Source: Nitrospinaceae bacterium (GTDB taxonomy: Bacteria > Nitrospinota > Nitrospinia > Nitrospinales > Nitrospinaceae). From it: a DNA stretch of 64,000 nucleotides. Under the pieces are notes generated by a model, which did no database searches, had not been told where the DNA came from, and saw only the letters and a program-made list of their open reading frames with translations. The DNA is taken from positions 2,016,001 to 2,080,000 of the forward strand of contig OZ245011.1 of assembly GCA_965223665.1 (NCBI GenBank), read 5' to 3'. Every line of letters begins with the position of its first letter. Position 1 is the first letter of the stretch. Both the position numbers and the translations under genes were made by a program. Positions 1-64,000 of the stretch are shown in pieces.

Positions 1-1736
1 GGAATATCCGTACCATTTCTCAACTTGGAGCGTGTGAAATCACTGAACAAAGTTAAATCGACTACACCAAAACTGTTTTGAAGAACCGCGAAAATAAGAT
101 TCGCTTCATAACCAAAAATTCTGGCGTTACCCTGTTGTTGAATTGCCTCGGGGTCTCCAAGAACCAAAGCTCCTGTACGTTGTAGAAAAATGTAGTCCTT
201 CACCCAGTTATAAAATAAATCCAATTGGAAAGTTACCAGGTCGGAAATGAATTTGTAACCAAAATCGAGGTTATTGGATGATTCCTTGCGTAAATTGGGG
301 TTACCCCTTTCAAATACACGTGTGGACTCATGAAACCCTTCGAAAAACAACTCCTGCACTTGCGGCGCCCTTTCTGAATGGGTGAAGGCCAGGCTCACGG
401 TATTTTGGGCATTGATAGTCCATACTTCTGAAATCGAGGCACTAAAAGGAGTGTAAGTTTTATCTGGATTCATTGAGTCTCTTGGGTTTAACGTAGCATG
501 CTCTATTCGAAATCCAAATGCAGTCACAAAATTACCATTAACATATTCTTCCTGGGCAAAAAAGCTATAGATATTGGTTCGAGTCACAGGAACAAGAAAT
601 TCATTATCTTCAATTTCGAGCGCAGAAAACTTACTTGAAATTACCTGGAATCCAAAAACACCATTGAAACCTCCAAAAGGTTTGTGCGGTGCTTCCAGTC
701 GACCTTCAAAGGTATCGTTTTTAAATAATGCTTCGTCGCCTTCTGCGTGCTGATAGTCGGTGTAGCTCAGACGAGTCCGAATGGCTTCAAGAAAACAGAG
801 AGGATTTTTATATTCTCCTTTCATATCATATTTGGTTTGCTCCAAAAGGATACGGATCATTTCGGCACCCGCAGTACCTTCCGGTGGAACTCCGTATACA
901 TTCTCAAGAACATTTGCAGAGAACCCTATAAACCCGCTGTCTCCAACAAAAGAAGCACCCGCCGTACCGCCTTTTGTCCTGGAATTGCTGTTATCTAAAA
1001 AGCCATTTGTATTTTGAACCACGGCCAGGCCCGGTTGGCTGACCTGAGCTCTGGGAACATCAATGGCAAAGCCACCTATATCCACATTGTCATTTTCTCG
1101 ATAAAATCCATCCAAATGATAAGCAAACTTACCAAAGCCACCATCTAATTGGAGTGTGGTAGAGGTTTCATCAGAAACCGAATTATATTTTTGCTCAAAG
1201 GCGCCACCAATCAATTTATCCGGAACAAACATGGGGATCCGGTTGTCGATCACATTAACTACACCACCAATGGCTCCACTACCGTAAAGCAAAGTTGCCG
1301 GCCCACGAAGAATTTCAATCCTCTGAGCAAGTAGAGGCACGGACCCGGACGCATGGTCGGGACTGGCCTGGGAAGCATCGTTGACTCCTAAACCATTCGA
1401 TAAAACTCGAACCCGTGGACCACTCTGTCCCCGGATGACGGGTAAGCCCACACCGGGGCCGAATGATTGTCCGTGAACTCCCAGTTCCTGCTTTAAGGTT
1501 TCACCGATGGTGCCGCTTGACTTTAAGCGCAATTCTTCATCGTGCAAAACGGTAACCGGCTTTGCGGAACTGGCCATACTTTTTTGCATCGGGTCAGACA
1601 CCACAACTTCTTTAAGATGGACCGGAAGATGTTTCTTAGGACCTTGGGATGCTTTGGTTTTTTCATCAGCAAAAGCTGAAGAAGAAAAAAGAACGAGACA
1701 GACAAAGAACACGAGAATATATAAAAACCGATTCAT
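1..1736 (-). CDS. TonB-dependent receptor, ZnuD-like (partial; C-terminus runs off the window start)
   Basis: Not in the ORF track. Manual translation from the ATG at 1736 (GGAG upstream) gives a signal peptide MNRFLYILVFFVCLVLFSSSAFA, then EVVVS and plug motifs ...TIGETLKQELGVHGQSFGPGVGLPVIRGQSGPRVRVLSNG...DASQASPDHA. Lies next to a Fur/Zur gene and a CDF gene. Confidence 0.9.
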   Translation of the reverse strand, partial: MNRFLYILVFFVCLVLFSSSAFADEKTKASQGPKKHLPVHLKEVVVSDPMQKSMASSAKPVTVLHDEELRLKSSGTIGETLKQELGVHGQSFGPGVGLPVIRGQSGPRVRVLSNGLGVNDASQASPDHASGSVPLLAQRIEILRGPATLLYGSGAIGGVVNVIDNRIPMFVPDKLIGGAFEQKYNSVSDETSTTLQLDGGFGKFAYHLDGFYRENDNVDIGGFAIDVPRAQVSQPGLAVVQNTNGFLDNSNSRTKGGTAGASFVGDSGFIGFSANVLENVYGVPPEGTAGAEMIRILLEQTKYDMKGEYKNPLCFLEAIRTRLSYTDYQHAEGDEALFKNDTFEGRLEAPHKPFGGFNGVFGFQVISSKFSALEIEDNEFLVPVTRTNIYSFFAQEEYVNGNFVTAFGFRIEHATLNPRDSMNPDKTYTPFSASISEVWTINAQNTVSLAFTHSERAPQVQELFFEGFHESTRVFERGNPNLRKESSNNLDFGYKFISDLVTFQLDLFYNWVKDYIFLQRTGALVLGDPEAIQQQGNARIFGYEANLIFAVLQNSFGVVDLTLFSDFTRSKLRNGTDI

Positions 1737-1835
1737 GATTCACTCCGTTGACAGTATCCTCTTTAAATGAACAACACCCCATTGCCTCCTTAACAAAGGG
1801 ATTGCCCAAAAAGGGATAGAAAAAATAATTAATTT

Positions 1836-2156
1836 TTAAACTAAGGTGTCAACAGAATGCGGGGGCGCTCGACTAAATGCAGGAACAGACTCGGTAGTAT
1901 ATAAAACAGCGTCGGCGAGACTAATCCTGTCAGAGACTTGAGTGAATGGAGCAAGATCGGAAATATTCGCTTCAAAGTTGATACTGGATTCGAAAAAGTG
2001 AAAAGGCGCACAATCCGGGTCCAGTTGTAAATGCCCGGGATCGTGATGGTGCAGGGGTGCCCCAAACAGCATAACCAGGCTGAAACAGAACGCAATCAAC
2101 CAGGTGGTTCCCTTGGATTGCTTTGTGTGTAATTTTCTCAATTGAAAGATGTCCAC
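1836..2156 (-). CDS. DUF2946/CruR-like leader protein with a His cluster and C-terminal RAPP motif
   Basis: Hydrophobic segment, then HHHDPGH...DCAPFHF, then SRAPP near the C-terminus. Directly upstream of the TonB receptor on the same strand. Confidence 0.7.
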   Translation of the reverse strand: MDIFQLRKLHTKQSKGTTWLIAFCFSLVMLFGAPLHHHDPGHLQLDPDCAPFHFFESSINFEANISDLAPFTQVSDRISLADAVLYTTESVPAFSRAPPHSVDTLV

Positions 2157-2571
2157 AATATCCCGAAATTATTGCTTAAAAAAGATTTTATTATCATAAA
2201 AGACCAGGGAATTCAATACATTTCAAATCATACTGTTTCTCCTACCCAATCACTAACAGGAACCCCAAAACGGACCCGATTCCACTTTATAACTATTGGG
2301 AAAAATCCCCCAGCCTGATGATGAAAAATTTGAAACTCAGTAATGGAAATGGAAACGACAGATCAGTATGAACCCAAGAGTTCCGGGGATGGAAGTATTG
2401 TCGCCTGGTTGGAGGAGGCTACAAAGTTATGTTTATGATATTCCGTCCCCGGACCCTCGAACTTGAGCAGAGTTCACATTTTTTACAAACAATTCGCAAC
2501 TTCCAATGTTTTTGCAATGGAGCCTCAAAATTAAGTTTGTAAAATTTGGGTTAATATTAGCACAGTTAAAT

Positions 2572-2596
2572 TTATTTGCAAACTATTTGCAAATAA
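2572..2596. promoter_or_regulatory. Fur/Zur-type operator palindrome
   Basis: Perfect 10-5-10 inverted repeat TTATTTGCAA-actat-TTGCAAATAA between the divergent receptor operon and the Fur-family gene. Confidence 0.7.
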
Positions 2597-2734
2597 TCTG
2601 CGATTAATTTTAAGAACTTTTTGCAATATGTGGATTATGTTAAAATTCTTAATGAAAAGAGAAAACACATAATAATTGAATAATAAAAGCAATCATTCTA
2701 GTGGAAAACCGTAAATTTAAAGTTATAAATCTAT

Positions 2735-3190
2735 ATGGAATCTAATAGCCAGGCATTGGCGGAACAATTTCTTCGCCAAAATCAATTAAGCGTTACCAAA
2801 CCCAGAAAAATGATCTTGATGTATTTACTGGACGGTCACGGTCCTTTTACCATTGAAGAAATACATAAAGGTTTGGGAAAAAATGTTTGTGATTTAGCAA
2901 CGGTCTATCGCTGCCTCGGACAATTTGAAAAAGAAGGTTTGGTGGAACGTCGGTACTTAGGCGATGAAATTTTTCGGTATGAAATTAAGGATGAGTCCCA
3001 CCACCATCACCATATCGTCTGTAAAAATTGCAAGGGCGTATCTGAAATGAATTATTGCTTTATTTCTGAAATAGAGAAGATGATTCAAGACAAGGGATAT
3101 TCCGATGTGACTCATATGTTGGAGTTTTTCGGTATTTGTCCCGACTGCAAGCCCACTAAAAAAGCAAGGACCAAAAAGAGGAAATCGTGA
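2735..3190 (+). CDS. Fur-family transcriptional regulator, probably Zur
   Basis: T..R..IL, ATVYR, HHHHHIVCKNC and C-terminal CPDC; zinc-type gene context. Confidence 0.92.
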   Translation: MESNSQALAEQFLRQNQLSVTKPRKMILMYLLDGHGPFTIEEIHKGLGKNVCDLATVYRCLGQFEKEGLVERRYLGDEIFRYEIKDESHHHHHIVCKNCKGVSEMNYCFISEIEKMIQDKGYSDVTHMLEFFGICPDCKPTKKARTKKRKS

Positions 3191-3813
3191 GCCAGTGTTC
3201 TTCAGGTTGCGGTAATGACTTAGATGGTTTTTCCACCAACCACCGCAAGGTGCTTTGGTTTGTATTTTATATAAATCTGGCGATGTTCCTGGTTGAGATG
3301 GCTTACGGATGGTTAGGCAACTCCCACGCATTGTGGGCGGATTCGCTGGATATGCTTGGCGATGCTCTCATCTTTGGAGCTTCGATTTTTGTATTGAACC
3401 GGGAAGAAAAACTGAAAGCCCGTGTCGCCCTTGGGAAAGGAATCCTGATGGGAACCTTGTCCCTGGTATTTTTATTTTCCGCACTGCTTCGATTTTTAGA
3501 ACCCTCGAATCCCGACCCGGAAATCATTGGAGTGGTGGGAGCCCTGGCACTGGCGGCCAACCTCATCTGTGTTCTATGCTTGTTTAAATTCAGAAACCAG
3601 GATTTGAATATGCGATCCACCTGGTTGTGCGCGCGGAATGATATTTTGGCCAACCTCGGAGTGATCCTTGCCGCAGGAGCCATTCACCTGTTTCATTCGT
3701 TCTGGCCCGATATTTTAATAGCAACTGTGATTTGTCTTTTTATCCTGAATTCCTCCATCGCTATTATCAAAGACGCATCCAAAGAACTGTCCAGCGAAAA
3801 GCAATTTATTTAA
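3187..3813 (+). CDS. Cation diffusion facilitator (CzcD-like Co/Zn/Cd transporter lacking the cytosolic CTD)
   Basis: S.ALWADSLDMLGD, DLNMRSTWLCARND, WPD; 5-6 TM segments; 4-nt overlap with the Fur gene. Confidence 0.9.
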   Translation: MSQCSSGCGNDLDGFSTNHRKVLWFVFYINLAMFLVEMAYGWLGNSHALWADSLDMLGDALIFGASIFVLNREEKLKARVALGKGILMGTLSLVFLFSALLRFLEPSNPDPEIIGVVGALALAANLICVLCLFKFRNQDLNMRSTWLCARNDILANLGVILAAGAIHLFHSFWPDILIATVICLFILNSSIAIIKDASKELSSEKQFI

Positions 3814-3890
3814 CCAAACCCCACCGTTTGTTTTTTTCAGTCACTTTCCTTAATACATTCTCTCATTATGTAAATGGATTTTTCAGCACC

Positions 3891-4110
3891 CAAAAAGCGC
3901 ACCTCATATCCATTCCAAAACTTCAACAAATCCCTTCCAACTGACACACGAAATAAAATCGCATACATTATCAACGGGCGGGAAGCGGGAAAACGTTTCA
4001 CCCAGCCTCACCAATATCGACTTCTAACCGTTTGCATTCGGTGGCTAATTAGACGATACTGATAGGAAGCTCATCCGCTTCCGTGCTCGGGACTACGATC
4101 CGGCAATTGT
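3891..4110 (+). pseudogene. Decayed Rhs repeat-associated core fragment, copy 1
   Basis: Translates, with stops and frameshifts, as LPTDTRNKIAYIINGR...TNIDF*PFAFGG*LDDTDRKLIRFRARDYDPAI. This matches the Rhs core pattern ...DF/FQPFGFAGGLYD.DT.L.RFGARDYDP..GRW. Confidence 0.8.
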
Positions 4111-4156
4111 GATCGGTTATTATGATAGAAAAGTGAGCCAATGAAGAGGAGACAAC

Positions 4157-4498
4157 ATGTTTTACCTGCTATTTGCACTAACTTTATTATCGGGTTGTTC
4201 ATCTGCCATAAAGTGCGATCTTCCCTCCAGCGATACCCAGAAAGGTCCTCCCCCTGCTATTTCTGGACAGGTACTTAGTATTGCTGGCGAACTAAAAGAA
4301 ATAAAAGTGATATCCGGGAAGGCTACATACCCAGTTAGTCTTTCCAAAATTGAAAGAAACCATGTTTTTACTCAATTTGGGGGCATAATTCGTATGGACG
4401 AAATTCATAAAGGCGACTCTATTGAAGTTTGGTTAGAAAATTGTAGTCCACCCAAAGATAACTTAAACCAAGCTGTTGCAATTAGAGTACAAAAGTAA
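4157..4498 (+). CDS. Small lipoprotein, hypothetical (possibly OB-fold)
   Basis: GAGGAG RBS, lipobox LSGC, 113 aa. Confidence 0.75.
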   Translation: MFYLLFALTLLSGCSSAIKCDLPSSDTQKGPPPAISGQVLSIAGELKEIKVISGKATYPVSLSKIERNHVFTQFGGIIRMDEIHKGDSIEVWLENCSPPKDNLNQAVAIRVQK

Positions 4499-4521
4499 CG
4501 GTTTATTGTTGATAGGCAAAT

Positions 4522-4790
4522 CAAAATGCGCACCTCAGATGCACTCCCAAACTTCCACAAATCCCTTCCAACTGACACACAAAATAAAATCGCATACATT
4601 ATCGATGAGCGGGAAAACGTTTCACCCAGCCCCGTAAATATCGACTTCTAACTAATTGCATTTGTAGGCAAATTACACGATACTGATAGGAAGCTCATCC
4701 ATTTCGGCGCGATAGATTACGATCCTGCTATAGGACGGTGGACACAAAGATCCGATTGATTTTATAGGAGACAGCGTCAATCTTTATTAA
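4522..4790 (+). pseudogene. Decayed Rhs repeat-associated core fragment, copy 2
   Basis: Diverged direct repeat of 3891-4110. Translates LPTDTQNKIAYIIDER...DTDRKLIHFGAIDYDPAIGRWT/(frameshift)KDPIDFIGDSVNLY*. Confidence 0.85.
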
Positions 4791-4859
4791 CGAATTAATT
4801 TATTGGTTTTTTAAACAAATTTTTATAATTATTTAATTGGTCTCAAAAATTTTAAATTC

Positions 4860-5276
4860 ATGAGTGATTTTTTATATTTGTCAATTCCAACAATACCGCA
4901 GCAGAATGAAAGCATTCACTCTTTTTTTAAATCTCCCATCATTTTGGAAGATGTCACTAAAACCTCAATTGGAAAAGCAATTTTGGGAGGCAAAATAAAT
5001 GGGGAAGCATATCTAGCGTTGGTAAATGGTTATTCTACCAATATAATGGATCATGGCCATTGGAGAGAAAATTGTTCGAAGGATTTTGTTGGAGGGTTAC
5101 TTTGTCTTTTAAGTCTCTATCCATGTGTATCAGTACTTGTGCACTGGAGCGGAGGCAGAATGAATGAATGGGTAAACATTAAAGAAAGCAAAAAGATTTC
5201 CTCTACAGAATTTTCCAATCTCTTTCCCAACATTGAAGAGCATGTCAAATATCAAATCCTCCCCAACGAACCTTAA
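4860..5276 (+). CDS. Hypothetical protein (candidate orphan immunity protein)
   Basis: 138-aa AT-rich ORF directly after the Rhs relic. Confidence 0.6.
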   Translation: MSDFLYLSIPTIPQQNESIHSFFKSPIILEDVTKTSIGKAILGGKINGEAYLALVNGYSTNIMDHGHWRENCSKDFVGGLLCLLSLYPCVSVLVHWSGGRMNEWVNIKESKKISSTEFSNLFPNIEEHVKYQILPNEP

Positions 5277-5395
5277 TTTCCACCAGTGGGTTTACCAAAA
5301 CCACCGGCGGTACGCCAACGGAATTCAAGGTTGAAAACGAATCTCCCGAAACTCGCACCTCGACCACGTATATCCACGGGCAATGAGTTGACTTT

Positions 5396-5479
5396 TTATT
5401 TATTCTTTTTTCTTTTTATTAAAATCACAACGCCTATTACGATAACAAGAACCACTGCAATGGTTATGAATCCTTCCAT
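5396..5479 (-). CDS. Putative 27-aa single-pass membrane small protein
   Basis: Manual translation MEGFITIAVVLVIVIGVVILIKRKKNK*; clean TM segment plus basic tail, weak RBS. Confidence 0.4.
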   Translation of the reverse strand: MEGFITIAVVLVIVIGVVILIKRKKNK

Positions 5480-5685
5480 CTTGGCTTGACGGTCCAAGGC
5501 GACACCAGTGTTATAGAAATCATTGACTGCAAAAACCAAAGGCTCCGATTATTGATAAGCTTTTTAATAAATAGACCAATATTTTATTCTTGTCAAAAGC
5601 GGAGAGGGTTAGTGAAATCGCCTCATTTTTTTGCCAACCCATTTTTTCTTTGGTATAAATTCTCGTTAATACCCGGAGAGACACC

Positions 5686-6528
5686 ATGGAAAAAAATTCG
5701 TTTCAGGCGTTGGAGCATGCGGGTTGGCTGGCTAAAGCGAGCGAATATGATCGGCTATTCGAAACCATTACCCAACAGTCTATTGATTCCATCCTTCAAA
5801 CGTTTGGCGATTTAAAGAATAAACGTTTGCTCGATGTCGCGTGCGGGCCCGGTCAATTGGCGGGAAAGGCTCACTCCCTGGGCGCACGTAGTGAAGGCGT
5901 TGATTTCGCCTCGGCCATGGTGGACAAAGCCAGGTCTCTGTTTCCGGAGATCACTTTCACCGAGGGCAATGCCGAGCAGTTGCCTTACCCGGATTCACAG
6001 TTCGATGCCGTGGCCTGTTCTTTTGGGTTGCTGCATTTGGAACATCCGGACCTGGCAGCGCAGGAAGCGTGGCGGATGCTCACTCCCGGAGGGAACTATA
6101 CGTTCACCGTATGGCGCAGTCCGGATCAAGGCGGCGAGTTTTTTCAATTGGTAATGGACGCGATTCAAAAGCACGGTTCGCTGGAGGTTCCTCTGCCGCC
6201 CTCCCCTCCCATGTTTCGTTTTGCAGAACCGCAGGAATCAGAAAACCTTTTAAAAGAGGCAGGTTTTATCGATACGAAATCAACGGTACTCCAGCTTAAA
6301 TGGAATGCCAGACAGCCGGAAGATATTCTGGAAATGATTTATAAAAGCATTGTGCGTATGCCCATGATATTGGAAGCACAGTTGCCTCAGGATCGGGAAC
6401 GCATCAATGCAGAAATCCTGCGGGCCAGCCAGAAACACCGAAACGAAAACGGAATCCAGTTCCAATTCCCCGCACTCCTGACAACCGGCCGCAAACCAAC
6501 CCCTTCAGGCAATGGTGAATCACCCTAG
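5686..6528 (+). CDS. Class I SAM-dependent methyltransferase (UbiE-like)
   Basis: LLDVACGPG, GVDFASAMV, GNAEQLPYPDSQFDAV. Confidence 0.92.
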   Translation: MEKNSFQALEHAGWLAKASEYDRLFETITQQSIDSILQTFGDLKNKRLLDVACGPGQLAGKAHSLGARSEGVDFASAMVDKARSLFPEITFTEGNAEQLPYPDSQFDAVACSFGLLHLEHPDLAAQEAWRMLTPGGNYTFTVWRSPDQGGEFFQLVMDAIQKHGSLEVPLPPSPPMFRFAEPQESENLLKEAGFIDTKSTVLQLKWNARQPEDILEMIYKSIVRMPMILEAQLPQDRERINAEILRASQKHRNENGIQFQFPALLTTGRKPTPSGNGESP

Positions 6529-6637
6529 CCCTCTTTAGGAAAGAGGGGACACATGGGATTCCAATTTTACGTTTTTGTTTTATTTAAACTCTGATTATTT
6601 TTGAACCCTTCCTTGGTTCTGTATTCTGACTATTCAA

Positions 6638-9535
6638 TTACAAATCTTTCTTTTTGACTACGTTCAGAGAACAGGTGGTGGTACCCACATTTCCGCTGTC
6701 GTCCACTGCTTGAACCGTCCATTCGATCATATCTCCCACTCCGCCGGCATCAATGATGTCAAGAGTCGGTCCACGCAAGGCGATGTCGCATCCATCGGTT
6801 CGGTCGATCTTCCTTCCTTTTTTATCGATAGTGAAACAGTCGAAAGCCGTCACTTCCGGAACCACATCGGAGTCACAAATATCTACAGCGGTTGCCGTGA
6901 AAGATTGAACCACATTTGACGGTGCAATTTGCGCAACAGAATTACAGGAGATAATCGGTTCTGTATTATCTGCCACGATCACATCCTGTGTGTTGACCGA
7001 TGAGTTGGAACTGTCGTCCACGGCAGTCCATTGCACAGTCGTCAACCCAAGCGGAAAGGTTGCCGGTGCATTATTTGAAATGCTGACGGAGTCATCACAA
7101 ATATCCGTTGCCGTGGCCTGCCCAATATTAATCGCTTGCCCACTCGGTCCGGTACATTCGATAGGGCCCACATCTGGCGGCACAATAAGATTCGGATTGG
7201 TGGTGTCGATGACTGCCACATTCTGGTTATCGGTTTTCGTATTGCCGCTTCCATCACGCACCGTCCAGAACACATTGGTGTTTCCCAACGGAAAAAACGC
7301 CGGCGCATCGTTAGCGAATGTATCTATGGAACAGTTGTCTGCCACCGTAGGACTGCCCAATGCTACGACAGTACTACCACCGGTGGAATCGCATTCATCA
7401 GTAACGTTAGCCGGCGCGGTGATGGTTGGGTTTTCATTATCGTTCACAGTCACTACTGCCTGACAACTTCCCGTAAAACCGTCGTCATCCGTCGCGGTTA
7501 AGGTCACCTGCGTGTCTCCCAGCGAATACGGATTGTCCGGATCCTGCACCAGGGTAATGGGCCCGCCATTAGGATCGAACGAACCGTCATCCACATCCAC
7601 ATTGCTGGCCGTACAAATTCCCGGCTCGGTGTTTACGGTTTTGTCCATGCATAAGGCAATGGGTGAAGGCAACACCACCAACTCCGAGATCATCCCCAAA
7701 GACGCATGCAAAAAGAGATGACAATGGAATACCCATCGCCCCACACTACCACCGCCCGGTATAAACTGATTCGGTGATGGAGCACCCGCTTCCTGGCGGT
7801 TGTCGGTGATGATTGGCCGGTCTTCCAGACGCACACGGAACACCAAACTTTGACCCGTTTGAATATCGACAACATCTACGAATTCCTCGTAGTCAAAGGT
7901 GTACAAAGTATTGCCTGTGGCGTTATCGATTATTCTTACCGGTTGAAAAGAAAACCCATGCAAATGAAAAGGATGATGCGCGCCACCGGTATCATTTCTC
8001 ACAGTGAGTTCCAGCACATCGCCAATGCGTGCATAACGCGTTGCCCCCTGATGCGGAACCTGAGTGTAGTCCGGCCCACTGTCTTCAAATTTTCCGGGAT
8101 GCCCGTTAATGGAAAGGACTCCCGTCACTTCGCCCCGTAAAATAATTTCCGGATTGGTAATTCCCAGTTCCGGTCCGGAGTTGTCGGGCTTGGGTGGCGG
8201 ATCGCTCAGTAAATTTAAATCAGCCACGTCCAGAGTTTTCAAGTTTTCAATCTGACCGTTTCCTAAAATATCATCGCCTTCTGCGATCGTAAAAGGAGTT
8301 GCCGCGGAGCCAATAATTTTAATCCGCACAATATCATGGGCCGGACCAAAGGAAGGTTTGCTGTTGGGTCCTCCGCGATCCGCATCCAACCCGGTGATGG
8401 TGATGATATCGCCCACGTTACCGGTCGGCACGATAACCACATCCGCCCTGCCCGATGCAGGTAACCAAATATCACCCTTCTCAACTTTGGAATCCCATCC
8501 ACCAATGATTCCCCCTTCCAGGCGCGCCTTTTCCAGAAATCCACCTTCTCCACCGATGCGATAAAGATTGTTATCGCTACCATTATTTTGAACACGCAAA
8601 TGAAAATATCGATAGGTGGCGGTGTTGATTAAACGTAATCGGATTCCTTCCCCCGACCGCGCAGCGATGATGGGCGTGAAATCGGAAGGATCGTTCAGGT
8701 CGCCATAATCGGGTTGCTGACCATTGACCAAAACCCTCTCGAACTCTACCATAAACCGACAGGCTCCCTGTTGCGCTCCAATGTCTCCGGTAGCATCCGG
8801 GTCCGAGCACAAGTGCTCCCAAAGCGCCCAGGGTTGAGCAATCCCTAATGCCACGTAACCCATATTGCCTTCCTCTCCGGGAGGAAGCGGATCGATGGTG
8901 TCGAATTCGATATCGCTCAACACCAGTGTGTGAGTACTGCCTTCCTGAGGAATCGTTCCTGCATTTTGAAGTGCCGCTTCATTGGGATCGCGCACGATAA
9001 AGGCACCATACATACCCGCAGCCGTTTGCGGTCCGGGTTTCATATGCGGATGAAACCAAAACAAACCGGGACGCGGCGCAATGAATCGATAAGTATACGA
9101 CTGGCCGGGGGTCAGATGATTTTGCGTAACGCCTGTGCCATCACTGTCGTTATCCACTTCCACCCCGTGCCAATGGATGCTGGTATCGCAGGCCATAACG
9201 GCACAGTCCGGTTCAAGGTTGTTGGTCAGGGTAACAATGACTTCGTCACCGACGTTCACGACGAATTGCGGAACGGGAAGACCCTCGGGAGTACCGGAGT
9301 AGGCACCGGTGGTGTTATTCAGATCTTTATAGATTAAGGCATGCGCGACGTGGCCGCCGATCATGACGGTCTGTTCATCGGCACTAAGTTCGGCTTCGAA
9401 AATATTTGGGTCCGGGTTGATGTCTCGGACATTCACAACCGATTTAGTAATCGTCGATGCCCATGCCGAGTGGAATCCTAAAACCAAAACAACTACGGCA
9501 AATAAAGTTAGACCCAATCCTTCACGTATATTCAT
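6638..9535 (-). CDS. Secreted multicopper oxidase with C-terminal HYR/Ig-like repeats
   Basis: Signal peptide; copper motifs HWHG, WFHPH, HHPFHLHG and HCHLFLHASLGM; HYR-type repeats (FPLG.T.V.WT..D.SGN). Confidence 0.92.
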   Translation of the reverse strand: MNIREGLGLTLFAVVVLVLGFHSAWASTITKSVVNVRDINPDPNIFEAELSADEQTVMIGGHVAHALIYKDLNNTTGAYSGTPEGLPVPQFVVNVGDEVIVTLTNNLEPDCAVMACDTSIHWHGVEVDNDSDGTGVTQNHLTPGQSYTYRFIAPRPGLFWFHPHMKPGPQTAAGMYGAFIVRDPNEAALQNAGTIPQEGSTHTLVLSDIEFDTIDPLPPGEEGNMGYVALGIAQPWALWEHLCSDPDATGDIGAQQGACRFMVEFERVLVNGQQPDYGDLNDPSDFTPIIAARSGEGIRLRLINTATYRYFHLRVQNNGSDNNLYRIGGEGGFLEKARLEGGIIGGWDSKVEKGDIWLPASGRADVVIVPTGNVGDIITITGLDADRGGPNSKPSFGPAHDIVRIKIIGSAATPFTIAEGDDILGNGQIENLKTLDVADLNLLSDPPPKPDNSGPELGITNPEIILRGEVTGVLSINGHPGKFEDSGPDYTQVPHQGATRYARIGDVLELTVRNDTGGAHHPFHLHGFSFQPVRIIDNATGNTLYTFDYEEFVDVVDIQTGQSLVFRVRLEDRPIITDNRQEAGAPSPNQFIPGGGSVGRWVFHCHLFLHASLGMISELVVLPSPIALCMDKTVNTEPGICTASNVDVDDGSFDPNGGPITLVQDPDNPYSLGDTQVTLTATDDDGFTGSCQAVVTVNDNENPTITAPANVTDECDSTGGSTVVALGSPTVADNCSIDTFANDAPAFFPLGNTNVFWTVRDGSGNTKTDNQNVAVIDTTNPNLIVPPDVGPIECTGPSGQAINIGQATATDICDDSVSISNNAPATFPLGLTTVQWTAVDDSSNSSVNTQDVIVADNTEPIISCNSVAQIAPSNVVQSFTATAVDICDSDVVPEVTAFDCFTIDKKGRKIDRTDGCDIALRGPTLDIIDAGGVGDMIEWTVQAVDDSGNVGTTTCSLNVVKKKDL

Positions 9536-9974
9536 GTGGCCCCTCCGTCAACGTGGAAATCTTTACTATTGTTAAACCCTGCTCCGCGGCAGGCCTATTT
9601 TTGTGTCACTCTGTAAGTTAAAAACTTAATGGTTGTCAGAATACTATGGGCCTTCAGGAATTATGTCAACCTGATTCAGGCCAATATGGGTATGTTGATT
9701 TTTTCTATGAAGGTGTGGGGATTTCGAATTTCCCGATGAATTGAGGGTAACATTCCCAAATAATCACGAGAAAGTTCATTATATATATAAGCGGATTTTG
9801 GCATGGCGCAGATGGGGGCATTACGGAAGAAATCAACCGCATTTCAGTGCTCACGGATTTTCCTTTTAGAGAAGACACGGCCCGCAACTAAATCATCAAA
9901 AGGCTATATTAAATGACAAATATTCCAAAACTTTTGGATTTCTCCGAAGGCGAAATTTAGGATTCCATTCAGAA

Positions 9975-11816
9975 TTATGAATTGGGGTTTTCCCTGGCTT
10001 CATCCAGCTTACGCTTTACCTCTAATGTCAGGCGATGATCTTTGCCAAGTTTGGATTGAAAGATGATTAACGCGTATTCGTAATTTCTAGCGGCTTTGGA
10101 TTTGTCCCCCTTCAACTTATAGGCATCTCCTAAATTACGCCAAGCCGGTGCAATTTCAAAATCAGGTCGACAATTGATTTTGCTGGCGACTGCTTGTTCA
10201 TAATATTTTATGGCTTGATCAACATTACCTTCTTTCATCCAAGTCGATCCTAACTCATCCATAACAGCTTGAACGGACAAATGATCGTATCCATAATGAA
10301 TTAATAAAGTACTTAATACTTTTTCATAAAATACTAAAGCCTTATCAAATTGCCTTTTATTTCCCCAAGCTCTTGCAAGTTTTTTCCATAAAAAAGCTGT
10401 CTCTATTTGATTATTTCCCGGCGAGTTTTCCCATATCTTTAAAGCATTTTCAAAACATTGGATCGCATTATCGTGATTACCCTGTTTAAACCATATCCTT
10501 CCTATTTCTTTCCAAATTGAGGAAACCTTATAATAATTCTCTCCAAAGTTATTTATCAAAATTTCCAAAGCCTTCTCATACATGGAAATGGCTTTATCAT
10601 AATCTTCCTTTATTTTCCAAACCTCCGCAAGATCGGACCACCGTTCCGCTAAATAAGGATGCGTTTCACCAAAAATTTTAAGGTCGCAATTCAAGGCCTT
10701 TTCGTAACATTCAAGTTCTTTATCGAAGTTCCCCTTGGTTCCCCAAGTCGACCCTATGTCCCTCCAACTACAGGCCACCCGAGGATGATCCTCTCCAAAG
10801 ATTCTTATATTTTGTGCTAAAGCTTTTTCATAGCAGTTAATTGCCTGGTCGTAGTCTGTTTTATAAAACCAACCATCGCCCAGGTCTTTCCAACATTTGG
10901 CAACTTCTGCACCCTTTTCTTCCCGAGTTTCTAAATTAATATTAAGGGAGGTTTCAAAACATTGAACCGCTTCATCATATTTTTCATGGCCTTCTAAAAC
11001 ATATCCTATCTGACCCCAAACATCGGCAATAAGCAAATCATCGTTTTTATTTTGTTGCTTTTGAAATTCAATGGCTTCATTGAAATACTTAAGGGCTTCA
11101 TCGTTTTGGCACAAATAAAAATAACATCTCCCCAGGGTACTCAAATTTAGAATTATGGCTGCGTAATTCGAGTTGGGTGAAAGTTGATTAATAGCAAGAG
11201 CCTTTTTCAAATAATCAACAGCTTCTTCTCTTTTTCCAATGGTAATCAACCATTCCGCTAGAGGCTGATAGTAAATAGAGTTTTCCGAATCCAGATTTAC
11301 GGCTTGTTGATAATACTTCACAGCTTGGGAGTAATCGAAATGATATTGTGCTAACTTTGCAATTAGGTAAGCCACCTCCGCAGCTTGAACTTTAAGCGGT
11401 GAAGTGGACAGAGAAAATTGATTTAATAATTTTTCCAATAATATTTCAGCCTTTGATGTTTTACCCTTCTTTAATCCAGACTGCGCTTCCCTGGATTCAT
11501 TTGGAGTAATTGAGGGTTCGCGCTCTAATACTTTTGCTACCCCTGCAAATAAGGCTTTCGTGTTTTCCCAATCGGATTCAATGTTGATTCGCCTCACATT
11601 CCCATATCTTAAAATGAATTCCCAAAGATTAGTTGTATCAATATCCCTCTCTTTGCCTTTTTGACACTCCTGCTTTAACTGATGTCGAACTTGGCAAAGT
11701 TTTTCCTCTAACTCCTGAGTGTGCTGGTCTAAAGAATATTCATTTATAAATAAGTTTTTATCTGAGGAAATTTTCTCTGGCCTGCCTTCCGGATTATCTA
11801 ATTCTTGGCTTGTCAT
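9975..11816 (-). CDS. Tetratricopeptide repeat protein (cytoplasmic paralog of 42743-44854)
   Basis: 42-aa TPRs (YEKAL...FGE.HP.VA..W); helical N-terminal region homologous to the 42743 protein; no signal peptide. Confidence 0.88.
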   Translation of the reverse strand: MTSQELDNPEGRPEKISSDKNLFINEYSLDQHTQELEEKLCQVRHQLKQECQKGKERDIDTTNLWEFILRYGNVRRINIESDWENTKALFAGVAKVLEREPSITPNESREAQSGLKKGKTSKAEILLEKLLNQFSLSTSPLKVQAAEVAYLIAKLAQYHFDYSQAVKYYQQAVNLDSENSIYYQPLAEWLITIGKREEAVDYLKKALAINQLSPNSNYAAIILNLSTLGRCYFYLCQNDEALKYFNEAIEFQKQQNKNDDLLIADVWGQIGYVLEGHEKYDEAVQCFETSLNINLETREEKGAEVAKCWKDLGDGWFYKTDYDQAINCYEKALAQNIRIFGEDHPRVACSWRDIGSTWGTKGNFDKELECYEKALNCDLKIFGETHPYLAERWSDLAEVWKIKEDYDKAISMYEKALEILINNFGENYYKVSSIWKEIGRIWFKQGNHDNAIQCFENALKIWENSPGNNQIETAFLWKKLARAWGNKRQFDKALVFYEKVLSTLLIHYGYDHLSVQAVMDELGSTWMKEGNVDQAIKYYEQAVASKINCRPDFEIAPAWRNLGDAYKLKGDKSKAARNYEYALIIFQSKLGKDHRLTLEVKRKLDEARENPNS

Positions 11817-11893
11817 TTACTGATTTAATTTGAAGGTTTCTCAAAAAAATCACGAGTTGCTTCTATATATAGGATAGGGATTCAAGGAACGTT

Positions 11894-12379
11894 TTACTTG
11901 GAAAATTCCCATTGGCCGTCTTTATTTTTTTGGATGAGGAAGTTGTAGGACTTGCTGGTTTTGATGATCCAGCCTTCCGGTGGGGTAGTAGCACTTAAGA
12001 TCGCGCCGTCGAGTCCGGCCTTTTCTACTTTGTTGCGGAACTTCGACCAAATGTCTTCCGCCTCTTTCCGCAGTTCTGCCACATTGTCGAGTTTGATCTC
12101 GGTCAGATACCGAAGCATCAACGCAGCTTTTCCATCGGACGAATGCATTTTGGACAGCCCCATGATTTTTACCACTCGACCCGATGGCAACACTTCGACC
12201 TGGTAATCGCCCCCGCCCTGGATTCGTTGGATTTTAAAATCCGAGGCGATCGAATTTTTATGAGTATGCAGAAAGGCATTTTGCGGTTGCCTGTCGATCC
12301 ATTCATTTGCATGAGAAGCGGAAAGAGAAAAGACCCAACCCACAAGTAGCAATACGAGAATTAAGTTAAGTTGTTTCAT
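11894..12379 (-). CDS. Secreted hypothetical protein (paralog of 15417-15905)
   Basis: Signal peptide; shares VLPSGR..KI, ALML.Y.T.I, ELRKEAEDIW and PEGWIIKTS with its paralog. Confidence 0.8.
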   Translation of the reverse strand: MKQLNLILVLLLVGWVFSLSASHANEWIDRQPQNAFLHTHKNSIASDFKIQRIQGGGDYQVEVLPSGRVVKIMGLSKMHSSDGKAALMLRYLTEIKLDNVAELRKEAEDIWSKFRNKVEKAGLDGAILSATTPPEGWIIKTSKSYNFLIQKNKDGQWEFSK

Positions 12380-12389
12380 TAAACTTTTG

Positions 12390-13070
12390 TTAAAAGCACT
12401 GGTTGATGGAAATGGACTTGAGGATTTTTTTGAACTGCTTATCCAGATTTTTCTTCTCTTTATCCTCCACAGGTCGCGAACTCGAAATCATATAAAACTT
12501 ATTGTCTAATGTAATGATCCAGGCTTCAATAACACCTTTAGACGTTTTTCCATTATCAAAAAACACAGTGAAACTAAACTTGAAATTGGTCGCATCTAAT
12601 CCGGAAATTCTTTCCGGATTGGGACCGATCAATAATTCAAAGTTGGTCGCTCTTTGAGTGTAATAGGCAATCGTTTCTTCGGCCAAAGCCTGGGAAGACA
12701 TGTGACGTGGTCCCATCGGTTCCAGCGAAACTTGAAACCCCGGGTTATCGCCGTCATAAGGTTCAGGAAATCGCGCGATGGTAATCGGTTCCAATCCGGT
12801 TTCCTGTTCCAACGACTTATAATAATTGTTGATTTGTTCTCTTTCCTGCGGTGAAACATTCTTAAACGGGTACCCCTGGCTTTTGAAAACCTCATCCAGC
12901 GTTAAAAAATGCCAGCCCTTCGGTTTGGTAATGGAGAAACATACCGTTTTATTATAATAATTGTTGTCCCTAATGATTTTTGCGTTTTTCGTGGAAAAGC
13001 CCGACAAGACCGCCAGACAAAATATTAATCCCGCCAAACCCAAACTTTTTCTCATCCATTTCTTCATCAC
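12390..13070 (-). CDS. Secreted hypothetical protein, PsbP/DcrB-like (paralog of 16062-16736)
   Basis: Signal/anchor; F.ITKP.GW; C-terminal F..IL.SI pattern. Confidence 0.75.
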   Translation of the reverse strand: MMKKWMRKSLGLAGLIFCLAVLSGFSTKNAKIIRDNNYYNKTVCFSITKPKGWHFLTLDEVFKSQGYPFKNVSPQEREQINNYYKSLEQETGLEPITIARFPEPYDGDNPGFQVSLEPMGPRHMSSQALAEETIAYYTQRATNFELLIGPNPERISGLDATNFKFSFTVFFDNGKTSKGVIEAWIITLDNKFYMISSSRPVEDKEKKNLDKQFKKILKSISINQCF

Positions 13071-13097
13071 ATTGCATTCCTGTTAATTAGAGATTAC

Positions 13098-13133
13098 ACT
13101 GAATAGTATTGATCCTATATCTTTATTTGTCAA
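13098..13133 (-). promoter_or_regulatory. Conserved upstream element / probable sigma70 promoter, copy 1
   Basis: 28 bp ACTGAATAGTATTGATCCTATATCTTTA identical to 16763-16790, each followed by nnnGTCAA (TTGAC on the minus strand). Confidence 0.55.
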
Positions 13134-13188
13134 TTTATTAATAAATCGCCCATTTATCTTTAAAAGAATAGCTAACCACAAAAGAATA

Positions 13189-13532
13189 ATGAAGATAACT
13201 ATCCAAGGAAAAAATATAACTTTATTTCGTGTGGTTGACAAGTTTGAATTGGACTATATCGTTTTAAATACTGAACCACCTATTACTCTAAAATTTATTA
13301 TAGAAATACATCAAAATACAGAAAAAGAAAAAGTCTATTTTCCTAAGGTATATCAGCTTGATATGTTTTCAATTTCACCACTAATTTTTCTAAAGATAGC
13401 GTCAACGAGCCAGCAGATGAAAACATTATAATTGAAGATGATTTATATGATTGGGAAACCTTGATTGAGGATGATCCCGATAAGGTTTTGAATAAAGTTT
13501 TAAAAATTATCAGCGATAAATTTAATGAGTAA
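13189..13532 (+). pseudogene. Frameshifted hypothetical gene
   Basis: ORF 13189-13431 continues in another frame from about 13385 as FSKDSVNEPADENIIIEDDLYDWETLIEDDPDKVLNKVLKIISDKFNE*, stop at 13532. Confidence 0.6.
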
Positions 13533-13552
13533 AAATCACTTTAATATTTAGA

Positions 13553-14116
13553 TTGGATAATTTTTCGTATTTCTTTCGAAGAATAAAAAATTTTATGGAA
13601 CCGTATTTCAAATATTTTCTTCGATATAAAAATTTAACGATTTTTTTGAGCGTTTGGTTTGTGATGACGAACCTGGGGTGTTTCTGGGAATACACACATG
13701 GTTATACTGGAATTTTTATTATGGAACAGAAACCCTTTCCACCCATAGAGACCTTGTCCGGTTTTAATCGAAGATTTGTTTTTTATTCCTTAATTCTTGG
13801 GTCGCCCATATTGTGGGGAATACTCGCCCACTATTTTATTTCTGGTCTTCGCTCCAAAACGTTATCTGAGTTAGATCTTCCCCAAACCTTAATTAGGGAA
13901 AGCAAATCAACTGCCAGGTACTTATATATCTCTATGGCAACCCTACATTTTGTTACTATTCTTATTATCTTTCTTTTTATTTTTGTGGTTCCAAGTAAAA
14001 AAAGCTCCACGGAGCAAGCTATTCTTTTTCTAAAAATGGGGGGGCTTTTACTGTTGGGTTATATTGGAAATAAGTACATAGTGCCCTATCTTAAAACTTT
14101 AGCGAGAAAACATTGA
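13553..14116 (+). CDS. Hypothetical membrane protein (4 TM)
   Basis: ORF track; hydrophobic segments; true start may be the ATG at 13595. Confidence 0.65.
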   Translation: MDNFSYFFRRIKNFMEPYFKYFLRYKNLTIFLSVWFVMTNLGCFWEYTHGYTGIFIMEQKPFPPIETLSGFNRRFVFYSLILGSPILWGILAHYFISGLRSKTLSELDLPQTLIRESKSTARYLYISMATLHFVTILIIFLFIFVVPSKKSSTEQAILFLKMGGLLLLGYIGNKYIVPYLKTLARKH

Positions 14117-14484
14117 ACTTAATCAAATCAACTTATATTTACTTAGAAGGATTGTTTCCGGAGAGATATCGCGCCCATGATAAAAAAAACTTGAGCGGGC
14201 ACCGAAAGTTCGCTTTTATCACTTATTTTTCGATCATGCTGATCAGTCCAAGTATATACTTTTATAAAATGGGATTTAAGGATTTCGGGTTGGGAGTGAT
14301 CTTTCGGGAAATTTTTTGGAATCCAATGGTTATATATGGCTTGGGATTAGGGGTGGGTTGTATGGGATATTTAGTAGGAGTAATCTTACAAAGGGAACCC
14401 GAAACAACTCATAGAATTTTTTACGGATGCACCATTCTTGGTGTCGTTTACTTTTTATACAAGCATTACAATTCGTTTAACTGA
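14113..14484 (+). CDS. Hypothetical membrane protein (3 TM)
   Basis: ORF track; 4-nt overlap with the previous gene. Confidence 0.65.
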   Translation: MNLIKSTYIYLEGLFPERYRAHDKKNLSGHRKFAFITYFSIMLISPSIYFYKMGFKDFGLGVIFREIFWNPMVIYGLGLGVGCMGYLVGVILQREPETTHRIFYGCTILGVVYFLYKHYNSFN

Positions 14485-14512
14485 TTTAAACCTATTAAAG
14501 AGGACTTATTAA

Positions 14513-14830
14513 TTGTTCGATTCTTTAATCAGCCGGAATACTCAATATCTAATCCTGCTTTTGTATATCGCCATTTTTGCGATTGGCTTCTGGGTGCGGA
14601 AGGGAAAACCGGAAAAGCAAATCTACCGCCAGTTTACATGGAAAGCCTGCTTGGTGTATATGATTCCATTCAATGACTCGTGGAAACGGTTTGTTAACCG
14701 GGAAGATTTGCCATTGTTTGAAGAATATTTTTTCCGATGGAACATTTTCAGTTCAATACTAATTTGGGTAAATTTTTTTGTTTTAACTTATGTCACATAT
14801 ATAGTTTTTACAAAACTAGGCATCTTATAA
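14513..14830 (+). CDS. Small membrane protein (paralog of 16838-17155)
   Basis: GAGG RBS, TTG start; shares KGKPEKQI.RQFTWKA.LVYMIPFND.WK and LFEEYFFR. Confidence 0.8.
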   Translation: MFDSLISRNTQYLILLLYIAIFAIGFWVRKGKPEKQIYRQFTWKACLVYMIPFNDSWKRFVNREDLPLFEEYFFRWNIFSSILIWVNFFVLTYVTYIVFTKLGIL

Positions 14831-14843
14831 GAACCTTTGATCT

Positions 14844-15359
14844 ATGAATAAATTTATCATAGCAACCTGGCTTTCTAGAATTTCCTTAATGGTTGCTATA
14901 GCCATACTCTTAGCATTACATTTTCCTGAGTATGTATTATCTAAATTATGGCATTTAAAAAACGGGTCTCACCGCATCATCGGAAATATTAAAGTAACCA
15001 TTCCGAAGGAAATGATTGCTATTAAAAAAACCGGAAAAGCTTCAGAGAAGTATGGCTCTTTTAATATTGTTTCTGCGGATGTAAAAAAAACTAAATTTAT
15101 TCTTTCAATTTTTAAATTTCCCGAAGACAAACCCTTCCCTATGAAGAAAATTTTTAAGTCACGAGGACATAGGAATATGCAGGACTTGCCCTGCCACATC
15201 CTGAACCAGGAGTGCCAATGGCTCAAATCTTATAGTGGTAAAAATAAATATGAAGAAAATATTTTCATAACCAAGGAACGAATTTGGATCAGCTTCACCG
15301 GAAAACCTGAAGAAAGAACCCACTTACTCAACGTCATTTCCCAAATGGAATTAAACTAA
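14844..15359 (+). CDS. Membrane-anchored hypothetical protein (paralog of 17168-17722)
   Basis: Shares KLWHL, GNIKVT.P..MI, C.IL.QEC.WL.SY and G.PEER.H.LNVIS. Confidence 0.8.
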   Translation: MNKFIIATWLSRISLMVAIAILLALHFPEYVLSKLWHLKNGSHRIIGNIKVTIPKEMIAIKKTGKASEKYGSFNIVSADVKKTKFILSIFKFPEDKPFPMKKIFKSRGHRNMQDLPCHILNQECQWLKSYSGKNKYEENIFITKERIWISFTGKPEERTHLLNVISQMELN

Positions 15360-15416
15360 AAGAAAGAGTGAAATTTTCCAGGCTGGACCATCCATTGATT
15401 TACCGCCAGGATCACC

Positions 15417-15905
15417 TCATTTTTTATTGGGGAACTTCCACTCGCCCTGCTCATTCTTTTTAACTACAAAGTTTTTGGACCTACTGGTTTTGATGATCCA
15501 GCCCTCGGGGATCGTGCTGGCACTTAAAACAGCATTGTTGAGTTCGGCCTTTTCAACATCATATCGAAACACTGTCCAAATATCTTCCGCTTCTTTACGT
15601 AATTCGGCTTTATTGTCAAAGTCAATATCGGTGATATACTGAAGCATCAATGCAGGATCACCTTTGGCAAAATACATTTTGACCATTTTCAAAATTTTAA
15701 CTTTTCTTCCGGAGGGTAATACCTGCACATGGTAATCTCCTCCGGAAACCCGCTGCACTTTAAAATCCGATTGAGAAGCGTTTGTCTGGGATTGAAAGAA
15801 AGCTTTGTGAGGAACTCCCGGTTGCCAATCCTCCGCAAAAGCAGGAAGCACAGCACAAACCCCAAAGGTGATTAAAAGAACAAAATAAAATGTAAATTTT
15901 CGCAT
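15417..15905 (-). CDS. Secreted hypothetical protein (paralog of 11894-12379)
   Basis: GGAGG RBS, signal peptide, clear paralogy. Confidence 0.82.
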   Translation of the reverse strand: MRKFTFYFVLLITFGVCAVLPAFAEDWQPGVPHKAFFQSQTNASQSDFKVQRVSGGDYHVQVLPSGRKVKILKMVKMYFAKGDPALMLQYITDIDFDNKAELRKEAEDIWTVFRYDVEKAELNNAVLSASTIPEGWIIKTSRSKNFVVKKNEQGEWKFPNKK

Positions 15906-16061
15906 ATACTTTTCCCTCCTTAGGGATTGCTATTTACGATTCGGGAAGATTTTCATTTTAAGAAATCAATCCTTCCTTTTTATTTGTCCCCACCATTAAA
16001 CAAATCAGTTCAGATTCTGATGTCAATTCATTCTCTTTTATAAATTAAAGAAATCACCAAT

Positions 16062-16736
16062 TTAATTATCGATCACTATGGAATTAAAAATTTGCTGAAA
16101 CTGCTTTTCATAAAAAACACAATCCTTTTTCGGACATTCATTACTCAATAAAAAATATCCTTTCCCCTTGGGCACAACCCAAAACTTACTTTTGCTTGGA
16201 ACAACAACTTCGGGTTCTAAAAGATAATCAAAAGAAAAGCTTGAATAAGCTCCTTCAAAGCTTGAAACTTTAGCCTTCCTAGGTTTTGTTATAATCTTGA
16301 AATTTTTCATTTTATGGGAAAAAAAGAAAAGGTATTCCTTTATTAATATTTCTGCTGTATCAGTTAAATAATCTTCATTTAGGTGGAAAGCAACTTGAAA
16401 AGAAGGATTACTGCCATCATAAGGTTCCTGGAATCGATTAATAGATAACGGCTCCATCCCGGTTTGTTTCTCCAATTTAAGCATGTTTTCCTTTATCTTT
16501 TCTATTTCTTCCTGAGTTAAATTCATATCCATACCTTTAGTCTCAAACTGATCCCCCACTCCCAAAAAATTCCAGATTTGCGGCTTCGTCACCGAAATCC
16601 CCACTGTTTGGTTATAATAGCGATGTTCTCCAATAATTTTGGCATTCTGCTCCGAAAAGCCTACCAAAACATACTGACACACCAACAACCCCGCCAAAAC
16701 CAACGGTTTTTTAATCCAATCCGCCATGGAATTCAC
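16062..16736 (-). CDS. Secreted hypothetical protein, PsbP/DcrB-like (paralog of 12390-13070)
   Basis: Shares NAKII...YYN.TV..S.TKP and LE..TG.EP..I.RF.EPYDG.NP.FQV. Confidence 0.75.
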   Translation of the reverse strand: MNSMADWIKKPLVLAGLLVCQYVLVGFSEQNAKIIGEHRYYNQTVGISVTKPQIWNFLGVGDQFETKGMDMNLTQEEIEKIKENMLKLEKQTGMEPLSINRFQEPYDGSNPSFQVAFHLNEDYLTDTAEILIKEYLFFFSHKMKNFKIITKPRKAKVSSFEGAYSSFSFDYLLEPEVVVPSKSKFWVVPKGKGYFLLSNECPKKDCVFYEKQFQQIFNSIVIDN

Positions 16737-16762
16737 TTCCTAACTTATATTTGTGAGTTTAT

Positions 16763-16798
16763 ACTGAATAGTATTGATCCTATATCTTTAAAAGTCAA
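16763..16798 (-). promoter_or_regulatory. Conserved upstream element / probable promoter, copy 2
   Basis: First 28 bp identical to 13098-13125. Confidence 0.55.
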
Positions 16799-16837
16799 AC
16801 AAATATCTTTCTTTTAGATTTAACTAATGGAGGCCAG

Positions 16838-17155
16838 TTGCCCGATCTATTAGTCAGCAAAAACATTCAATATTTAATTTATCTTTTGTATGGCGTGAAT
16901 TTTCTTATTGTCTATTGGGCCTGGAAGGGAAAGCCGGAAAAACAAATCTTTCGTCAATTCACCTGGAAAGCCTGGCTGGTGTATATGATTCCATTCAATG
17001 ACCGATGGAAACAATTTATTAAAGCCGATGATATGTCATTGTTTGAAGAGTATTTTTTCCGATGCAATATCACCGCTTCTTGTTTTATCTGGACAAAACT
17101 ATTCATCATTGTTTTTGTATTTTGTTTTGTCCTCGATAAAATGGGATATATGTAA
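16838..17155 (+). CDS. Small membrane protein (paralog of 14513-14830)
   Basis: GGAGG RBS, TTG start, paralogy. Confidence 0.8.
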   Translation: MPDLLVSKNIQYLIYLLYGVNFLIVYWAWKGKPEKQIFRQFTWKAWLVYMIPFNDRWKQFIKADDMSLFEEYFFRCNITASCFIWTKLFIIVFVFCFVLDKMGYM

Positions 17156-17167
17156 AAGGAAAAAAAT

Positions 17168-17722
17168 ATGAACAAATATTCATTTTCCACATGGGTTTTT
17201 AGAATATCGATATTAGCATTAACAGGTGTAACTTTTATTCCTCCATCATTTTACGAAGTAGTTGTCACCAAACTTTGGCATTTGAGACACGATTCTTATC
17301 GGTATCTCGGTAACATCAAAGTGACGGTTCCGGAGGATATGATTATTCCCAGACCACTTGTACCCATGGAAACCTTTGACAAATTTAATATGGATAAAGT
17401 TGACTTCGAAAACCCAAGTGTTTTCCTTTCTTTTACTAGGTTTTATGAAACCAAAGATTTTGAAGACTCCTTTACATTTAAGAAATTTTTAAAAACTCAA
17501 GGTCATACCGAGGTAAAGGATTTATCCTGCAATATTTTGGGTCAGGAATGCGAATGGCTACAGTCCTATGATGGCCAAAAAACAATAGATAAATACAGAG
17601 AAACCATTTTTTTTAAGAAAGAAAAAATCTGGATCACTTATCGAGGAAATCCCGAAGAGAGAATCCACTTTTTAAATGTCATTTCCAAATTGAAATATGA
17701 CGATTCAAAAAAACCGACTTAA
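17168..17722 (+). CDS. Membrane-anchored hypothetical protein (paralog of 14844-15359)
   Basis: Paralogy; AAGGA RBS. Confidence 0.8.
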   Translation: MNKYSFSTWVFRISILALTGVTFIPPSFYEVVVTKLWHLRHDSYRYLGNIKVTVPEDMIIPRPLVPMETFDKFNMDKVDFENPSVFLSFTRFYETKDFEDSFTFKKFLKTQGHTEVKDLSCNILGQECEWLQSYDGQKTIDKYRETIFFKKEKIWITYRGNPEERIHFLNVISKLKYDDSKKPT

Positions 17723-17734
17723 AAGTAATTCACT

Positions 17735-18103
17735 ATGAACAATGATGAATTGATAAATTCCTGGATTCTTTATAACTCCGCCAGGAAGAACTCCATAGAT
17801 AGAGACAAACATTACTGGGCAGAGGAAAGATTGAATGACTTGGTAATGAATGAGCCGCAACAGGCCTTAACAATAATACTAGAATTAATGGAATCTGATC
17901 TCAATGAACATGCATTTTCTTGTCTTGCAGCTGGCCCATTGGAAGATTTATTAGCCGACTGGGGAGACGAAATAATTGATCAAGTGGAAGAACTCGCCAG
18001 GAAAAACCCGAAGTTCAACCAATTACTCCGCGGTGTTTGGCAAAACGCTATGAGTGATGAAGTTTGGGCACGCATTAAAAAAGTCAGTAATAACGTTTGG
18101 TAG
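17735..18103 (+). CDS. DUF6869-like protein (immunity-like)
   Basis: Motif LAAGPLEDLL..G...ID.VE.LAR.NP.F..LL.GVW. Confidence 0.75.
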   Translation: MNNDELINSWILYNSARKNSIDRDKHYWAEERLNDLVMNEPQQALTIILELMESDLNEHAFSCLAAGPLEDLLADWGDEIIDQVEELARKNPKFNQLLRGVWQNAMSDEVWARIKKVSNNVW

Positions 18104-18195
18104 TTTTTCGATTTGACAATTTATATTTAAATGGAAAGTTATTCGAGGATTTGGTTAAAGAAACATAAACAAGTGTGCATGCGTGAAGGAAATTA

Positions 18196-20406
18196 ATGAA
18201 AAAGAAATTCTTATTTTTAATTGTTTTAGTTTTAACGCTATTTGTAGTTTCCTCAGCAGAAACTAACTCTTCCGACGCTATACGAGTCAAAATGGAATAT
18301 GAGGAGAAAACCGATACGATTCACCTTAAAATTAAAAATACTAGTTTCCAATCGGTAAAAATTTATAATTTGGATTTAAAACCTAAGGACAAGAAAGGAA
18401 TTGCTCCCAGGGGATTCAAAGTAAAATTAAAAGATAAAAACAATAAAATTTTAAGTAATGATAATGGTGCCAAAGATGGACTTATTTCGAGTAGAGATCA
18501 CTGGCATGAAATATATAGAGTGCCAACTGATCCGGTTAAACTTGAGTCGGGCAAAACTATTCAGTTAGATTTTACACTGAAGCATTTAATAAGTTGGAAT
18601 TTCGGTGATTATTCAGAAATTAGATTTTTTAAATTAGTTTATTACATTTATCTCGATGGCTTTTGGGATAGAAAGTTAGAATTTAAATCAAACTGGATAA
18701 CATTTCCGGACAAACTACGGTCAGCATACTCATCCAATCAAAACAAACCTAACCCTAAAGAAAAAACTTTTTTCAAACCTTATAATTTAAAAGATTATGA
18801 AACCATAAAACAACTTTTAAAAGAAGGGGTAGACCCTAATTCACGTTCAGAAAGTGGTTCCCCAGCATTAATCTATGCGGTGGGTGTTAATAATCCAAAA
18901 ATTGTTAATCTTTTGTTGGATCACGGAGCCAACCCAAACATTGTCAATCGGGATGGATACTCTGCATTGCACTATGCTGCTTTAGAGGGCCAACTAGAAA
19001 TAATGAGCTTATTACTGGCTAAAGACGCAGATCCCAATTTAAAAAATAATAGAGGAGAAACAGCTTTATTGCTTGCTGCCAGTGCCGGTCACCTGGAAGC
19101 CATTAAACTTTTAGTCTCTAAAGGTGCAGATTTAAATGTTAGGAATAATACCGATGACAATGCCTTGCATAATGCTTCTGTTCGAAAAAATACAAAGGTC
19201 TTTAAATGGCTATTGGATCAGGGATTAAACTTAGAGGCTAAAACAAAATTAGGTATGACCCCTCTTCATTTGGCTGTGTTCAACGGAAGCGAAGAAATTA
19301 TAGATATATTATTAGAAAAGGGTGTCAAAGTTAACATTCAAAATATTAGGGGAGAAACTCCACTTCACCATGCGTCTTGGGGAATAATAAATATATTCAA
19401 TAAATTGATGGCTCACGGGGCAGATCCCAATATCCGAGACAAGAGAAATGAAAAGCCTATTTCCAATGCAATTGCTTCAGGAAATTTCCAAATCTTCACA
19501 AAGTTATTCACCAAAGAAGATTTAAAAACAAAGGATATTTACGGCAACTCATTACTCCATGTTGCAATTTCATATGGAAAGAGTATTGATATTGTACGGT
19601 TTTTGCTGGAAAGGAATGCCAATCCTAATCTAAAAAATATAATTGGATTGACCCCTCTTCATAATGCAGCTTCAACTGAGAATTTCGAAATTCTAAAGAT
19701 GTTAATGGAAAAGAATGTCGAGGTTAATTCTCAAGATAATGCTGGAGAAACTCCATTAATGAAATCGGTTCAAACAAATAAAATCAACCAAACAAAGTAT
19801 CTTCTGGAAAGAGGCGCAAATCCTAACTTAAAAAATAAAATGGGGGAAACATCCTTATATTGGGCGGCCTATTTCAATCATCTGAATTTGGTTAAATTAT
19901 TGATGGAGAACAATGCAGATCCCGCCATTACTTCAACCCGAGGATTAAATCCTGCATCCTTTGCAATTAAAGAAGGGAATTTAAAAATCTTCAAACTGTT
20001 ATTAAAAAAAGATTCTAATTTAATGGTTCAAACTTTAAATGGAGAAACACTTCTTCACTTTGCAGGAAAAGCGGGCAACCTTGAAATTTTTAAAATTTTG
20101 ATCTCCAAAGGACTGGATAGGAAAGCTATTGACAATCACGGCAACACCACCCTGCATTGGGCCGCTAAAGGAGGCAATCCTGAAATATCAAAATTTTTAC
20201 TGGATCACGGGGTTGATCCAAATACACAAAATCACGCTGGGGACACCGCACTTATTATTGCAACTCAGTATGGGCACACTGATATGGTCAAACAATTATT
20301 AACCCACGGAGCCGACCCCAACATTAAAAACAAAGACGGAGAAACCGCATACAGCTGGGTTGGAAAGAATAAACTTTTAGCAAACTTACTTGAAGAAAAT
20401 GAATAA
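18196..20406 (+). CDS. Secreted ankyrin-repeat protein with an N-terminal beta-rich domain
   Basis: Signal peptide; about 16 G.TPLH.A...G...IV..LL..GA.PN repeats from about residue 200. Confidence 0.95.
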   Translation: MKKKFLFLIVLVLTLFVVSSAETNSSDAIRVKMEYEEKTDTIHLKIKNTSFQSVKIYNLDLKPKDKKGIAPRGFKVKLKDKNNKILSNDNGAKDGLISSRDHWHEIYRVPTDPVKLESGKTIQLDFTLKHLISWNFGDYSEIRFFKLVYYIYLDGFWDRKLEFKSNWITFPDKLRSAYSSNQNKPNPKEKTFFKPYNLKDYETIKQLLKEGVDPNSRSESGSPALIYAVGVNNPKIVNLLLDHGANPNIVNRDGYSALHYAALEGQLEIMSLLLAKDADPNLKNNRGETALLLAASAGHLEAIKLLVSKGADLNVRNNTDDNALHNASVRKNTKVFKWLLDQGLNLEAKTKLGMTPLHLAVFNGSEEIIDILLEKGVKVNIQNIRGETPLHHASWGIINIFNKLMAHGADPNIRDKRNEKPISNAIASGNFQIFTKLFTKEDLKTKDIYGNSLLHVAISYGKSIDIVRFLLERNANPNLKNIIGLTPLHNAASTENFEILKMLMEKNVEVNSQDNAGETPLMKSVQTNKINQTKYLLERGANPNLKNKMGETSLYWAAYFNHLNLVKLLMENNADPAITSTRGLNPASFAIKEGNLKIFKLLLKKDSNLMVQTLNGETLLHFAGKAGNLEIFKILISKGLDRKAIDNHGNTTLHWAAKGGNPEISKFLLDHGVDPNTQNHAGDTALIIATQYGHTDMVKQLLTHGADPNIKNKDGETAYSWVGKNKLLANLLEENE

Positions 20407-20617
20407 AAACTGCTTTATTAAAATAAAAGAAAGAGCATATCTGGTTGGATATCTTTTTTGTTCTGAATGTGGGATTGAGTTGGACCTGGATGAAGAAGCT
20501 TCCGATCCAATGGAAAAATGGGCTCAACAATCGGCTGAGGTTGCCAAAGCCCAAGGATGGGGATGCTCTGAAGAAAATAAAATTGTTTGTTCCAATTGTT
20601 TAAAAAAAATACTCTGA
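20390..20617 (+). CDS. Small zinc-ribbon-like protein
   Basis: CSEC...A.A.GW...CSNC. Confidence 0.6.
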   Translation: MKKMNKNCFIKIKERAYLVGYLFCSECGIELDLDEEASDPMEKWAQQSAEVAKAQGWGCSEENKIVCSNCLKKIL

Positions 20618-20631
20618 CAACGTGGTGCGCT

Positions 20632-20871
20632 ATGAGACTTCTCGACCAAGAAACTGATAACAAATTAAACCAGGTAACTATTTTTTTAACAAAATCAGAA
20701 GCTAAAGAAATGATTGATTCACTGCAGGAACTTATCTCTAATCCTGGAGAAAATCATCAACACGTATCCAGCGAAGATTTTCAAAAAGAAATTACAATTT
20801 GCATCTACGACCAAAACTCTTTGAATGGCTTTTCGGATCGTGCCAAAATGTTAATTTTAGAAGATATTTAA
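20632..20871 (+). CDS. Hypothetical protein (79 aa, immunity-like)
   Basis: ATG at 20632; MRLLDQETDNKLNQVTIFLTKSEA...HQHVSSEDFQKEITICIY. Confidence 0.7.
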   Translation: MRLLDQETDNKLNQVTIFLTKSEAKEMIDSLQELISNPGENHQHVSSEDFQKEITICIYDQNSLNGFSDRAKMLILEDI

Positions 20872-20919
20872 AGATTAAAAGTTCTCTTTGGAAACAGAGA
20901 ATCATAGGATTGTTAACTT

Positions 20920-21306
20920 TTGATGAAACCTATTTATTTACATATTTTTGGCACTTCAATTTTACTAATATTGAGTTGCATAATATTGAAATTTTCTGCC
21001 AAAGTTGCTTTGAAAATTTGGACTGAAAAAGACTCACAAATTAGAAACTTTTATTTAACTACTTTTACATTTGTCCTATTGACCATTATAGGTTATTTGC
21101 TGATTTGTTTACCCTTCTCTTTTTACGATAAATTTAATATTCCCATATATTCGATCGCAAAACTTAACATCACATTTGAAGTTATTACAAGTTTCATTAT
21201 TTGTTGGCAGCTTCTCGCTTGTTTAATTTTCATTTTTGTTGGCCTTAAAAAAGAACGTAAACAAATTGTGGAAATTTCCAATCGATATAAAAACAACCCC
21301 AGTTAA
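20920..21306 (+). CDS. Hypothetical membrane protein (3 TM)
   Basis: ORF track; very AT-rich. Confidence 0.55.
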   Translation: MMKPIYLHIFGTSILLILSCIILKFSAKVALKIWTEKDSQIRNFYLTTFTFVLLTIIGYLLICLPFSFYDKFNIPIYSIAKLNITFEVITSFIICWQLLACLIFIFVGLKKERKQIVEISNRYKNNPS

Positions 21307-21310
21307 TTTT

Positions 21311-21847
21311 ATGTTTAGATACGTTTTATTCATTTTAGTTACCATAAAAAATATTTTTATCAAATCACCCTCAATCCATTTTTCATTTCGAGGATCACAA
21401 GAAAACTTTCTTGAAGGTTTACGAGATACATTGAAAGCCAAAAATATTCATTTGTATCAATTGAATCAGCGAAGTTACCAGTTCAAGTGTTGCGGAAAAG
21501 ATTTAGGCAAAAAATTTAATTTCATTAAATTCTCCAGTAATATCAATTTATCAAAAAACAAAACGATAGAGATTAAAGTTAGTAGTCTTGCAGGACAAAA
21601 TATGAATTTCATGGCTTATGGATTCCTTGCGATAGTCCTGCTTGATTATTTTATTCACAACAAAGACGGTAAAACACTTTTAAATTTCCTTTTCATCTCT
21701 GCATTTATTACTCAGACGTATTATTTTTCAATGGTTGACCCCTTTCGCTCTAAGTTTAAGAAATTCTTTAAATCCGTTCTTGATACAAGCCGTGTAAAAC
21801 ATACCGTTCTAACCCAGAAAAAAAATGATCAAAAGAATTCAGCATGA
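21311..21847 (+). CDS. Hypothetical membrane protein
   Basis: ATG at 21311, just after the previous stop; two C-terminal TM segments. Confidence 0.55.
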   Translation: MFRYVLFILVTIKNIFIKSPSIHFSFRGSQENFLEGLRDTLKAKNIHLYQLNQRSYQFKCCGKDLGKKFNFIKFSSNINLSKNKTIEIKVSSLAGQNMNFMAYGFLAIVLLDYFIHNKDGKTLLNFLFISAFITQTYYFSMVDPFRSKFKKFFKSVLDTSRVKHTVLTQKKNDQKNSA

Positions 21848-22362
21848 AATCATTTCCCATTTTATTTTTAATATTGCTATTTGCAAAAATTGCATTCGCC
21901 ATAGAGCCACCCCGCGAAACTATTATTAAAGCCCTGTCAAAAGGGAAAACAGCCTTCATTGGGAAACCCCGAAAAATAGAGATTGTAAATGAAAAATCTC
22001 ATAACGTTACGGCAAAAATGGAATTACAGATTTTGTATTGCTTCTCGGGACTCGATTGTAAAAAGGATGAAGTCCTGTCACTTCAATTTCAATTCCAGAA
22101 CTCAAAGGAAACCAGCCTTCCGGTTGAGTTTCCATTGGGCGCAGAAATTGTATTTGTCATGAATCAACCATTTAAGGATTTGAAAGAATTTGATTCGGAT
22201 TGGCAGGATGGAATTGATAGAGCTTTTATCTGCGACACCTTTCCTCAATCTATTTTAACTTTAAAGGAGAGGTTCCCGTGTAAAAGCATTTATGGAGGCA
22301 AACCTGAATCATGGATTAAATTCGATGAATTACTTATCAAGGGAGACCACCAATCTCCTTGA
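21844..22362 (+). CDS. Secreted hypothetical protein
   Basis: Signal peptide ending IAFA; ATGA overlap with the previous gene. Confidence 0.72.
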   Translation: MKSFPILFLILLFAKIAFAIEPPRETIIKALSKGKTAFIGKPRKIEIVNEKSHNVTAKMELQILYCFSGLDCKKDEVLSLQFQFQNSKETSLPVEFPLGAEIVFVMNQPFKDLKEFDSDWQDGIDRAFICDTFPQSILTLKERFPCKSIYGGKPESWIKFDELLIKGDHQSP

Positions 22363-22422
22363 TGATAAATTGTCACAAACTCACGTAATTAATTAGCCTA
22401 CATTTAAAATATTTTTATTAAT

Positions 22423-23145
22423 ATGCAAAAAAGTTTCCCTAATCTATTTATCGATCTAAAAATTAGCGACATTTCAAAATCCTCCTTACGATTTATAGGT
22501 CTATTCGTTTTTACTTTTGAATTTTATTTTTTTTATTGGATTTTTAAAAACTATCGTCAGTTTAAACATTACCAAACGCCTCCCATCAATCCCTACAAAG
22601 AACTAGCCCTTCTGATTTTTTTCTCCTTAATTTTGCCGGTGACTTTGGTTTTCATAAGTTTCAAACAAAATACTCTTTTTGCGCAAGGCAACATTAGTTT
22701 TCAAAGAGAAATTATTTTAAACGCTCTCTTCATGGGTGCGCCGGTTTTCTTTTTATTTCTGCAGTTATTATTTTTAGACAGAGTTTTTGAGAGGTATGGG
22801 ATTCACAATATCCACCCGTATAAGACCACGTTTATTTATGCAGTTCTGGATGTTTTTATTCTACTGATGCCCGAACCTCTATATTGGGATCCCTGGGGTC
22901 ACCGATTTTTTTTCCTGGGAATTCTTGTTTTTAGAATTTTAATGGGAACTATTCTCTATAGTGTGGAGATAAAAATTCAAAAGTTTCTGGAAGGAAGGAA
23001 AGAAGGAACCAAAGAAACCCCAAAAGGTTCGATTTTAGAAAATTCCATCCTGATATTTGGGGTTTCTTTTAATTTATGGCACATTGTGTTTGCACCCATT
23101 GAGCCTATTAATTTCAATTCCTGGTTCAATTATTTTTTCCCTTAA
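22423..23145 (+). CDS. Hypothetical multi-pass membrane protein
   Basis: About 6 TM segments; Y..YW..KN motif reminiscent of DUF4234. Confidence 0.65.
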   Translation: MQKSFPNLFIDLKISDISKSSLRFIGLFVFTFEFYFFYWIFKNYRQFKHYQTPPINPYKELALLIFFSLILPVTLVFISFKQNTLFAQGNISFQREIILNALFMGAPVFFLFLQLLFLDRVFERYGIHNIHPYKTTFIYAVLDVFILLMPEPLYWDPWGHRFFFLGILVFRILMGTILYSVEIKIQKFLEGRKEGTKETPKGSILENSILIFGVSFNLWHIVFAPIEPINFNSWFNYFFP

Positions 23146-23170
23146 ACAACGGTTCCTTTTTATACTTGTT

Positions 23171-23626
23171 TTACTGTCCAACGATGTCGGGTTTCATGGG
23201 GCCGAGGATGGCAAGGAGTTCGCCTTTTTCTTTTTCGGGGACATTGTATTTATCCAGCGTTTTCACCAGGTCGTCCACCACGTAACCGAATTCCGCATCG
23301 GTAATTCCCAATCCTGCGTGGGATTCCTTCATTGAGCGGCCTTTGTATTCACAGGGTCCGCCGGATCCGGCGCACACCTGATCGGCCACCAGTGATTTTA
23401 ACTTGGCGATATCGATTTCTTTCAATCGTTGCGCCACTTTGGCGTTGGTGATTCGTTTGTCGCCTCCGACGGTATCGATAAAATCATTCACTACGGCCTG
23501 GATCGCTTTCATGCCGCCCAACCGATCGTAAAGAGACGTCTCTTTTTTCATCGCCGTTTTCGAACAGGCGCCGAACAGAGTGACGATTAATAATAAGCTG
23601 AACAATTTTAAAGAAAATTTCTTCAC
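23171..23626 (-). CDS. Group I truncated (2/2) haemoglobin with a lipoprotein signal
   Basis: SLYDRLGG and GGPCEYKGRSMKESHAGLGITDAEF (proximal His); lipobox LFGAC; AAGGAG RBS. Confidence 0.92.
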   Translation of the reverse strand: MKKFSLKLFSLLLIVTLFGACSKTAMKKETSLYDRLGGMKAIQAVVNDFIDTVGGDKRITNAKVAQRLKEIDIAKLKSLVADQVCAGSGGPCEYKGRSMKESHAGLGITDAEFGYVVDDLVKTLDKYNVPEKEKGELLAILGPMKPDIVGQ

Positions 23627-23847
23627 GGCCTCGCTCCTTTGGAAGGTGTTTAAATTTTTGAGAGAACTCTCTAGATCACAACCCGGGTACCTACAAAATC
23701 CGGAGCAATTATAGCATCAATTTTTTCCCTTCGCCATCTCCTCTACCTCCTGAATTTTCCAAACTATTGTAGATTCGCCCCATAACTTCTGCTCTTGCTT
23801 TTGCCGGTGAGTTCCAGGATACTGGATCCAGTGAATCTTTTTAGATA

Positions 23848-24762
23848 ATGGATTTTTGGCAGATATCGACGATGTCCACTTGGGATAAATACTACCTAGG
23901 GCTTGCAATTATATTATTTTCCATGGCCTTATCCATTTGGGGAATTTTTCGCATTTCTGAAAACTTTTTGCTTCTTACAGCTTTATTAGCCACATTATTA
24001 GGACTGTGGCAATATCCATTTAAATGCCCCAATTGCAAAAAAACCATCAACATCAAGGAATCAAAATTTAGTGGAAAACCTTTTCGCATGAGTAAGAGTG
24101 GCTTAACGTATACGGCGTTTCCCCCAAAAAAATGCTGGAATTGTGATTATAATTTGACTCAATCTCCAAAATCCAAAAATATGCCCAAAGAAAATGACGC
24201 CATAAATAAAAAACTATCTCTTGCAGAAGAGTTTCTTGATGATGAAGATTTCCATTCTGCTTTCAAGATATATAAATCCTTATCAGACCAGGGGTTGAAC
24301 ATTTGCGATACCACACTGGGCTGGATGTATTCCCATGGTAAAGGGGTAGGAACTAATTTAGAGATAGCAAAGCAATATCTTCTCCGACCCGCAGAAGAAG
24401 GTGATAAAGAGGCACAGTTTTATCTGGGGAGAAACTTTATACAAATAAATGATTTGGACCAGGCGATCTTTTGGTTGGAAAAATCAGCCAATTCCGGGTA
24501 CTCTCCGGCCTTATTCAGATTGGGATGCCTTTACGATAAGGATAAGCATCTAAAAAAAGACGATGAAAAAGCCACAGATTATTTTGAACGCGCTGCCAGG
24601 CTGAATCATGTTGGAGGACTCATAAGATATTCCTACAAACTGATTAAGGGGAACCGCGGAATTCTTAAGATACCCAAAGGATTCATTATTTTATTAAAGG
24701 GTATATTTTTGGTATTTTATTTTAGCTCCAAAGACGAGGGAGATGAAAGGCTTCAAACTTAA
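23848..24762 (+). CDS. Sel1-repeat protein with N-terminal TM hairpin and CxxC...CxxC domain
   Basis: CPNC and CWNC; LGWMYSHGKGV, AQFYLG, ALFRLGCLY. Confidence 0.78.
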   Translation: MDFWQISTMSTWDKYYLGLAIILFSMALSIWGIFRISENFLLLTALLATLLGLWQYPFKCPNCKKTINIKESKFSGKPFRMSKSGLTYTAFPPKKCWNCDYNLTQSPKSKNMPKENDAINKKLSLAEEFLDDEDFHSAFKIYKSLSDQGLNICDTTLGWMYSHGKGVGTNLEIAKQYLLRPAEEGDKEAQFYLGRNFIQINDLDQAIFWLEKSANSGYSPALFRLGCLYDKDKHLKKDDEKATDYFERAARLNHVGGLIRYSYKLIKGNRGILKIPKGFIILLKGIFLVFYFSSKDEGDERLQT

Positions 24763-24839
24763 AAGATTTAAAATCCGGGGTAACCCTCCACTTAGAATTC
24801 CTTATTAAAAAACCGATCCAAAACTTTCTTTAGCTTATC

Positions 24840-25478
24840 TCACTTCACCAACTTGATATGTTCAGTGATGGTCTTCACTCCTTTGGCCTGGCGGATGGTT
24901 TTCAGCACCAGATCTTTTTCCCTTTGGCTATCGGCTTCGCCAATAATATAAATATTGTTCATGACCGATCGATAAAAATAATTGAGGGAAGCAATTCCAC
25001 TGGTGGTGACCAGTTTAGCCTTTATTTTTGTTTCGATCCAGAAATCATTGACCGCCTGCCCGGGACCGCCCTTCTCTTCTTCTTTACCACTTTCGGAATC
25101 TTTTTTCTGCTCGCGTCTTGCCTCTTTCACTTCTTTCGGTACCATTTGTACATGGTCTATGAACTCTTTAATCCGTTTATCCTGCTTAGCGAGTTGGACT
25201 ACCTCCTGATGCACTTTGGCATCGTCCAGCGTTCCGGTAATCATCACCCGTTGCTTCCACACATCGGTACTGATATCGAGCAATAAGCCTTTGTCTTTGT
25301 CGGTCAGGCGGTCTAAAATTCCCGCATGAATTTCTGCATCGGTTTTTTGGTCTGCACCCGACCGATCCTGGATCACCCGCCCTGCAGTTTCCTGAACGAT
25401 AGTGGCACAGCCGGAAAACACGGCAAGCATGAGCCCCATCATTAAAGCCAGAGTGATTCTAAAGAAAAGAGTTTTCAT
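24840..25478 (-). CDS. Dual BON-domain lipoprotein (DolP/OsmY-like)
   Basis: Lipobox FSGC; D..I...I...L and D.WIETKIKAKL BON motifs; GGAGG RBS before the ATG at 25478. Confidence 0.9.
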   Translation of the reverse strand: MKTLFFRITLALMMGLMLAVFSGCATIVQETAGRVIQDRSGADQKTDAEIHAGILDRLTDKDKGLLLDISTDVWKQRVMITGTLDDAKVHQEVVQLAKQDKRIKEFIDHVQMVPKEVKEARREQKKDSESGKEEEKGGPGQAVNDFWIETKIKAKLVTTSGIASLNYFYRSVMNNIYIIGEADSQREKDLVLKTIRQAKGVKTITEHIKLVK

Positions 25479-25564
25479 CAGAAAGGTCCTCCCCAAGGTT
25501 TTTTTGTGAAAGGGCAACTATACCATTTTTAGGGTCACTTTTGGCCTAGAAAATCTACGAGGAC

Positions 25565-25588
25565 CATCCAACCCTGTGAGGTTGGATG
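25565..25588. terminator. Stem-loop downstream of the 25608 gene
   Basis: CATCCAACC-ctgtga-GGTTGGATG, perfect 9-bp stem; no strong U-tract. Confidence 0.45.
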
Positions 25589-25607
25589 ACCGATAAAAGT
25601 TAATATT

Positions 25608-26522
25608 CTAATCCCTCAAGGCAATCCTCACTTCAGCGTTTTCCACTTTAGCTTTGCTGACAGATTCCAACTCACCCAAGGGAATTTTGGCTTTCGCAAA
25701 CACACGAAGACTCAGTTCCAAATTATAATTTCCCTCGCGCAAGATCAGTCCGGCGTTGGGTCCTTGTATGGTATTTTCCATCGAGGGCGGATTGCCATTC
25801 GCCGGTGTTAAAGTTTGCAGAACTGAATCGGCGGGATGACTTTCCTCTTCGCACAGTTGGTCTAGATATACTTTTACCTGGCCCGGATTATTCGGATCAC
25901 TTTTTAACAAATAGTTCGCGTGGGCAATGGCGCCACTGATCGGTGGAGGTTCGGCCAATGGAAGTTCTTCCGGGATCACAACATTGGCCTGGACATTAAT
26001 TTCCACACAACCTTTGTGAACCATTTCAATTCCTTCCAATTTAATATCCAGTTTAAACGTAAAGGATCCGCTTTGAGTCACCCGCAGGTTGCTGACCACT
26101 TTATTAAAGGATCGACCCACGGCGTAGGGTGAACCCATGGGATCATTCGGTCGTTCTGATTCAGGAAGAGGAGTGGATATCGCTTCCGCGCTCCCAGCCA
26201 GGCGATTAAAAACGGGCCACGCGGAGGAAGCTTTCGTTCCGTTAATTTCCGCTTTTAACTGGGCGGGATCGGGCACCGGACCCGTGGGGTCCCTATGATG
26301 TCCATGCTGATTCGGATCATTCGGGGGAAAATCCGGATACCAGTCCTCCGCATTGGTTGAGTTATTAGAATTGGCATCACCAAAAACATCGATTCTGATT
26401 ATGTTATTTTCAATTTCACCTGTATTCGACCGCACTTCTCCATCCGGGCACTGGTCCTGCCCTAAAAAAACGAAGAAGGAGAAGATGAAAAAAACTATTT
26501 TAAAAAATGAGTTTTTAAACAT
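25608..26522 (-). CDS. Exported hypothetical protein (possible lipoprotein)
   Basis: GGAGG RBS before the ATG at 26522; hydrophobic N-terminus ending LGQDQC; beta-rich. Confidence 0.75.
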   Translation of the reverse strand: MFKNSFFKIVFFIFSFFVFLGQDQCPDGEVRSNTGEIENNIIRIDVFGDANSNNSTNAEDWYPDFPPNDPNQHGHHRDPTGPVPDPAQLKAEINGTKASSAWPVFNRLAGSAEAISTPLPESERPNDPMGSPYAVGRSFNKVVSNLRVTQSGSFTFKLDIKLEGIEMVHKGCVEINVQANVVIPEELPLAEPPPISGAIAHANYLLKSDPNNPGQVKVYLDQLCEEESHPADSVLQTLTPANGNPPSMENTIQGPNAGLILREGNYNLELSLRVFAKAKIPLGELESVSKAKVENAEVRIALRD

Positions 26523-26791
26523 ATCCTTCCCTCCTATCAAACATTATTTTTTTGAAAAATAAGTTGAGGGTTTTAAAAGAAACAAAATTTTTATAGGAGT
26601 GCGTTCTAAAAAAGAAGCGGGAGGCGAGAATAGAAAGTGAGATAAATACCAGTATTCAAATTAGGGTGTGTGTGAACGTTGGCACTACTGATAATTAACT
26701 TTGTAATCTATGATTGAGTTATCTATTAAATTATATAATAAGACAACCTGCTGTCAATTCGGGTTTTACCGTTGGTTTTTCTAAGCGAATC

Positions 26792-26831
26792 AAAAAAGGA
26801 GGATCCGCCTTCGGGGGCACTCGAAGGCGGA
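26792..26831 (-). terminator. Rho-independent terminator
   Basis: Minus strand TCCGCCTTCG-agtgcccc-CGAAGGCGGA followed by TCCTCCTTTTTT. Confidence 0.6.
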
Positions 26832-27831
26832 CTTGTTTGGGTAGGTTCCACACATAAAATAGGGGGCTTCCTAATTCCCCTATCTATTTTTCATTTCCTG
26901 ACCTTTCTCGGAAAAGCTGGACCCGCCGAGATTAGGTTCGATATCAAAACCGAAATCACAATCCCGACGCCCCTCGTGGTCCATTCCATCAGGAAACATT
27001 TATACTTAATGATTTCATCGTCGGCCTTTGTCTGAATTTTTATCACACCTATGGAACCGGCCCATTCCACCGGCGGGTCTCAACCCTGAGTTGGAATTTC
27101 GCATAAGTCTTTATAAAGAATCCGGTGAGGCTGCAAGCGCACCTATTTTCCATCACCTCTGATTCTTCCGAACCTATCGAATCAACCCGGAGTATTCTCC
27201 CGCGACACCAAGACTGACCCCCAATCCAATGCCTGAGTTTCTCACGGTGGCGGTACCGGTTGCCGAAGGTGTTATCGTTTCATGTTGCTTCAAATGCCCT
27301 CTCTTAAAATCTCCTTTTGAAACAAACTTCAATACATAATGAGCAAGAACAGATACGGGAACTCGAAGTGCACACGGTCTGTCAGGACAAACCATTGAGA
27401 ACCGGTGAATCTTTTTTAAGTCCTCAACTGCGCGAATAAGGAATCTGCACCGACTCCTCCCCGATCTTTTAAAGATATAATAGCCCTTTCTCCCGAAAGG
27501 AAATATCGTTGTATCTTTATATTTTGTGTCGTGGTTTGAATGACAAGAGAGCAGGGAATTCATGGCCAACACTGATAGTTCCTTTGAAAAGTGGGACACA
27601 GGATAGAATTCATGCCTTAGGTTGGGGTTAGCCCCGGATTTGTATTTTGATTTTATTTTGAAAACATTCAGGCATGAAGCCCACCGTAAAATCTGGTTTT
27701 ACAATATGTTTGAAACTCCTCTTTCATGAGGAAATTTTTAAAGAGCCCGTTTCAACAGTTTTCGACCTCTTGAAAAACCACCCTAAATAGGTTAACCTAA
27801 AATTACCTCGATAGGTGAGTCTTTTTTCATA

Positions 27832-27867
27832 AGAATGGTTTTAAGTGTTACCGCTTAAAACCATTCT
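27832..27867. repeat. Perfect 14-8-14 inverted repeat
   Basis: AGAATGGTTTTAAG-tgttaccg-CTTAAAACCATTCT. Confidence 0.9.
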
Positions 27868-28396
27868 AACCCCCTTACTCTCTAAACCCCTGTAAACAGA
27901 AGCTCCCCTGGATGGAAGCGTGGATTGGGGATTAAATCCAACAAAATAACTTTTCAAATGTCCTAATTGGGGCAACCAAACAACACTTCAAATATTTGGT
28001 TTATTAAATTTATTTCTATTAAACAAAAACTGAGATTATCTTTTTAACCTCAACTTTACCACAAGAATTCATTCCTAAACCCTTTGAATATAGCGGATTT
28101 CCGGAAAAATTTCCATTAAATTCCTGCCCAGGAGCTGAACTCTTATTCAAGAACTACATTTTCTATAGATGAAAAAATTTAGGTAAACCAAAATTTTTTG
28201 TTTGGTGAATAGGGATTCATCTGGAGAACAGCGTCTGAAATTATGTTTTTACCCTCAGCCACAGGAGATCGAATTTTTGAAGTACTCAAGTTTTTTGGAT
28301 TGGTAAATATACTGAACGGAGGTGACGATCTTTATTTCGACTCAGAAAAAGGTACCAAAGAAACTCGGCACGATTGGGAGTTAGAATAATTACGTT

Positions 28397-28915
28397 TCAC
28401 TCTTCCAATTGGCTGAGTCTGTGGTCGACGTCTTTGACCTGGAAGTCCATTCCCAGTTGCTGGTAGATCTTCTTGGCCTTGAGGTAAGCCTGGAGTGCGG
28501 CGGCATTATTTCGTTGCTGTTGAAAGGTGACGGCGATGTTGTTCCAACTGTCGGCCACTTCAATATGGTTCTGTCCCGGAATTTTTTGACCGATCTCTAA
28601 AGCCTTATTAAAATATTTCATGGCCGTATCGTATCGACCCTGAGCGCGCCAGGCTTCGCCGAGGTTATTGAAATCGATCGCTACATAGCGATGGTCTTCT
28701 CCGTAAATTTTAAGGTGGTTGGCCAATGCTTGTTCGAAATACATGACGGCTTTTTTGTGTCGTCCCTGCTTCATCTCCTGTGCGCCCAAAAATTTAAACC
28801 GACTCGCTTCTTCAGCCAGTATCTCCGGTTTGTCCTGCGCAGAGGGAACGCCCGCAAACAACAGCATCCCCAACATCAGCAATCCTAAAAGAACACTATA
28901 TCTTTTAATACTCAT
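28397..28915 (-). CDS. Secreted short TPR protein
   Basis: Signal peptide; FNNLGEAW..QG.YD.A..YF.KAL. Confidence 0.88.
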   Translation of the reverse strand: MSIKRYSVLLGLLMLGMLLFAGVPSAQDKPEILAEEASRFKFLGAQEMKQGRHKKAVMYFEQALANHLKIYGEDHRYVAIDFNNLGEAWRAQGRYDTAMKYFNKALEIGQKIPGQNHIEVADSWNNIAVTFQQQRNNAAALQAYLKAKKIYQQLGMDFQVKDVDHRLSQLEE

Positions 28916-29315
28916 CCAAACCCCCCTCCGAATCAGGACTCATTTCCCAAAATGGATTTCCTTATCCACTTATTAGAATCACCGGATTCACACCATTTAA
29001 AATTGAGAAACAGATATTCGGCGTGTCACTCTTAAATCAAATTAGTTTCGGTTTAATAGTTCCTGTAATTTTTTTTATGCCTAAACCATATACCATTTTT
29101 AGATTAAGTCAATGATTTTATTAAGATTCCCTGCGATTGGTGCAGAAACCCCCAGCGTCTCAATCACTTTCAGTGGGTTCCCGATACCGATGTTTTGAGA
29201 GAATCCATCAGTGAAAATTAAATCCCGGGCCAATCAAATTATAGCCCGGGCTAACGGTCGAATGGATGGATAATTTCCTCCTCTCCCGAAAAACTATTTC
29301 AACGTAAAAACTGTT

Positions 29316-30461
29316 TCACACTCCTTTATAACTTAAAAGGGGATCCAGTTTTCGCACAATTCCAGTCAACCTTTTTTGCGCACGCATGACGGCGTTGATG
29401 TTTTTGTAAGCGGCCGGCGCTTCGTCGCGCAACTGATGGCCCAGGTTGTGATTGAACCACACACCTTCCATTTGTTTATGCAAATGGCGCAGCGTGATTT
29501 TTTTTCTGGCTTCGCCTCGGCTCATCACTCGGCCCGCCCCATGCGAACTGGAATTCAAAGCCTCCGGATGTCCTCGCCCTTCGGTATGAAAACTGGGAGC
29601 GCCCATGGAACCCGGAATGATTCCCGGCTCTCCCTGCTTTGCTGAAAGCGCTCCTTTCCTATGAACCCAAATATTCTTTCCGTAATGCATTTCACTGGAA
29701 ACGTGATTATGATTACAGGAAATGATGGAAGACTCCCACGCCGAAACACCAAACAGATCTTGCATCATGGCTCGGACTTCTTCCATCATGACACTTCGAT
29801 TACTTTCAGCATAAAGACAGGCCCATTCCACATCATTGAAATACGCTTTACCGGTTTCGCTGGTGGATTCGAAAAACTTTAATCCCCATTTACTCTTTAT
29901 CGCTAAAGGCAAATGATGATCATTTATGAGCTGCCCCATACCCCGCGACCCGCTGTGAACCATAACCCAAAGCGCTCCCTGTTCATCCGCTTGAAATTCC
30001 AGGAAGTGATTACCACTTCCCAAAGTTCCCAACTGCGCCCGGCCATTTTTCGACTTCGCCTTTTCCAGTTTTTCATGACTGAGTGTGAATTTTATTAGGT
30101 CATTGGGCAACTGGCCCTGCATCGTCTTTCGCGAATGGCGAATGGTCGGAATCCGCTGAGACAACTCTTCCAGAATTTGCGCCGCGTTTCTTTCATTCAT
30201 AAAATGATGCGCGTCACAATCGAACCCCAGAGCGGTCATTCCGCACCCAATGTCATTACCCACCGCTTGCGGATAGTATTGACCCTCGGTTGCCACCACA
30301 GTTCCGATACAGACTTCCCGGCTCAAATGCACATCCGGCATCACGGCAATGTGGCAGACTCCCGTCGCGTTAGACAACCGATCCAGCGCAAGCTTCACTT
30401 CGGCACTCAAAGGTTCGTCCACCCATTGATGAATTTTCTTACCTGGTCTCAATGAACTCAT
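29316..30461 (-). CDS. rtcB: RtcB-family RNA ligase
   Basis: MPDVH, VGNDIGCGM, LGTLGSGNHF, HSGSRG, HNH, HRKGA, PGSMG, SSSHGAGR, DEAPAAYK. Confidence 0.96.
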   Translation of the reverse strand: MSSLRPGKKIHQWVDEPLSAEVKLALDRLSNATGVCHIAVMPDVHLSREVCIGTVVATEGQYYPQAVGNDIGCGMTALGFDCDAHHFMNERNAAQILEELSQRIPTIRHSRKTMQGQLPNDLIKFTLSHEKLEKAKSKNGRAQLGTLGSGNHFLEFQADEQGALWVMVHSGSRGMGQLINDHHLPLAIKSKWGLKFFESTSETGKAYFNDVEWACLYAESNRSVMMEEVRAMMQDLFGVSAWESSIISCNHNHVSSEMHYGKNIWVHRKGALSAKQGEPGIIPGSMGAPSFHTEGRGHPEALNSSSHGAGRVMSRGEARKKITLRHLHKQMEGVWFNHNLGHQLRDEAPAAYKNINAVMRAQKRLTGIVRKLDPLLSYKGV

Positions 30462-30880
30462 TGCCTCACCTCCTTCGGGTTTAACAACCGAAACGAAAAC
30501 TCAGGCACTCGTTTACGATGAATTGCCTTTGCCGCTTCCGCCCTTAAAAACCCGGACGCTTTTTGAAGAGACTGCAGGGTTTCTACCGGGTTAAAACTTT
30601 CCAAAGCATCTGCGAAAGTGAAAACAATCAATAAATGCGAGCTTTCCGGAACCGGCTCCACGCGATCCACGATCAAGTTGCCTAGAGCCGGATCATTCAA
30701 CTCTCCGGACAAGGTCATGTTTAATGTCAATTGAATTTGCTTGCAAAGCTGATGAGCTTTGCGGTTCGCCCTCCTGTTGGTTTGTTTATTAAAAAATTTT
30801 CGCAGGTTCACGCCATCTTCCGGCCCAATCTCCGCGCACAATGATTCTATATTTTTCTTAGAATGAATTTTTGAATTCAT
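30458..30880 (-). CDS. Ribosome-binding factor A-like protein (divergent RbfA paralog)
   Basis: L.DP.L....V..V...P..SHL and L.KASGFLR.E.A..IHRKRVPE.SF; ATGA overlap with rtcB; not in the infB-rbfA-truB context. Confidence 0.82.
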   Translation of the reverse strand: MNSKIHSKKNIESLCAEIGPEDGVNLRKFFNKQTNRRANRKAHQLCKQIQLTLNMTLSGELNDPALGNLIVDRVEPVPESSHLLIVFTFADALESFNPVETLQSLQKASGFLRAEAAKAIHRKRVPEFSFRLLNPKEVRQ

Positions 30881-30897
30881 AAATCCTCATATGCATA

Positions 30898-31010
30898 GAC
30901 AGCAGCAAGTCCGGGCGCAAGCGCACCACTCCGACCTGCACGCTATCGGTGATTGTTATTAGTTGAATTAAAAATAGAAAGAGTCCGGCCTGTTTCTACC
31001 GGAGAGGCTC
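30898..31010 (-). promoter_or_regulatory. Structured 5' leader (two hairpins, candidate attenuator)
   Basis: Minus strand: GAG..TCCGG/CCGGA.CTC hairpin followed by TTTCTATTTTT (30970-31010), and a long GU-containing hairpin GATAGC.TGCAGGTCGG...CCGGACTTGCTGCTGTC (30898-30947) just before the RBS. Confidence 0.55.
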
Positions 31011-31033
31011 GGAAGGAAAAACCTGAACGAGAA

Positions 31034-31093
31034 TCAGTCTCTGGAAGAAAGAGGCGGAACCCAATGAATGAATGCTGTCGCAATAGGTTGCAT
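31034..31093 (-). CDS. Putative 19-aa leader peptide MQPIATAFIHWVPPLSSRD
   Basis: GAGGTG RBS 4 nt before the ATG; stop lies just 5' of the first hairpin; too short for the ORF track. Confidence 0.55.
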   Translation of the reverse strand: MQPIATAFIHWVPPLSSRD

Positions 31094-31208
31094 GGGTCAC
31101 CTCAAAGAATTTATGAATAATTCAAGCATCATAACATAGCTTTTTGAATTGTAAAAATAAAGTTTCGGGTAAACTTTATAAAAAACGGGATATCAATGGA
31201 TTATTTTT

Positions 31209-31310
31209 CTACTCTCCCATTTTATTGATTTTGCGTTCGAGTTCCTGGACTTTTTGGTGAACCGGTAAGTGCTGTAGATGATTTGTGCTTTGAGGAAAGC
31301 TTTTAGCCCC
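31209..31310 (-). pseudogene. Remnant of the 3' end of a TPR gene
   Basis: Diverged copy of 32238-32340 (…LPVHQKVQELERKINKMGE* versus LPIHQKVQELERKLDQMGE*). Confidence 0.8.
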
Positions 31311-31420
31311 ACTGAAAACGACTCAATATTGCTTTCGGTTTCTAACATAAGCTATATTATCAAATTTAACAACAGTTGTTAACACCTGTCTTACTCACTT
31401 GCTTAAAACCTTAACCAGAA

Positions 31421-31801
31421 TCATTCACTATTTTTCTCAAGCCAGAGGGCAAACTCTTCTTCTTTGATTTTACCGGCCGCAAGGTCAAGTACCGCTTGGA
31501 CGGCCTCGGCTTCTGAGGGATTGAAGGATTTCCCGTTTCTTTCGAGAAAGATCGTGCCGAGGACAAACCCGACCCGTTTGTTTCCATCTATAAAAGGATG
31601 ATTACGAATGATAGCGGAAACATAAGCCGCCGCCAAAGAGAAAAGATCAGGTTTGCTATAAGAATAATGCTGTCGAGGACGAACAAGAGCGGCATCCAAA
31701 AGCCCTTCATCTCTTAAACCCGGGGCACCACCAAACTCTGAAATCAGTTCATCATGTATGGCGAGAACTACTGATTTCACAATCCAAACCGGTTCCTTCA
31801 T
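31421..31801 (-). CDS. doc: Doc/Fic-family toxin (death-on-curing)
   Basis: G.RDEGLL and HPFIDGNKR. Confidence 0.95.
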   Translation of the reverse strand: MKEPVWIVKSVVLAIHDELISEFGGAPGLRDEGLLDAALVRPRQHYSYSKPDLFSLAAAYVSAIIRNHPFIDGNKRVGFVLGTIFLERNGKSFNPSEAEAVQAVLDLAAGKIKEEEFALWLEKNSE

Positions 31802-32025
31802 TTAGCGAGTTCCCGCAGCGTATTGCGGAAGCGGGACATGGCTTTTTTGCCAAGGGCCATTTGTTTTTCAAATTCAGGATCGTAAGGTGTGATGCGGTAA
31901 CTTCCGTCCGGGGCTTCTGTCAGGTACACTTTGTCGCCGTCTTTGAGATGCATACGATTTAGAATTTCGCGAGGCAGAATAACACCAGAAGCGTTTCCGA
32001 TTTTTCTGACTTTTAGATCGACCAT
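31798..32025 (-). CDS. AbrB/MazE-type antitoxin
   Basis: KVRKIGNASGVILP...GD.V...RNTLRELAK; ATGA overlap with doc. Confidence 0.93.
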   Translation of the reverse strand: MVDLKVRKIGNASGVILPREILNRMHLKDGDKVYLTEAPDGSYRITPYDPEFEKQMALGKKAMSRFRNTLRELAK

Positions 32026-32035
32026 AATACAAACT

Positions 32036-32080
32036 CCTATTGTTATAATTAATGTTATAACATTAGGAAAAAACTGTCAA
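32036..32080 (-). promoter_or_regulatory. TA promoter with overlapping operator palindrome
   Basis: CCTATTGTTATAA-ttaatg-TTATAACATTAGG (13-bp arms, 1 mismatch); TTGACA on the minus strand at 32075-32080. Confidence 0.75.
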
Positions 32081-32237
32081 GCTTGAGGGTTACCGATCCC
32101 GATCTTTAATCTTGTCATGTTTCCCTGTTCTTTCTTACTCCAAGAACGTTTTCGAGAATGAATGCCAGGTGTAACGTCACGTTTCGTGCCGAGAGAATTT
32201 TTCTAAATCATTAACTCGAAATGTTTTTCTTGCTATT

Positions 32238-33251
32238 TTACTCTCCCATTTGATCGAGTTTGCGTTCCAACTCCTGGACTTTTTGATGAATCGGTAAGTG
32301 TTGGTAGATGATTTGCGCTTTGAGGTAAGCTTTGAGTGCCGCAGGTTTGTCGCCCTGCTGTTCGTAAAGTTTGCCGATGTGAACCCAGTCTTCCGCCACG
32401 CGAGGATGATACTCTCCGTAGGTTTTCTGATTGCTGACGAGGGCACGCTCAAAATGTTCCATTGCTTTCTCAGTCTCGCCCTTTATTTGCAGAGCCTGTC
32501 CCATGTGCGTCCAACCCATTGCCACGCTGGGATGCTCCCTGCCAAAAGCGGCCAGGTCGATGGCCAACGCTTTTTCATACGCAGCAAGGGCTTTGTCGAT
32601 GTCGCCCTTATCCTGCCAGGCGGATCCCAAATTGTTTAAACCAATCGCGACATTGGGATGATCCTCCCCCAACGTGTTGCGCCAACTTTGTGTGGCCTTC
32701 TGATAATAACCAATGGCGCGATCGTAATCGTGCTTGAGTTTCCAGGCCATTCCCAGGTTGTTCCAATCGCGTGCCACGCTGGGATGGTTTTGACCCAATG
32801 TTTTGAGATCGCTCGCGAGCGCTTTATCAAAATAGGCAATCGCCTGATCGTAGTTTCCTTTATCTTCCCAGGCGGTTCCCAAAAGATTATAAAGGTGTGC
32901 CACGTCCTGATGCTCGCTTCCATAAACAGGTTCCGCCTGCGCCAACGCTTTCTCGAAATATTCAATCGCCTTGGCCGAGGCCCCCTGCTCCAGCGACTCC
33001 ATGCCCAGATCAAGATAATGATTCATTTTAGCAACCGCATCTGTTGACGCGTCGCCGCTATTGCTACTGGATTCAGGTTTCTGTCTATCGCTGGCAGGAG
33101 GATCCGTGAGAGGTGCCGCTTCATCCGGAACCTGTTGGTCACTAGCCGATGGTGCTGTCGTATTCGTGTTAGATGCTTTCTGTGTTCCCGCACACCCGTT
33201 CAGTAGAAAGGCGGTGGCGAAAATTAATGTAATAAATAGTTTGTGTCTCAT
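32238..33251 (-). CDS. TPR lipoprotein
   Basis: Lipobox LNGC-AGTQ; 42-aa TPRs. Confidence 0.92.
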   Translation of the reverse strand: MRHKLFITLIFATAFLLNGCAGTQKASNTNTTAPSASDQQVPDEAAPLTDPPASDRQKPESSSNSGDASTDAVAKMNHYLDLGMESLEQGASAKAIEYFEKALAQAEPVYGSEHQDVAHLYNLLGTAWEDKGNYDQAIAYFDKALASDLKTLGQNHPSVARDWNNLGMAWKLKHDYDRAIGYYQKATQSWRNTLGEDHPNVAIGLNNLGSAWQDKGDIDKALAAYEKALAIDLAAFGREHPSVAMGWTHMGQALQIKGETEKAMEHFERALVSNQKTYGEYHPRVAEDWVHIGKLYEQQGDKPAALKAYLKAQIIYQHLPIHQKVQELERKLDQMGE

Positions 33252-34903
33252 AAGTCCCTCTGCAGGTTCATTTTTTTCCGGAGTGTTTTGATCCGCTGTT
33301 CCAGACCATTAACCTTTTGTTCTATCCCAGATTTTGAGTATATCTCTAACGCTTTTTGGTAAGCTTCCAAAGCGGCATCATATTCACCTTGCCATTCATA
33401 ATTTCGTGCCAGGTTGTACCAATTATCAGCAATTCGGGAGTGATTTTTTCCAAGTGTTTTCAAATTACTGGATAAGGCTTTAGTTAAATACTCAATTGAT
33501 TTTTCGAAATGGCCCTTTCTTCCCCAAGCGGTTCCTAAATTATTCCAATCACGAGCTACTCTGGGATTATCTTCGCCAAAATTTTTTAAATCACTAGCCA
33601 GAGCTTTTTCCATATACTCAACCGCTTTGTCAAACTCCCCTTTACTCTGCCAAACCAGTCCCAGGTTGTTCCAACGAGTGGCAACATGTGGGTGGCTCTC
33701 CCCTAAGTTTTTAATATCGCTCGCCAGACTTTTTTCTAAATACGCAATACCTTCGTCATAATTACCTTTAAGCTGCAATATATATCCTATGTTTCCCCAA
33801 TCTCGGGCAACACTCGGATGGCCTTCCCCTAAGGCCTTGAGGTCAATAGCTAAAGCCTTGTGTAAGTACTCCTCAGCTTTGTCAAATTCACCTTTTCCTT
33901 GCCAGGCCAGTCCCAGGTTGTTCCAAACAACTGCAACATGCGGATGGTTTTCTCCATAAGTTTTCAAATCGCTTTCCAATGCCATTTCATAATATTCAAT
34001 CGCTTTATCATACCTTTCCCTATTACTCCAGGCCAAGCCTAAATTATTCCTGGAGGTACTTACTCTAGGATGAGTATCCCCCAAAGCAGTCCGAAAACTA
34101 TTCAGTGCCTTTTCAAAATATTCAATTGCTTTTTTCGGATCTTCAATTGCCAGCCAATACCGTCCCAGATCACTCCAATCTTCAGCGACATAAAGGTGTT
34201 CCTCCCCAAAATTCCTTAAATCATTAGCAAGAGCTTTTTCAAAATAATGTTTTGCTTTTTCGTAATCCCCTTTAGCTTGCCAAACGGCTCCTAAACTGCT
34301 CCAATCCTTTGCAACATTTGAATGATCCTTTCCAAAATTTTTTAAATTAATATCCAGTGCTTGTTCTAAAAATTCAATTGCCTTTTCGTGGTTACCTTTT
34401 TTGGACCAGGCCATTCCCAAATAATTCCAATCTACAGCAACCTCCGGATGATTCTCACCATAATTTCTCACATCATAACTCCAGGTTTTTTCAAAGAAAT
34501 GTATGGCTTTATCGTAATCACCTAAAGCAAACCAGGCGATTCCAAGATTAAAACTATTGACCGCAACCTGATAACTATACTTCCCAAATTTTTCAAGGTT
34601 GTGTGACAAAGCTTTCTCATGATAAAAAACAGCCTTGTTATAGTTACCCTTTTCTCTCCATGCGACTCCTATAAAATTCCAAAGATTTGAGACATCCGGA
34701 TGATCTTTTCCATGCTGTTGGAGATGGTCGGCTAACTCTTTTTCGAAAAAAGCAATCGCCTCATCGTAACGCGCTTCCTCAATATACTTTTCACCTAATG
34801 ACTTGGAAGACTCTGCGTCAGAAGACCTCTGCGTCCCGGCACAGCCGTGAAGCAGCAAAGTCGCTGCAACTAAAAATGTAAAAATAATTTTTGCGTTAAT
34901 CAT
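33248..34903 (-). CDS. TPR lipoprotein (about 12 repeats)
   Basis: Likely start MINAKIIF at 34903; lipobox LHGC-AGTQ. Confidence 0.92.
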   Translation of the reverse strand: MINAKIIFTFLVAATLLLHGCAGTQRSSDAESSKSLGEKYIEEARYDEAIAFFEKELADHLQQHGKDHPDVSNLWNFIGVAWREKGNYNKAVFYHEKALSHNLEKFGKYSYQVAVNSFNLGIAWFALGDYDKAIHFFEKTWSYDVRNYGENHPEVAVDWNYLGMAWSKKGNHEKAIEFLEQALDINLKNFGKDHSNVAKDWSSLGAVWQAKGDYEKAKHYFEKALANDLRNFGEEHLYVAEDWSDLGRYWLAIEDPKKAIEYFEKALNSFRTALGDTHPRVSTSRNNLGLAWSNRERYDKAIEYYEMALESDLKTYGENHPHVAVVWNNLGLAWQGKGEFDKAEEYLHKALAIDLKALGEGHPSVARDWGNIGYILQLKGNYDEGIAYLEKSLASDIKNLGESHPHVATRWNNLGLVWQSKGEFDKAVEYMEKALASDLKNFGEDNPRVARDWNNLGTAWGRKGHFEKSIEYLTKALSSNLKTLGKNHSRIADNWYNLARNYEWQGEYDAALEAYQKALEIYSKSGIEQKVNGLEQRIKTLRKKMNLQRDL

Positions 34904-35000
34904 ATTCATCAATATCTTTTTCGATGGATCTTCGGATGTAACCAATTCCGGACTTCCTCGCAATTTCCAAAGCCTGCTCTAAATACCCTAATCCTATTTT
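34896..35000 (-). pseudogene. Remnant of the 3' end of a 37905-type TPR gene
   Basis: Near copy of 37905-38000 (YLEQALEIARKSGIGYIRRSIEKDIDEYD*). Confidence 0.8.
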
Positions 35001-35029
35001 GAGATTACCTTCTTATAACTTAAACGTTT

Positions 35030-37912
35030 TCAAAGTTTGTTAATTTGCTGACGCGCAATTGAAATATTTTCCAATATCTCTTCAACCTCCGGGTGAGAAT
35101 CATCTAAAGTTTTTCGATAAACAGTCAACGCTTTTTCAAAATAAGAGATGGCTTTCTCAAATTCTCCTTTGTCGAAAAAAACTTTTCCAATGTTATTCAT
35201 TTGGAATGCCACATCCGGATGATCCTCCCCCAGGGTTTTTCTATGCAGTTCCAAACTCTTTTCCAAATAGCTTTCGGCTTTGTCTAAATCTCCTTTTTGA
35301 TACCAAGTTTGTCCCAGAATTAGATATTCCACTGGAACGTCGGGGTGGTTTTCGCCAAAATTTTTTAAATTGCTGTTCAAAGCTTTTTCTAAATAGGAAA
35401 CTGCTTTTTCCAAATTCCCTTTAAGAAGCCACATAGAACCGAGATTAGCCCAATCGGCTGCGACTGTTGAATGATCCTCTCCCCAAAATGCTTGGTGAAT
35501 AGCTAATCCCTTTTCCATATTACTAATAGCTTTATCAAACTCGCCTTTATTGCCCCAGGCCACTCCTAAAGCCGTCCAAATGCTACCAATATCAGGATGA
35601 TCTTCACCATAAGTTTTAATCATAGGGATCAGTGCCTTTTTATAATACTCAATCGCTTTATCATGCTGACCAATATTATCTAGAGCTTCACCCAAATTAT
35701 TCCATTTCACGGCCACTTGCGGATTATCTTCCCCCAAGTTTTTAAGGTCGCTTGCTATCGCCTTTTCGTAATACTCAATCGCTTTTCTATAGTTTTCTAA
35801 ATTAGACCAAACAACGCCCAGGTTGTTCCATACGATTGCTACTTGAGGATGGTCTGGGCCAAAATTTTTCAAGGTGCTTTCCAAAGCTTTTTCTAAATAC
35901 TCTATGGCTTTTTCATTTTCACCTTTTTTCCCTAAAGTTTCCCCAATATTGTTCCAGTCTCTTGCAACACTAGGGTGACCTTCGCCAAAGTTTTTAAGGT
36001 CAGCTGCAAGGGCTTTTTCAAAATGCATCAAGGCCTTTTCATAATTTCCTCTTCCAGACCAAACAGCCCCCATTAAGCTATCAACTTGGCTTTTGTCAGC
36101 CGGGTCCCCCTCAGGGGTGTTGAATTTCTTATCTAGTTTTTTACCCATTAGGGAATAGAGTCTGTCTCCGTGACCTGCTTCAATATAAGCCCGCAAAAAC
36201 TCTTGTTTACTTTTTATTTCCGGATGGCTTTTCGCAAACGCTCCCATATGTTTACGCAATTCTTCCTCTTCAGCTTGAAGTTCCGGATCAATATCACTTG
36301 AGCCCATTTCCAGCTCAGGGTTGAGACCTTTTGAATCCCATTTAAGTTGATTGTCTCCAAGAAAATCAACCTTTGTTTTGGAATTATTAGAGCCCTTGTT
36401 AAATTTATTTTTTCGATTTTTAAGTTTTAAAAATTCAGAGACAATCTCCTCATTCTCTGTTTTTTCCATAGGAGAATTTTTATCTGCTTGTTCACTCTCT
36501 TCTATGTTGTCAGTAATTTCCGGGCTCAAATTATTTGATTCAATGGCTTGTTCAGCTTCTCTAATTTGTTGCCTGAGAAAACCTATATCCGGATGATCTT
36601 CCTTCTGGTAAAAAAGGTTAACAGCCAGTGCATTTTTAAAATAATCGACTGCTTTAAAGTATTCTTTCTTTGCTATCCAATTCGTTCCCAAAGATTTTTG
36701 AACAGAAGCCACCTGAGGATGGTCACTGCCCAGGATTTTCATATCGTTTTCCAAAGCGCTTTCTAAATACTCAATGGATTTATTATTGTCTCCCATTATA
36801 TAAAAAATATTCCCCAGAGCTTTTTGACCTCTAGAAATATTTAGATGCCCTTCCTTGTAAACATTTTGATCATGAGCTAAGGCTTTTTCATAATAAGAAA
36901 TGGCCTTCTGTGTATCATTTTTTTCTTGCCAATACTTACCCAAACTTAACCATAGTTCAGACACTCTCAGAGGAAGCTTTCCCATCCCATTGATACCGTT
37001 TTCAACCTTTTCAAAAAAGCTAGCAGCTTTGTCTTCCTCATCTCTCAAAAACCAAACCTCTCCCAAATAGCTATAATCCAGAAATACGTTAAAATGATTT
37101 TCGCCGAAATTTTTTAAATCACTGCTTAAAGCTTTCTCAAAGTATTCTGTTGCTGGAATCAAATCACCTTTGTCCTTATTTGCTAATCCAAGGTACTTCC
37201 AATCTCGCGCAACTCTGGAATGATTTTCTCCAAAATTCTTAAGATCAATAGCCAAAGCCGACTCTAAATATTCTAATTCCTGGACCCTGTCTCCTTTAAA
37301 GTTCCAAACCTTTCCTATATTTATATATATATCCGCCATGTAGGAATGATCTTCCAGAAAGGCATTTGAAGTACTCTTTAAAGCTTCTTTAAAATATTCG
37401 ATAGCCAACTCAAGGTCCATCATTAAAAAATAAACCTTACCCAGTTCGTTCCAATCCCGAGCTACATTGAGATGGTCTTTGCCAAAATGTTTCACATCGC
37501 TGGCTAAAGCTTTCTCCAAATATTCAACCGCCTTATCATATTGCCCTTTTTCCCGCCACACTTGTCCAAGGTAATTCCAATCGGTGGCGACTTCTGGATG
37601 GTCTTCTCCATAATCCTTGAGATGGGCCGCCAACTCTTTTTCGAAAAAGGCAATCGCCTCATCGTAACGCGCTTCCTCAAGGTACTGTTCACCTAACGTT
37701 TTGTTAGAATCTTCCGGATCAATGTGAAAGGTTTCTTTATTGGGTTTGTCAACTTCTTTAGGTATGGGAGGATTGGAATCATTCGTTGAAGAAGCTGGAC
37801 CAGATTGGAGGGACTTAGAAACATCGTCACTATTCTTCTGTGTCCCCGCACAACCGTTCATAAGAAAAGTCGCTGCAACTAATAATGTAAAAATAACTTT
37901 TGAGTTAATCAT
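35030..37912 (-). CDS. Large chimeric TPR lipoprotein
   Basis: Likely start MINSKVIF at 37912; lipobox MNGC-AGTQ; two TPR blocks separated by a linker and a helical domain shared with 37905-38762. Confidence 0.92.
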   Translation of the reverse strand: MINSKVIFTLLVAATFLMNGCAGTQKNSDDVSKSLQSGPASSTNDSNPPIPKEVDKPNKETFHIDPEDSNKTLGEQYLEEARYDEAIAFFEKELAAHLKDYGEDHPEVATDWNYLGQVWREKGQYDKAVEYLEKALASDVKHFGKDHLNVARDWNELGKVYFLMMDLELAIEYFKEALKSTSNAFLEDHSYMADIYINIGKVWNFKGDRVQELEYLESALAIDLKNFGENHSRVARDWKYLGLANKDKGDLIPATEYFEKALSSDLKNFGENHFNVFLDYSYLGEVWFLRDEEDKAASFFEKVENGINGMGKLPLRVSELWLSLGKYWQEKNDTQKAISYYEKALAHDQNVYKEGHLNISRGQKALGNIFYIMGDNNKSIEYLESALENDMKILGSDHPQVASVQKSLGTNWIAKKEYFKAVDYFKNALAVNLFYQKEDHPDIGFLRQQIREAEQAIESNNLSPEITDNIEESEQADKNSPMEKTENEEIVSEFLKLKNRKNKFNKGSNNSKTKVDFLGDNQLKWDSKGLNPELEMGSSDIDPELQAEEEELRKHMGAFAKSHPEIKSKQEFLRAYIEAGHGDRLYSLMGKKLDKKFNTPEGDPADKSQVDSLMGAVWSGRGNYEKALMHFEKALAADLKNFGEGHPSVARDWNNIGETLGKKGENEKAIEYLEKALESTLKNFGPDHPQVAIVWNNLGVVWSNLENYRKAIEYYEKAIASDLKNLGEDNPQVAVKWNNLGEALDNIGQHDKAIEYYKKALIPMIKTYGEDHPDIGSIWTALGVAWGNKGEFDKAISNMEKGLAIHQAFWGEDHSTVAADWANLGSMWLLKGNLEKAVSYLEKALNSNLKNFGENHPDVPVEYLILGQTWYQKGDLDKAESYLEKSLELHRKTLGEDHPDVAFQMNNIGKVFFDKGEFEKAISYFEKALTVYRKTLDDSHPEVEEILENISIARQQINKL

Positions 37913-38762
37913 ATTTATCAATATCTTTTTCGATGGATCGTCGGACGTAACCAATTCCGGACTTCTTCGCGATTTCCAGAGCCTGCTCCAAATAATCCAA
38001 ACCTTTTTTCGTTTCGCCCTTTTCAGCCCACACTCTACCCAAACCACTTAAATCCCATGCAACATCTGGGTGATCTTTTCCCAGGTTTTTCAAATCGCTT
38101 ATATATGCTTTCTCATAATAACCTAAGGCTTTATCGAAGGACTTCTTTTTTTCCCAGGCCAAACCGATTGCAAACCAATTTCTAGCCACTACTTGGTGAT
38201 CCTTTCCAAAACTGTTAATATTGCTGGCGAGAGCTTTCTCAAAATACTCAAGCGCTTTATCATAACCACCTTTTTTTCCCAACACTCTTCCTATATTGCT
38301 CCAGTCTTGCGCAACTTTAGGGTGATCTTGGTCCAAGTGTTTCAGATCAGTTGCGAGAGCTTTTTTAAAATGGATAAGAGACTTATCATAATTGCCTTTT
38401 GCTAACCAAATGGTCCCCATAAATTTATCCACTTGGCTTTTTTCCTCCGGATCCGCATCTTCGGCATCAAATTTCCTTTCTAATTTTTTACCCATAAAAG
38501 AATAAAGTTTATCTCCGTGGCCTGCCTCAACATAGGCCCTTAATAACTCACGCTTTCCTTTAAGTTCCGGATGGCTTTTTGCAAACGCTGCCATATGATT
38601 TCGTATCTCTTCTTCAGCGGCAAACTCCGAATTTTCTGAGCTCTCCCCACGGCCAGCAACCTCAGATGTACTTGTTGCATTAGCAGGTTTTTTTCCTCCG
38701 GCACAACCGTGAAAAAAAATTGCAGCGACCACGGTCAAAATAACAATAAGATTCATTCTCAA
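37905..38762 (-). CDS. TPR lipoprotein
   Basis: Lipobox FHGC-AG; TPRs; first gene of the array. Confidence 0.9.
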   Translation of the reverse strand: MRMNLIVILTVVAAIFFHGCAGGKKPANATSTSEVAGRGESSENSEFAAEEEIRNHMAAFAKSHPELKGKRELLRAYVEAGHGDKLYSFMGKKLERKFDAEDADPEEKSQVDKFMGTIWLAKGNYDKSLIHFKKALATDLKHLDQDHPKVAQDWSNIGRVLGKKGGYDKALEYFEKALASNINSFGKDHQVVARNWFAIGLAWEKKKSFDKALGYYEKAYISDLKNLGKDHPDVAWDLSGLGRVWAEKGETKKGLDYLEQALEIAKKSGIGYVRRSIEKDIDKYD

Positions 38763-39120
38763 AGAGTTCTTAAAACATCATCCCTAATAAAATTTTAAAA
38801 GATATTAAGAAGTCCCCAAGCGGGTTAAAAAGGTTACTTATAGTACCGGAAACTGGCCATTCACATTACCTGTTTTGGTGAGGGGAATCAAAATTTTATT
38901 GCGAGGCTCCACGGGTTGGTTAATTTTTCTAAGCCAATCCACAAAAAATATATGGGTACAGAAATGTCTGGTTTTGAGTCTGTCAAAAACCGATTCGAAA
39001 CTTTGTCATAACTTTTAAGACGGCAACATAAAGTTTTTATTAAATATCGGAATGACTCTCTTGCCAAGGACGCGTGAATTTGTAAAATAATCTCATCTAC
39101 CTAAAAAAGAGGAGGTGGCC

Positions 39121-39270
39121 GTGAATGGCATTCGACAAATGTTAGAGATGATTCAGGCGCTCTCGGAAGAGAACGCCACTTTGAAGCGGGAAAACCTGTT
39201 TTTGCAGACGCAAGTGAGCGCGCTAAAAAAATGGGGTTGGTCCAAAAGCCGCGTGGCTCCAAGACCGTAA
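39121..39270 (+). CDS. Small coiled-coil protein (49 aa), possibly frameshift-linked to the next ORF
   Basis: GGAGGTGG RBS, GTG start; MNGIRQMLEMIQALSEENATLKRENLFLQTQVSALKKWGWSKSRVAPRP*. Confidence 0.55.
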   Translation: MNGIRQMLEMIQALSEENATLKRENLFLQTQVSALKKWGWSKSRVAPRP

Positions 39271-39602
39271 AAGAGAATCATCCCAAAATCATTCAATTAC
39301 GCCCTAAGGGGAGGCTGGAAGAGGAGGAGGATCGTTGCTTGAAAACAACGAATCCTGATTTTTCGTCTCAACGGGCCTGGCTGGGTCTGGCGTTTCTCAT
39401 CAGCCTTACACTGATAATTACCTCCGGTTTCCACTCGCCACGGTCCAAATGGAATCCGCCGTCGGACATCGTAGAAACTGTATCTTCTCCGGAGCATCAT
39501 CCGGCTTACTACACAAAGCATGTTCCCTTGTGGGTGGCACACCCTTACACTTTTATCGACCCTCCAAATCCGAACGATCCCCCCTGGATTCGCCTCAAAT
39601 AG
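39231..39602 (+). CDS. Hypothetical single-pass membrane protein
   Basis: ORF track; one TM segment; start uncertain (GGAGG before the TTG at 39338). Confidence 0.5.
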   Translation: MGLVQKPRGSKTVKENHPKIIQLRPKGRLEEEEDRCLKTTNPDFSSQRAWLGLAFLISLTLIITSGFHSPRSKWNPPSDIVETVSSPEHHPAYYTKHVPLWVAHPYTFIDPPNPNDPPWIRLK

Positions 39603-39828
39603 CAGGCTAACACCTGCAGGTTAAATTGACTTTCCAATAGTCACATTGTTAAAGAACGCTTACAAGATTTTCGAAAGGATTGTGGGTTATTCACCAAGAG
39701 GATATTTTTTCCTCTCACCGGGAACGGTGGGTTTTGGTTTGATAAATCGAGCGTATGATTTATAATTTCATTAAAACTTATTGGGTTCGATACCAATCAT
39801 TTTTAAAAACTTCTTTTGAAAAATTCCC

Positions 39829-40506
39829 ATGCGTCTAATACTAATAATATTCTTAGCCCTTATGTTCCAGGGTTGCGCCCATAATTCAGATGAGTATAAA
39901 CAGGTCGGATTTCAATCCCAGGAAGAAGTCGAACCCTATATGGCCCATAGTCGAACCACGCAATTCTTAGCTAATCATCTAACGAAAGAAGAGTGGAACA
40001 AGTTTTATGATGCCTTTCCGGATTTACGATGGGAAAGAGCTTTCGAAAATAGTTTCAATACTGTGGTCACTCCCAATGGGCCCATAGTCGTTCCCACGGG
40101 CTCACCCGGACCCAATCCCGAACATACAGCATACGCCTGGCGAATGTTCACTATGGAAAGAAAAAAGAAGTGGGATCCGGAAACCATTCGTCGACTGGAT
40201 GCACGTGAATTGGTTATAGGCGACGATATTTTTCAAATCATTTATGCCACAGGCGTTCCAAGATTCGCAACGAATAACAACTATGGAAATCTCATCACAA
40301 TTTTAGCCTATAAACCCGACCTCGCTCTCCTTCTAAGAGAAGGAAAACTGGAATCAGTACATAGCTGCCCGGGATGCTGGGAGTACCAATCGGGAATGGG
40401 GTTATTGGGAACACTTAAGGGCATGAGCGATTATGAAGTCTTCGACAAATTAGATCTCAACGAGATTAAAAAGAAGGGGCTCGCGGGAACCCAGTTTTAC
40501 CATTAG
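39829..40506 (+). CDS. Hypothetical lipoprotein
   Basis: Lipobox FQGC. Confidence 0.8.
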   Translation: MRLILIIFLALMFQGCAHNSDEYKQVGFQSQEEVEPYMAHSRTTQFLANHLTKEEWNKFYDAFPDLRWERAFENSFNTVVTPNGPIVVPTGSPGPNPEHTAYAWRMFTMERKKKWDPETIRRLDARELVIGDDIFQIIYATGVPRFATNNNYGNLITILAYKPDLALLLREGKLESVHSCPGCWEYQSGMGLLGTLKGMSDYEVFDKLDLNEIKKKGLAGTQFYH

Positions 40507-40515
40507 GCATTTTGT

Positions 40516-40992
40516 ATGGAATCGCGAAAAATAAAAGAATCGAAATATATCAAAGGAATCGCCTGGTTTTCATTGGTCCATGCAGTCATAACCCATGCTG
40601 AATTATTCTTCAGGCAATGGTCAGAGGTTATATTCGTTTTAGCCAGTATGGGATTGATTGGCGCGATTTTTTTAATCAAGCGAGAGTATTGGGGATTGAT
40701 TATTTTAGCGGTTTATTATTTTCCGCAGATGGTCGTTATTTTCGCTCAGGATTTTTATATAAATTTCGCGGTAGGAATTAAAATTCAATTTTTTCTCCAC
40801 CTCCCTGAAGTTAAACTTGGAATTAATTTTGTGGCGATCGTGATTTTTGTCCTCTGCCTGGAACTGATGTGGGCCAATAGAAACTCTGCTACCGATGAAG
40901 CAGAAACCGAAGAAGCCAAGATTGAAACTACCAACCCCAGCGAGAATGAACTACCAAAAGAAAACCCCAAAGATCCAACCACATCACCCTAA
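40516..40992 (+). CDS. Hypothetical membrane protein
   Basis: 4 TM segments, acidic tail. Confidence 0.72.
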   Translation: MESRKIKESKYIKGIAWFSLVHAVITHAELFFRQWSEVIFVLASMGLIGAIFLIKREYWGLIILAVYYFPQMVVIFAQDFYINFAVGIKIQFFLHLPEVKLGINFVAIVIFVLCLELMWANRNSATDEAETEEAKIETTNPSENELPKENPKDPTTSP

Positions 40993-41051
40993 AACTTTTT
41001 TCTATTTAATCCACATCCTAAACGTGATCGAAGGTTCACATCATTCTCTTA

Positions 41052-42746
41052 CTACCTCACATTAAAAGAGCCTGGTGGGGCGGGTTTTTTCTGACGGGGT
41101 TTGGCGACACCGCGCTCCACTAATGCTTTAAGGCGAGCTTCCTCTTTGGCTTTTAAAGCTTCCGGGCTTTTATCGTATTGCTTAAACCGTCGCTGGGCCA
41201 ACGTATAAAACACTCCCGATGTTCCGAACTGATCCATGTAGTCTTTATAGTCCTGCGCGTTTTTACTGTTCTTGATTGCATTCCAAAACTCTTTGTCCAA
41301 CTCCAGTTGAATGGTTGCGGGAGTTTCTTGGGTCGACTTGGAAGCCATCGGCTTCTCTTTTTGTTTCGCATCAAATTTAACTAACGCCAGCGGCAGACGG
41401 CTTTCCAGGTCACCTTTGAAATCGGGAATCTGCGCCGACTTGGTTTTCGTTTTTACTTTTTCACGGACCCATTCATACGCTTCTTTCACATCCACCACGC
41501 CATTTTTTTTGCCGTCGGCAAACCCGTCGACTTCCACCGCCTGGTCCGTCAAGGCTTTAATCAGGTAATAAGTGAAGATGCTTTTCTTTTTATCTGCATC
41601 TTGACTTTGTTCTTTTTGACCAAACTCCTGCGACACCTGCGTGGCACGACTGGAAGTGATGATGTTAATACCTTCGTAAGACTTGCGCAGGTTTTTCAGA
41701 TAATCGTTGACGCTGTTCACTCCCTTGGCCTGCCCCACCGTACCAATGGCACCGCTGTGGCACACATCGGCGATGACCAGTTTGCGTTTCGCACGGTTCT
41801 CACTGATCCACCGGTAAATATCATCCATGCGCATGGAGGTACCCGGCAAATCCGAAGCGTCTGCATCGGACGGTAAAAAGAAAAATCGGTTAGACCGACG
41901 CGGGTCCGGCAGCCCGTGACCGGACAGATAAATCACTACGTAGTCCTGCTCGTCGGCTTCTTCTAAAAACGTTCCAAGGGCGGAACGAATGGAATTTAGA
42001 GTTACATTGTTTCCGGACAAAAACCGAATGTGATCTTCCGGAAAACTTCCGCCCTGTGGACTCTTTAAAAATTTATAAAACGCGGTGGCATCTTCCACCG
42101 GTGACGTCAGATCCGGGATGTTGCCTTTGTAATCCGCCACGCCGATGATCACCGCCCAGCGATCGCCTTTGAAAGCTTTTCTTCTGGATGGCTTCGACCG
42201 GGTTTGGCTTTTCTGTTTTTGCCCAAGGTTCTTTTTTTGATTTGCTAAAGCTTCTTCCAATTCTTTGATTTTAGCCTGGTCTTTTGCTCGGGTTTTCCTG
42301 TGTTCTTCTTTTAACTTATTAAGATTTTCTTTATACGATTTTTCCAAGTTCATTTGCTTGATTCTGACTTCCTTCATTTCCATTTCCAACTCCATGGCCT
42401 TTAACTGGTCTACCCCCTGCACTTCCTGCAATTTTTTCCGAATGTCTGACTCCCTTCTCGCGAGGGCATTTTTATAATCCTGAATCGAGTTGACATCTAT
42501 AGGTTCCCGATTACCATCCAGGGAATCATGGATACGAATTTTATTCTCCACCTTATCACCCATAACCTTGTCGCCGCCAAAGGTATCGCCAATATTAATG
42601 TTTCCTTTATTGTTAACGATATCGCCGGTTTGATTACCGCGGGCCTGAGCGTTCACCTCCTGAGAAATCCCAATCAAAAAACAGGCCAAAACTGCCCCCA
42701 TCAATAAGGATGCTGCCATGGATTGTTTTTGCGGTTCAGGAGTCAT
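41052..42746 (-). CDS. Secreted caspase-like (peptidase C14) protein with an N-terminal G/N/D-rich motif and coiled coil
   Basis: RWAVIIGVADY; catalytic YLSGHG and ADVCHSG; SIFTYYLIKAL, Q.P; signal peptide ending VNA-Q. Confidence 0.93.
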   Translation of the reverse strand: MTPEPQKQSMAASLLMGAVLACFLIGISQEVNAQARGNQTGDIVNNKGNINIGDTFGGDKVMGDKVENKIRIHDSLDGNREPIDVNSIQDYKNALARRESDIRKKLQEVQGVDQLKAMELEMEMKEVRIKQMNLEKSYKENLNKLKEEHRKTRAKDQAKIKELEEALANQKKNLGQKQKSQTRSKPSRRKAFKGDRWAVIIGVADYKGNIPDLTSPVEDATAFYKFLKSPQGGSFPEDHIRFLSGNNVTLNSIRSALGTFLEEADEQDYVVIYLSGHGLPDPRRSNRFFFLPSDADASDLPGTSMRMDDIYRWISENRAKRKLVIADVCHSGAIGTVGQAKGVNSVNDYLKNLRKSYEGINIITSSRATQVSQEFGQKEQSQDADKKKSIFTYYLIKALTDQAVEVDGFADGKKNGVVDVKEAYEWVREKVKTKTKSAQIPDFKGDLESRLPLALVKFDAKQKEKPMASKSTQETPATIQLELDKEFWNAIKNSKNAQDYKDYMDQFGTSGVFYTLAQRRFKQYDKSPEALKAKEEARLKALVERGVAKPRQKKPAPPGSFNVR

Positions 42747-44854
42747 TTCTTTTCACCCATTTCTTCTATAAGGGGATTCAGAAAACTATCCACCTCATTG
42801 ACCTTATAATCCAACTCGAATTTTTGATACATCAGCCTGGATTTTTGGTAATACTCTTTTGCCATAGGATAATTGCCTAGAATTTCGTTAACGTAACCCA
42901 GGTTAAACAATGTGGTACCCATATCCGGATGGCTTCCACCAAACGATTTATTTTGGTTGTTCAGCGCTTTTTCAAAATAGGTTTTCGCAGTAACAAAATC
43001 TTCTTTTTGAACCCACGCCGTTCCCATGTTGTTCCAATCAATAGCTACTTTGGGATGGTTTTCTCCAAAGTTTTTTAAATCACTGGACTCGGCCTTTTTA
43101 AAATATTCAATTGCCTTTTCCAGGTTCCCCTTGCCTTGCCAGGCCAATCCAAGGTTATTCCAACTGGTAGCAACATCAGGATGTTGTTCACCAAGATATT
43201 TTTTAAAACGTTCGCTGGCTTTTTCAAAGTACCGGATTGATTGGTCGAAGTCTCCTTTATTTTGCCAGACAAGCCCCAGATTATTCCAATTATGGGCGAG
43301 GTTCGGATATTCTTCCCCAAAGTTTTTAATATCGCTGTGCAGGGACTTGTTGAAAAATTCGATGGCCTTATCATACTCTCCCTTGTAATTCCACACACCT
43401 CCCAAATTATTCCAAAGCGTCGAAACAGAAGGATGATCTTTTCCATATACTTTAAGATTACTATTTAAGGCCTTTTCAAAATACTCAATTGCTTTGTCAT
43501 AATTTCCTTTAGCACTCCACGCTTCCCCCAGAAAATTCCAACTGGTATTATTAAAATGGTGATCACTTCCTAATGAGAGTTGTCGGCTCGCCAGAGCTTT
43601 TTTTAAAAAATCGATCCCCTTATCGGCATCTCCTTTTCGGAGCCAGGCTATCCCCAGTAAATCCCAACCCGTCGAAATTTTGGGATGCGTTTCATCATAA
43701 ACCTTATTAAAAATTTCCTGGGCACTCTGGAACAATTCGATTGCGTGATCGAATTGACCCTGGATCAAAAAAGACAACCCCAATGCACTTTTACTTTCTG
43801 CAACCTCAGGACTGAATTCGCCAGTGGTTTTTAAAAAAATATTTAGTGATTTTTCAAAATTCTCTGTGGCCTTTTCAATTTTTCCCTGCACGACCCAGGC
43901 ACCTCCCAGGTTCAGTAGTACTTCCGCAAACTCTTTATTGTTTTCTCCTATTTCCTTTTTGTTAATTTTAAAAGCTTCTTTCATCAAGGACTCGGTCTTA
44001 TCATATTGCCCCAGGTATATATACGAAATACTCAATTGATTCATAACATCGATCAAGGCAGGATAATCTTTGGAAGAAGAATTTTTATAAAGCCGCTGAG
44101 CTTTTTCCAGATAGGAGATGGCCTCCCGATTTTGTCCAAAATCATTTAAAAACTTTCCAAACTGATTTTGATAGGAAGGGTTTTCCGGACTCAACTGAAT
44201 AGCCTGCTTAAAATTTTTATACGCTTTCGAATAGTTAGCTTGGTTTTCCGCTAACTTGGCAATTTGAAACGCTGCTTCCGCCGCCTGTTTTTGAGTCTGC
44301 TCTAAAGATTTTAAGTTTTCACTCAAAGCCTGTTGGAACAAGGCTTCTGCTTTTTCCGTCTTACCTTTGGCCAGGTTTGACTGGGCTTCTGCCAGTTGAT
44401 CTTTAGGAATAGACGGCTGCCGCTCTAAGGCCGCCGTCGCCTCGGCCAATAGAATTTTAGTTTTTTCCAGATCTTTCTCGACATGTTTCAGTCGGTCTTC
44501 GGTAAACTTCAATACCTTTTCTAATAGCCCGACTTTTTCCTTATCCTTTTGCTGGCCCTTCTCATATTCACTTTTCAACTGCTCGCGGACTCTGTTGATT
44601 TCTTTTTCCAGTTCGCGTTTATGATCCTCCAGCGTGATGCCAATGTTGATTATTTTATTTCCCTGGACTTTATCTCCCTGAACCTGGTCTCCGAGATGCA
44701 CCTGTCCCTGGTTATTTTGGATGTCTCCAACCTGGTTTTCCTGGGCAAAAGCCCCCGGCACCCTCCCCAAAAAACCGCACACCAAAACGGCTCCTATATA
44801 TAAGGAAACAACTAATGATTTTTTTCGGTATTTAAGTGTCATTTTCGCACTCAT
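42743..44854 (-). CDS. Secreted TPR protein with an N-terminal G/N/Q/D-rich motif and coiled coil
   Basis: Signal peptide ending AFA-Q; about 12 TPRs; ATGA overlap with the caspase gene. Confidence 0.93.
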   Translation of the reverse strand: MSAKMTLKYRKKSLVVSLYIGAVLVCGFLGRVPGAFAQENQVGDIQNNQGQVHLGDQVQGDKVQGNKIINIGITLEDHKRELEKEINRVREQLKSEYEKGQQKDKEKVGLLEKVLKFTEDRLKHVEKDLEKTKILLAEATAALERQPSIPKDQLAEAQSNLAKGKTEKAEALFQQALSENLKSLEQTQKQAAEAAFQIAKLAENQANYSKAYKNFKQAIQLSPENPSYQNQFGKFLNDFGQNREAISYLEKAQRLYKNSSSKDYPALIDVMNQLSISYIYLGQYDKTESLMKEAFKINKKEIGENNKEFAEVLLNLGGAWVVQGKIEKATENFEKSLNIFLKTTGEFSPEVAESKSALGLSFLIQGQFDHAIELFQSAQEIFNKVYDETHPKISTGWDLLGIAWLRKGDADKGIDFLKKALASRQLSLGSDHHFNNTSWNFLGEAWSAKGNYDKAIEYFEKALNSNLKVYGKDHPSVSTLWNNLGGVWNYKGEYDKAIEFFNKSLHSDIKNFGEEYPNLAHNWNNLGLVWQNKGDFDQSIRYFEKASERFKKYLGEQHPDVATSWNNLGLAWQGKGNLEKAIEYFKKAESSDLKNFGENHPKVAIDWNNMGTAWVQKEDFVTAKTYFEKALNNQNKSFGGSHPDMGTTLFNLGYVNEILGNYPMAKEYYQKSRLMYQKFELDYKVNEVDSFLNPLIEEMGEKK

Positions 44855-45315
44855 TTATTACAAATTTAGGGATAGAGGGCTGTTACTGCACTTGAAAATT
44901 TCGCTATTATTATAATTTTTTTTCCAAAATATGCACCCTCACCCAAAACTCCCCCTCTGAAATTGGCGGAAATTATTGATTTTAAAAATTTTACAGCTCA
45001 TACTACCGATTAAATTCCGTCCCAGTTCCTATAAAAACAAGTTTTCAACGAATCGTAACACATAAAATGAGTCTATAGAGAGGGTTTCATTATTAATTGC
45101 CGACGGTTTGTCGAGCAATTTATGACAAAAGGGACTATATTTAATGACAGCATTAATATAGTTAAAACGATATTGATTGAAGTTCCCCGGTGTTATTTTC
45201 AGAATAGGTAATCGGTAACTCTATAGACATGTGAGCGGTGAGATGAGCGGTTCAAAAATTCATAGGGTGGGTTCGCCGAAAAATTTTTAAATTTGAAATC
45301 GACAAAGGGGGAAAC

Positions 45316-47832
45316 ATGAAGCCATTCAAATTTTCAGGGGCAATTTTAATTGCCAGTATTTTTTTATTGAACTGTATCACTGTATCCTGGGCACAGTCCA
45401 TTTCCGGTTTAGCATCTATTAAGGAAGCCACCAAGTCCAAAGGAAAAGTGCGTGTCATCGTTAGACTCAAAACAGCCACCCCAAGACCAACCGAAGCCTT
45501 ATTGAAAGGTGTTCGGTCCACCTTTTCCTCTACCATGTCTGCGGCCGGCGTTCAGGATTCTGAAGCGATCCCCGGGTCCGCTTTAATGGTTTTGACGTTG
45601 AATGATCAAGAGTTGCAGGCTCTGGAGAGAAGCGGACAAGTCACACAAATGTTCGAGGACAAAGCGTATCCTCCAAGCTTGAATCAGGCAGTCCCTCACG
45701 TCAATGGTGACGATACCTGGAACCTCGGGTTTACGGGAAGTGGACAAACCATCGCCATTTTAGATACCGGCGTGGATTCCAACCATTCCTTTTTTCAAAA
45801 CCGAATCGTGGCGGAAGCTTGTTTTTCCAGCACCGTACCCGGACAAGGCTCTACCTCGGTATGTCCTAACGGTCAAAACCAGCAAATAGGTCAAGGGGCC
45901 GGTAAGGATTGCACGAATACGATCAGCAGCTGTAGCCATGGAACTCACGTGGCCGGAATTGCCGCGGGAAATGGTGGAGATTTCTCCGGTGTGGCCAAGG
46001 ATGCCAATATTATTTCCATTCAGGTGTTTTCCAAATTTACCGATCAACCGGGTGGTGCCTCGAATTGTGCCAACGCCGGTCGACCTTCCCCCTGTATGCT
46101 CACATATATTTCTGATCAAATTAAAGCGCTGCAACATGTACGCACCCTGGCCAATACCATGGAAATCGCCTCGGTCAACATGAGTCTCGGCGGAGGAAAA
46201 TCTGTTTCGCATTGTGATAACGATCCTACAAAAGAATCGATTGATCAACTTCGTGGTTTGGACATTGCCACCGTCATTGCATCAGGAAACAGTTCGCATA
46301 CTGATGGAGTGGGTTTTCCATCCTGTGTTTCCTCCGCAATCACAGTCGGAGCCACGGCCCGATTTGTAGACAGTGTCGCCAGTTTTTCCAACAGTTCTCC
46401 ATTGATAGACTTGTTGGCTCCCGGTGTTAGCATCCGCGCCGCAGTTCCTGGCGGAGGATTGGGAAATAAAAGCGGAACTTCCATGGCTACTCCAATGGTC
46501 GCCGGGGCCTGGGCGGTTTTGATGCAGCAAAATCCAACCGCAACCGTTTCGGACATTGAAACTGTATTAAAAGACACTGGCGTCCTGGTAACCGATAACC
46601 GCAACAACGTCACCAAGCCTCGCATTGATATTCTTAAAGCGGCACAAGGTGGCGGACCACAACTGACGGCTGATATGGAGCTTGAGTTGAAAGGCAGTCC
46701 TAATGAAGTTTCACCCGGAATGGACGTGGCTTACACCTACACCATCAAAAACGTAGGCACCAAAGCCGGCGAAGCCAGACTGGTGAGTCATATCACTCCG
46801 GAAATCGAGTTTAAATCCGTATCCGCTAACAGTTGTAAAAATTCGCCCCAGGATGTGGTTTGTGAATTGTTCACCATTCAGCCCCAGGCGCACAAAGAAG
46901 TGACCATTAACTACACGGTCAAACAAACTTCCGCGACGCTGATCAACCATAACGCCGAAGTTCAAAGTCAGGATGACAGCAACTCGAATAATAATACCGC
47001 CTCGATACAGACTGCGGTAGCTCCTGCAACCGTTGCCGGCTCTCACTGTCTGTCACCGGATGTGAACATTGCGGACAATGACAACAAAGGGGTGTCCAGC
47101 ATGATGACTGTGGCGAACTCGACTTCTGCCACAAACTTGAAAGTGAAACTGGAAGTGGATCATAACTGGGTGGGTGATATCAAAGCCACACTCCGACATA
47201 TCCCGACCAATACAGTGATCACTTTGCTGGATCGACCGGGCCTTTCAACCTCAGCTTTTGGTTGTGGCAAAAATAATATCGATGTCACATTTGATGACTC
47301 AGCCTCGGAAGAAGCCAATGCAGCCTGCGAAACTCCCATTGCCATCGAAGGTAATTTGAAACCGGTTCAAACTCTGGCTTCGTTTGCAGGTGCCGATGCT
47401 AAAGGCGATTGGAAATTGAATGTGGCTGATATGGATGCTGGCGAAGCCGGTAAGCTCAAGAAGTGGTGCCTGGAATTGGAATCACCGGGTTTACCGCAAG
47501 TGGCAATCGCACCGGCACCTACGAAGGGAAATATTCAAAGCGCCAATCAGGAAGATAAATATGCGTTTACCATTCAGCAACCAGGAGATTACCAGGTGGT
47601 GGTCACAGGAAACCCGCAGGTTCAAATTTCGGTCCATTCGAAAGACAACCCGGGAACTCCCGTGGCTTCAGGCAATAACCAAACTGTGATCTCCGCTTTA
47701 GGAACCGGCGTGTATCATTTAACCGTCACTCCTAAAGATAATCAACAAACAGGAGACTACCAGCTGCAAGTGCACTCATTGAATCAGGGCAGTACCTCGG
47801 TGGCTGGACTGGCTTCTACATCGGATCAGTAA
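45316..47832 (+). CDS. S8 subtilisin-like protease with I9-like prodomain, DUF11-like, proprotein-convertase P and C-terminal PPC-like domains
   Basis: Catalytic triad ILDTG, HGTHVAG and SGTSMATP; P-domain H.WVGD...L...GDWKL.V.D...G.LKKW.L. Confidence 0.95.
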   Translation: MKPFKFSGAILIASIFLLNCITVSWAQSISGLASIKEATKSKGKVRVIVRLKTATPRPTEALLKGVRSTFSSTMSAAGVQDSEAIPGSALMVLTLNDQELQALERSGQVTQMFEDKAYPPSLNQAVPHVNGDDTWNLGFTGSGQTIAILDTGVDSNHSFFQNRIVAEACFSSTVPGQGSTSVCPNGQNQQIGQGAGKDCTNTISSCSHGTHVAGIAAGNGGDFSGVAKDANIISIQVFSKFTDQPGGASNCANAGRPSPCMLTYISDQIKALQHVRTLANTMEIASVNMSLGGGKSVSHCDNDPTKESIDQLRGLDIATVIASGNSSHTDGVGFPSCVSSAITVGATARFVDSVASFSNSSPLIDLLAPGVSIRAAVPGGGLGNKSGTSMATPMVAGAWAVLMQQNPTATVSDIETVLKDTGVLVTDNRNNVTKPRIDILKAAQGGGPQLTADMELELKGSPNEVSPGMDVAYTYTIKNVGTKAGEARLVSHITPEIEFKSVSANSCKNSPQDVVCELFTIQPQAHKEVTINYTVKQTSATLINHNAEVQSQDDSNSNNNTASIQTAVAPATVAGSHCLSPDVNIADNDNKGVSSMMTVANSTSATNLKVKLEVDHNWVGDIKATLRHIPTNTVITLLDRPGLSTSAFGCGKNNIDVTFDDSASEEANAACETPIAIEGNLKPVQTLASFAGADAKGDWKLNVADMDAGEAGKLKKWCLELESPGLPQVAIAPAPTKGNIQSANQEDKYAFTIQQPGDYQVVVTGNPQVQISVHSKDNPGTPVASGNNQTVISALGTGVYHLTVTPKDNQQTGDYQLQVHSLNQGSTSVAGLASTSDQ

Positions 47833-47833
47833 C

Positions 47834-48265
47834 ATGAGTTTGCGACAATGGATTTCCGGGATAGTGATTTGCCTTGTGATGGGTTTCTCCCCAGCCATTA
47901 ACGCAGATCACTTTCCGGAACCTGTTGTGGATAAAGAATCGAAAGCCCTGGAGTTGCAAATTCAAACTTTGCGCGCCAAACTCCAGGACATTAAGGCGGT
48001 GCGCGTCTTAGTCAAGTTGAAAAAGGAAACCAGGGAGGAGTCGCCTCCTCCCTCGGTTCCGCAACCACCGGGTTCACTTTCGAAAGCACAGGAAAGTTTT
48101 GTGCAGCAAGTCGCCGGCCAGGGCGTAACGGCTTTGGAACCGCTGCAGGGAACCTCGCTGGTGTTGATGACTTTAACGGAAGAAGGTCTGGAGCGTGTGA
48201 TCGCAACTCAACAAGTCCAAACCATCCACGAAGACAGCCCCCTCCAACCATTTGGGATAAGGTAG
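47834..48265 (+). CDS. Secreted stand-alone propeptide (I9-like) homolog, candidate protease inhibitor or chaperone
   Basis: VRVLVKLK...PLQGTSLVLMTLTEEGLERV...V..IHED aligns with the upstream prodomain VRVIVRLK...IPGSALMVLTLNDQELQAL...V..MFED. Confidence 0.75.
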   Translation: MSLRQWISGIVICLVMGFSPAINADHFPEPVVDKESKALELQIQTLRAKLQDIKAVRVLVKLKKETREESPPPSVPQPPGSLSKAQESFVQQVAGQGVTALEPLQGTSLVLMTLTEEGLERVIATQQVQTIHEDSPLQPFGIR

Positions 48266-48300
48266 AGAGTTACTCTTGCTACAAATGATAGTCACGCAAT

Positions 48301-51300
48301 TTAATCCCTGGGAGGGTCAACAAACCCGGTTCCCCAATCTCGGCAAACAATTCGGTCCGCACGAATTCCACCGCAAAGGCCGCTGGTGCCTGCTTCACTG
48401 CAGTTGATATATGGATCTTTCCCCAAAGCTTTTTGAAATCCCAACATGTTCACTGTGGGAGCCCCACAACCTGAGTCCGGTGGACAATTGATATAAGGTG
48501 CCATGGAACCCCAGGTTAAAGTGAGTTCATCCGTTCGCTGGGAGTTAGCAAAATATGAATTTGCAAAAGATTTTGCAGGCTCAGGAATTTCAACATTTTG
48601 CTCACACTGATCCAGGTGAGGTGGACAATTATTCATAGCTTCACAACGGTTTTGAACTGCTTGATCACAACTAGGCTCTCCTGAAGTACCTCCACTTTCT
48701 GTTTCAGGTTGGGATGGCTGGTCCTCTTCTTCTGGTGTTTCAGGAGTATTCCCTCCAGAAGTCACAGGTTGATTTCCTTCGTCGGGGTCGCCAACGATAA
48801 TCCTAGGAGCTGGTGGTGGTTCAGGTGGGTTCCCATCATAAATTTCGTTAAAACCCCTCGCAATATCATCACTAAATTCAATTACAGCATCCCCAATTCT
48901 ATCCGGAATAGATCCTACAAATGGAATGTCCTTTGTATATTTTGCCCAATTCTTTAAACCTTGTCCTAAATATTCCACATCTTCAGCAGTAACATCCATC
49001 GCCCAGCTCCTTTTAACATTTAAGTCTTTAAAGGATTTGGCTGTTTTGAAAGGGGCAAATTTTTCAGACTTGGTCAAAGAAAGCGTTTCTCTAAAAAGTT
49101 GATGTGAAAATGTTGATGCAATTCCCTTAGGATACCATGCCGCCATCATTGCATCCTCCATAGCCAAAAGTTTGCTAACTGAGCCGGAATTGATAGCCGT
49201 TTTAAATGGATCAGACAGACTCCTTATGTTAGGGAGAGACATCCCAGGACGGTATCCTTGAACAAGTTCTTTTGCTTTTCTATAGGTATCCCAAAAAGTT
49301 CGTTCTAAGGGGGCTCGATTAAAATTATATTGAGTCGCTCTATTTTCAGGTCCGACTTCATATACTCTCAAAAATTCTGGTAGTTGTTGGCTTTCATTTA
49401 ATATACGATGTGCTAAAAAATTTTGTGTCAAATGTGTTTCACTCAAACCAAGCACCACTCCATATAAAGTAGCATAATTTTTACTTAAGATATTCCCCAT
49501 TAAACCTCGGCTAGCATTACCTCCATGAACCTGAAAGTTTTCAGGACAATCCCCGGTGACTTCTACTGCCCCACCAGAGTTTTGATTTCCTGCGTTTGGG
49601 TCAAAGACAGCTCTCCATCGTACTTTCCAAGTGCCGGAATGACTTTGAGAATCAGGAAGTTTAATACGAATGCTATTACCATCTAAACCAAAGACAAAAC
49701 AGGAATGGGTTAATGGATTTTGATTTCCTCGGCAGTTTCGAATGGTTTGAGAGGCACCTCGACTGCCGGCGGGTGTAATGACTTCTACTTCATGGCGAAA
49801 AGTGAGAAAGTTATCTGCAATTAACTTGACTATAAGGTCATTATCTTTGCTAACTGAAGCTTCATCGATATGAAGTGAGATAGTTTTCCACTGATTAGAA
49901 GATTTTAAGCCATTAAAAATTTCTTTTACTGCAAAATAATCACTTGATTTACCCGAAACTTTAAGCGACCAACTCATGAGATAACTTACTGAAACATTCA
50001 ATTCTCTTCCCGTTTCAGGGTCTACTTTAATAATTTGAAGTTTCCAGGTTCCATCCACTAATTTTCCTTTTAAGCTTGCAGGAATTGGAATTCCTCCTGA
50101 TCCTAATTTGACCCTGTAACGAGATCCATTTTGGGGATTATTCTTTAACCAAATGGATTCGCCTGTTGGGCTAACCAGCTTGACTTTGGTGTCTGTAATA
50201 TTATTTATGCCCGGACGAATTCTATTTAAATCTATAAGATCGGGCCGATGCATAATTGCAAATTTCACTTCAGCCGAGGAAAGATGAACCCCTGAAGCAA
50301 TGAGATTAGAAGCCCCTAATGCTGCATTTTTTATTGGGCCTGTTTGATTAAATCCATTAAAAAATTGGCGTACAACATTTTTTCGGGAAGGAAATGGGGT
50401 TAATTTTCCTTTCATCTTTAAGTTTACAGATTTGATATCAAATCGGGAAACGTAGGTTTTGGGAAGGGACAAATTGGTGGCAGTGGACCGAATAAGTAGA
50501 GCAATTTCTTTTCCATCCATTAAATCCCGATTTAATGAATCATGAAGTAACGGTCGTGTATCTCGTACTAAAATTGTCCATTTACCCGAACTCATTTTGG
50601 ACTGAATATCATTTGTTAAAGTGTATTTTAAGTTGTTTTTTGTATAAGTAGCTCTGTCTATACCATGTCTTGAAATAAAAGCCGCTTTATCTCTACTGCT
50701 ACATATTTCGAAAATAGCATTTCCCTTCCCCCACCATTTAGTGTTAGGACACTTAACCTTTTTAACTTTGATTTTCTTATTTCTATCAAATGTAGGGAAG
50801 CCATACCGATCCAAAATCGGATGAACAAGTTTGGCTTGTCGGCCTTGGCTTACCTCCAACCTTGCAATTCCTGGTAATTTAGAAACAGGGTAGTTCATAC
50901 TGATATTGGATCCTGAAGGCTCATAATGAAAAGCGTTTCCAACAAGATAGGAATCTCCATCGGGCGAAATGAGATATACTTCCACTTCATCAAAATTAGA
51001 TTTGGTTAATTGGAGAGGAGTCGTTGCCAATCCATTATTTGTTGATAATTTTGAGGGCTGCAACTTTAAATTGATCTGAATTTTTTCTAAATTTGCATTG
51101 TAGGCTAAAGGAACATCTATAGTAGCTATTTGTATTGGGGTTTGAAAAATAGAATTTAGATTCTGACTAATGACTTTTCCTTTATAAGTTTTTTCAAAAA
51201 CCCAACCCGGGCGAATTTGATTTCGCCTCAAGTGGTCAGCTATTGCATCTCTAAAAGGATCAGGGATTTCTCTGTCTTGGGCATAGGTAAAATTTCCACT

Positions 51301-51351
51301 GGATAAAAACAATATTATTAAGTACGCAATGATTATCAATTTTTTTCTCAT
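48301..51351 (-). CDS. Large secreted protein with three degenerate P-domain-like units and a Cys-rich C-terminus
   Basis: Signal peptide; VYLISPDG..GKWTILVRD, VKLVSPTG..GTWKLQI and VEVITPAG..GTWKVRW; Pro/Glu linker; AT-rich. Confidence 0.8.
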   Translation of the reverse strand: MRKKLIIIAYLIILFLSSGNFTYAQDREIPDPFRDAIADHLRRNQIRPGWVFEKTYKGKVISQNLNSIFQTPIQIATIDVPLAYNANLEKIQINLKLQPSKLSTNNGLATTPLQLTKSNFDEVEVYLISPDGDSYLVGNAFHYEPSGSNISMNYPVSKLPGIARLEVSQGRQAKLVHPILDRYGFPTFDRNKKIKVKKVKCPNTKWWGKGNAIFEICSSRDKAAFISRHGIDRATYTKNNLKYTLTNDIQSKMSSGKWTILVRDTRPLLHDSLNRDLMDGKEIALLIRSTATNLSLPKTYVSRFDIKSVNLKMKGKLTPFPSRKNVVRQFFNGFNQTGPIKNAALGASNLIASGVHLSSAEVKFAIMHRPDLIDLNRIRPGINNITDTKVKLVSPTGESIWLKNNPQNGSRYRVKLGSGGIPIPASLKGKLVDGTWKLQIIKVDPETGRELNVSVSYLMSWSLKVSGKSSDYFAVKEIFNGLKSSNQWKTISLHIDEASVSKDNDLIVKLIADNFLTFRHEVEVITPAGSRGASQTIRNCRGNQNPLTHSCFVFGLDGNSIRIKLPDSQSHSGTWKVRWRAVFDPNAGNQNSGGAVEVTGDCPENFQVHGGNASRGLMGNILSKNYATLYGVVLGLSETHLTQNFLAHRILNESQQLPEFLRVYEVGPENRATQYNFNRAPLERTFWDTYRKAKELVQGYRPGMSLPNIRSLSDPFKTAINSGSVSKLLAMEDAMMAAWYPKGIASTFSHQLFRETLSLTKSEKFAPFKTAKSFKDLNVKRSWAMDVTAEDVEYLGQGLKNWAKYTKDIPFVGSIPDRIGDAVIEFSDDIARGFNEIYDGNPPEPPPAPRIIVGDPDEGNQPVTSGGNTPETPEEEDQPSQPETESGGTSGEPSCDQAVQNRCEAMNNCPPHLDQCEQNVEIPEPAKSFANSYFANSQRTDELTLTWGSMAPYINCPPDSGCGAPTVNMLGFQKALGKDPYINCSEAGTSGLCGGIRADRIVCRDWGTGFVDPPRD

Positions 51352-51535
51352 GTACTTCCCCTTTTAATCTATGCTTTTAAGGTTTATCTTTTACACAATT
51401 TTTCAAATAATGCTTTCCTACATTTCCTTGAAATGGATTAAAAAAATAAATGGGTTCGATTGATTTTTCGGACGGATCTTAAAAATCAGCTTTCCTTATT
51501 TAAAATTCCATTTTCAAAATAAGATTCGGTGGGAA

Positions 51536-51689
51536 TCAATTATCCTCCAACAAACTTCCGGCAACCCAGTCATGTTCTCCAGCAGCCGTTCGACCATTAC
51601 CGCCGCTGACGCTGGCCCAACTATCACTTGCAGAATTCATTCTTCCTCCACTGACACTGGAACTATTTCCACTCGTAGTATGGGACGAA
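51536..51689 (-). pseudogene. Orphan C-terminal fragment of a fourth SVSGG-repeat paralog
   Basis: Translates SHTTSGNSSSVSGGRMNSASDSWASVSGGNGRTAAGEHDWVAGSLLEDN*, out of frame behind the 51690 stop. Confidence 0.85.
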
Positions 51690-53090
51690 TTATTCTAATA
51701 AACTGCCTGCTGCCCAATTCCAAGTACGGGGAGCGACAACAGTTAGTCCACCACTGATACTTGATGCTATTCCTTCTGGAATGTTATTTTGACCGCCGCT
51801 GACACTGGATGCTTCTCCATCCGCATTATTGAATCGACCTCCGCTGACACTGGAGTCTTCTCCACTCGCATCATTGGATCTACCACCACTGACACTGGAG
51901 TCCCTCCCAATCGCACTATTACCACTGCCACCACTGACGCTGGAGTCATCTCCAATCGCATTATTACCACCGCCACCACTGACACTTGAGCCCCATCCAG
52001 TTGCTTCATTAAATCGACCACCGCTGACACTGGAGTAAGGCCCATTAGCTTCATTATTACGGCCACCGCCGACACTGGCGTAAGCGGCTGAGGTTGCAAT
52101 GTTTTGCAATCCTCCGGAAACGCTGGTGTACGGTGCATTGATCCAGTTATCTCTAGCTACAACGAGTCCGCCGAAGCTGGTGTAGTTGTGTCCATGACCG
52201 ATGACCACGTTGTGCGAACCGGATTTATCAGTTACAGGAGTGCCGTCCCCCTTATAAGGATGGATGTGTTCGTTATAACCGACAATGAGATTCCCTAAAC
52301 CATTGACCGATCCGCTGTTGCTGTCCGGATCAGAAGGATTCCCATTAGTGGCACCAAGACCGTTGCGGATATGAATATTCAATCCGTTAAAATAAAGTTC
52401 ATTTCCTCCTCGGCTCACTCCAAAAAACAGAGCCTGAAGGGCATCCAATTCCGCCGTTAAAGCATCTATTTCCTCCTGCAACGATGCCAGGGTAGGTCCG
52501 CCACCGTTGTCGGTATAGGTCACTTCCAAAGTGGGAGGAGGGCCCTGCGATTCGTTGGAATCCATCACAATGCCGTTATTCGTGCCGCCCGTGCGGAGGA
52601 TCAGGCCATTGTTCGGAATCGATCCGTCCACCCAGCCCTGAACCAGTGCAACGCCGCTGGCGTTCAGCACGCTTATCCCCACACCGGACGTAAACGGCGG
52701 AACAGTGGCGAGCACGGTAGGACCTTGATCCAAATCGTTCCAATCCACCGTTGCTTCCGACCAAGCGGAGTCCTGCGAATAAAAGTTATAAACTCCGGAA
52801 CTGTTATTCGTGTAATTAAACGAAACCGAAGCACCGGTCACCGTTGCACTCGCTGGGATAGAAGAGATGTCCCATTGCACAATAGTGACAATTTCTCCAT
52901 AAGTGCCAGTATCCGGATCCTGACTCACCCCGTCGGCAAGTAATACCGTTTCGCTGCCATAGTTTTTGGTGGGTGATGTACTTCGTGCATAACCGTCTTC
53001 CGCATTGGTGAAGGTATCGGTCACAGCAAAGGAAGAAGTGTAGGAAAATAGAACTAAAACAAATATAAAAAGCTTCACTATGGATTTCAT
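51690..53090 (-). CDS. DNRLRE/CBM96-domain surface protein with coiled coil and 14-aa SVSGG..N.A repeats
   Basis: Signal peptide; ED.Y.....PTKNYG, WDISSIPASATVTGA, LVQGW.DG...N.G; repeats; ends WAAGSLLE. Confidence 0.88.
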   Translation of the reverse strand: MKSIVKLFIFVLVLFSYTSSFAVTDTFTNAEDGYARSTSPTKNYGSETVLLADGVSQDPDTGTYGEIVTIVQWDISSIPASATVTGASVSFNYTNNSSGVYNFYSQDSAWSEATVDWNDLDQGPTVLATVPPFTSGVGISVLNASGVALVQGWVDGSIPNNGLILRTGGTNNGIVMDSNESQGPPPTLEVTYTDNGGGPTLASLQEEIDALTAELDALQALFFGVSRGGNELYFNGLNIHIRNGLGATNGNPSDPDSNSGSVNGLGNLIVGYNEHIHPYKGDGTPVTDKSGSHNVVIGHGHNYTSFGGLVVARDNWINAPYTSVSGGLQNIATSAAYASVGGGRNNEANGPYSSVSGGRFNEATGWGSSVSGGGGNNAIGDDSSVSGGSGNSAIGRDSSVSGGRSNDASGEDSSVSGGRFNNADGEASSVSGGQNNIPEGIASSISGGLTVVAPRTWNWAAGSLLE

Positions 53091-53113
53091 ACCCTTTACT
53101 CCACAAAGAAAAT

Positions 53114-54532
53114 TTAATTATCTTCAAACAAACTGCCGGCCACCCAGTCAATGCCTCCTGGAGCTGTTCGAGTAAGCCCCCCACTGACGCTGGACCTTAA
53201 TCCACTTGCAGTATTATTCTGTCCTCCACTGACACTTGATTGTCCACCATCGGCATTGTTAACAAAACCACCACTAATACTGGATTCCTCTCCACTAGCA
53301 ATGTTTCTTTCGCCTCCGCTGACGCTGGAACTTTGCCCGCGGGCAGAATTACCTGCCCCTCCGCTGATGCTTGAACTGCCACCACTTGCTGTATTGCCTT
53401 CTCCTCCGCTGACGCTGGAACTAATTCCACTTGCAGAATTAACCTGTCCTCCACTGACGCTGGACCTTAATCCACTGGCATTATTAAACGCTCCTCCACT
53501 GACGCTAGCCAACTCTCCACTTGCAGTATTAAGAAATCCTCCACTGACACTAGCGTAAGATGCAGAAGTGGCCGTGTTTTCAAATCCCCCCGAAACACTG
53601 GTATAGGGAGCATTGATCCAGTTGTCCTTAGCAACGACTAAACCGCCAAAGCTGGTGTAGTTGTGACCATGGCCAATGACTACATTGTGTGAACCGGATT
53701 TATCAGTTGCAGGAGTACCGTCCCCGTTATAAGGATTGATGTGTTCGTTATAACCGACGATGAGATTCCCTAAACCATTGACCGTTCCGCTATTGCTATC
53801 CGGATCACCCGGGTTGCCATTGGTGGCGCCGAGGCCATTTTCAATGTGAACATTCACGCCAGTAAAGTGAATACCGCTTCCGTTACGTGTGACATTAGCT
53901 AACAAGTTTTCGAGATAGGCCACCCGTTCTTCCAGCGTTTGTCCATTGGTGGTGTAAGTCACTTCCAGTGTGGGCGCAGAGCCCTGCGATTCGTTGGAAT
54001 CCATAACAATGCCGTTATTCGTGCCCCCCGTGCGGAGGATCAGGCCATTGTTCGGAATCGATCCGTCCACCCAGCCCTGAACCAGTGCAACGCCGCTGGC
54101 GTTCAGCACGCTTATCCCCACACCGGACGTAAACGGCGGAACCGTGGCGAGCACGGTAGGGCCTTGATCCAAATCGTTCCAATCCACCGTTGCTTCCGAC
54201 CAAGCGGAGTCCTGCGAATAAAAGTTATAAACTCCGGAACTGTTATTCGTGTAATTAAACGAAACCGAAGCACCGGTCACCGTTGCACTCGCTGGGATAG
54301 AAGAGATGTCCCATTGCACTATTGTGACAATTTCCCCATAAGTGCCGGTATCGGGATCCTGACTTACACCATCGGCAAGGAGAACGGTTTCGCTGCCATA
54401 ATTTTTTGTGGGAGACGTGCTCCGGGCATAACTGTCTTCCGCGTTGGTAAAAGTATCAGTCACCGCAAAAGCCGGAGAGTTAAAAAGGAAAAAGAAAGAA
54501 ATAATGAAGGCTTGATATAAGAATCCGGGCAT
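53114..54532 (-). CDS. DNRLRE/CBM96-domain surface protein with SVSGG repeats (paralog)
   Basis: Same architecture; ends DWVAGSLFEDN; GAGGAGG RBS. Confidence 0.88.
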   Translation of the reverse strand: MPGFLYQAFIISFFFLFNSPAFAVTDTFTNAEDSYARSTSPTKNYGSETVLLADGVSQDPDTGTYGEIVTIVQWDISSIPASATVTGASVSFNYTNNSSGVYNFYSQDSAWSEATVDWNDLDQGPTVLATVPPFTSGVGISVLNASGVALVQGWVDGSIPNNGLILRTGGTNNGIVMDSNESQGSAPTLEVTYTTNGQTLEERVAYLENLLANVTRNGSGIHFTGVNVHIENGLGATNGNPGDPDSNSGTVNGLGNLIVGYNEHINPYNGDGTPATDKSGSHNVVIGHGHNYTSFGGLVVAKDNWINAPYTSVSGGFENTATSASYASVSGGFLNTASGELASVSGGAFNNASGLRSSVSGGQVNSASGISSSVSGGEGNTASGGSSSISGGAGNSARGQSSSVSGGERNIASGEESSISGGFVNNADGGQSSVSGGQNNTASGLRSSVSGGLTRTAPGGIDWVAGSLFEDN

Positions 54533-54846
54533 AATCCCCTCCTCAAGGTATATATTTTCCTGTGGAATTTAGGGGATTGAAAACTGGAAGACAATAGCAC
54601 AAAAGTGCCATTTAATTTTGCCCCTCTTGTCAATAGCCCTTTTTAGTCATTTTTTCCTGTTTTACCTGTGTTTTTACTTCAAACTTGATCTTTCGCAAGT
54701 TCCCTAAAACAAAGGCTTTTTTGAAAAAAAACTTAAAAACGGACTTTTTAGTTAGGCAGCCAAAATTTTTTAACGCAAAAACGGTATTCTTTTCTTTACA
54801 ATCGCTTTTTCCGAAATATAATTTCACCTAACCGTTAAGCTTTTCT

Positions 54847-56034
54847 ATGGATTACGAATCTGCAGGAGGGGCAATAGTGATTTCGGAAAGCGCTTTATCG
54901 GAACCCGATTACCTTAAAATTATTGAGATCATAAACGAGTTGCAACTTTGTGACACCACGGAAAAACTGGATGACCTGGTCCGTGATGTCATTGCTCCCA
55001 CCTTCAATATCCAGCAACTTCAATTTGTTTGGACAGACCTGGATTTCTCCGATAAATCCGCCAATAAAATTACTGCCAGTTACGGGCATGGAATTTCCAA
55101 AAGAGAATCTCAAATTGGCGAGCAGGCCACCCCCTATTTTAAATCTATAGTCCAAACCGCCATTACTTCGCAGCGTCCGGTGTTGGCACACGATATTGAT
55201 ATTCCCCAGGATCAAACCGAAGCAGAAGTGCAGGAATTTCTCTCCATTCACCCGGAGATTTATAATGAAATTATGCAATCCGAAACCATTCTTAGGAATT
55301 CAAAAAACCGAAGGTATCTCCTCCTGCTCAATCCCCCGGAACTAAGCACCTGTATTAACCTGACGCGGCATTACCCGAATGACACACCGTTTACCTTACG
55401 CGAAGTGCGCATGGCCGAATTGCTGCGTCCCAGTTTTTTGCATTGCTTAAAGTTTATTTCTCTCAATGAAGAATTAAAAAATTACCAGTCGCTTTCCGAG
55501 GAATTGAGCAGAGTCGATACCGCCATGGCGATGGTCAACCCGCAGGGGTTTATTGTGTTCGGAAATCCTGCGTTTCAAAACCTGATGGAATTACAACAGG
55601 GTGACATCTTGCCGGAAGATATGCTGGAACTCATTAAGCAGCGCGACGATGTATATTCGCCAACAGAAGATTTATCACAGAATGCGCCGGACCTTACTTT
55701 TTATAGAATTCACCGGGAAGTATACCGCCTCAGTTGGACTCGATTGAAGCGTCCCGGCAAACCGGAGGACCGCTGCTGGCTGCTGCGCATGAAACCGGCG
55801 GTGGAACCGTTTTCAAAATCCAGCCTGGCAATGCAGGATGCCGACTTGTCTCCGCGGGAAATCGAAATCACTACACTCATCTGTGACGGATTTTCTAATG
55901 ACGATATTTCGGCGCGGTTGTTCATCAGTGAACACACGGTGAAAAACCACATCAAAAACATTTTCAAAAAATTCGGAATCAACAAACGGTTGCAGTTGAT
56001 GAACCTGCTCAAACCCGTGGAGGTTCAACAATGA
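54847..56034 (+). CDS. LuxR-family HTH regulator with GAF/PAS-like N-terminal region
   Basis: LSPREIEI..LIC.G.SN..I..RLFISEHTVKNHIKNIFKK. Confidence 0.92.
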   Translation: MDYESAGGAIVISESALSEPDYLKIIEIINELQLCDTTEKLDDLVRDVIAPTFNIQQLQFVWTDLDFSDKSANKITASYGHGISKRESQIGEQATPYFKSIVQTAITSQRPVLAHDIDIPQDQTEAEVQEFLSIHPEIYNEIMQSETILRNSKNRRYLLLLNPPELSTCINLTRHYPNDTPFTLREVRMAELLRPSFLHCLKFISLNEELKNYQSLSEELSRVDTAMAMVNPQGFIVFGNPAFQNLMELQQGDILPEDMLELIKQRDDVYSPTEDLSQNAPDLTFYRIHREVYRLSWTRLKRPGKPEDRCWLLRMKPAVEPFSKSSLAMQDADLSPREIEITTLICDGFSNDDISARLFISEHTVKNHIKNIFKKFGINKRLQLMNLLKPVEVQQ

Positions 56035-57188
56035 ACCATCCTCACACCCGCGAAGCCATTGGCCTGGAGGAAAATGATTATCTTAAAGTCATCGAGATCA
56101 TGCATGGACTCCAGCAAAGTGACAGCAAGGAAAAACTGGATAACCTGGTCCGTGATGTCATCGCGCCCACTTTTAATATTCAACAGGTATTCTTTATTTA
56201 TTTAGAATGGGATTTAAAAAATAAAATCTTAAAGAACCCGACCTCTACGGGATATGCATATGGATTAACATCGTCCAAAGAAATGGAGCTGGCAAACAAA
56301 GTGAATCCCTACATGAAAAGTATTGCGGAAAAAGTTGCCACTACCTTAAGGCCAGTCATTTCGCACGATGTCGATATTCCTCAACAATCACTAGAAAATG
56401 ATTTAGAAAATTTTTTTGGAGACCACCCACAATTTGATCGCAAAGAAATAGGGCCTGCGGGAATATCCCGCAGGATGCTTTTGACTTTTAATCCCCCGGA
56501 ATTAAATACCTGCATTTCCATGGCCCGACATTACCCGAACAACACACCGTTTACATTGCGGGAAGTACGGATGAGTGAGTTGTTGCGTCCCAGTTTTATG
56601 CATAGTCTGAAATTTATTTCTCTCAATGAAGAACTGAAAAATTATCAGTCTCTTTCCGAAACGCTGAGTCAAACCAGTACCGCCATGGCCATGGTCAACC
56701 CTCATGGGTTTATCGTGTTCGATAATCAGGCGTTTCAAGATTTAATGGAATTGGAACAGGGTGACACTCTGCCAGAGAACATGCTGGAATTAATTAAGCA
56801 ACGCGACGATGTGTATTCGCCAACTGAGGATTTATCGCGCAATTCCCCGGACCTGACTTTTTATAGAATCCACAAAGAAGTGTATCGAATGAGTTGGACT
56901 CGGTTAAAACGTCCCGGCAAACCGGAGGATCGCTGCTGGTTACTCCGCATGAAACCGGCGGTGGAACCCTATTCGCAAACCAGCTTGGCAATGCAGGATG
57001 CCGACTTGTCGCCGCGGGAAATCGAAATCACCACACTCATTTGCGACGGCTTCTCAAATGAAATGATTGCGCGGCGGTTATTCATCAGCGAGCACACTGT
57101 CAAAAACCACATCAAAAATATTTTCAAAAAATTCAACATCAACAAACGACTGCAATTGGTCAACCAATTAAAGAATAACGGAAATTGA
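56031..57188 (+). CDS. LuxR-family HTH regulator (tandem paralog)
   Basis: Same HTH; C-terminal half nearly identical to the 54847 protein; ATGA overlap. Confidence 0.92.
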   Translation: MNHPHTREAIGLEENDYLKVIEIMHGLQQSDSKEKLDNLVRDVIAPTFNIQQVFFIYLEWDLKNKILKNPTSTGYAYGLTSSKEMELANKVNPYMKSIAEKVATTLRPVISHDVDIPQQSLENDLENFFGDHPQFDRKEIGPAGISRRMLLTFNPPELNTCISMARHYPNNTPFTLREVRMSELLRPSFMHSLKFISLNEELKNYQSLSETLSQTSTAMAMVNPHGFIVFDNQAFQDLMELEQGDTLPENMLELIKQRDDVYSPTEDLSRNSPDLTFYRIHKEVYRMSWTRLKRPGKPEDRCWLLRMKPAVEPYSQTSLAMQDADLSPREIEITTLICDGFSNEMIARRLFISEHTVKNHIKNIFKKFNINKRLQLVNQLKNNGN

Positions 57189-57189
57189 A

Positions 57190-58011
57190 ATGACTTTTAA
57201 TATTGTCAATAAAATTAGCATTGTGTTCCTTGTCTGCCTTTGGTTCTTGATGTTTTCGTCAGGCCAACTTTCTTCCGCCCGGGCGCTAACTCCGGAAGAA
57301 AAAGGAAAAGCCCTGGCTTTTAAAACCGAAGAAATCCATTTCGATGACTATGTTGACGCCCTTGCAAGAGGTGAAATGCACCTCATCAAACCTAATGGGA
57401 AAGAGGTGGTGCGAGACTTTCTGATTAAAGTATTGGTGACTCCTGGGGACGGGGAAAAAACCATTACCCAATTTTTAAGTCCGGCAGATGTCAAGGGGGT
57501 GACTCTTTTGTCGGTGACGCACAAATTCAAATTTGATGACATCTGGTTGTACATTCCCGACTTGAGGCGCGTCAAACGTATCAGTTCCCAGAATAAAGGC
57601 AGTGGCGTCATGGGTTCCGAATTCGTCAATGAAGATCTGGGGCGGCAGGAACCGGAAAAGTTCACTTACAGATGGCTGGAAGAAAAACCCTGTGGCGATT
57701 TGATGTGCGATTTGATTGAGCGTGTTCCGGTAGAGAAAAGTACCATCTATTCGAAACAAATCATGTGGCTGGATCAGAAGCGACACTTTTATCATAAGTT
57801 TGAATTTTATGACAAGCAGGGTCGGTTCTTAAAAACTCTGCAAATGGAAAATGTAAATATAGTGGATGGAAAATATTGGCGTTGGAGTGCGCATAAAATG
57901 ACAAACCATCTGACCGGAGAAGTAACGCACATTTTCTTTAAAGATTGGAAGTTTAACAGCGGTATCAATAAATTCGAGTTTACTGTTCAAGGTTTAAAAA
58001 ATTCTCGCTGA
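57190..58011 (+). CDS. LolA-like outer membrane lipoprotein-sorting protein
   Basis: F.SPADVKG..LL, DD.WLY.P.LRRVKRISS.NK....MGSEF..EDL, EFYDK.G..LKTL. Confidence 0.9.
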   Translation: MTFNIVNKISIVFLVCLWFLMFSSGQLSSARALTPEEKGKALAFKTEEIHFDDYVDALARGEMHLIKPNGKEVVRDFLIKVLVTPGDGEKTITQFLSPADVKGVTLLSVTHKFKFDDIWLYIPDLRRVKRISSQNKGSGVMGSEFVNEDLGRQEPEKFTYRWLEEKPCGDLMCDLIERVPVEKSTIYSKQIMWLDQKRHFYHKFEFYDKQGRFLKTLQMENVNIVDGKYWRWSAHKMTNHLTGEVTHIFFKDWKFNSGINKFEFTVQGLKNSR

Positions 58012-58060
58012 AATTTGATTTGGAACTTAATACCATTACTAATTAATTACGGTCGTTCAT

Positions 58061-59281
58061 TTGAAATTCGTCACATCGCGGATATTCAATTTAAACCAAC
58101 TCATTGTTCATTTTCTATTAGGGGCGTTTTTATTTGGCAGTGTTCCCACTTGGGCATCCGACCTTCGTGGCTTCGTGGAAGGTGAAGCACGACTGTTCCC
58201 AAACGATCCGGTGCTTCCAGGACAAAGAGACCAGCAGTTTTCCTTTCGATTATCTCCTGAGATTTATCATCAGTTCGACAATGGCGCCCAGTTTTATTTC
58301 ATACCTTATTTTCGATTGGACAGCGCTGACTCTGAGCGAACGCATTTTGATTTGCGCGAGTTGGATATTCTATATTCGATAGAACGTTGGCAGCTTCGTT
58401 TCGGCGTGCGCAAAGTGTTTTGGGGTGTGACCGAGGTGTTTCATCTGGTAGACATTGTGAACCAAACCGATCTCGTGGACAATCCCAACTTTGAAGAAAA
58501 GCTGGGCCAGCCCATGTTCAACTTAGTTTACAACACTGACTTTGGAACTCTTGAGTTTTTCGTCCTTCCCTATTTTCGAGAAAGAACTTTTCCAGGCAGC
58601 AAAGGGAGGCTTCGCCCACCACTGGTCATAGACACAGACAACCCCGTATACGAAAGCTCGGCAGAAGAGTGGCACACCGATTTTGCAGCTCGGTATTTTG
58701 TAATCTGGGATAAATTAGATTTAGGCATTTCTTATTTTGTCGGGACCAGTCGCGATCCCACTTTTAATGTTGGTTTCAAAAATGGCGAGTTAGTGTTGAT
58801 TCCTTTTTATGAACAAATTCAACAATTCAGCATCGACACGTTATACGTTTATAAACGCTGGATCTTTAAACTGGAAGCCTTATACCGAATGGACATGCGG
58901 CCCATGGACTACTTTGCTACCACGTTTGGTTTCGAATATACGTTCTCGGGAATTTGGGGCTCCATTATGGATTTGGGTGTGTTGGTGGAGTATATGTACG
59001 ATGAACGTGGAGCCCAATCCATTTTTCCGTTTCAAAACGATTTAACCTTTGGCATGCGATGGGCTATGAATGATATAAATGGAATCGAGTTTTTAGTCGC
59101 CTTCGTTCAGGATTTGGAGTATCCCTCGAAGTTTGTTTTTGCAGAAGCCAGTTCCCGTTTGACCGAACATTGGCGCTGGACGGTGGAAGCCCAGATCTTT
59201 ATGGACCAACCTCCCTCGGATCTCTTCTTTTTCTTACGCAATGACGACTTTGTCAAACTTTCCCTGGCTTATCATTTTTAA
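58061..59281 (+). CDS. Outer-membrane beta-barrel protein (DUF1302-like partner of LolA-like proteins)
   Basis: RTHFDLREL, G..KVFWGVTE..HLVD.VNQTD, PYFRERTFPG; C-terminal L.YHF. Confidence 0.8.
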   Translation: MKFVTSRIFNLNQLIVHFLLGAFLFGSVPTWASDLRGFVEGEARLFPNDPVLPGQRDQQFSFRLSPEIYHQFDNGAQFYFIPYFRLDSADSERTHFDLRELDILYSIERWQLRFGVRKVFWGVTEVFHLVDIVNQTDLVDNPNFEEKLGQPMFNLVYNTDFGTLEFFVLPYFRERTFPGSKGRLRPPLVIDTDNPVYESSAEEWHTDFAARYFVIWDKLDLGISYFVGTSRDPTFNVGFKNGELVLIPFYEQIQQFSIDTLYVYKRWIFKLEALYRMDMRPMDYFATTFGFEYTFSGIWGSIMDLGVLVEYMYDERGAQSIFPFQNDLTFGMRWAMNDINGIEFLVAFVQDLEYPSKFVFAEASSRLTEHWRWTVEAQIFMDQPPSDLFFFLRNDDFVKLSLAYHF

Positions 59282-59397
59282 AAACTTCCAGAACATCTCG
59301 AAATTTTCAAAAAAATAAGGAGGAAAAAGGATTCATAAATGTTTGAAATGGAAAACAAATACATTTTATGAACCATTTTCTCCTCAATTATTTATCG

Positions 59398-60768
59398 CTA
59401 AAAATTCTCAAACAAACTGCCGGCGACCCAGTCATTATCTCCCGGAGCCGTGCGTGAAAGACCTCCGCCGACGCTGGACTGAGTTCCACTTGCGGTATTT
59501 CCATTTCCACCACTCACACTGGAGACGGCTCCACTGGCCGTATTACCACCCCCTCCAAGTACACTGGCACCCACTGCACTGGCCACATTACCAAATCCTC
59601 CACTGACACTGGCGCGGAATCCGCTTGCCGTATTGCCATCACCTCCCAGAACGCTGGCGCCATCGTTATTGGCTGTATTATTATGTCCTCCGCTGACACT
59701 GGCGCGGGAGGCACTTGCCGTATTGTCAAATCCTCCGCTGACGCTGGCGTAAAAGGCACTTGCCGTATTCAGGAGTCCCGCACTGACGCTGGAGGTGAAC
59801 CCACTTGCTGTGTTTTGAGTTCCCCCACTGACACTGGAATAGGGCGCGGTGGTCTGATTATATCTACCCGCTACTAATGTTCCGAAACTGGTATAGTTAT
59901 TTCCAAAACCGATGACCACATTGTGGGAACCACTTTTGTCAGATGCCGGAGTACCGTCTCCATTGTAAGCGAAAATGGTTTCATCATAGCCGACGATAAG
60001 ATTGCCCAGACCATTGACGATTCCGGTAAATGTGTTGTCGGGATCCGAGGGATCGCCATTGGTGGAGCCTAATCCATTTCGGATATGAACGTTTACTCCG
60101 TCATAAAAAATGTCGTTGCCACTGCGAGTCACTCCTGCCAATAGAGCTTTCAAGGCATCGATTTCGGCTTGCAATGATTCAAGGGTAGGAGTGCCCCCGG
60201 TGTAAGTGACTTCCAGTGTCGGAGTAGTTCCGCCCGCTTCTCGGGAATCCATATCAATTCCATTCGTGGTTCCAGCTGTCCGGATGGTAATCCCGTTGTT
60301 GTCAAATCCGCCATCTAACCAGCCTTGAACCAAATTCACGCCGTGCACATTTAAAGGAATGGTAACTTGTCCTAAACTGAATGCGGGAATCACTCCGCGA
60401 ACCAATGCCGACCCGGACAAATCACTCCAATTAACCGTTCCTTCACTCCAGGCAGTGTTTTGCCGAATAATATTGTAGGCACCGCTACTCGCATCAAACA
60501 AATCAAGAATAATAGAAGCCGAAGTCACCGTAGCACCCGAAGGAATAGTCGACAAATCCCATTTAATGACGATCGCTTTTTCACCTCCGGAACCATCATC
60601 TCCATCGGCTTCAAGCGCCGTATCATTTCCAAAATTAGATCCCGGATTTGTTTCACTTATAAAACTATCCTCTGTTGCTTTGAATTGACTTGTGACTGCA
60701 AATGCGGAAACATTTATGAACATCAAAAATAAACTAATGACAAGATGGAACCTCCAAAATTTTCTCAT
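59398..60768 (-). CDS. DNRLRE/CBM96-domain surface protein with SVSGG repeats (third paralog)
   Basis: Same architecture; ends DWVAGSLFENF; GGAGGGAG RBS. Confidence 0.88.
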   Translation of the reverse strand: MRKFWRFHLVISLFLMFINVSAFAVTSQFKATEDSFISETNPGSNFGNDTALEADGDDGSGGEKAIVIKWDLSTIPSGATVTSASIILDLFDASSGAYNIIRQNTAWSEGTVNWSDLSGSALVRGVIPAFSLGQVTIPLNVHGVNLVQGWLDGGFDNNGITIRTAGTTNGIDMDSREAGGTTPTLEVTYTGGTPTLESLQAEIDALKALLAGVTRSGNDIFYDGVNVHIRNGLGSTNGDPSDPDNTFTGIVNGLGNLIVGYDETIFAYNGDGTPASDKSGSHNVVIGFGNNYTSFGTLVAGRYNQTTAPYSSVSGGTQNTASGFTSSVSAGLLNTASAFYASVSGGFDNTASASRASVSGGHNNTANNDGASVLGGDGNTASGFRASVSGGFGNVASAVGASVLGGGGNTASGAVSSVSGGNGNTASGTQSSVGGGLSRTAPGDNDWVAGSLFENF

Positions 60769-61385
60769 CTTCTGACTCCCTCCAAAGAAAAATAAACGAG
60801 CGAAATATTTTTTAAGTGGATGTTAATAATTTTCAAACAAACTTTCGACCACCGCGTCTTGAACAACTGTACGATTGACTCCACTGTTGCCATGGAAAGA
60901 ATTTTTACAAGCAACGTAGAACGCCCAACCCCTCATGCAAATAATGTTCTGAGGAATTTGGGGAATTGAAAAATAAAATGTAATCGTGAGGAAATGCTAT
61001 CTTTATTACACTCTCTTGTCAACGTTCTGGAAAAACCTTTCTTTCGGCTCAATAGGTGTTTAGTTATCCAGACGTATCTATTCGAAAGCAAAGGTTTTTT
61101 TGAAAATTGACTCATCGTTTAATTTTTCTCAAATTAAAAATTTTCAGAGAAAAAAATCAACAATCCCTCCTTTCGAAGATATTTAGGGTATCCGTAAATA
61201 ATGTTCCTGGTGCCATTGAAACCGGGAGACATCCAGGGAATCCCTTCCAAAAGGAACGTTTCCTCCCATAAATTCTTTCAGGATTTTTTTACCGAGTTCG
61301 GCGTTGTTTATATGGATCATCCGTGCTAGGATTTTGTAAAATCAGTCCTATCCATTCGCTTAAACTCATTCTGAGGGGGGAAATC

Positions 61386-62417
61386 ATGTTTTTTATCACC
61401 AATCGTACCATTGAAGAAGAACCGTTAAGCTCCGAACAATTGGCAAAGAAAAAGTCGCCCCGCCCCATCAAATTCAAAATGGATGATAACCAGGCAGGAC
61501 ACTCGTTTTATTTTTGCGAACGTAAAAAGAAAGATCACTATGTAGAAATTGGCTCTTCCAAGGCCATGGAACTCATCCGTAAAATGAGTAAGGTCAAAAA
61601 TATTCTGCTTTATATTCACGGGTTCAACAACATGCCGGAGAAACATATCTTCCCTCGTGCTGCACAACTGCACAAATTTTTTAACCCGGGAAGATCCACT
61701 TCGGTGTTTGTGGTACCCGTCATTTGGCCATGCGATAACGACCTGGGTGTGATTAAAGATTATTGGGACGATCAAAAATCCGCTGACCAAAGCTCCTTCG
61801 CGTTTGCCCGCGTTCTTGAAACTTTTTTTCAGTGGCGGGAGGAACAAGCGGAAAAATGCCATAACGATCCTACGAACAAAGACGTAATGTGTGATATTCG
61901 CATCAATGTTCTTGCGCATTCGATGGGTAACCGCGTGTTCCGCGAAACCATCGTCAATTGGGCGAAGTACGATCGCGGTGGCAATGTTCCTCTCTTATTT
62001 CGCAACGTGTTCCTCGTCGCGGCTGATGTGGTTAACGAAACATTAGAGCGAGGTCGACCGGGTAACCTCATCACTCAAAGCGCCCGCAACGTTTCCGTGT
62101 ATTACGCCAGTGACGACCTGGCTCTGCGCGCCAGTAAGGTGTCCAACCTGAAAAACAAAGTGGCGTCGCGACGACTCGGGCATTCCGGGCCGGAAAATCT
62201 GGAACTGATTCCAAGAAACGTTTACTCCATCGATTGCGATGGCTACAACACCAAATACGATAAACCGGCAGGCCATACCTATTTTCTCGATAACGGCACC
62301 GGCAAGAAAAATAAACCGGGCGTGGTGTTCAAGCACATTCAACAAAGTATCGATACCGGACGCGTGGAGGTGAGCAATCCCGAAACCCGCACCCACGTCT
62401 TCGAAAAAACTAAATAG
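61386..62417 (+). CDS. Alpha/beta hydrolase, DUF900 family
   Basis: FITNR, YIHGFN, AHSMGNR, D.AL.AS, RLG, H.YF; RBS before the ATG at 61386. Confidence 0.9.
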   Translation: MFFITNRTIEEEPLSSEQLAKKKSPRPIKFKMDDNQAGHSFYFCERKKKDHYVEIGSSKAMELIRKMSKVKNILLYIHGFNNMPEKHIFPRAAQLHKFFNPGRSTSVFVVPVIWPCDNDLGVIKDYWDDQKSADQSSFAFARVLETFFQWREEQAEKCHNDPTNKDVMCDIRINVLAHSMGNRVFRETIVNWAKYDRGGNVPLLFRNVFLVAADVVNETLERGRPGNLITQSARNVSVYYASDDLALRASKVSNLKNKVASRRLGHSGPENLELIPRNVYSIDCDGYNTKYDKPAGHTYFLDNGTGKKNKPGVVFKHIQQSIDTGRVEVSNPETRTHVFEKTK

Positions 62418-62570
62418 GCAGCCAGGCCCCGCCTGGAGGGAAAATTATTTTTCGATGATCTGTAGTGAATGCAGAATGCCAGAAACTTTTCGATAAGTGA
62501 GTGGGTTCTATATATAGAGAATTACCTTCAGAATAAAATATTTGAGGAACAATTGAATTAAATGGTCGGG

Positions 62571-63674
62571 TTATGAGCTGAGTTCGGCCCAGGTGAGGGG
62601 AATCCATTTTTTGACGGAGGTGTGGGCTTGTTCTATTTCTTCGGGAGTCATTTGTTTTTCCAGGGTCTGTTTATTTTGTTCTGCTTCCTTACGTTTTTTT
62701 CCCTGAAGCCCTTCGGAAACTTCATTCGGTTGCAGAGACAGCGAAATCCACTTGTAGGCTCGGACCTTGTCTTTCGGTTGGGAGCGTCCTTCTTTATAAA
62801 TTAATCCCAGATGGTACTGTCCCAAAGAATTGCCCTGCTCGGCGGCGTAGGAATACCAGTGCCTCGCCTGTTTCATATCTTTGTCCGTGCCCAATCCGTT
62901 TTCATACATGCGGCCGCAGTTCACCTGAGAAACAGGGTCCCCCTGCTTGGAGCCCAACTCATACCACCACAACGCAATGCCATAATTCTGCGGCACTTCA
63001 ATTCCTGTTTCAAAAAAACGACCCATGGCCACCTGGGCCTCCGGATCTTTTTTCTTCGCGGCTTTTTTGTACCACTCCAAAGCCGTTTTGGTGTCTTTGG
63101 GAACTCCCAGTCCTTTTTCATACATGGACCCTAACCCTGTTTGGGATTTGGCCCACCCGCGGTCCGCCGCTTTGCGGTACCAGTCCAGGGCTTTTTGGTA
63201 ATCCTGCCCAACCGCAGTGCCTTCCACATACATGTTCGCCAGATTATTCTGCGCCAGCACGGATCCCTGCTCGGCCGATTTTGAAAACAGTTCAAAGGCT
63301 TTCTTCAAGTTTTTGGGTACGCCGCGTCCGCGTCGATGCATTTCCCCCAGTTCAAACTGACTCCAGGAGTTGTTCAGCTTGGCAGATCGCTGAAACCATT
63401 GCAGCGCTTTTTTTGTATCGTACGGGACGCCCAGCCGCATGCTGTAAATTTTTCCCAAATAATATTGCGCCTTGGCGTTTCCTTTTTCCGCCAGGGGAGA
63501 CAGCACCTTCAACGCCTCTTTATGCTGACCGGTCCGGAACATGCGCACACCCTTTTTATATTCCGGCGAGTACCTGGGTTTAGCAGATTGTTCTGCCATG
63601 GCTGAGCCAACGCAAAGACCAACCAAAAGCGTCATAGTGATAAAAATTAATTTTGTAAATGAAGAAAGTTTCAT
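62571..63674 (-). CDS. Secreted Sel1-repeat protein
   Basis: Signal peptide; about 7 AQ..LG.MY..G.GV.KD...A..WY.KAA repeats. Confidence 0.95.
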   Translation of the reverse strand: MKLSSFTKLIFITMTLLVGLCVGSAMAEQSAKPRYSPEYKKGVRMFRTGQHKEALKVLSPLAEKGNAKAQYYLGKIYSMRLGVPYDTKKALQWFQRSAKLNNSWSQFELGEMHRRGRGVPKNLKKAFELFSKSAEQGSVLAQNNLANMYVEGTAVGQDYQKALDWYRKAADRGWAKSQTGLGSMYEKGLGVPKDTKTALEWYKKAAKKKDPEAQVAMGRFFETGIEVPQNYGIALWWYELGSKQGDPVSQVNCGRMYENGLGTDKDMKQARHWYSYAAEQGNSLGQYHLGLIYKEGRSQPKDKVRAYKWISLSLQPNEVSEGLQGKKRKEAEQNKQTLEKQMTPEEIEQAHTSVKKWIPLTWAELSS

Positions 63675-63910
63675 CCGTAAGCGTCTATCATTCCATAAAT
63701 ACCGAAAACTATTAATAATATTGAAAAGACCATCGAATAATAATACAAAAACTTTTTACCTAAAAATTTATTGACTCTATATGCAAGTGGGGTATCCCAA
63801 TATTTGGAAGGGCGTACAAAAAAAGGCCACTTCCTTATCGTTCCTATAAGGCAGATAATACCTAGAAAGGTAAACACAACGCAAGATATGAATCCGCTGA
63901 TACTTTTCAT
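63671..63910 (-). CDS. Small membrane protein resembling Imm17 immunity proteins
   Basis: G...LIG.I..W.FF....LG......Y.....I...G pattern; 79 aa; ATGA-type overlap with the Sel1 gene. Confidence 0.55.
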   Translation of the reverse strand: MKSISGFISCVVFTFLGIICLIGTIRKWPFFVRPSKYWDTPLAYRVNKFLGKKFLYYYSMVFSILLIVFGIYGMIDAYG

Positions 63911-63931
63911 TTTCTCAAAGAAATTTATATT

Positions 63932-64000
63932 TTAATTAAGGTAATCTTTCACCACAGGTATAGCAATTTTTAGGAACCCATGGAACTGTAACTTTAACCA
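63932..64000 (-). CDS. 3' end of a gene entering from outside the window
   Basis: Open frame WLKLQFHGFLKIAIPVVKDYLN*. Confidence 0.35.
   Translation of the reverse strand, partial: WLKLQFHGFLKIAIPVVKDYLN

Follow-up and report, generated by a model that had tools for sequence, protein, structure and literature searches.

Two adjacent genes of a Nitrospinaceae bacterium encode a TPR_12 protein and a metacaspase-like peptidase, both predicted to be Sec-exported, which appear to share an N-terminal "head" made of a signal peptide, a Gly/Asn/Gln/Asp-rich repeat of about 30 residues (motif A) and a long helix. Based on sequence comparisons, we hypothesize that the genes form a two-gene operon in which motif A is an extracytoplasmic homotypic pairing tag and the TPR protein a putative scaffold or sensor, a reading to which, operon included, we assign a probability of roughly 0.45. 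An original prediction made on the same DNA had proposed amyloid-type signalling between the two proteins, and its overall interpretation is partly supported.

Gene pair and encoded proteins

The open reading frames and the 28-residue motif pair of the original prediction were confirmed, both frames lying on the minus strand of the window, i.e. the whole stretch of 64,000 nucleotides analyzed, and so was the translational coupling of the genes, given that the caspase ATG overlaps the TPR stop codon as ATGA (Table 1). Between 28 and 54 kb of the window nearly all genes encode exported proteins (TPR lipoproteins, S8 proteases and CBM96 proteins). Judging from the ORF list and Pfam, the pair is not flanked by genes dedicated to secretion or nucleation, and no csgEFG-like genes are found nearby.

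Table 1. Positions in the window of the two genes and of the features of their products.
Feature	Position	Strand	Basis
Gene for exported TPR_12 protein, 703 aa (P0001)	42743..44854	minus	ORF and translation; Pfam TPR_12 7.8e-81
Predicted signal peptide of TPR protein, residues 1-37, AFA/QE	44744..44854	minus	inspection; 15-residue hydropathy maximum 2.46, residues 14-28
Motif A of TPR protein, residues 40-67	44654..44737	minus	translation, motif alignment
"Type-1" helical head of TPR protein, about residues 68-185	44300..44653	minus	51-70% identity to five paralogous heads (alignment A2)
TPR array, about residues 187-672	42839..44296	minus	positions of Pfam TPR matches
ATGA overlap, TPR stop and caspase start (translational coupling)	42743..42746	minus	sequence read
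Gene for exported caspase-like (C14) peptidase, 564 aa (P0002)	41052..42746	minus	ORF and translation; Pfam Peptidase_C14 5.8e-19
Predicted signal peptide of caspase, residues 1-33, VNA/QA	42648..42746	minus	hydropathy maximum 2.51, residues 13-27; AF2 helix 9-36
Motif A of caspase, residues 38-65	42552..42635	minus	translation, motif alignment; pLDDT 27-40 in monomer AF2 model
"Type-2" long helix of caspase, residues 88-174	42225..42485	minus	AF2 helices 88-109, 114-174; 29-36% identity to type-2 heads of TPR paralogues (alignment A3)
Caspase p20-like catalytic domain, residues 196-447	41406..42161	minus	Pfam; 6w8s/6w8r alignment; pLDDT 75-90
Catalytic His277	41916-41918	minus	residue position
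Catalytic Cys329	41760-41762	minus	residue position

In the TPR protein, repeats above threshold were matched by TPR_12 (266.8 bits in six stretches) and TPR_10 (158.2 bits) of Pfam, and TPR families are the only domains that Pfam and NCBIfam find in it, without the NB-ARC or NACHT domain typical of receptors in systems with bacterial amyloid signalling sequences (BASS). Its partner matches Peptidase_C14 (PF00656) over residues 196-447 with 69.1 bits (cutoff 21.4). In the alignment with Arabidopsis metacaspase-4 (6w8s), SGHG (His277) and CHSG (Cys329) coincide with the catalytic motifs, and the column of the catalytic cysteine holds alanine in the C-to-A mutant of that enzyme (6w8r), in line with the intact His-Cys dyad originally described. 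In the AlphaFold2 model the motif is followed by a long helix (residues 88-174, pLDDT 62-79), while the motif itself is not confidently folded in the monomer (pLDDT 27-40). The best NCBIfam match of the catalytic domain is NF047832, "caspase, EACC1-associated type" (2.4e-31), with 108.9 bits against a cutoff of 140.

Both partners look exported, as previously suggested, since inspection of the sequences reveals a basic N-region in the TPR protein (weakly basic in the caspase), hydrophobic cores of 16-17 residues and putative cleavage sites, AFA/QE and VNA/QA, directly ahead of the motif. The closest homologues of the caspase (37-39% identity) are present in four out of four genomes of one related genus and are lipoproteins at the three loci read; thus an exported caspase is nothing unusual in this bacterial family.

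Motif A in the TPR-caspase pair

Immediately after the predicted cleavage sites the two proteins carry the same 28-residue motif, with the 16/28 identity originally reported and an alignment score of 91 against 18.3 +/- 5.7 for shuffled sequences (n=500; z=12.7). The codons differ at 14 of the 16 identical residues, hence the match is old and has been kept at the protein level. A whole-protein BLASTP comparison detects similarity only at the N-termini (38/107 identical, E=7e-14), and the regions that follow the motif have no detectable similarity (15/61 aligned residues identical, z=1.4). The earlier statement that the proteins are unrelated beyond the N-terminus therefore stands for these regions, with the correction that the signal peptides are also alike (13/32 identical), being nearly as conserved as the motif (z=10.4 vs 12.7). 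This is the pattern expected from mere duplication of a 5' module, and it indicates that the whole N-terminal module was duplicated, an alternative which the original prediction had itself raised. In addition, the motif of the caspase is closer to those of two distant small proteins (21/28 and 20/28) than to that of its TPR neighbor; the pair is thus not specifically matched, which counts against a pairing tag.

The motif is about 28-30 residues long, rich in G, N and Q and free of proline, with alternating I/V (per 28 residues: G 5-6, N 4-5, Q 1-7, P 0, L 0-1, K 2-3, D 3-4). Its first half is N/Q-rich and its C-terminal half is a G-D-K-[VI]-x pentapeptide repeat (GDK core) in which two-fifths of the residues are charged. 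Neither Pfam nor NCBIfam holds a model for this repeat of about 30 residues, and a profile of the motif found no match among solved chains, amyloids included (best E=0.96).

A family of GDK-repeat proteins in one genome

Repeats of the form G-[DN]-K-[VI]-x occur in about 17 proteins of this genome, most of them cytoplasmic (TPR_12 proteins, a NACHT and an iSTAND protein among them), and the extended N/Q-rich motif A or a second motif, B, is confined to the seven that are exported. Motif A is common to six of these, namely three TPR proteins, the caspase and two small proteins, and motif B is found on both small proteins and on a fourth exported TPR protein, which completes the set of seven. 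By eye, an N-terminal signal peptide or membrane helix is present in 7/7 proteins with motif A or B and in 0/10 of the other GDK-repeat proteins, one of which has a C-terminal membrane helix. Likewise, the three best Smith-Waterman matches of each exported protein are other exported proteins. The module of signal peptide plus motif A precedes both types of head, type 1 as in the TPR protein and type 2 as in the caspase. Among the six proteins the identity of the motif ranges from 9-12/17 to 21/28, whereas 13 of the 15 pairs of signal peptides show no relationship (z<2.6). Since the motif was kept while the signal peptides diverged, it is under a constraint of its own. Motif B is 16-17/19 identical between otherwise unrelated proteins.

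Outside the window, a gene for a small secreted protein, P0004, with motifs A and B at its C-terminus, is followed by two TPR genes; it overlaps by ATGA the first of them, whose product has an N-terminal motif B (16/19 identical), and the product of the next starts with motif A. This is the gene layout of amyloid signalling, in which the motif lies at the C-terminus of a small protein and at the N-terminus of the product of the next, overlapping gene. Several pseudo-repeats of the motif make up most of the length of the small proteins. No family match for P0003 or P0004 was obtained in Pfam, NCBIfam, PADLOC or PDB sequences, libraries from which a Bell profile is possibly absent, and the structure model of P0004 has a pLDDT of 40.

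A cytoplasmic paralogous pair, TPR followed by NACHT, consists of reciprocal best matches (score 117) with abutting stop and start codons and a matched repeat. Accordingly, the earlier remark that no NACHT or NB-ARC ATPase is involved is true of the TPR-caspase pair but not of its cytoplasmic relatives. Paralogues side by side are, in turn, explicable by tandem duplication alone. Most GDK-bearing gene pairs of this genome have no protease as a neighbor.

Occurrence in other genomes

Outside this genome the GDK core is found in cyanobacteria, Streptomyces and others, on NACHT, NB-ARC, Roc-COR and CHAT proteins, and is often common to adjacent genes. A second copy in an adjacent gene was found at four of nine genome loci from other phyla (LRR-Roc-COR with DUF4926, DUF4062 with NACHT-WD40, and two cases of DUF6232 with a small protein) and at 7/13 metagenome loci, against a background for the regular expression of two ORFs outside the family per 2.74 million six-frame residues of the genome studied here. 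One metagenomic pair, L063/L064, is itself exported: its first member is a small membrane protein that has the GDK motif at the C-terminus, its second has a signal peptide and bears the motif at the mature N-terminus. The pair adjoins SLATT_5, reverse transcriptase and Mrr genes. Together with the layout of the P0004 cluster, the presence of the core in adjacent NLR-like pairs of other phyla bears out the original assignment of the motif to a class of short motifs carried by products of adjacent genes. The core also lies between domains of single chains (EAD11-GDK-CHAT, EAD7-GDK-NB-ARC-TPR and PNP_UDP-GDK-TIR-STAND) and near the end of some CHAT proteins. Templating between proteins is not needed inside single chains, and a position between domains would fit a linker or a processing site no less than a pairing tag.

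In full, motif A was detected in its own genome only: 1/41 genomes of the relatives-plus-own set and 1/120 genomes of a sample of the phylum have it, the 79 candidate stretches that came out of a scan of 185,579 species do not contain it, and among 1.84 billion representatives it was seen in three proteins, all of the own genome. At the syntenic site, the sister species retains a decayed chimeric remnant of the module, similar to the TPR signal peptide in its 5' part and to the signal-and-motif start of the caspase in its 3' part; the motif is lost and consequently dispensable.

Discussion

We hypothesize that the G-D-K-[VI]-x repeat may be a homotypic tag joining separately encoded components, borne here and in other phyla by NACHT, NB-ARC, Roc-COR, CHAT, TIR-like and TPR proteins from adjacent genes, and that motif A could be the version of this tag used outside the cytoplasm. 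There, the mature N-termini would co-assemble by strands, the caspase would be clustered with TPR partners and its activity would be controlled in this way, possibly in the service of defence.

In the amyloid-type templating originally predicted, which we regard as unlikely, motif A of a triggered TPR sensor would become a seed of cross-beta or beta-solenoid structure and impose the same fold on the caspase and the two small proteins, leading to polymerization and activation. Such a system would correspond to HET-s/NWD2 or Bell/NLR signalling carried out by exported proteins, with no NOD ATPase. A close precedent is given by BASS, short motifs of Bell-domain/NLR gene pairs (Dyrka et al. 2020 preprint), including E. 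coli Bab/Agp. The composition of BASS is described as enriched in Q/N/G/V/I and depleted in K/P/L. Motif A (about 25-30 residues, G/N/Q-rich, alternating I/V, P 0/28) comes near this composition and, as in BASS, lies on products of adjacent, collinear and often overlapping genes, with TPR repeats on a partner. The P0004 cluster reproduces the published layout, overlapping ORFs and upstream small protein with C-terminal motifs included, and the pseudo-repeats of the small proteins have been reported for some BASS and HET-s effectors. The low confidence of the motif in the monomer model and the sharing of one motif by several sensors and several effectors are also in favor of templating. Conversely, 3-4 Asp and 2-3 Lys per 28-residue motif would align like charges upon in-register stacking, and differ from the Lys depletion described for BASS. 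Moreover, both motifs of the TPR-caspase pair are N-terminal, unlike the effector C-terminus/receptor N-terminus layout of BASS, the exported partners lack the NB-ARC/NACHT (NOD) module that would drive oligomerization, no solved amyloid resembles the motif, and a search of main texts revealed no exported amyloid-signalling motifs. The exported partners also differ from BASS in that all have predicted signal peptides, and no Bell domain was detected in them.

A pairing role might also be missing altogether, which we likewise judge improbable. The shared N-terminus would then be no more than a 5' module that a rapidly expanding family of paralogues inherited or recombined, and the repeat a charged, flexible spacer that separates the membrane or signal peptide from a helical stalk, or an inter-domain linker in multidomain proteins. 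The joint conservation of signal peptide and motif in the TPR-caspase pair, the position of the core between domains, the low model confidence and the confinement of the family to one genus are all compatible with this explanation, and the chimeric remnant of the sister genome is the expected product of recombination between two homologous 5' modules. Nevertheless, a spacer need not keep its sequence, and motif A was kept in six proteins with mostly diverged signal peptides, its synonymous sites look saturated, and motif B is nearly identical between otherwise unrelated proteins. The sharing of the core by adjacent genes for unrelated domains, at 4/9 and 7/13 foreign loci and over a very low background, also argues against a spacer.

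Still less probable is a function as a processing site, in which tandem G-D-K units would be cut after Lys/Arg, as by orthocaspases and metacaspases, so that the caspase (CHAT or trypsin partners elsewhere) frees the TPR protein, the small proteins or itself from an N-terminal anchor or adaptor domain. The caspase does align with a metacaspase, orthocaspases are described as cutting after basic residues (PMC6426788), and every motif contains 2-3 Lys within repeated surroundings; the foreign core lies between an adaptor (EAD11, EAD7) and CHAT or NB-ARC, or near the end of CHAT proteins, and release of effectors by proteolysis has been proposed or shown for related conflict systems (PMC7159879; Evans et al. 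preprint). However, most GDK-bearing pairs lack a neighboring protease, and the best-conserved parts, the N/Q-rich first half and motif B, are without Lys-rich repeats.

In curli (CsgB/CsgA) and other extracellular functional amyloids, G/N/Q-rich repeats undergo templated assembly after Sec export. A structural co-polymer of this kind, or of the kind of bactofilin-type beta-helices, in which motif A would be the polymerization handle of an extracytoplasmic fibre or layer displaying TPR arrays and protease, would explain one motif on seven exported proteins with different cargo domains, small proteins made largely of pseudo-repeats and the exported products of the surrounding 28-54 kb, but is very improbable given that similarity to solved fibre proteins and adjoining secretion or nucleation genes are absent, and that in the cytoplasm the relatives of the motif are found on proteins of signalling type, NACHT and iSTAND among them. 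Unlike the repeats of a fibre subunit, which form its bulk, motif A is a short tag carried by large globular proteins.

The pairing tag that we favor has further parallels in conflict systems. In the effector-associated domain (EAD) coupling of NTP-dependent conflict systems (Kaur et al. 2020) one adaptor is carried by many differently armed proteins of a genome, linked and dispersed, adjacent copies tend to match, and caspase/CHAT, STAND NTPases, iSTAND and TPR are among the domains that accompany it; the GDK core is found beside EAD11 and EAD7 in foreign proteins. EADs are, however, folded and mostly alpha-helical, unlike the exported repeat described here. The EACC1-caspase system (Kaur et al. 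2020, PMC7159879; Evans et al. 2025 preprint) is likewise a two-gene, membrane-associated caspase system, from which the present pair differs in its score below the NF047832 cutoff, in having as 5' neighbor a 703-residue TPR protein instead of a small single-TM EACC1 (PMC7159879), and in a caspase that is predicted to be exported and not placed at the N-terminus of a cytoplasmic multidomain protein. Sensors of some conflict systems in multicellular bacteria have predicted signal peptides or periplasmic sensor domains (Dore et al. 2024, PMC10907252), but those reported there are DGR-diversified C-type-lectin targets with MoxR/STAND ATPases and not pairs tagged with a short motif. Bacterial immune-like gene pairs would use a related pairing tag, of which the TPR-caspase pair of this bacterium seems to be the form that works outside the cytoplasm.

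The TPR-caspase pair and its shared N-terminus

Two adjoining genes encode a TPR protein (P0001) and a caspase-like peptidase (P0002), both predicted to be exported. The translational coupling proposed for them fits the sequence, in which the start of P0002 lies inside the stop of P0001 in an ATGA overlap. Likewise, the His-Cys dyad of the caspase is intact as had been claimed, since SGHG (His277) and CHSG (Cys329) align with the catalytic motifs of Arabidopsis metacaspase-4, the Cys329 column being the residue mutated in metacaspase-4 entry 6w8r. BLASTP returned one significant match between the two proteins, at their N-termini (38/107 identical, E=7e-14), and the original prediction that both carry the same 28-residue motif (here motif A, rich in Gly, Asn, Gln and Asp) was confirmed, with 16/28 residues identical and z=12.7 against 500 shuffles. 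Different codons are used at 14 of the 16 identical positions, and thus the similarity is of old origin and has been preserved in the protein sequence. It extends to the signal peptides (13/32 identical, z=10.4) but not beyond the motif, where 15 of 61 aligned positions agree (z=1.4), as expected from the claim that they are unrelated beyond the shared N-terminus.

Both proteins have hydrophobic cores followed, directly before the motif, by putative cleavage sites between AFA and QE (P0001) and between VNA and QA (P0002), and are accordingly predicted to be exported. A lipoprotein reading of the caspase (VLAC, residues 19-22) was rejected for its poor lipobox, processing at the predicted SPase I site being more likely. 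In an AlphaFold2 model of the caspase, built from an 11-row alignment (mean pLDDT 57), an N-terminal helix (residues 9-36) is followed by an unconfident stretch (37-85) that covers the motif (pLDDT 27-40), a long helix (88-174) and a confident caspase domain. The complex prediction for the two N-terminal heads, based on separate alignments of the two head types, scored 0.01 against a mark of 0.32, which speaks neither for nor against binding. A scan for promoters and terminators gave counts near shuffle expectation. At the C-terminus of the caspase, residues ~477-544 (window 41052-41320) comprise four predicted helices lacking a Pfam match, which we take to resemble the repeats often found behind bacterial caspase domains.

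Location and main properties of the genes and regions discussed (G000, own genome; G001, genome of a sister species in the same genus)
Feature	Location	Strand	Properties
P0001, exported-looking TPR protein	window 42743-44854	minus	703 aa; TPR_12 and related TPR families (Pfam)
P0002, exported-looking caspase-like peptidase	window 41052-42746	minus	564 aa; Peptidase_C14, residues 196-447, 5.8e-19 (Pfam)
P0003, small exported-looking protein			162 aa; N-terminal membrane helix
P0004, small exported-looking protein			195 aa; cleavable signal predicted from sequence
P0004/TPR/TPR cluster	G000:C1:2119281-2123175		loci L018 and L020
Stretch upstream of P0004	~L020:709-870 (G000:C1:~2118870-2119035)		many G001 matches, 81-98% identity over 43-170 bases
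TPR/NACHT gene pair	G000:C1:1683329-1687063		locus L032; both start with the GDKVGGDKVGRDK repeat
Remnant in G001	L073:1330-1620	minus	syntenic with window ~42600-44860
Metagenomic exported-looking pair	L063:2911-8330		near-copy at L064
TPR protein	window 28397-28915		signal peptide
Four TPR_12 lipoproteins	window 32238-33251, 33248-34963, 35030-38047, 37905-38762		GCAG lipoboxes
Two large secreted proteins	window 45316-47832, 48301-51351		proprotein-convertase P-domains; one an S8 subtilase
Small signal-peptide protein	window 47834-48265		directly behind the subtilase gene; no Pfam match
Two paralogous CBM96 proteins	window 51690-53090, 53114-54532
Two adjacent paralogous LuxR-type regulators	window 54847-57188		GerE domain, ~390 aa

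A family of repeat proteins in the same genome

When the 4.35 Mb of the genome (6 contigs) were searched with the caspase N-terminus, 11 places were matched, and scanning the ORFs of all six frames with regular expressions and profiles brought the family defined by G-[DN]-K-[VI]-x repeats to about 17 proteins. Ten of these have no N-terminal signal, namely seven TPR_12 proteins, a NACHT NTPase (Pfam 1.8e-11), an iSTAND protein (2.7e-5) and a 180-aa protein with a membrane helix at its C-terminus. In the remaining seven, which are P0001, P0002, three more TPR proteins, P0003 and P0004, the N-terminus is a signal peptide or a membrane helix. Motif A in its N/Q-rich extended form, which reads NQxGDIxxNxGxIxIGD followed by GDK units, or a second motif, motif B (ISGNQVNxIExNxGTxNIG), is carried only by these seven exported-looking members, and in Smith-Waterman comparisons of the repeat regions the three best matches of each are other exported proteins. 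The helical region behind the repeats is of two types; that of P0001 is type 1, with 51-70% identity to five paralogues, and that of the caspase is type 2, with 29-36% identity to four TPR paralogues. Either type of head can thus carry the signal-plus-motif-A module, and in its architecture the caspase resembles a type-2 head fused to a protease domain.

No model covered the motif in searches of the heads and small proteins against Pfam (E<=1), NCBIfam (E<=0.1) and PADLOC. PDB sequences, searched with P0004 and the motif profile, gave only one chance-level match, and the ESM Atlas gave no usable match for P0004 or caspase residues 30-80. An AlphaFold2 model of P0004 built without an alignment had a mean pLDDT of 40. 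A hexapeptide or fixed-period solenoid in the small proteins was considered and rejected, autocorrelation being only weak (Gly period 5 and 16-17 residues).

Most family genes adjoin another family member. About 39 kb past the end of the window lies a three-gene cluster in which P0004, whose C-terminal end carries motif A and then motif B, overlaps by its stop (ATGA) the start of a TPR gene with motif B at the mature N-terminus (16/19 identical), and a second TPR gene, 9 bases further on, begins with motif A. This is the clearest amyloid-signalling gene layout in the genome. The tail of P0003 likewise carries A and B, the latter 17/19 identical to the motif-B TPR protein. Elsewhere, a cytoplasmic TPR gene is followed without spacer by a NACHT gene; their products share the repeat GDKVGGDKVGRDK[IV]VxNYNI, are reciprocal best matches, and together look like a split NLR-like receptor. 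The matches of the stretch upstream of P0004 suggest a small dispersed repeat element.

Within the window, nearly every gene between 28397 and 54532 is exported-looking. The product of 47834-48265 resembles by eye the subtilase's own N-terminal propeptide region and may be a free inhibitor or chaperone. The region 10001-24000 has a G+C content of 33-39%, against 41-50% in most of the window, and may be a compositionally distinct island.

Relatives of the caspase and its fate in the sister species

The closest homologues of the caspase domain (37-39% identity) occur in all four genomes of one related genus; the products of the three loci read are ~550 aa long, begin with a lipoprotein signal sequence and have an N-terminal domain that is unrelated. 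Other relatives combine a signal peptide, the caspase domain and, by eye, a C-terminal FGE-sulfatase-type domain. Exported caspases are therefore ordinary in this lineage and the unusual part is the head. The best NCBIfam model, 'caspase, EACC1-associated type', scored 108.9 against a cutoff of 140; in contrast to that two-gene system, in which the caspase has the small partner EACC1, the gene upstream of P0002 is not an EACC1.

In G001 the flanking genes are syntenic, the TPR-caspase pair is missing, and the site holds another gene (193 aa) together with a short, stop-containing remnant, the 5' part of which resembles the P0001 signal peptide and the 3' part the end of the caspase signal and the start of its motif. 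Such a remnant is what a deletion would leave if the two homologous 5' modules had recombined, from which we infer that the signal-motif module already existed before the two species separated and that it is dispensable. For the P0004 gene, too, G001 has no match.

Distribution of motif A and of the GDK core

A profile of motif A built from an alignment of its copies matched 2 of 41 genomes (own and 40 relatives), in G001 only through the GDK-plus-helix part of cytoplasmic paralogues, and 3 of 120 genomes of a phylum sample, where the third match reached no more than 23 bits. Among 1.84 billion representative proteins it gave seven matches at E<=0.001, of which three are own-genome proteins, three low-complexity sequences and one a partial P-loop NTPase (AAA_16, nSTAND1-like by Pfam) with IHIGDTVGGDKVMGNKIIN before the P-loop. 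Across 185,579 species (one genome each), none of 79 stretches matching the first-half pattern of the extended motif was confirmed. Word-indexed searches returned only the query itself for caspase residues 1-110 (107 candidates) and NACHT residues 8-52 (4 candidates), and one same-genus paralogue for TPR residues 1-185 (5,385 candidates); being insensitive to short repeats, they say little about absence.

The second half of the motif, the G-D-K-[VI]-x repeats or GDK core, is more widely spread. In the same 185,579 species its pattern gave 93 stretches and nine confirmed loci (Phormidium, Cyanobium, Limnothrix, another cyanobacterium, Kouleothrix, two Streptomyces, Bradyrhizobium and a Saprospiraceae genome), and in metagenomes 473 stretches and 13 confirmed loci. 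The predicted co-occurrence in adjacent genes holds for this core at 4/9 genome loci and, in neighbouring ORFs, at 7/13 metagenome loci, five of the latter belonging to the same DUF4062/NACHT-like family and two being near-identical contigs. In the genome pairs, an LRR-Roc-COR protein with a C-terminal copy adjoins a DUF4926 protein, and a DUF4062 protein adjoins a GDK-NACHT-WD40 protein; at both Streptomyces loci, a two-TM DUF6232 protein bears the motif C-terminally and the small protein encoded next to it bears it N-terminally. The regular expression used for second copies hit only two non-family ORFs in 2.74 million six-frame residues of the own genome, and chance does not account for the neighbouring copies. 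Further carriers are EAD11-GDK-CHAT and helix-GDK-TM-NACHT proteins in genomes and EAD7-GDK-NB-ARC-TPR, PNP_UDP-GDK-TIR/SEFIR-STAND and CHAT proteins in metagenomes. The L063 pair is a second, independent exported-looking case; a 102-aa protein with an N-terminal membrane helix and the GDK motif at its C-terminal end is followed by a 514-aa signal-peptide protein of no known family with the motif at its mature N-terminus. Downstream lie SLATT_5, reverse-transcriptase and Mrr restriction-endonuclease genes, and the surroundings look like a defence island.

Discussion

Short motifs common to adjacent genes are used by fungal and bacterial NLR-like receptors to signal to separately encoded death effectors. 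The observations are best accommodated, at a probability of about 0.45, by the hypothesis that the motif is a short homotypic pairing tag, of which a compartment-specific, exported variant would link a protease and two small proteins to TPR partners. The P0001-P0002 pair follows the same logic as the pairs of bacterial amyloid signalling sequences (BASS) in Bell and NLR proteins and as the coupling by effector-associated domains (EAD) described in part of PMC7159879. On two features, the position of the motif and the NOD domain, the pair falls outside the BASS-type amyloid-signalling systems.

Amyloid-type templating is a narrower form of the pairing-tag idea and, in our view, unlikely. The composition of the motif, its pseudo-repeats and the layout of the P0004 cluster, compared with sections 7 and 9 of the BASS preprint, are in its favor, but the motif holds many Asp and Lys residues and the NOD module is absent. 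We consider it similarly unlikely that the motif is a plain inherited spacer. The suggestion that it is no better conserved than its flanks stands in part for P0001 and P0002, whose signal peptides are also alike (z=10.4 against 12.7 for the motif), but not for the region behind it nor for the six motif-A proteins together. Among these, between 9-12 of 17 aligned residues (in a truncated copy) and 21/28 are conserved, while 13 of 15 pairs have signal peptides that show no relationship, which argues that the motif is under a constraint of its own; the exceptions both involve P0001, whose signal peptide is related to those of the caspase (z=10.3) and of the motif-B TPR protein (z=7.9). The motif of the caspase is closer to those of P0004 (21/28) and P0003 (20/28) than to that of its neighbor P0001, and therefore the two genes are not a specifically matched pair. 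A Lys-directed processing site is improbable, and a structural co-polymer very improbable.

A bolder extension of the pairing tag, which we regard as rather improbable, would be a NOD-free amyloid-like network outside the cytoplasm. Four exported TPR proteins, three with motif A and one with motif B, would act as sensors for three exported effectors, the caspase with motif A and the two small proteins with both motifs; A and B would be orthogonal templating tags, and the GDK core a further prokaryotic cross-beta pairing family on NACHT, NB-ARC, Roc-COR and CHAT proteins.

The described shared-motif cases in the main texts searched are cytoplasmic, and here seven proteins, including a caspase-like protease with an intact dyad, appear to be exported. 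No exported shared-motif pair or GDK motif is described in those main texts, although figures or supplements may list the motif; the main texts of the BASS preprint and of the ASM deep-learning paper do not mention signal peptide, periplasm, secreted or extracellular, Kaur et al. 2020 does not use the word 'amyloid', and a literature text search for GDK-type strings returned only irrelevant papers. Exported components of conflict systems were predicted earlier for DGR targets, in a portion of PMC10907252.

The GDK core makes a simple search pattern with which to look for further pairs of this kind among the NACHT, NB-ARC, Roc-COR, CHAT and TIR-like proteins of cyanobacteria, actinobacteria, Chloroflexi and other groups, and the small size of the mature N-terminal peptides opens them to direct biophysical study. 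Should the proteins indeed be paired by the motif, regulated assembly of proteases and effectors of the immune type would also take place in the periplasm or at the cell surface, where it could answer phage attachment, predators or neighboring cells.
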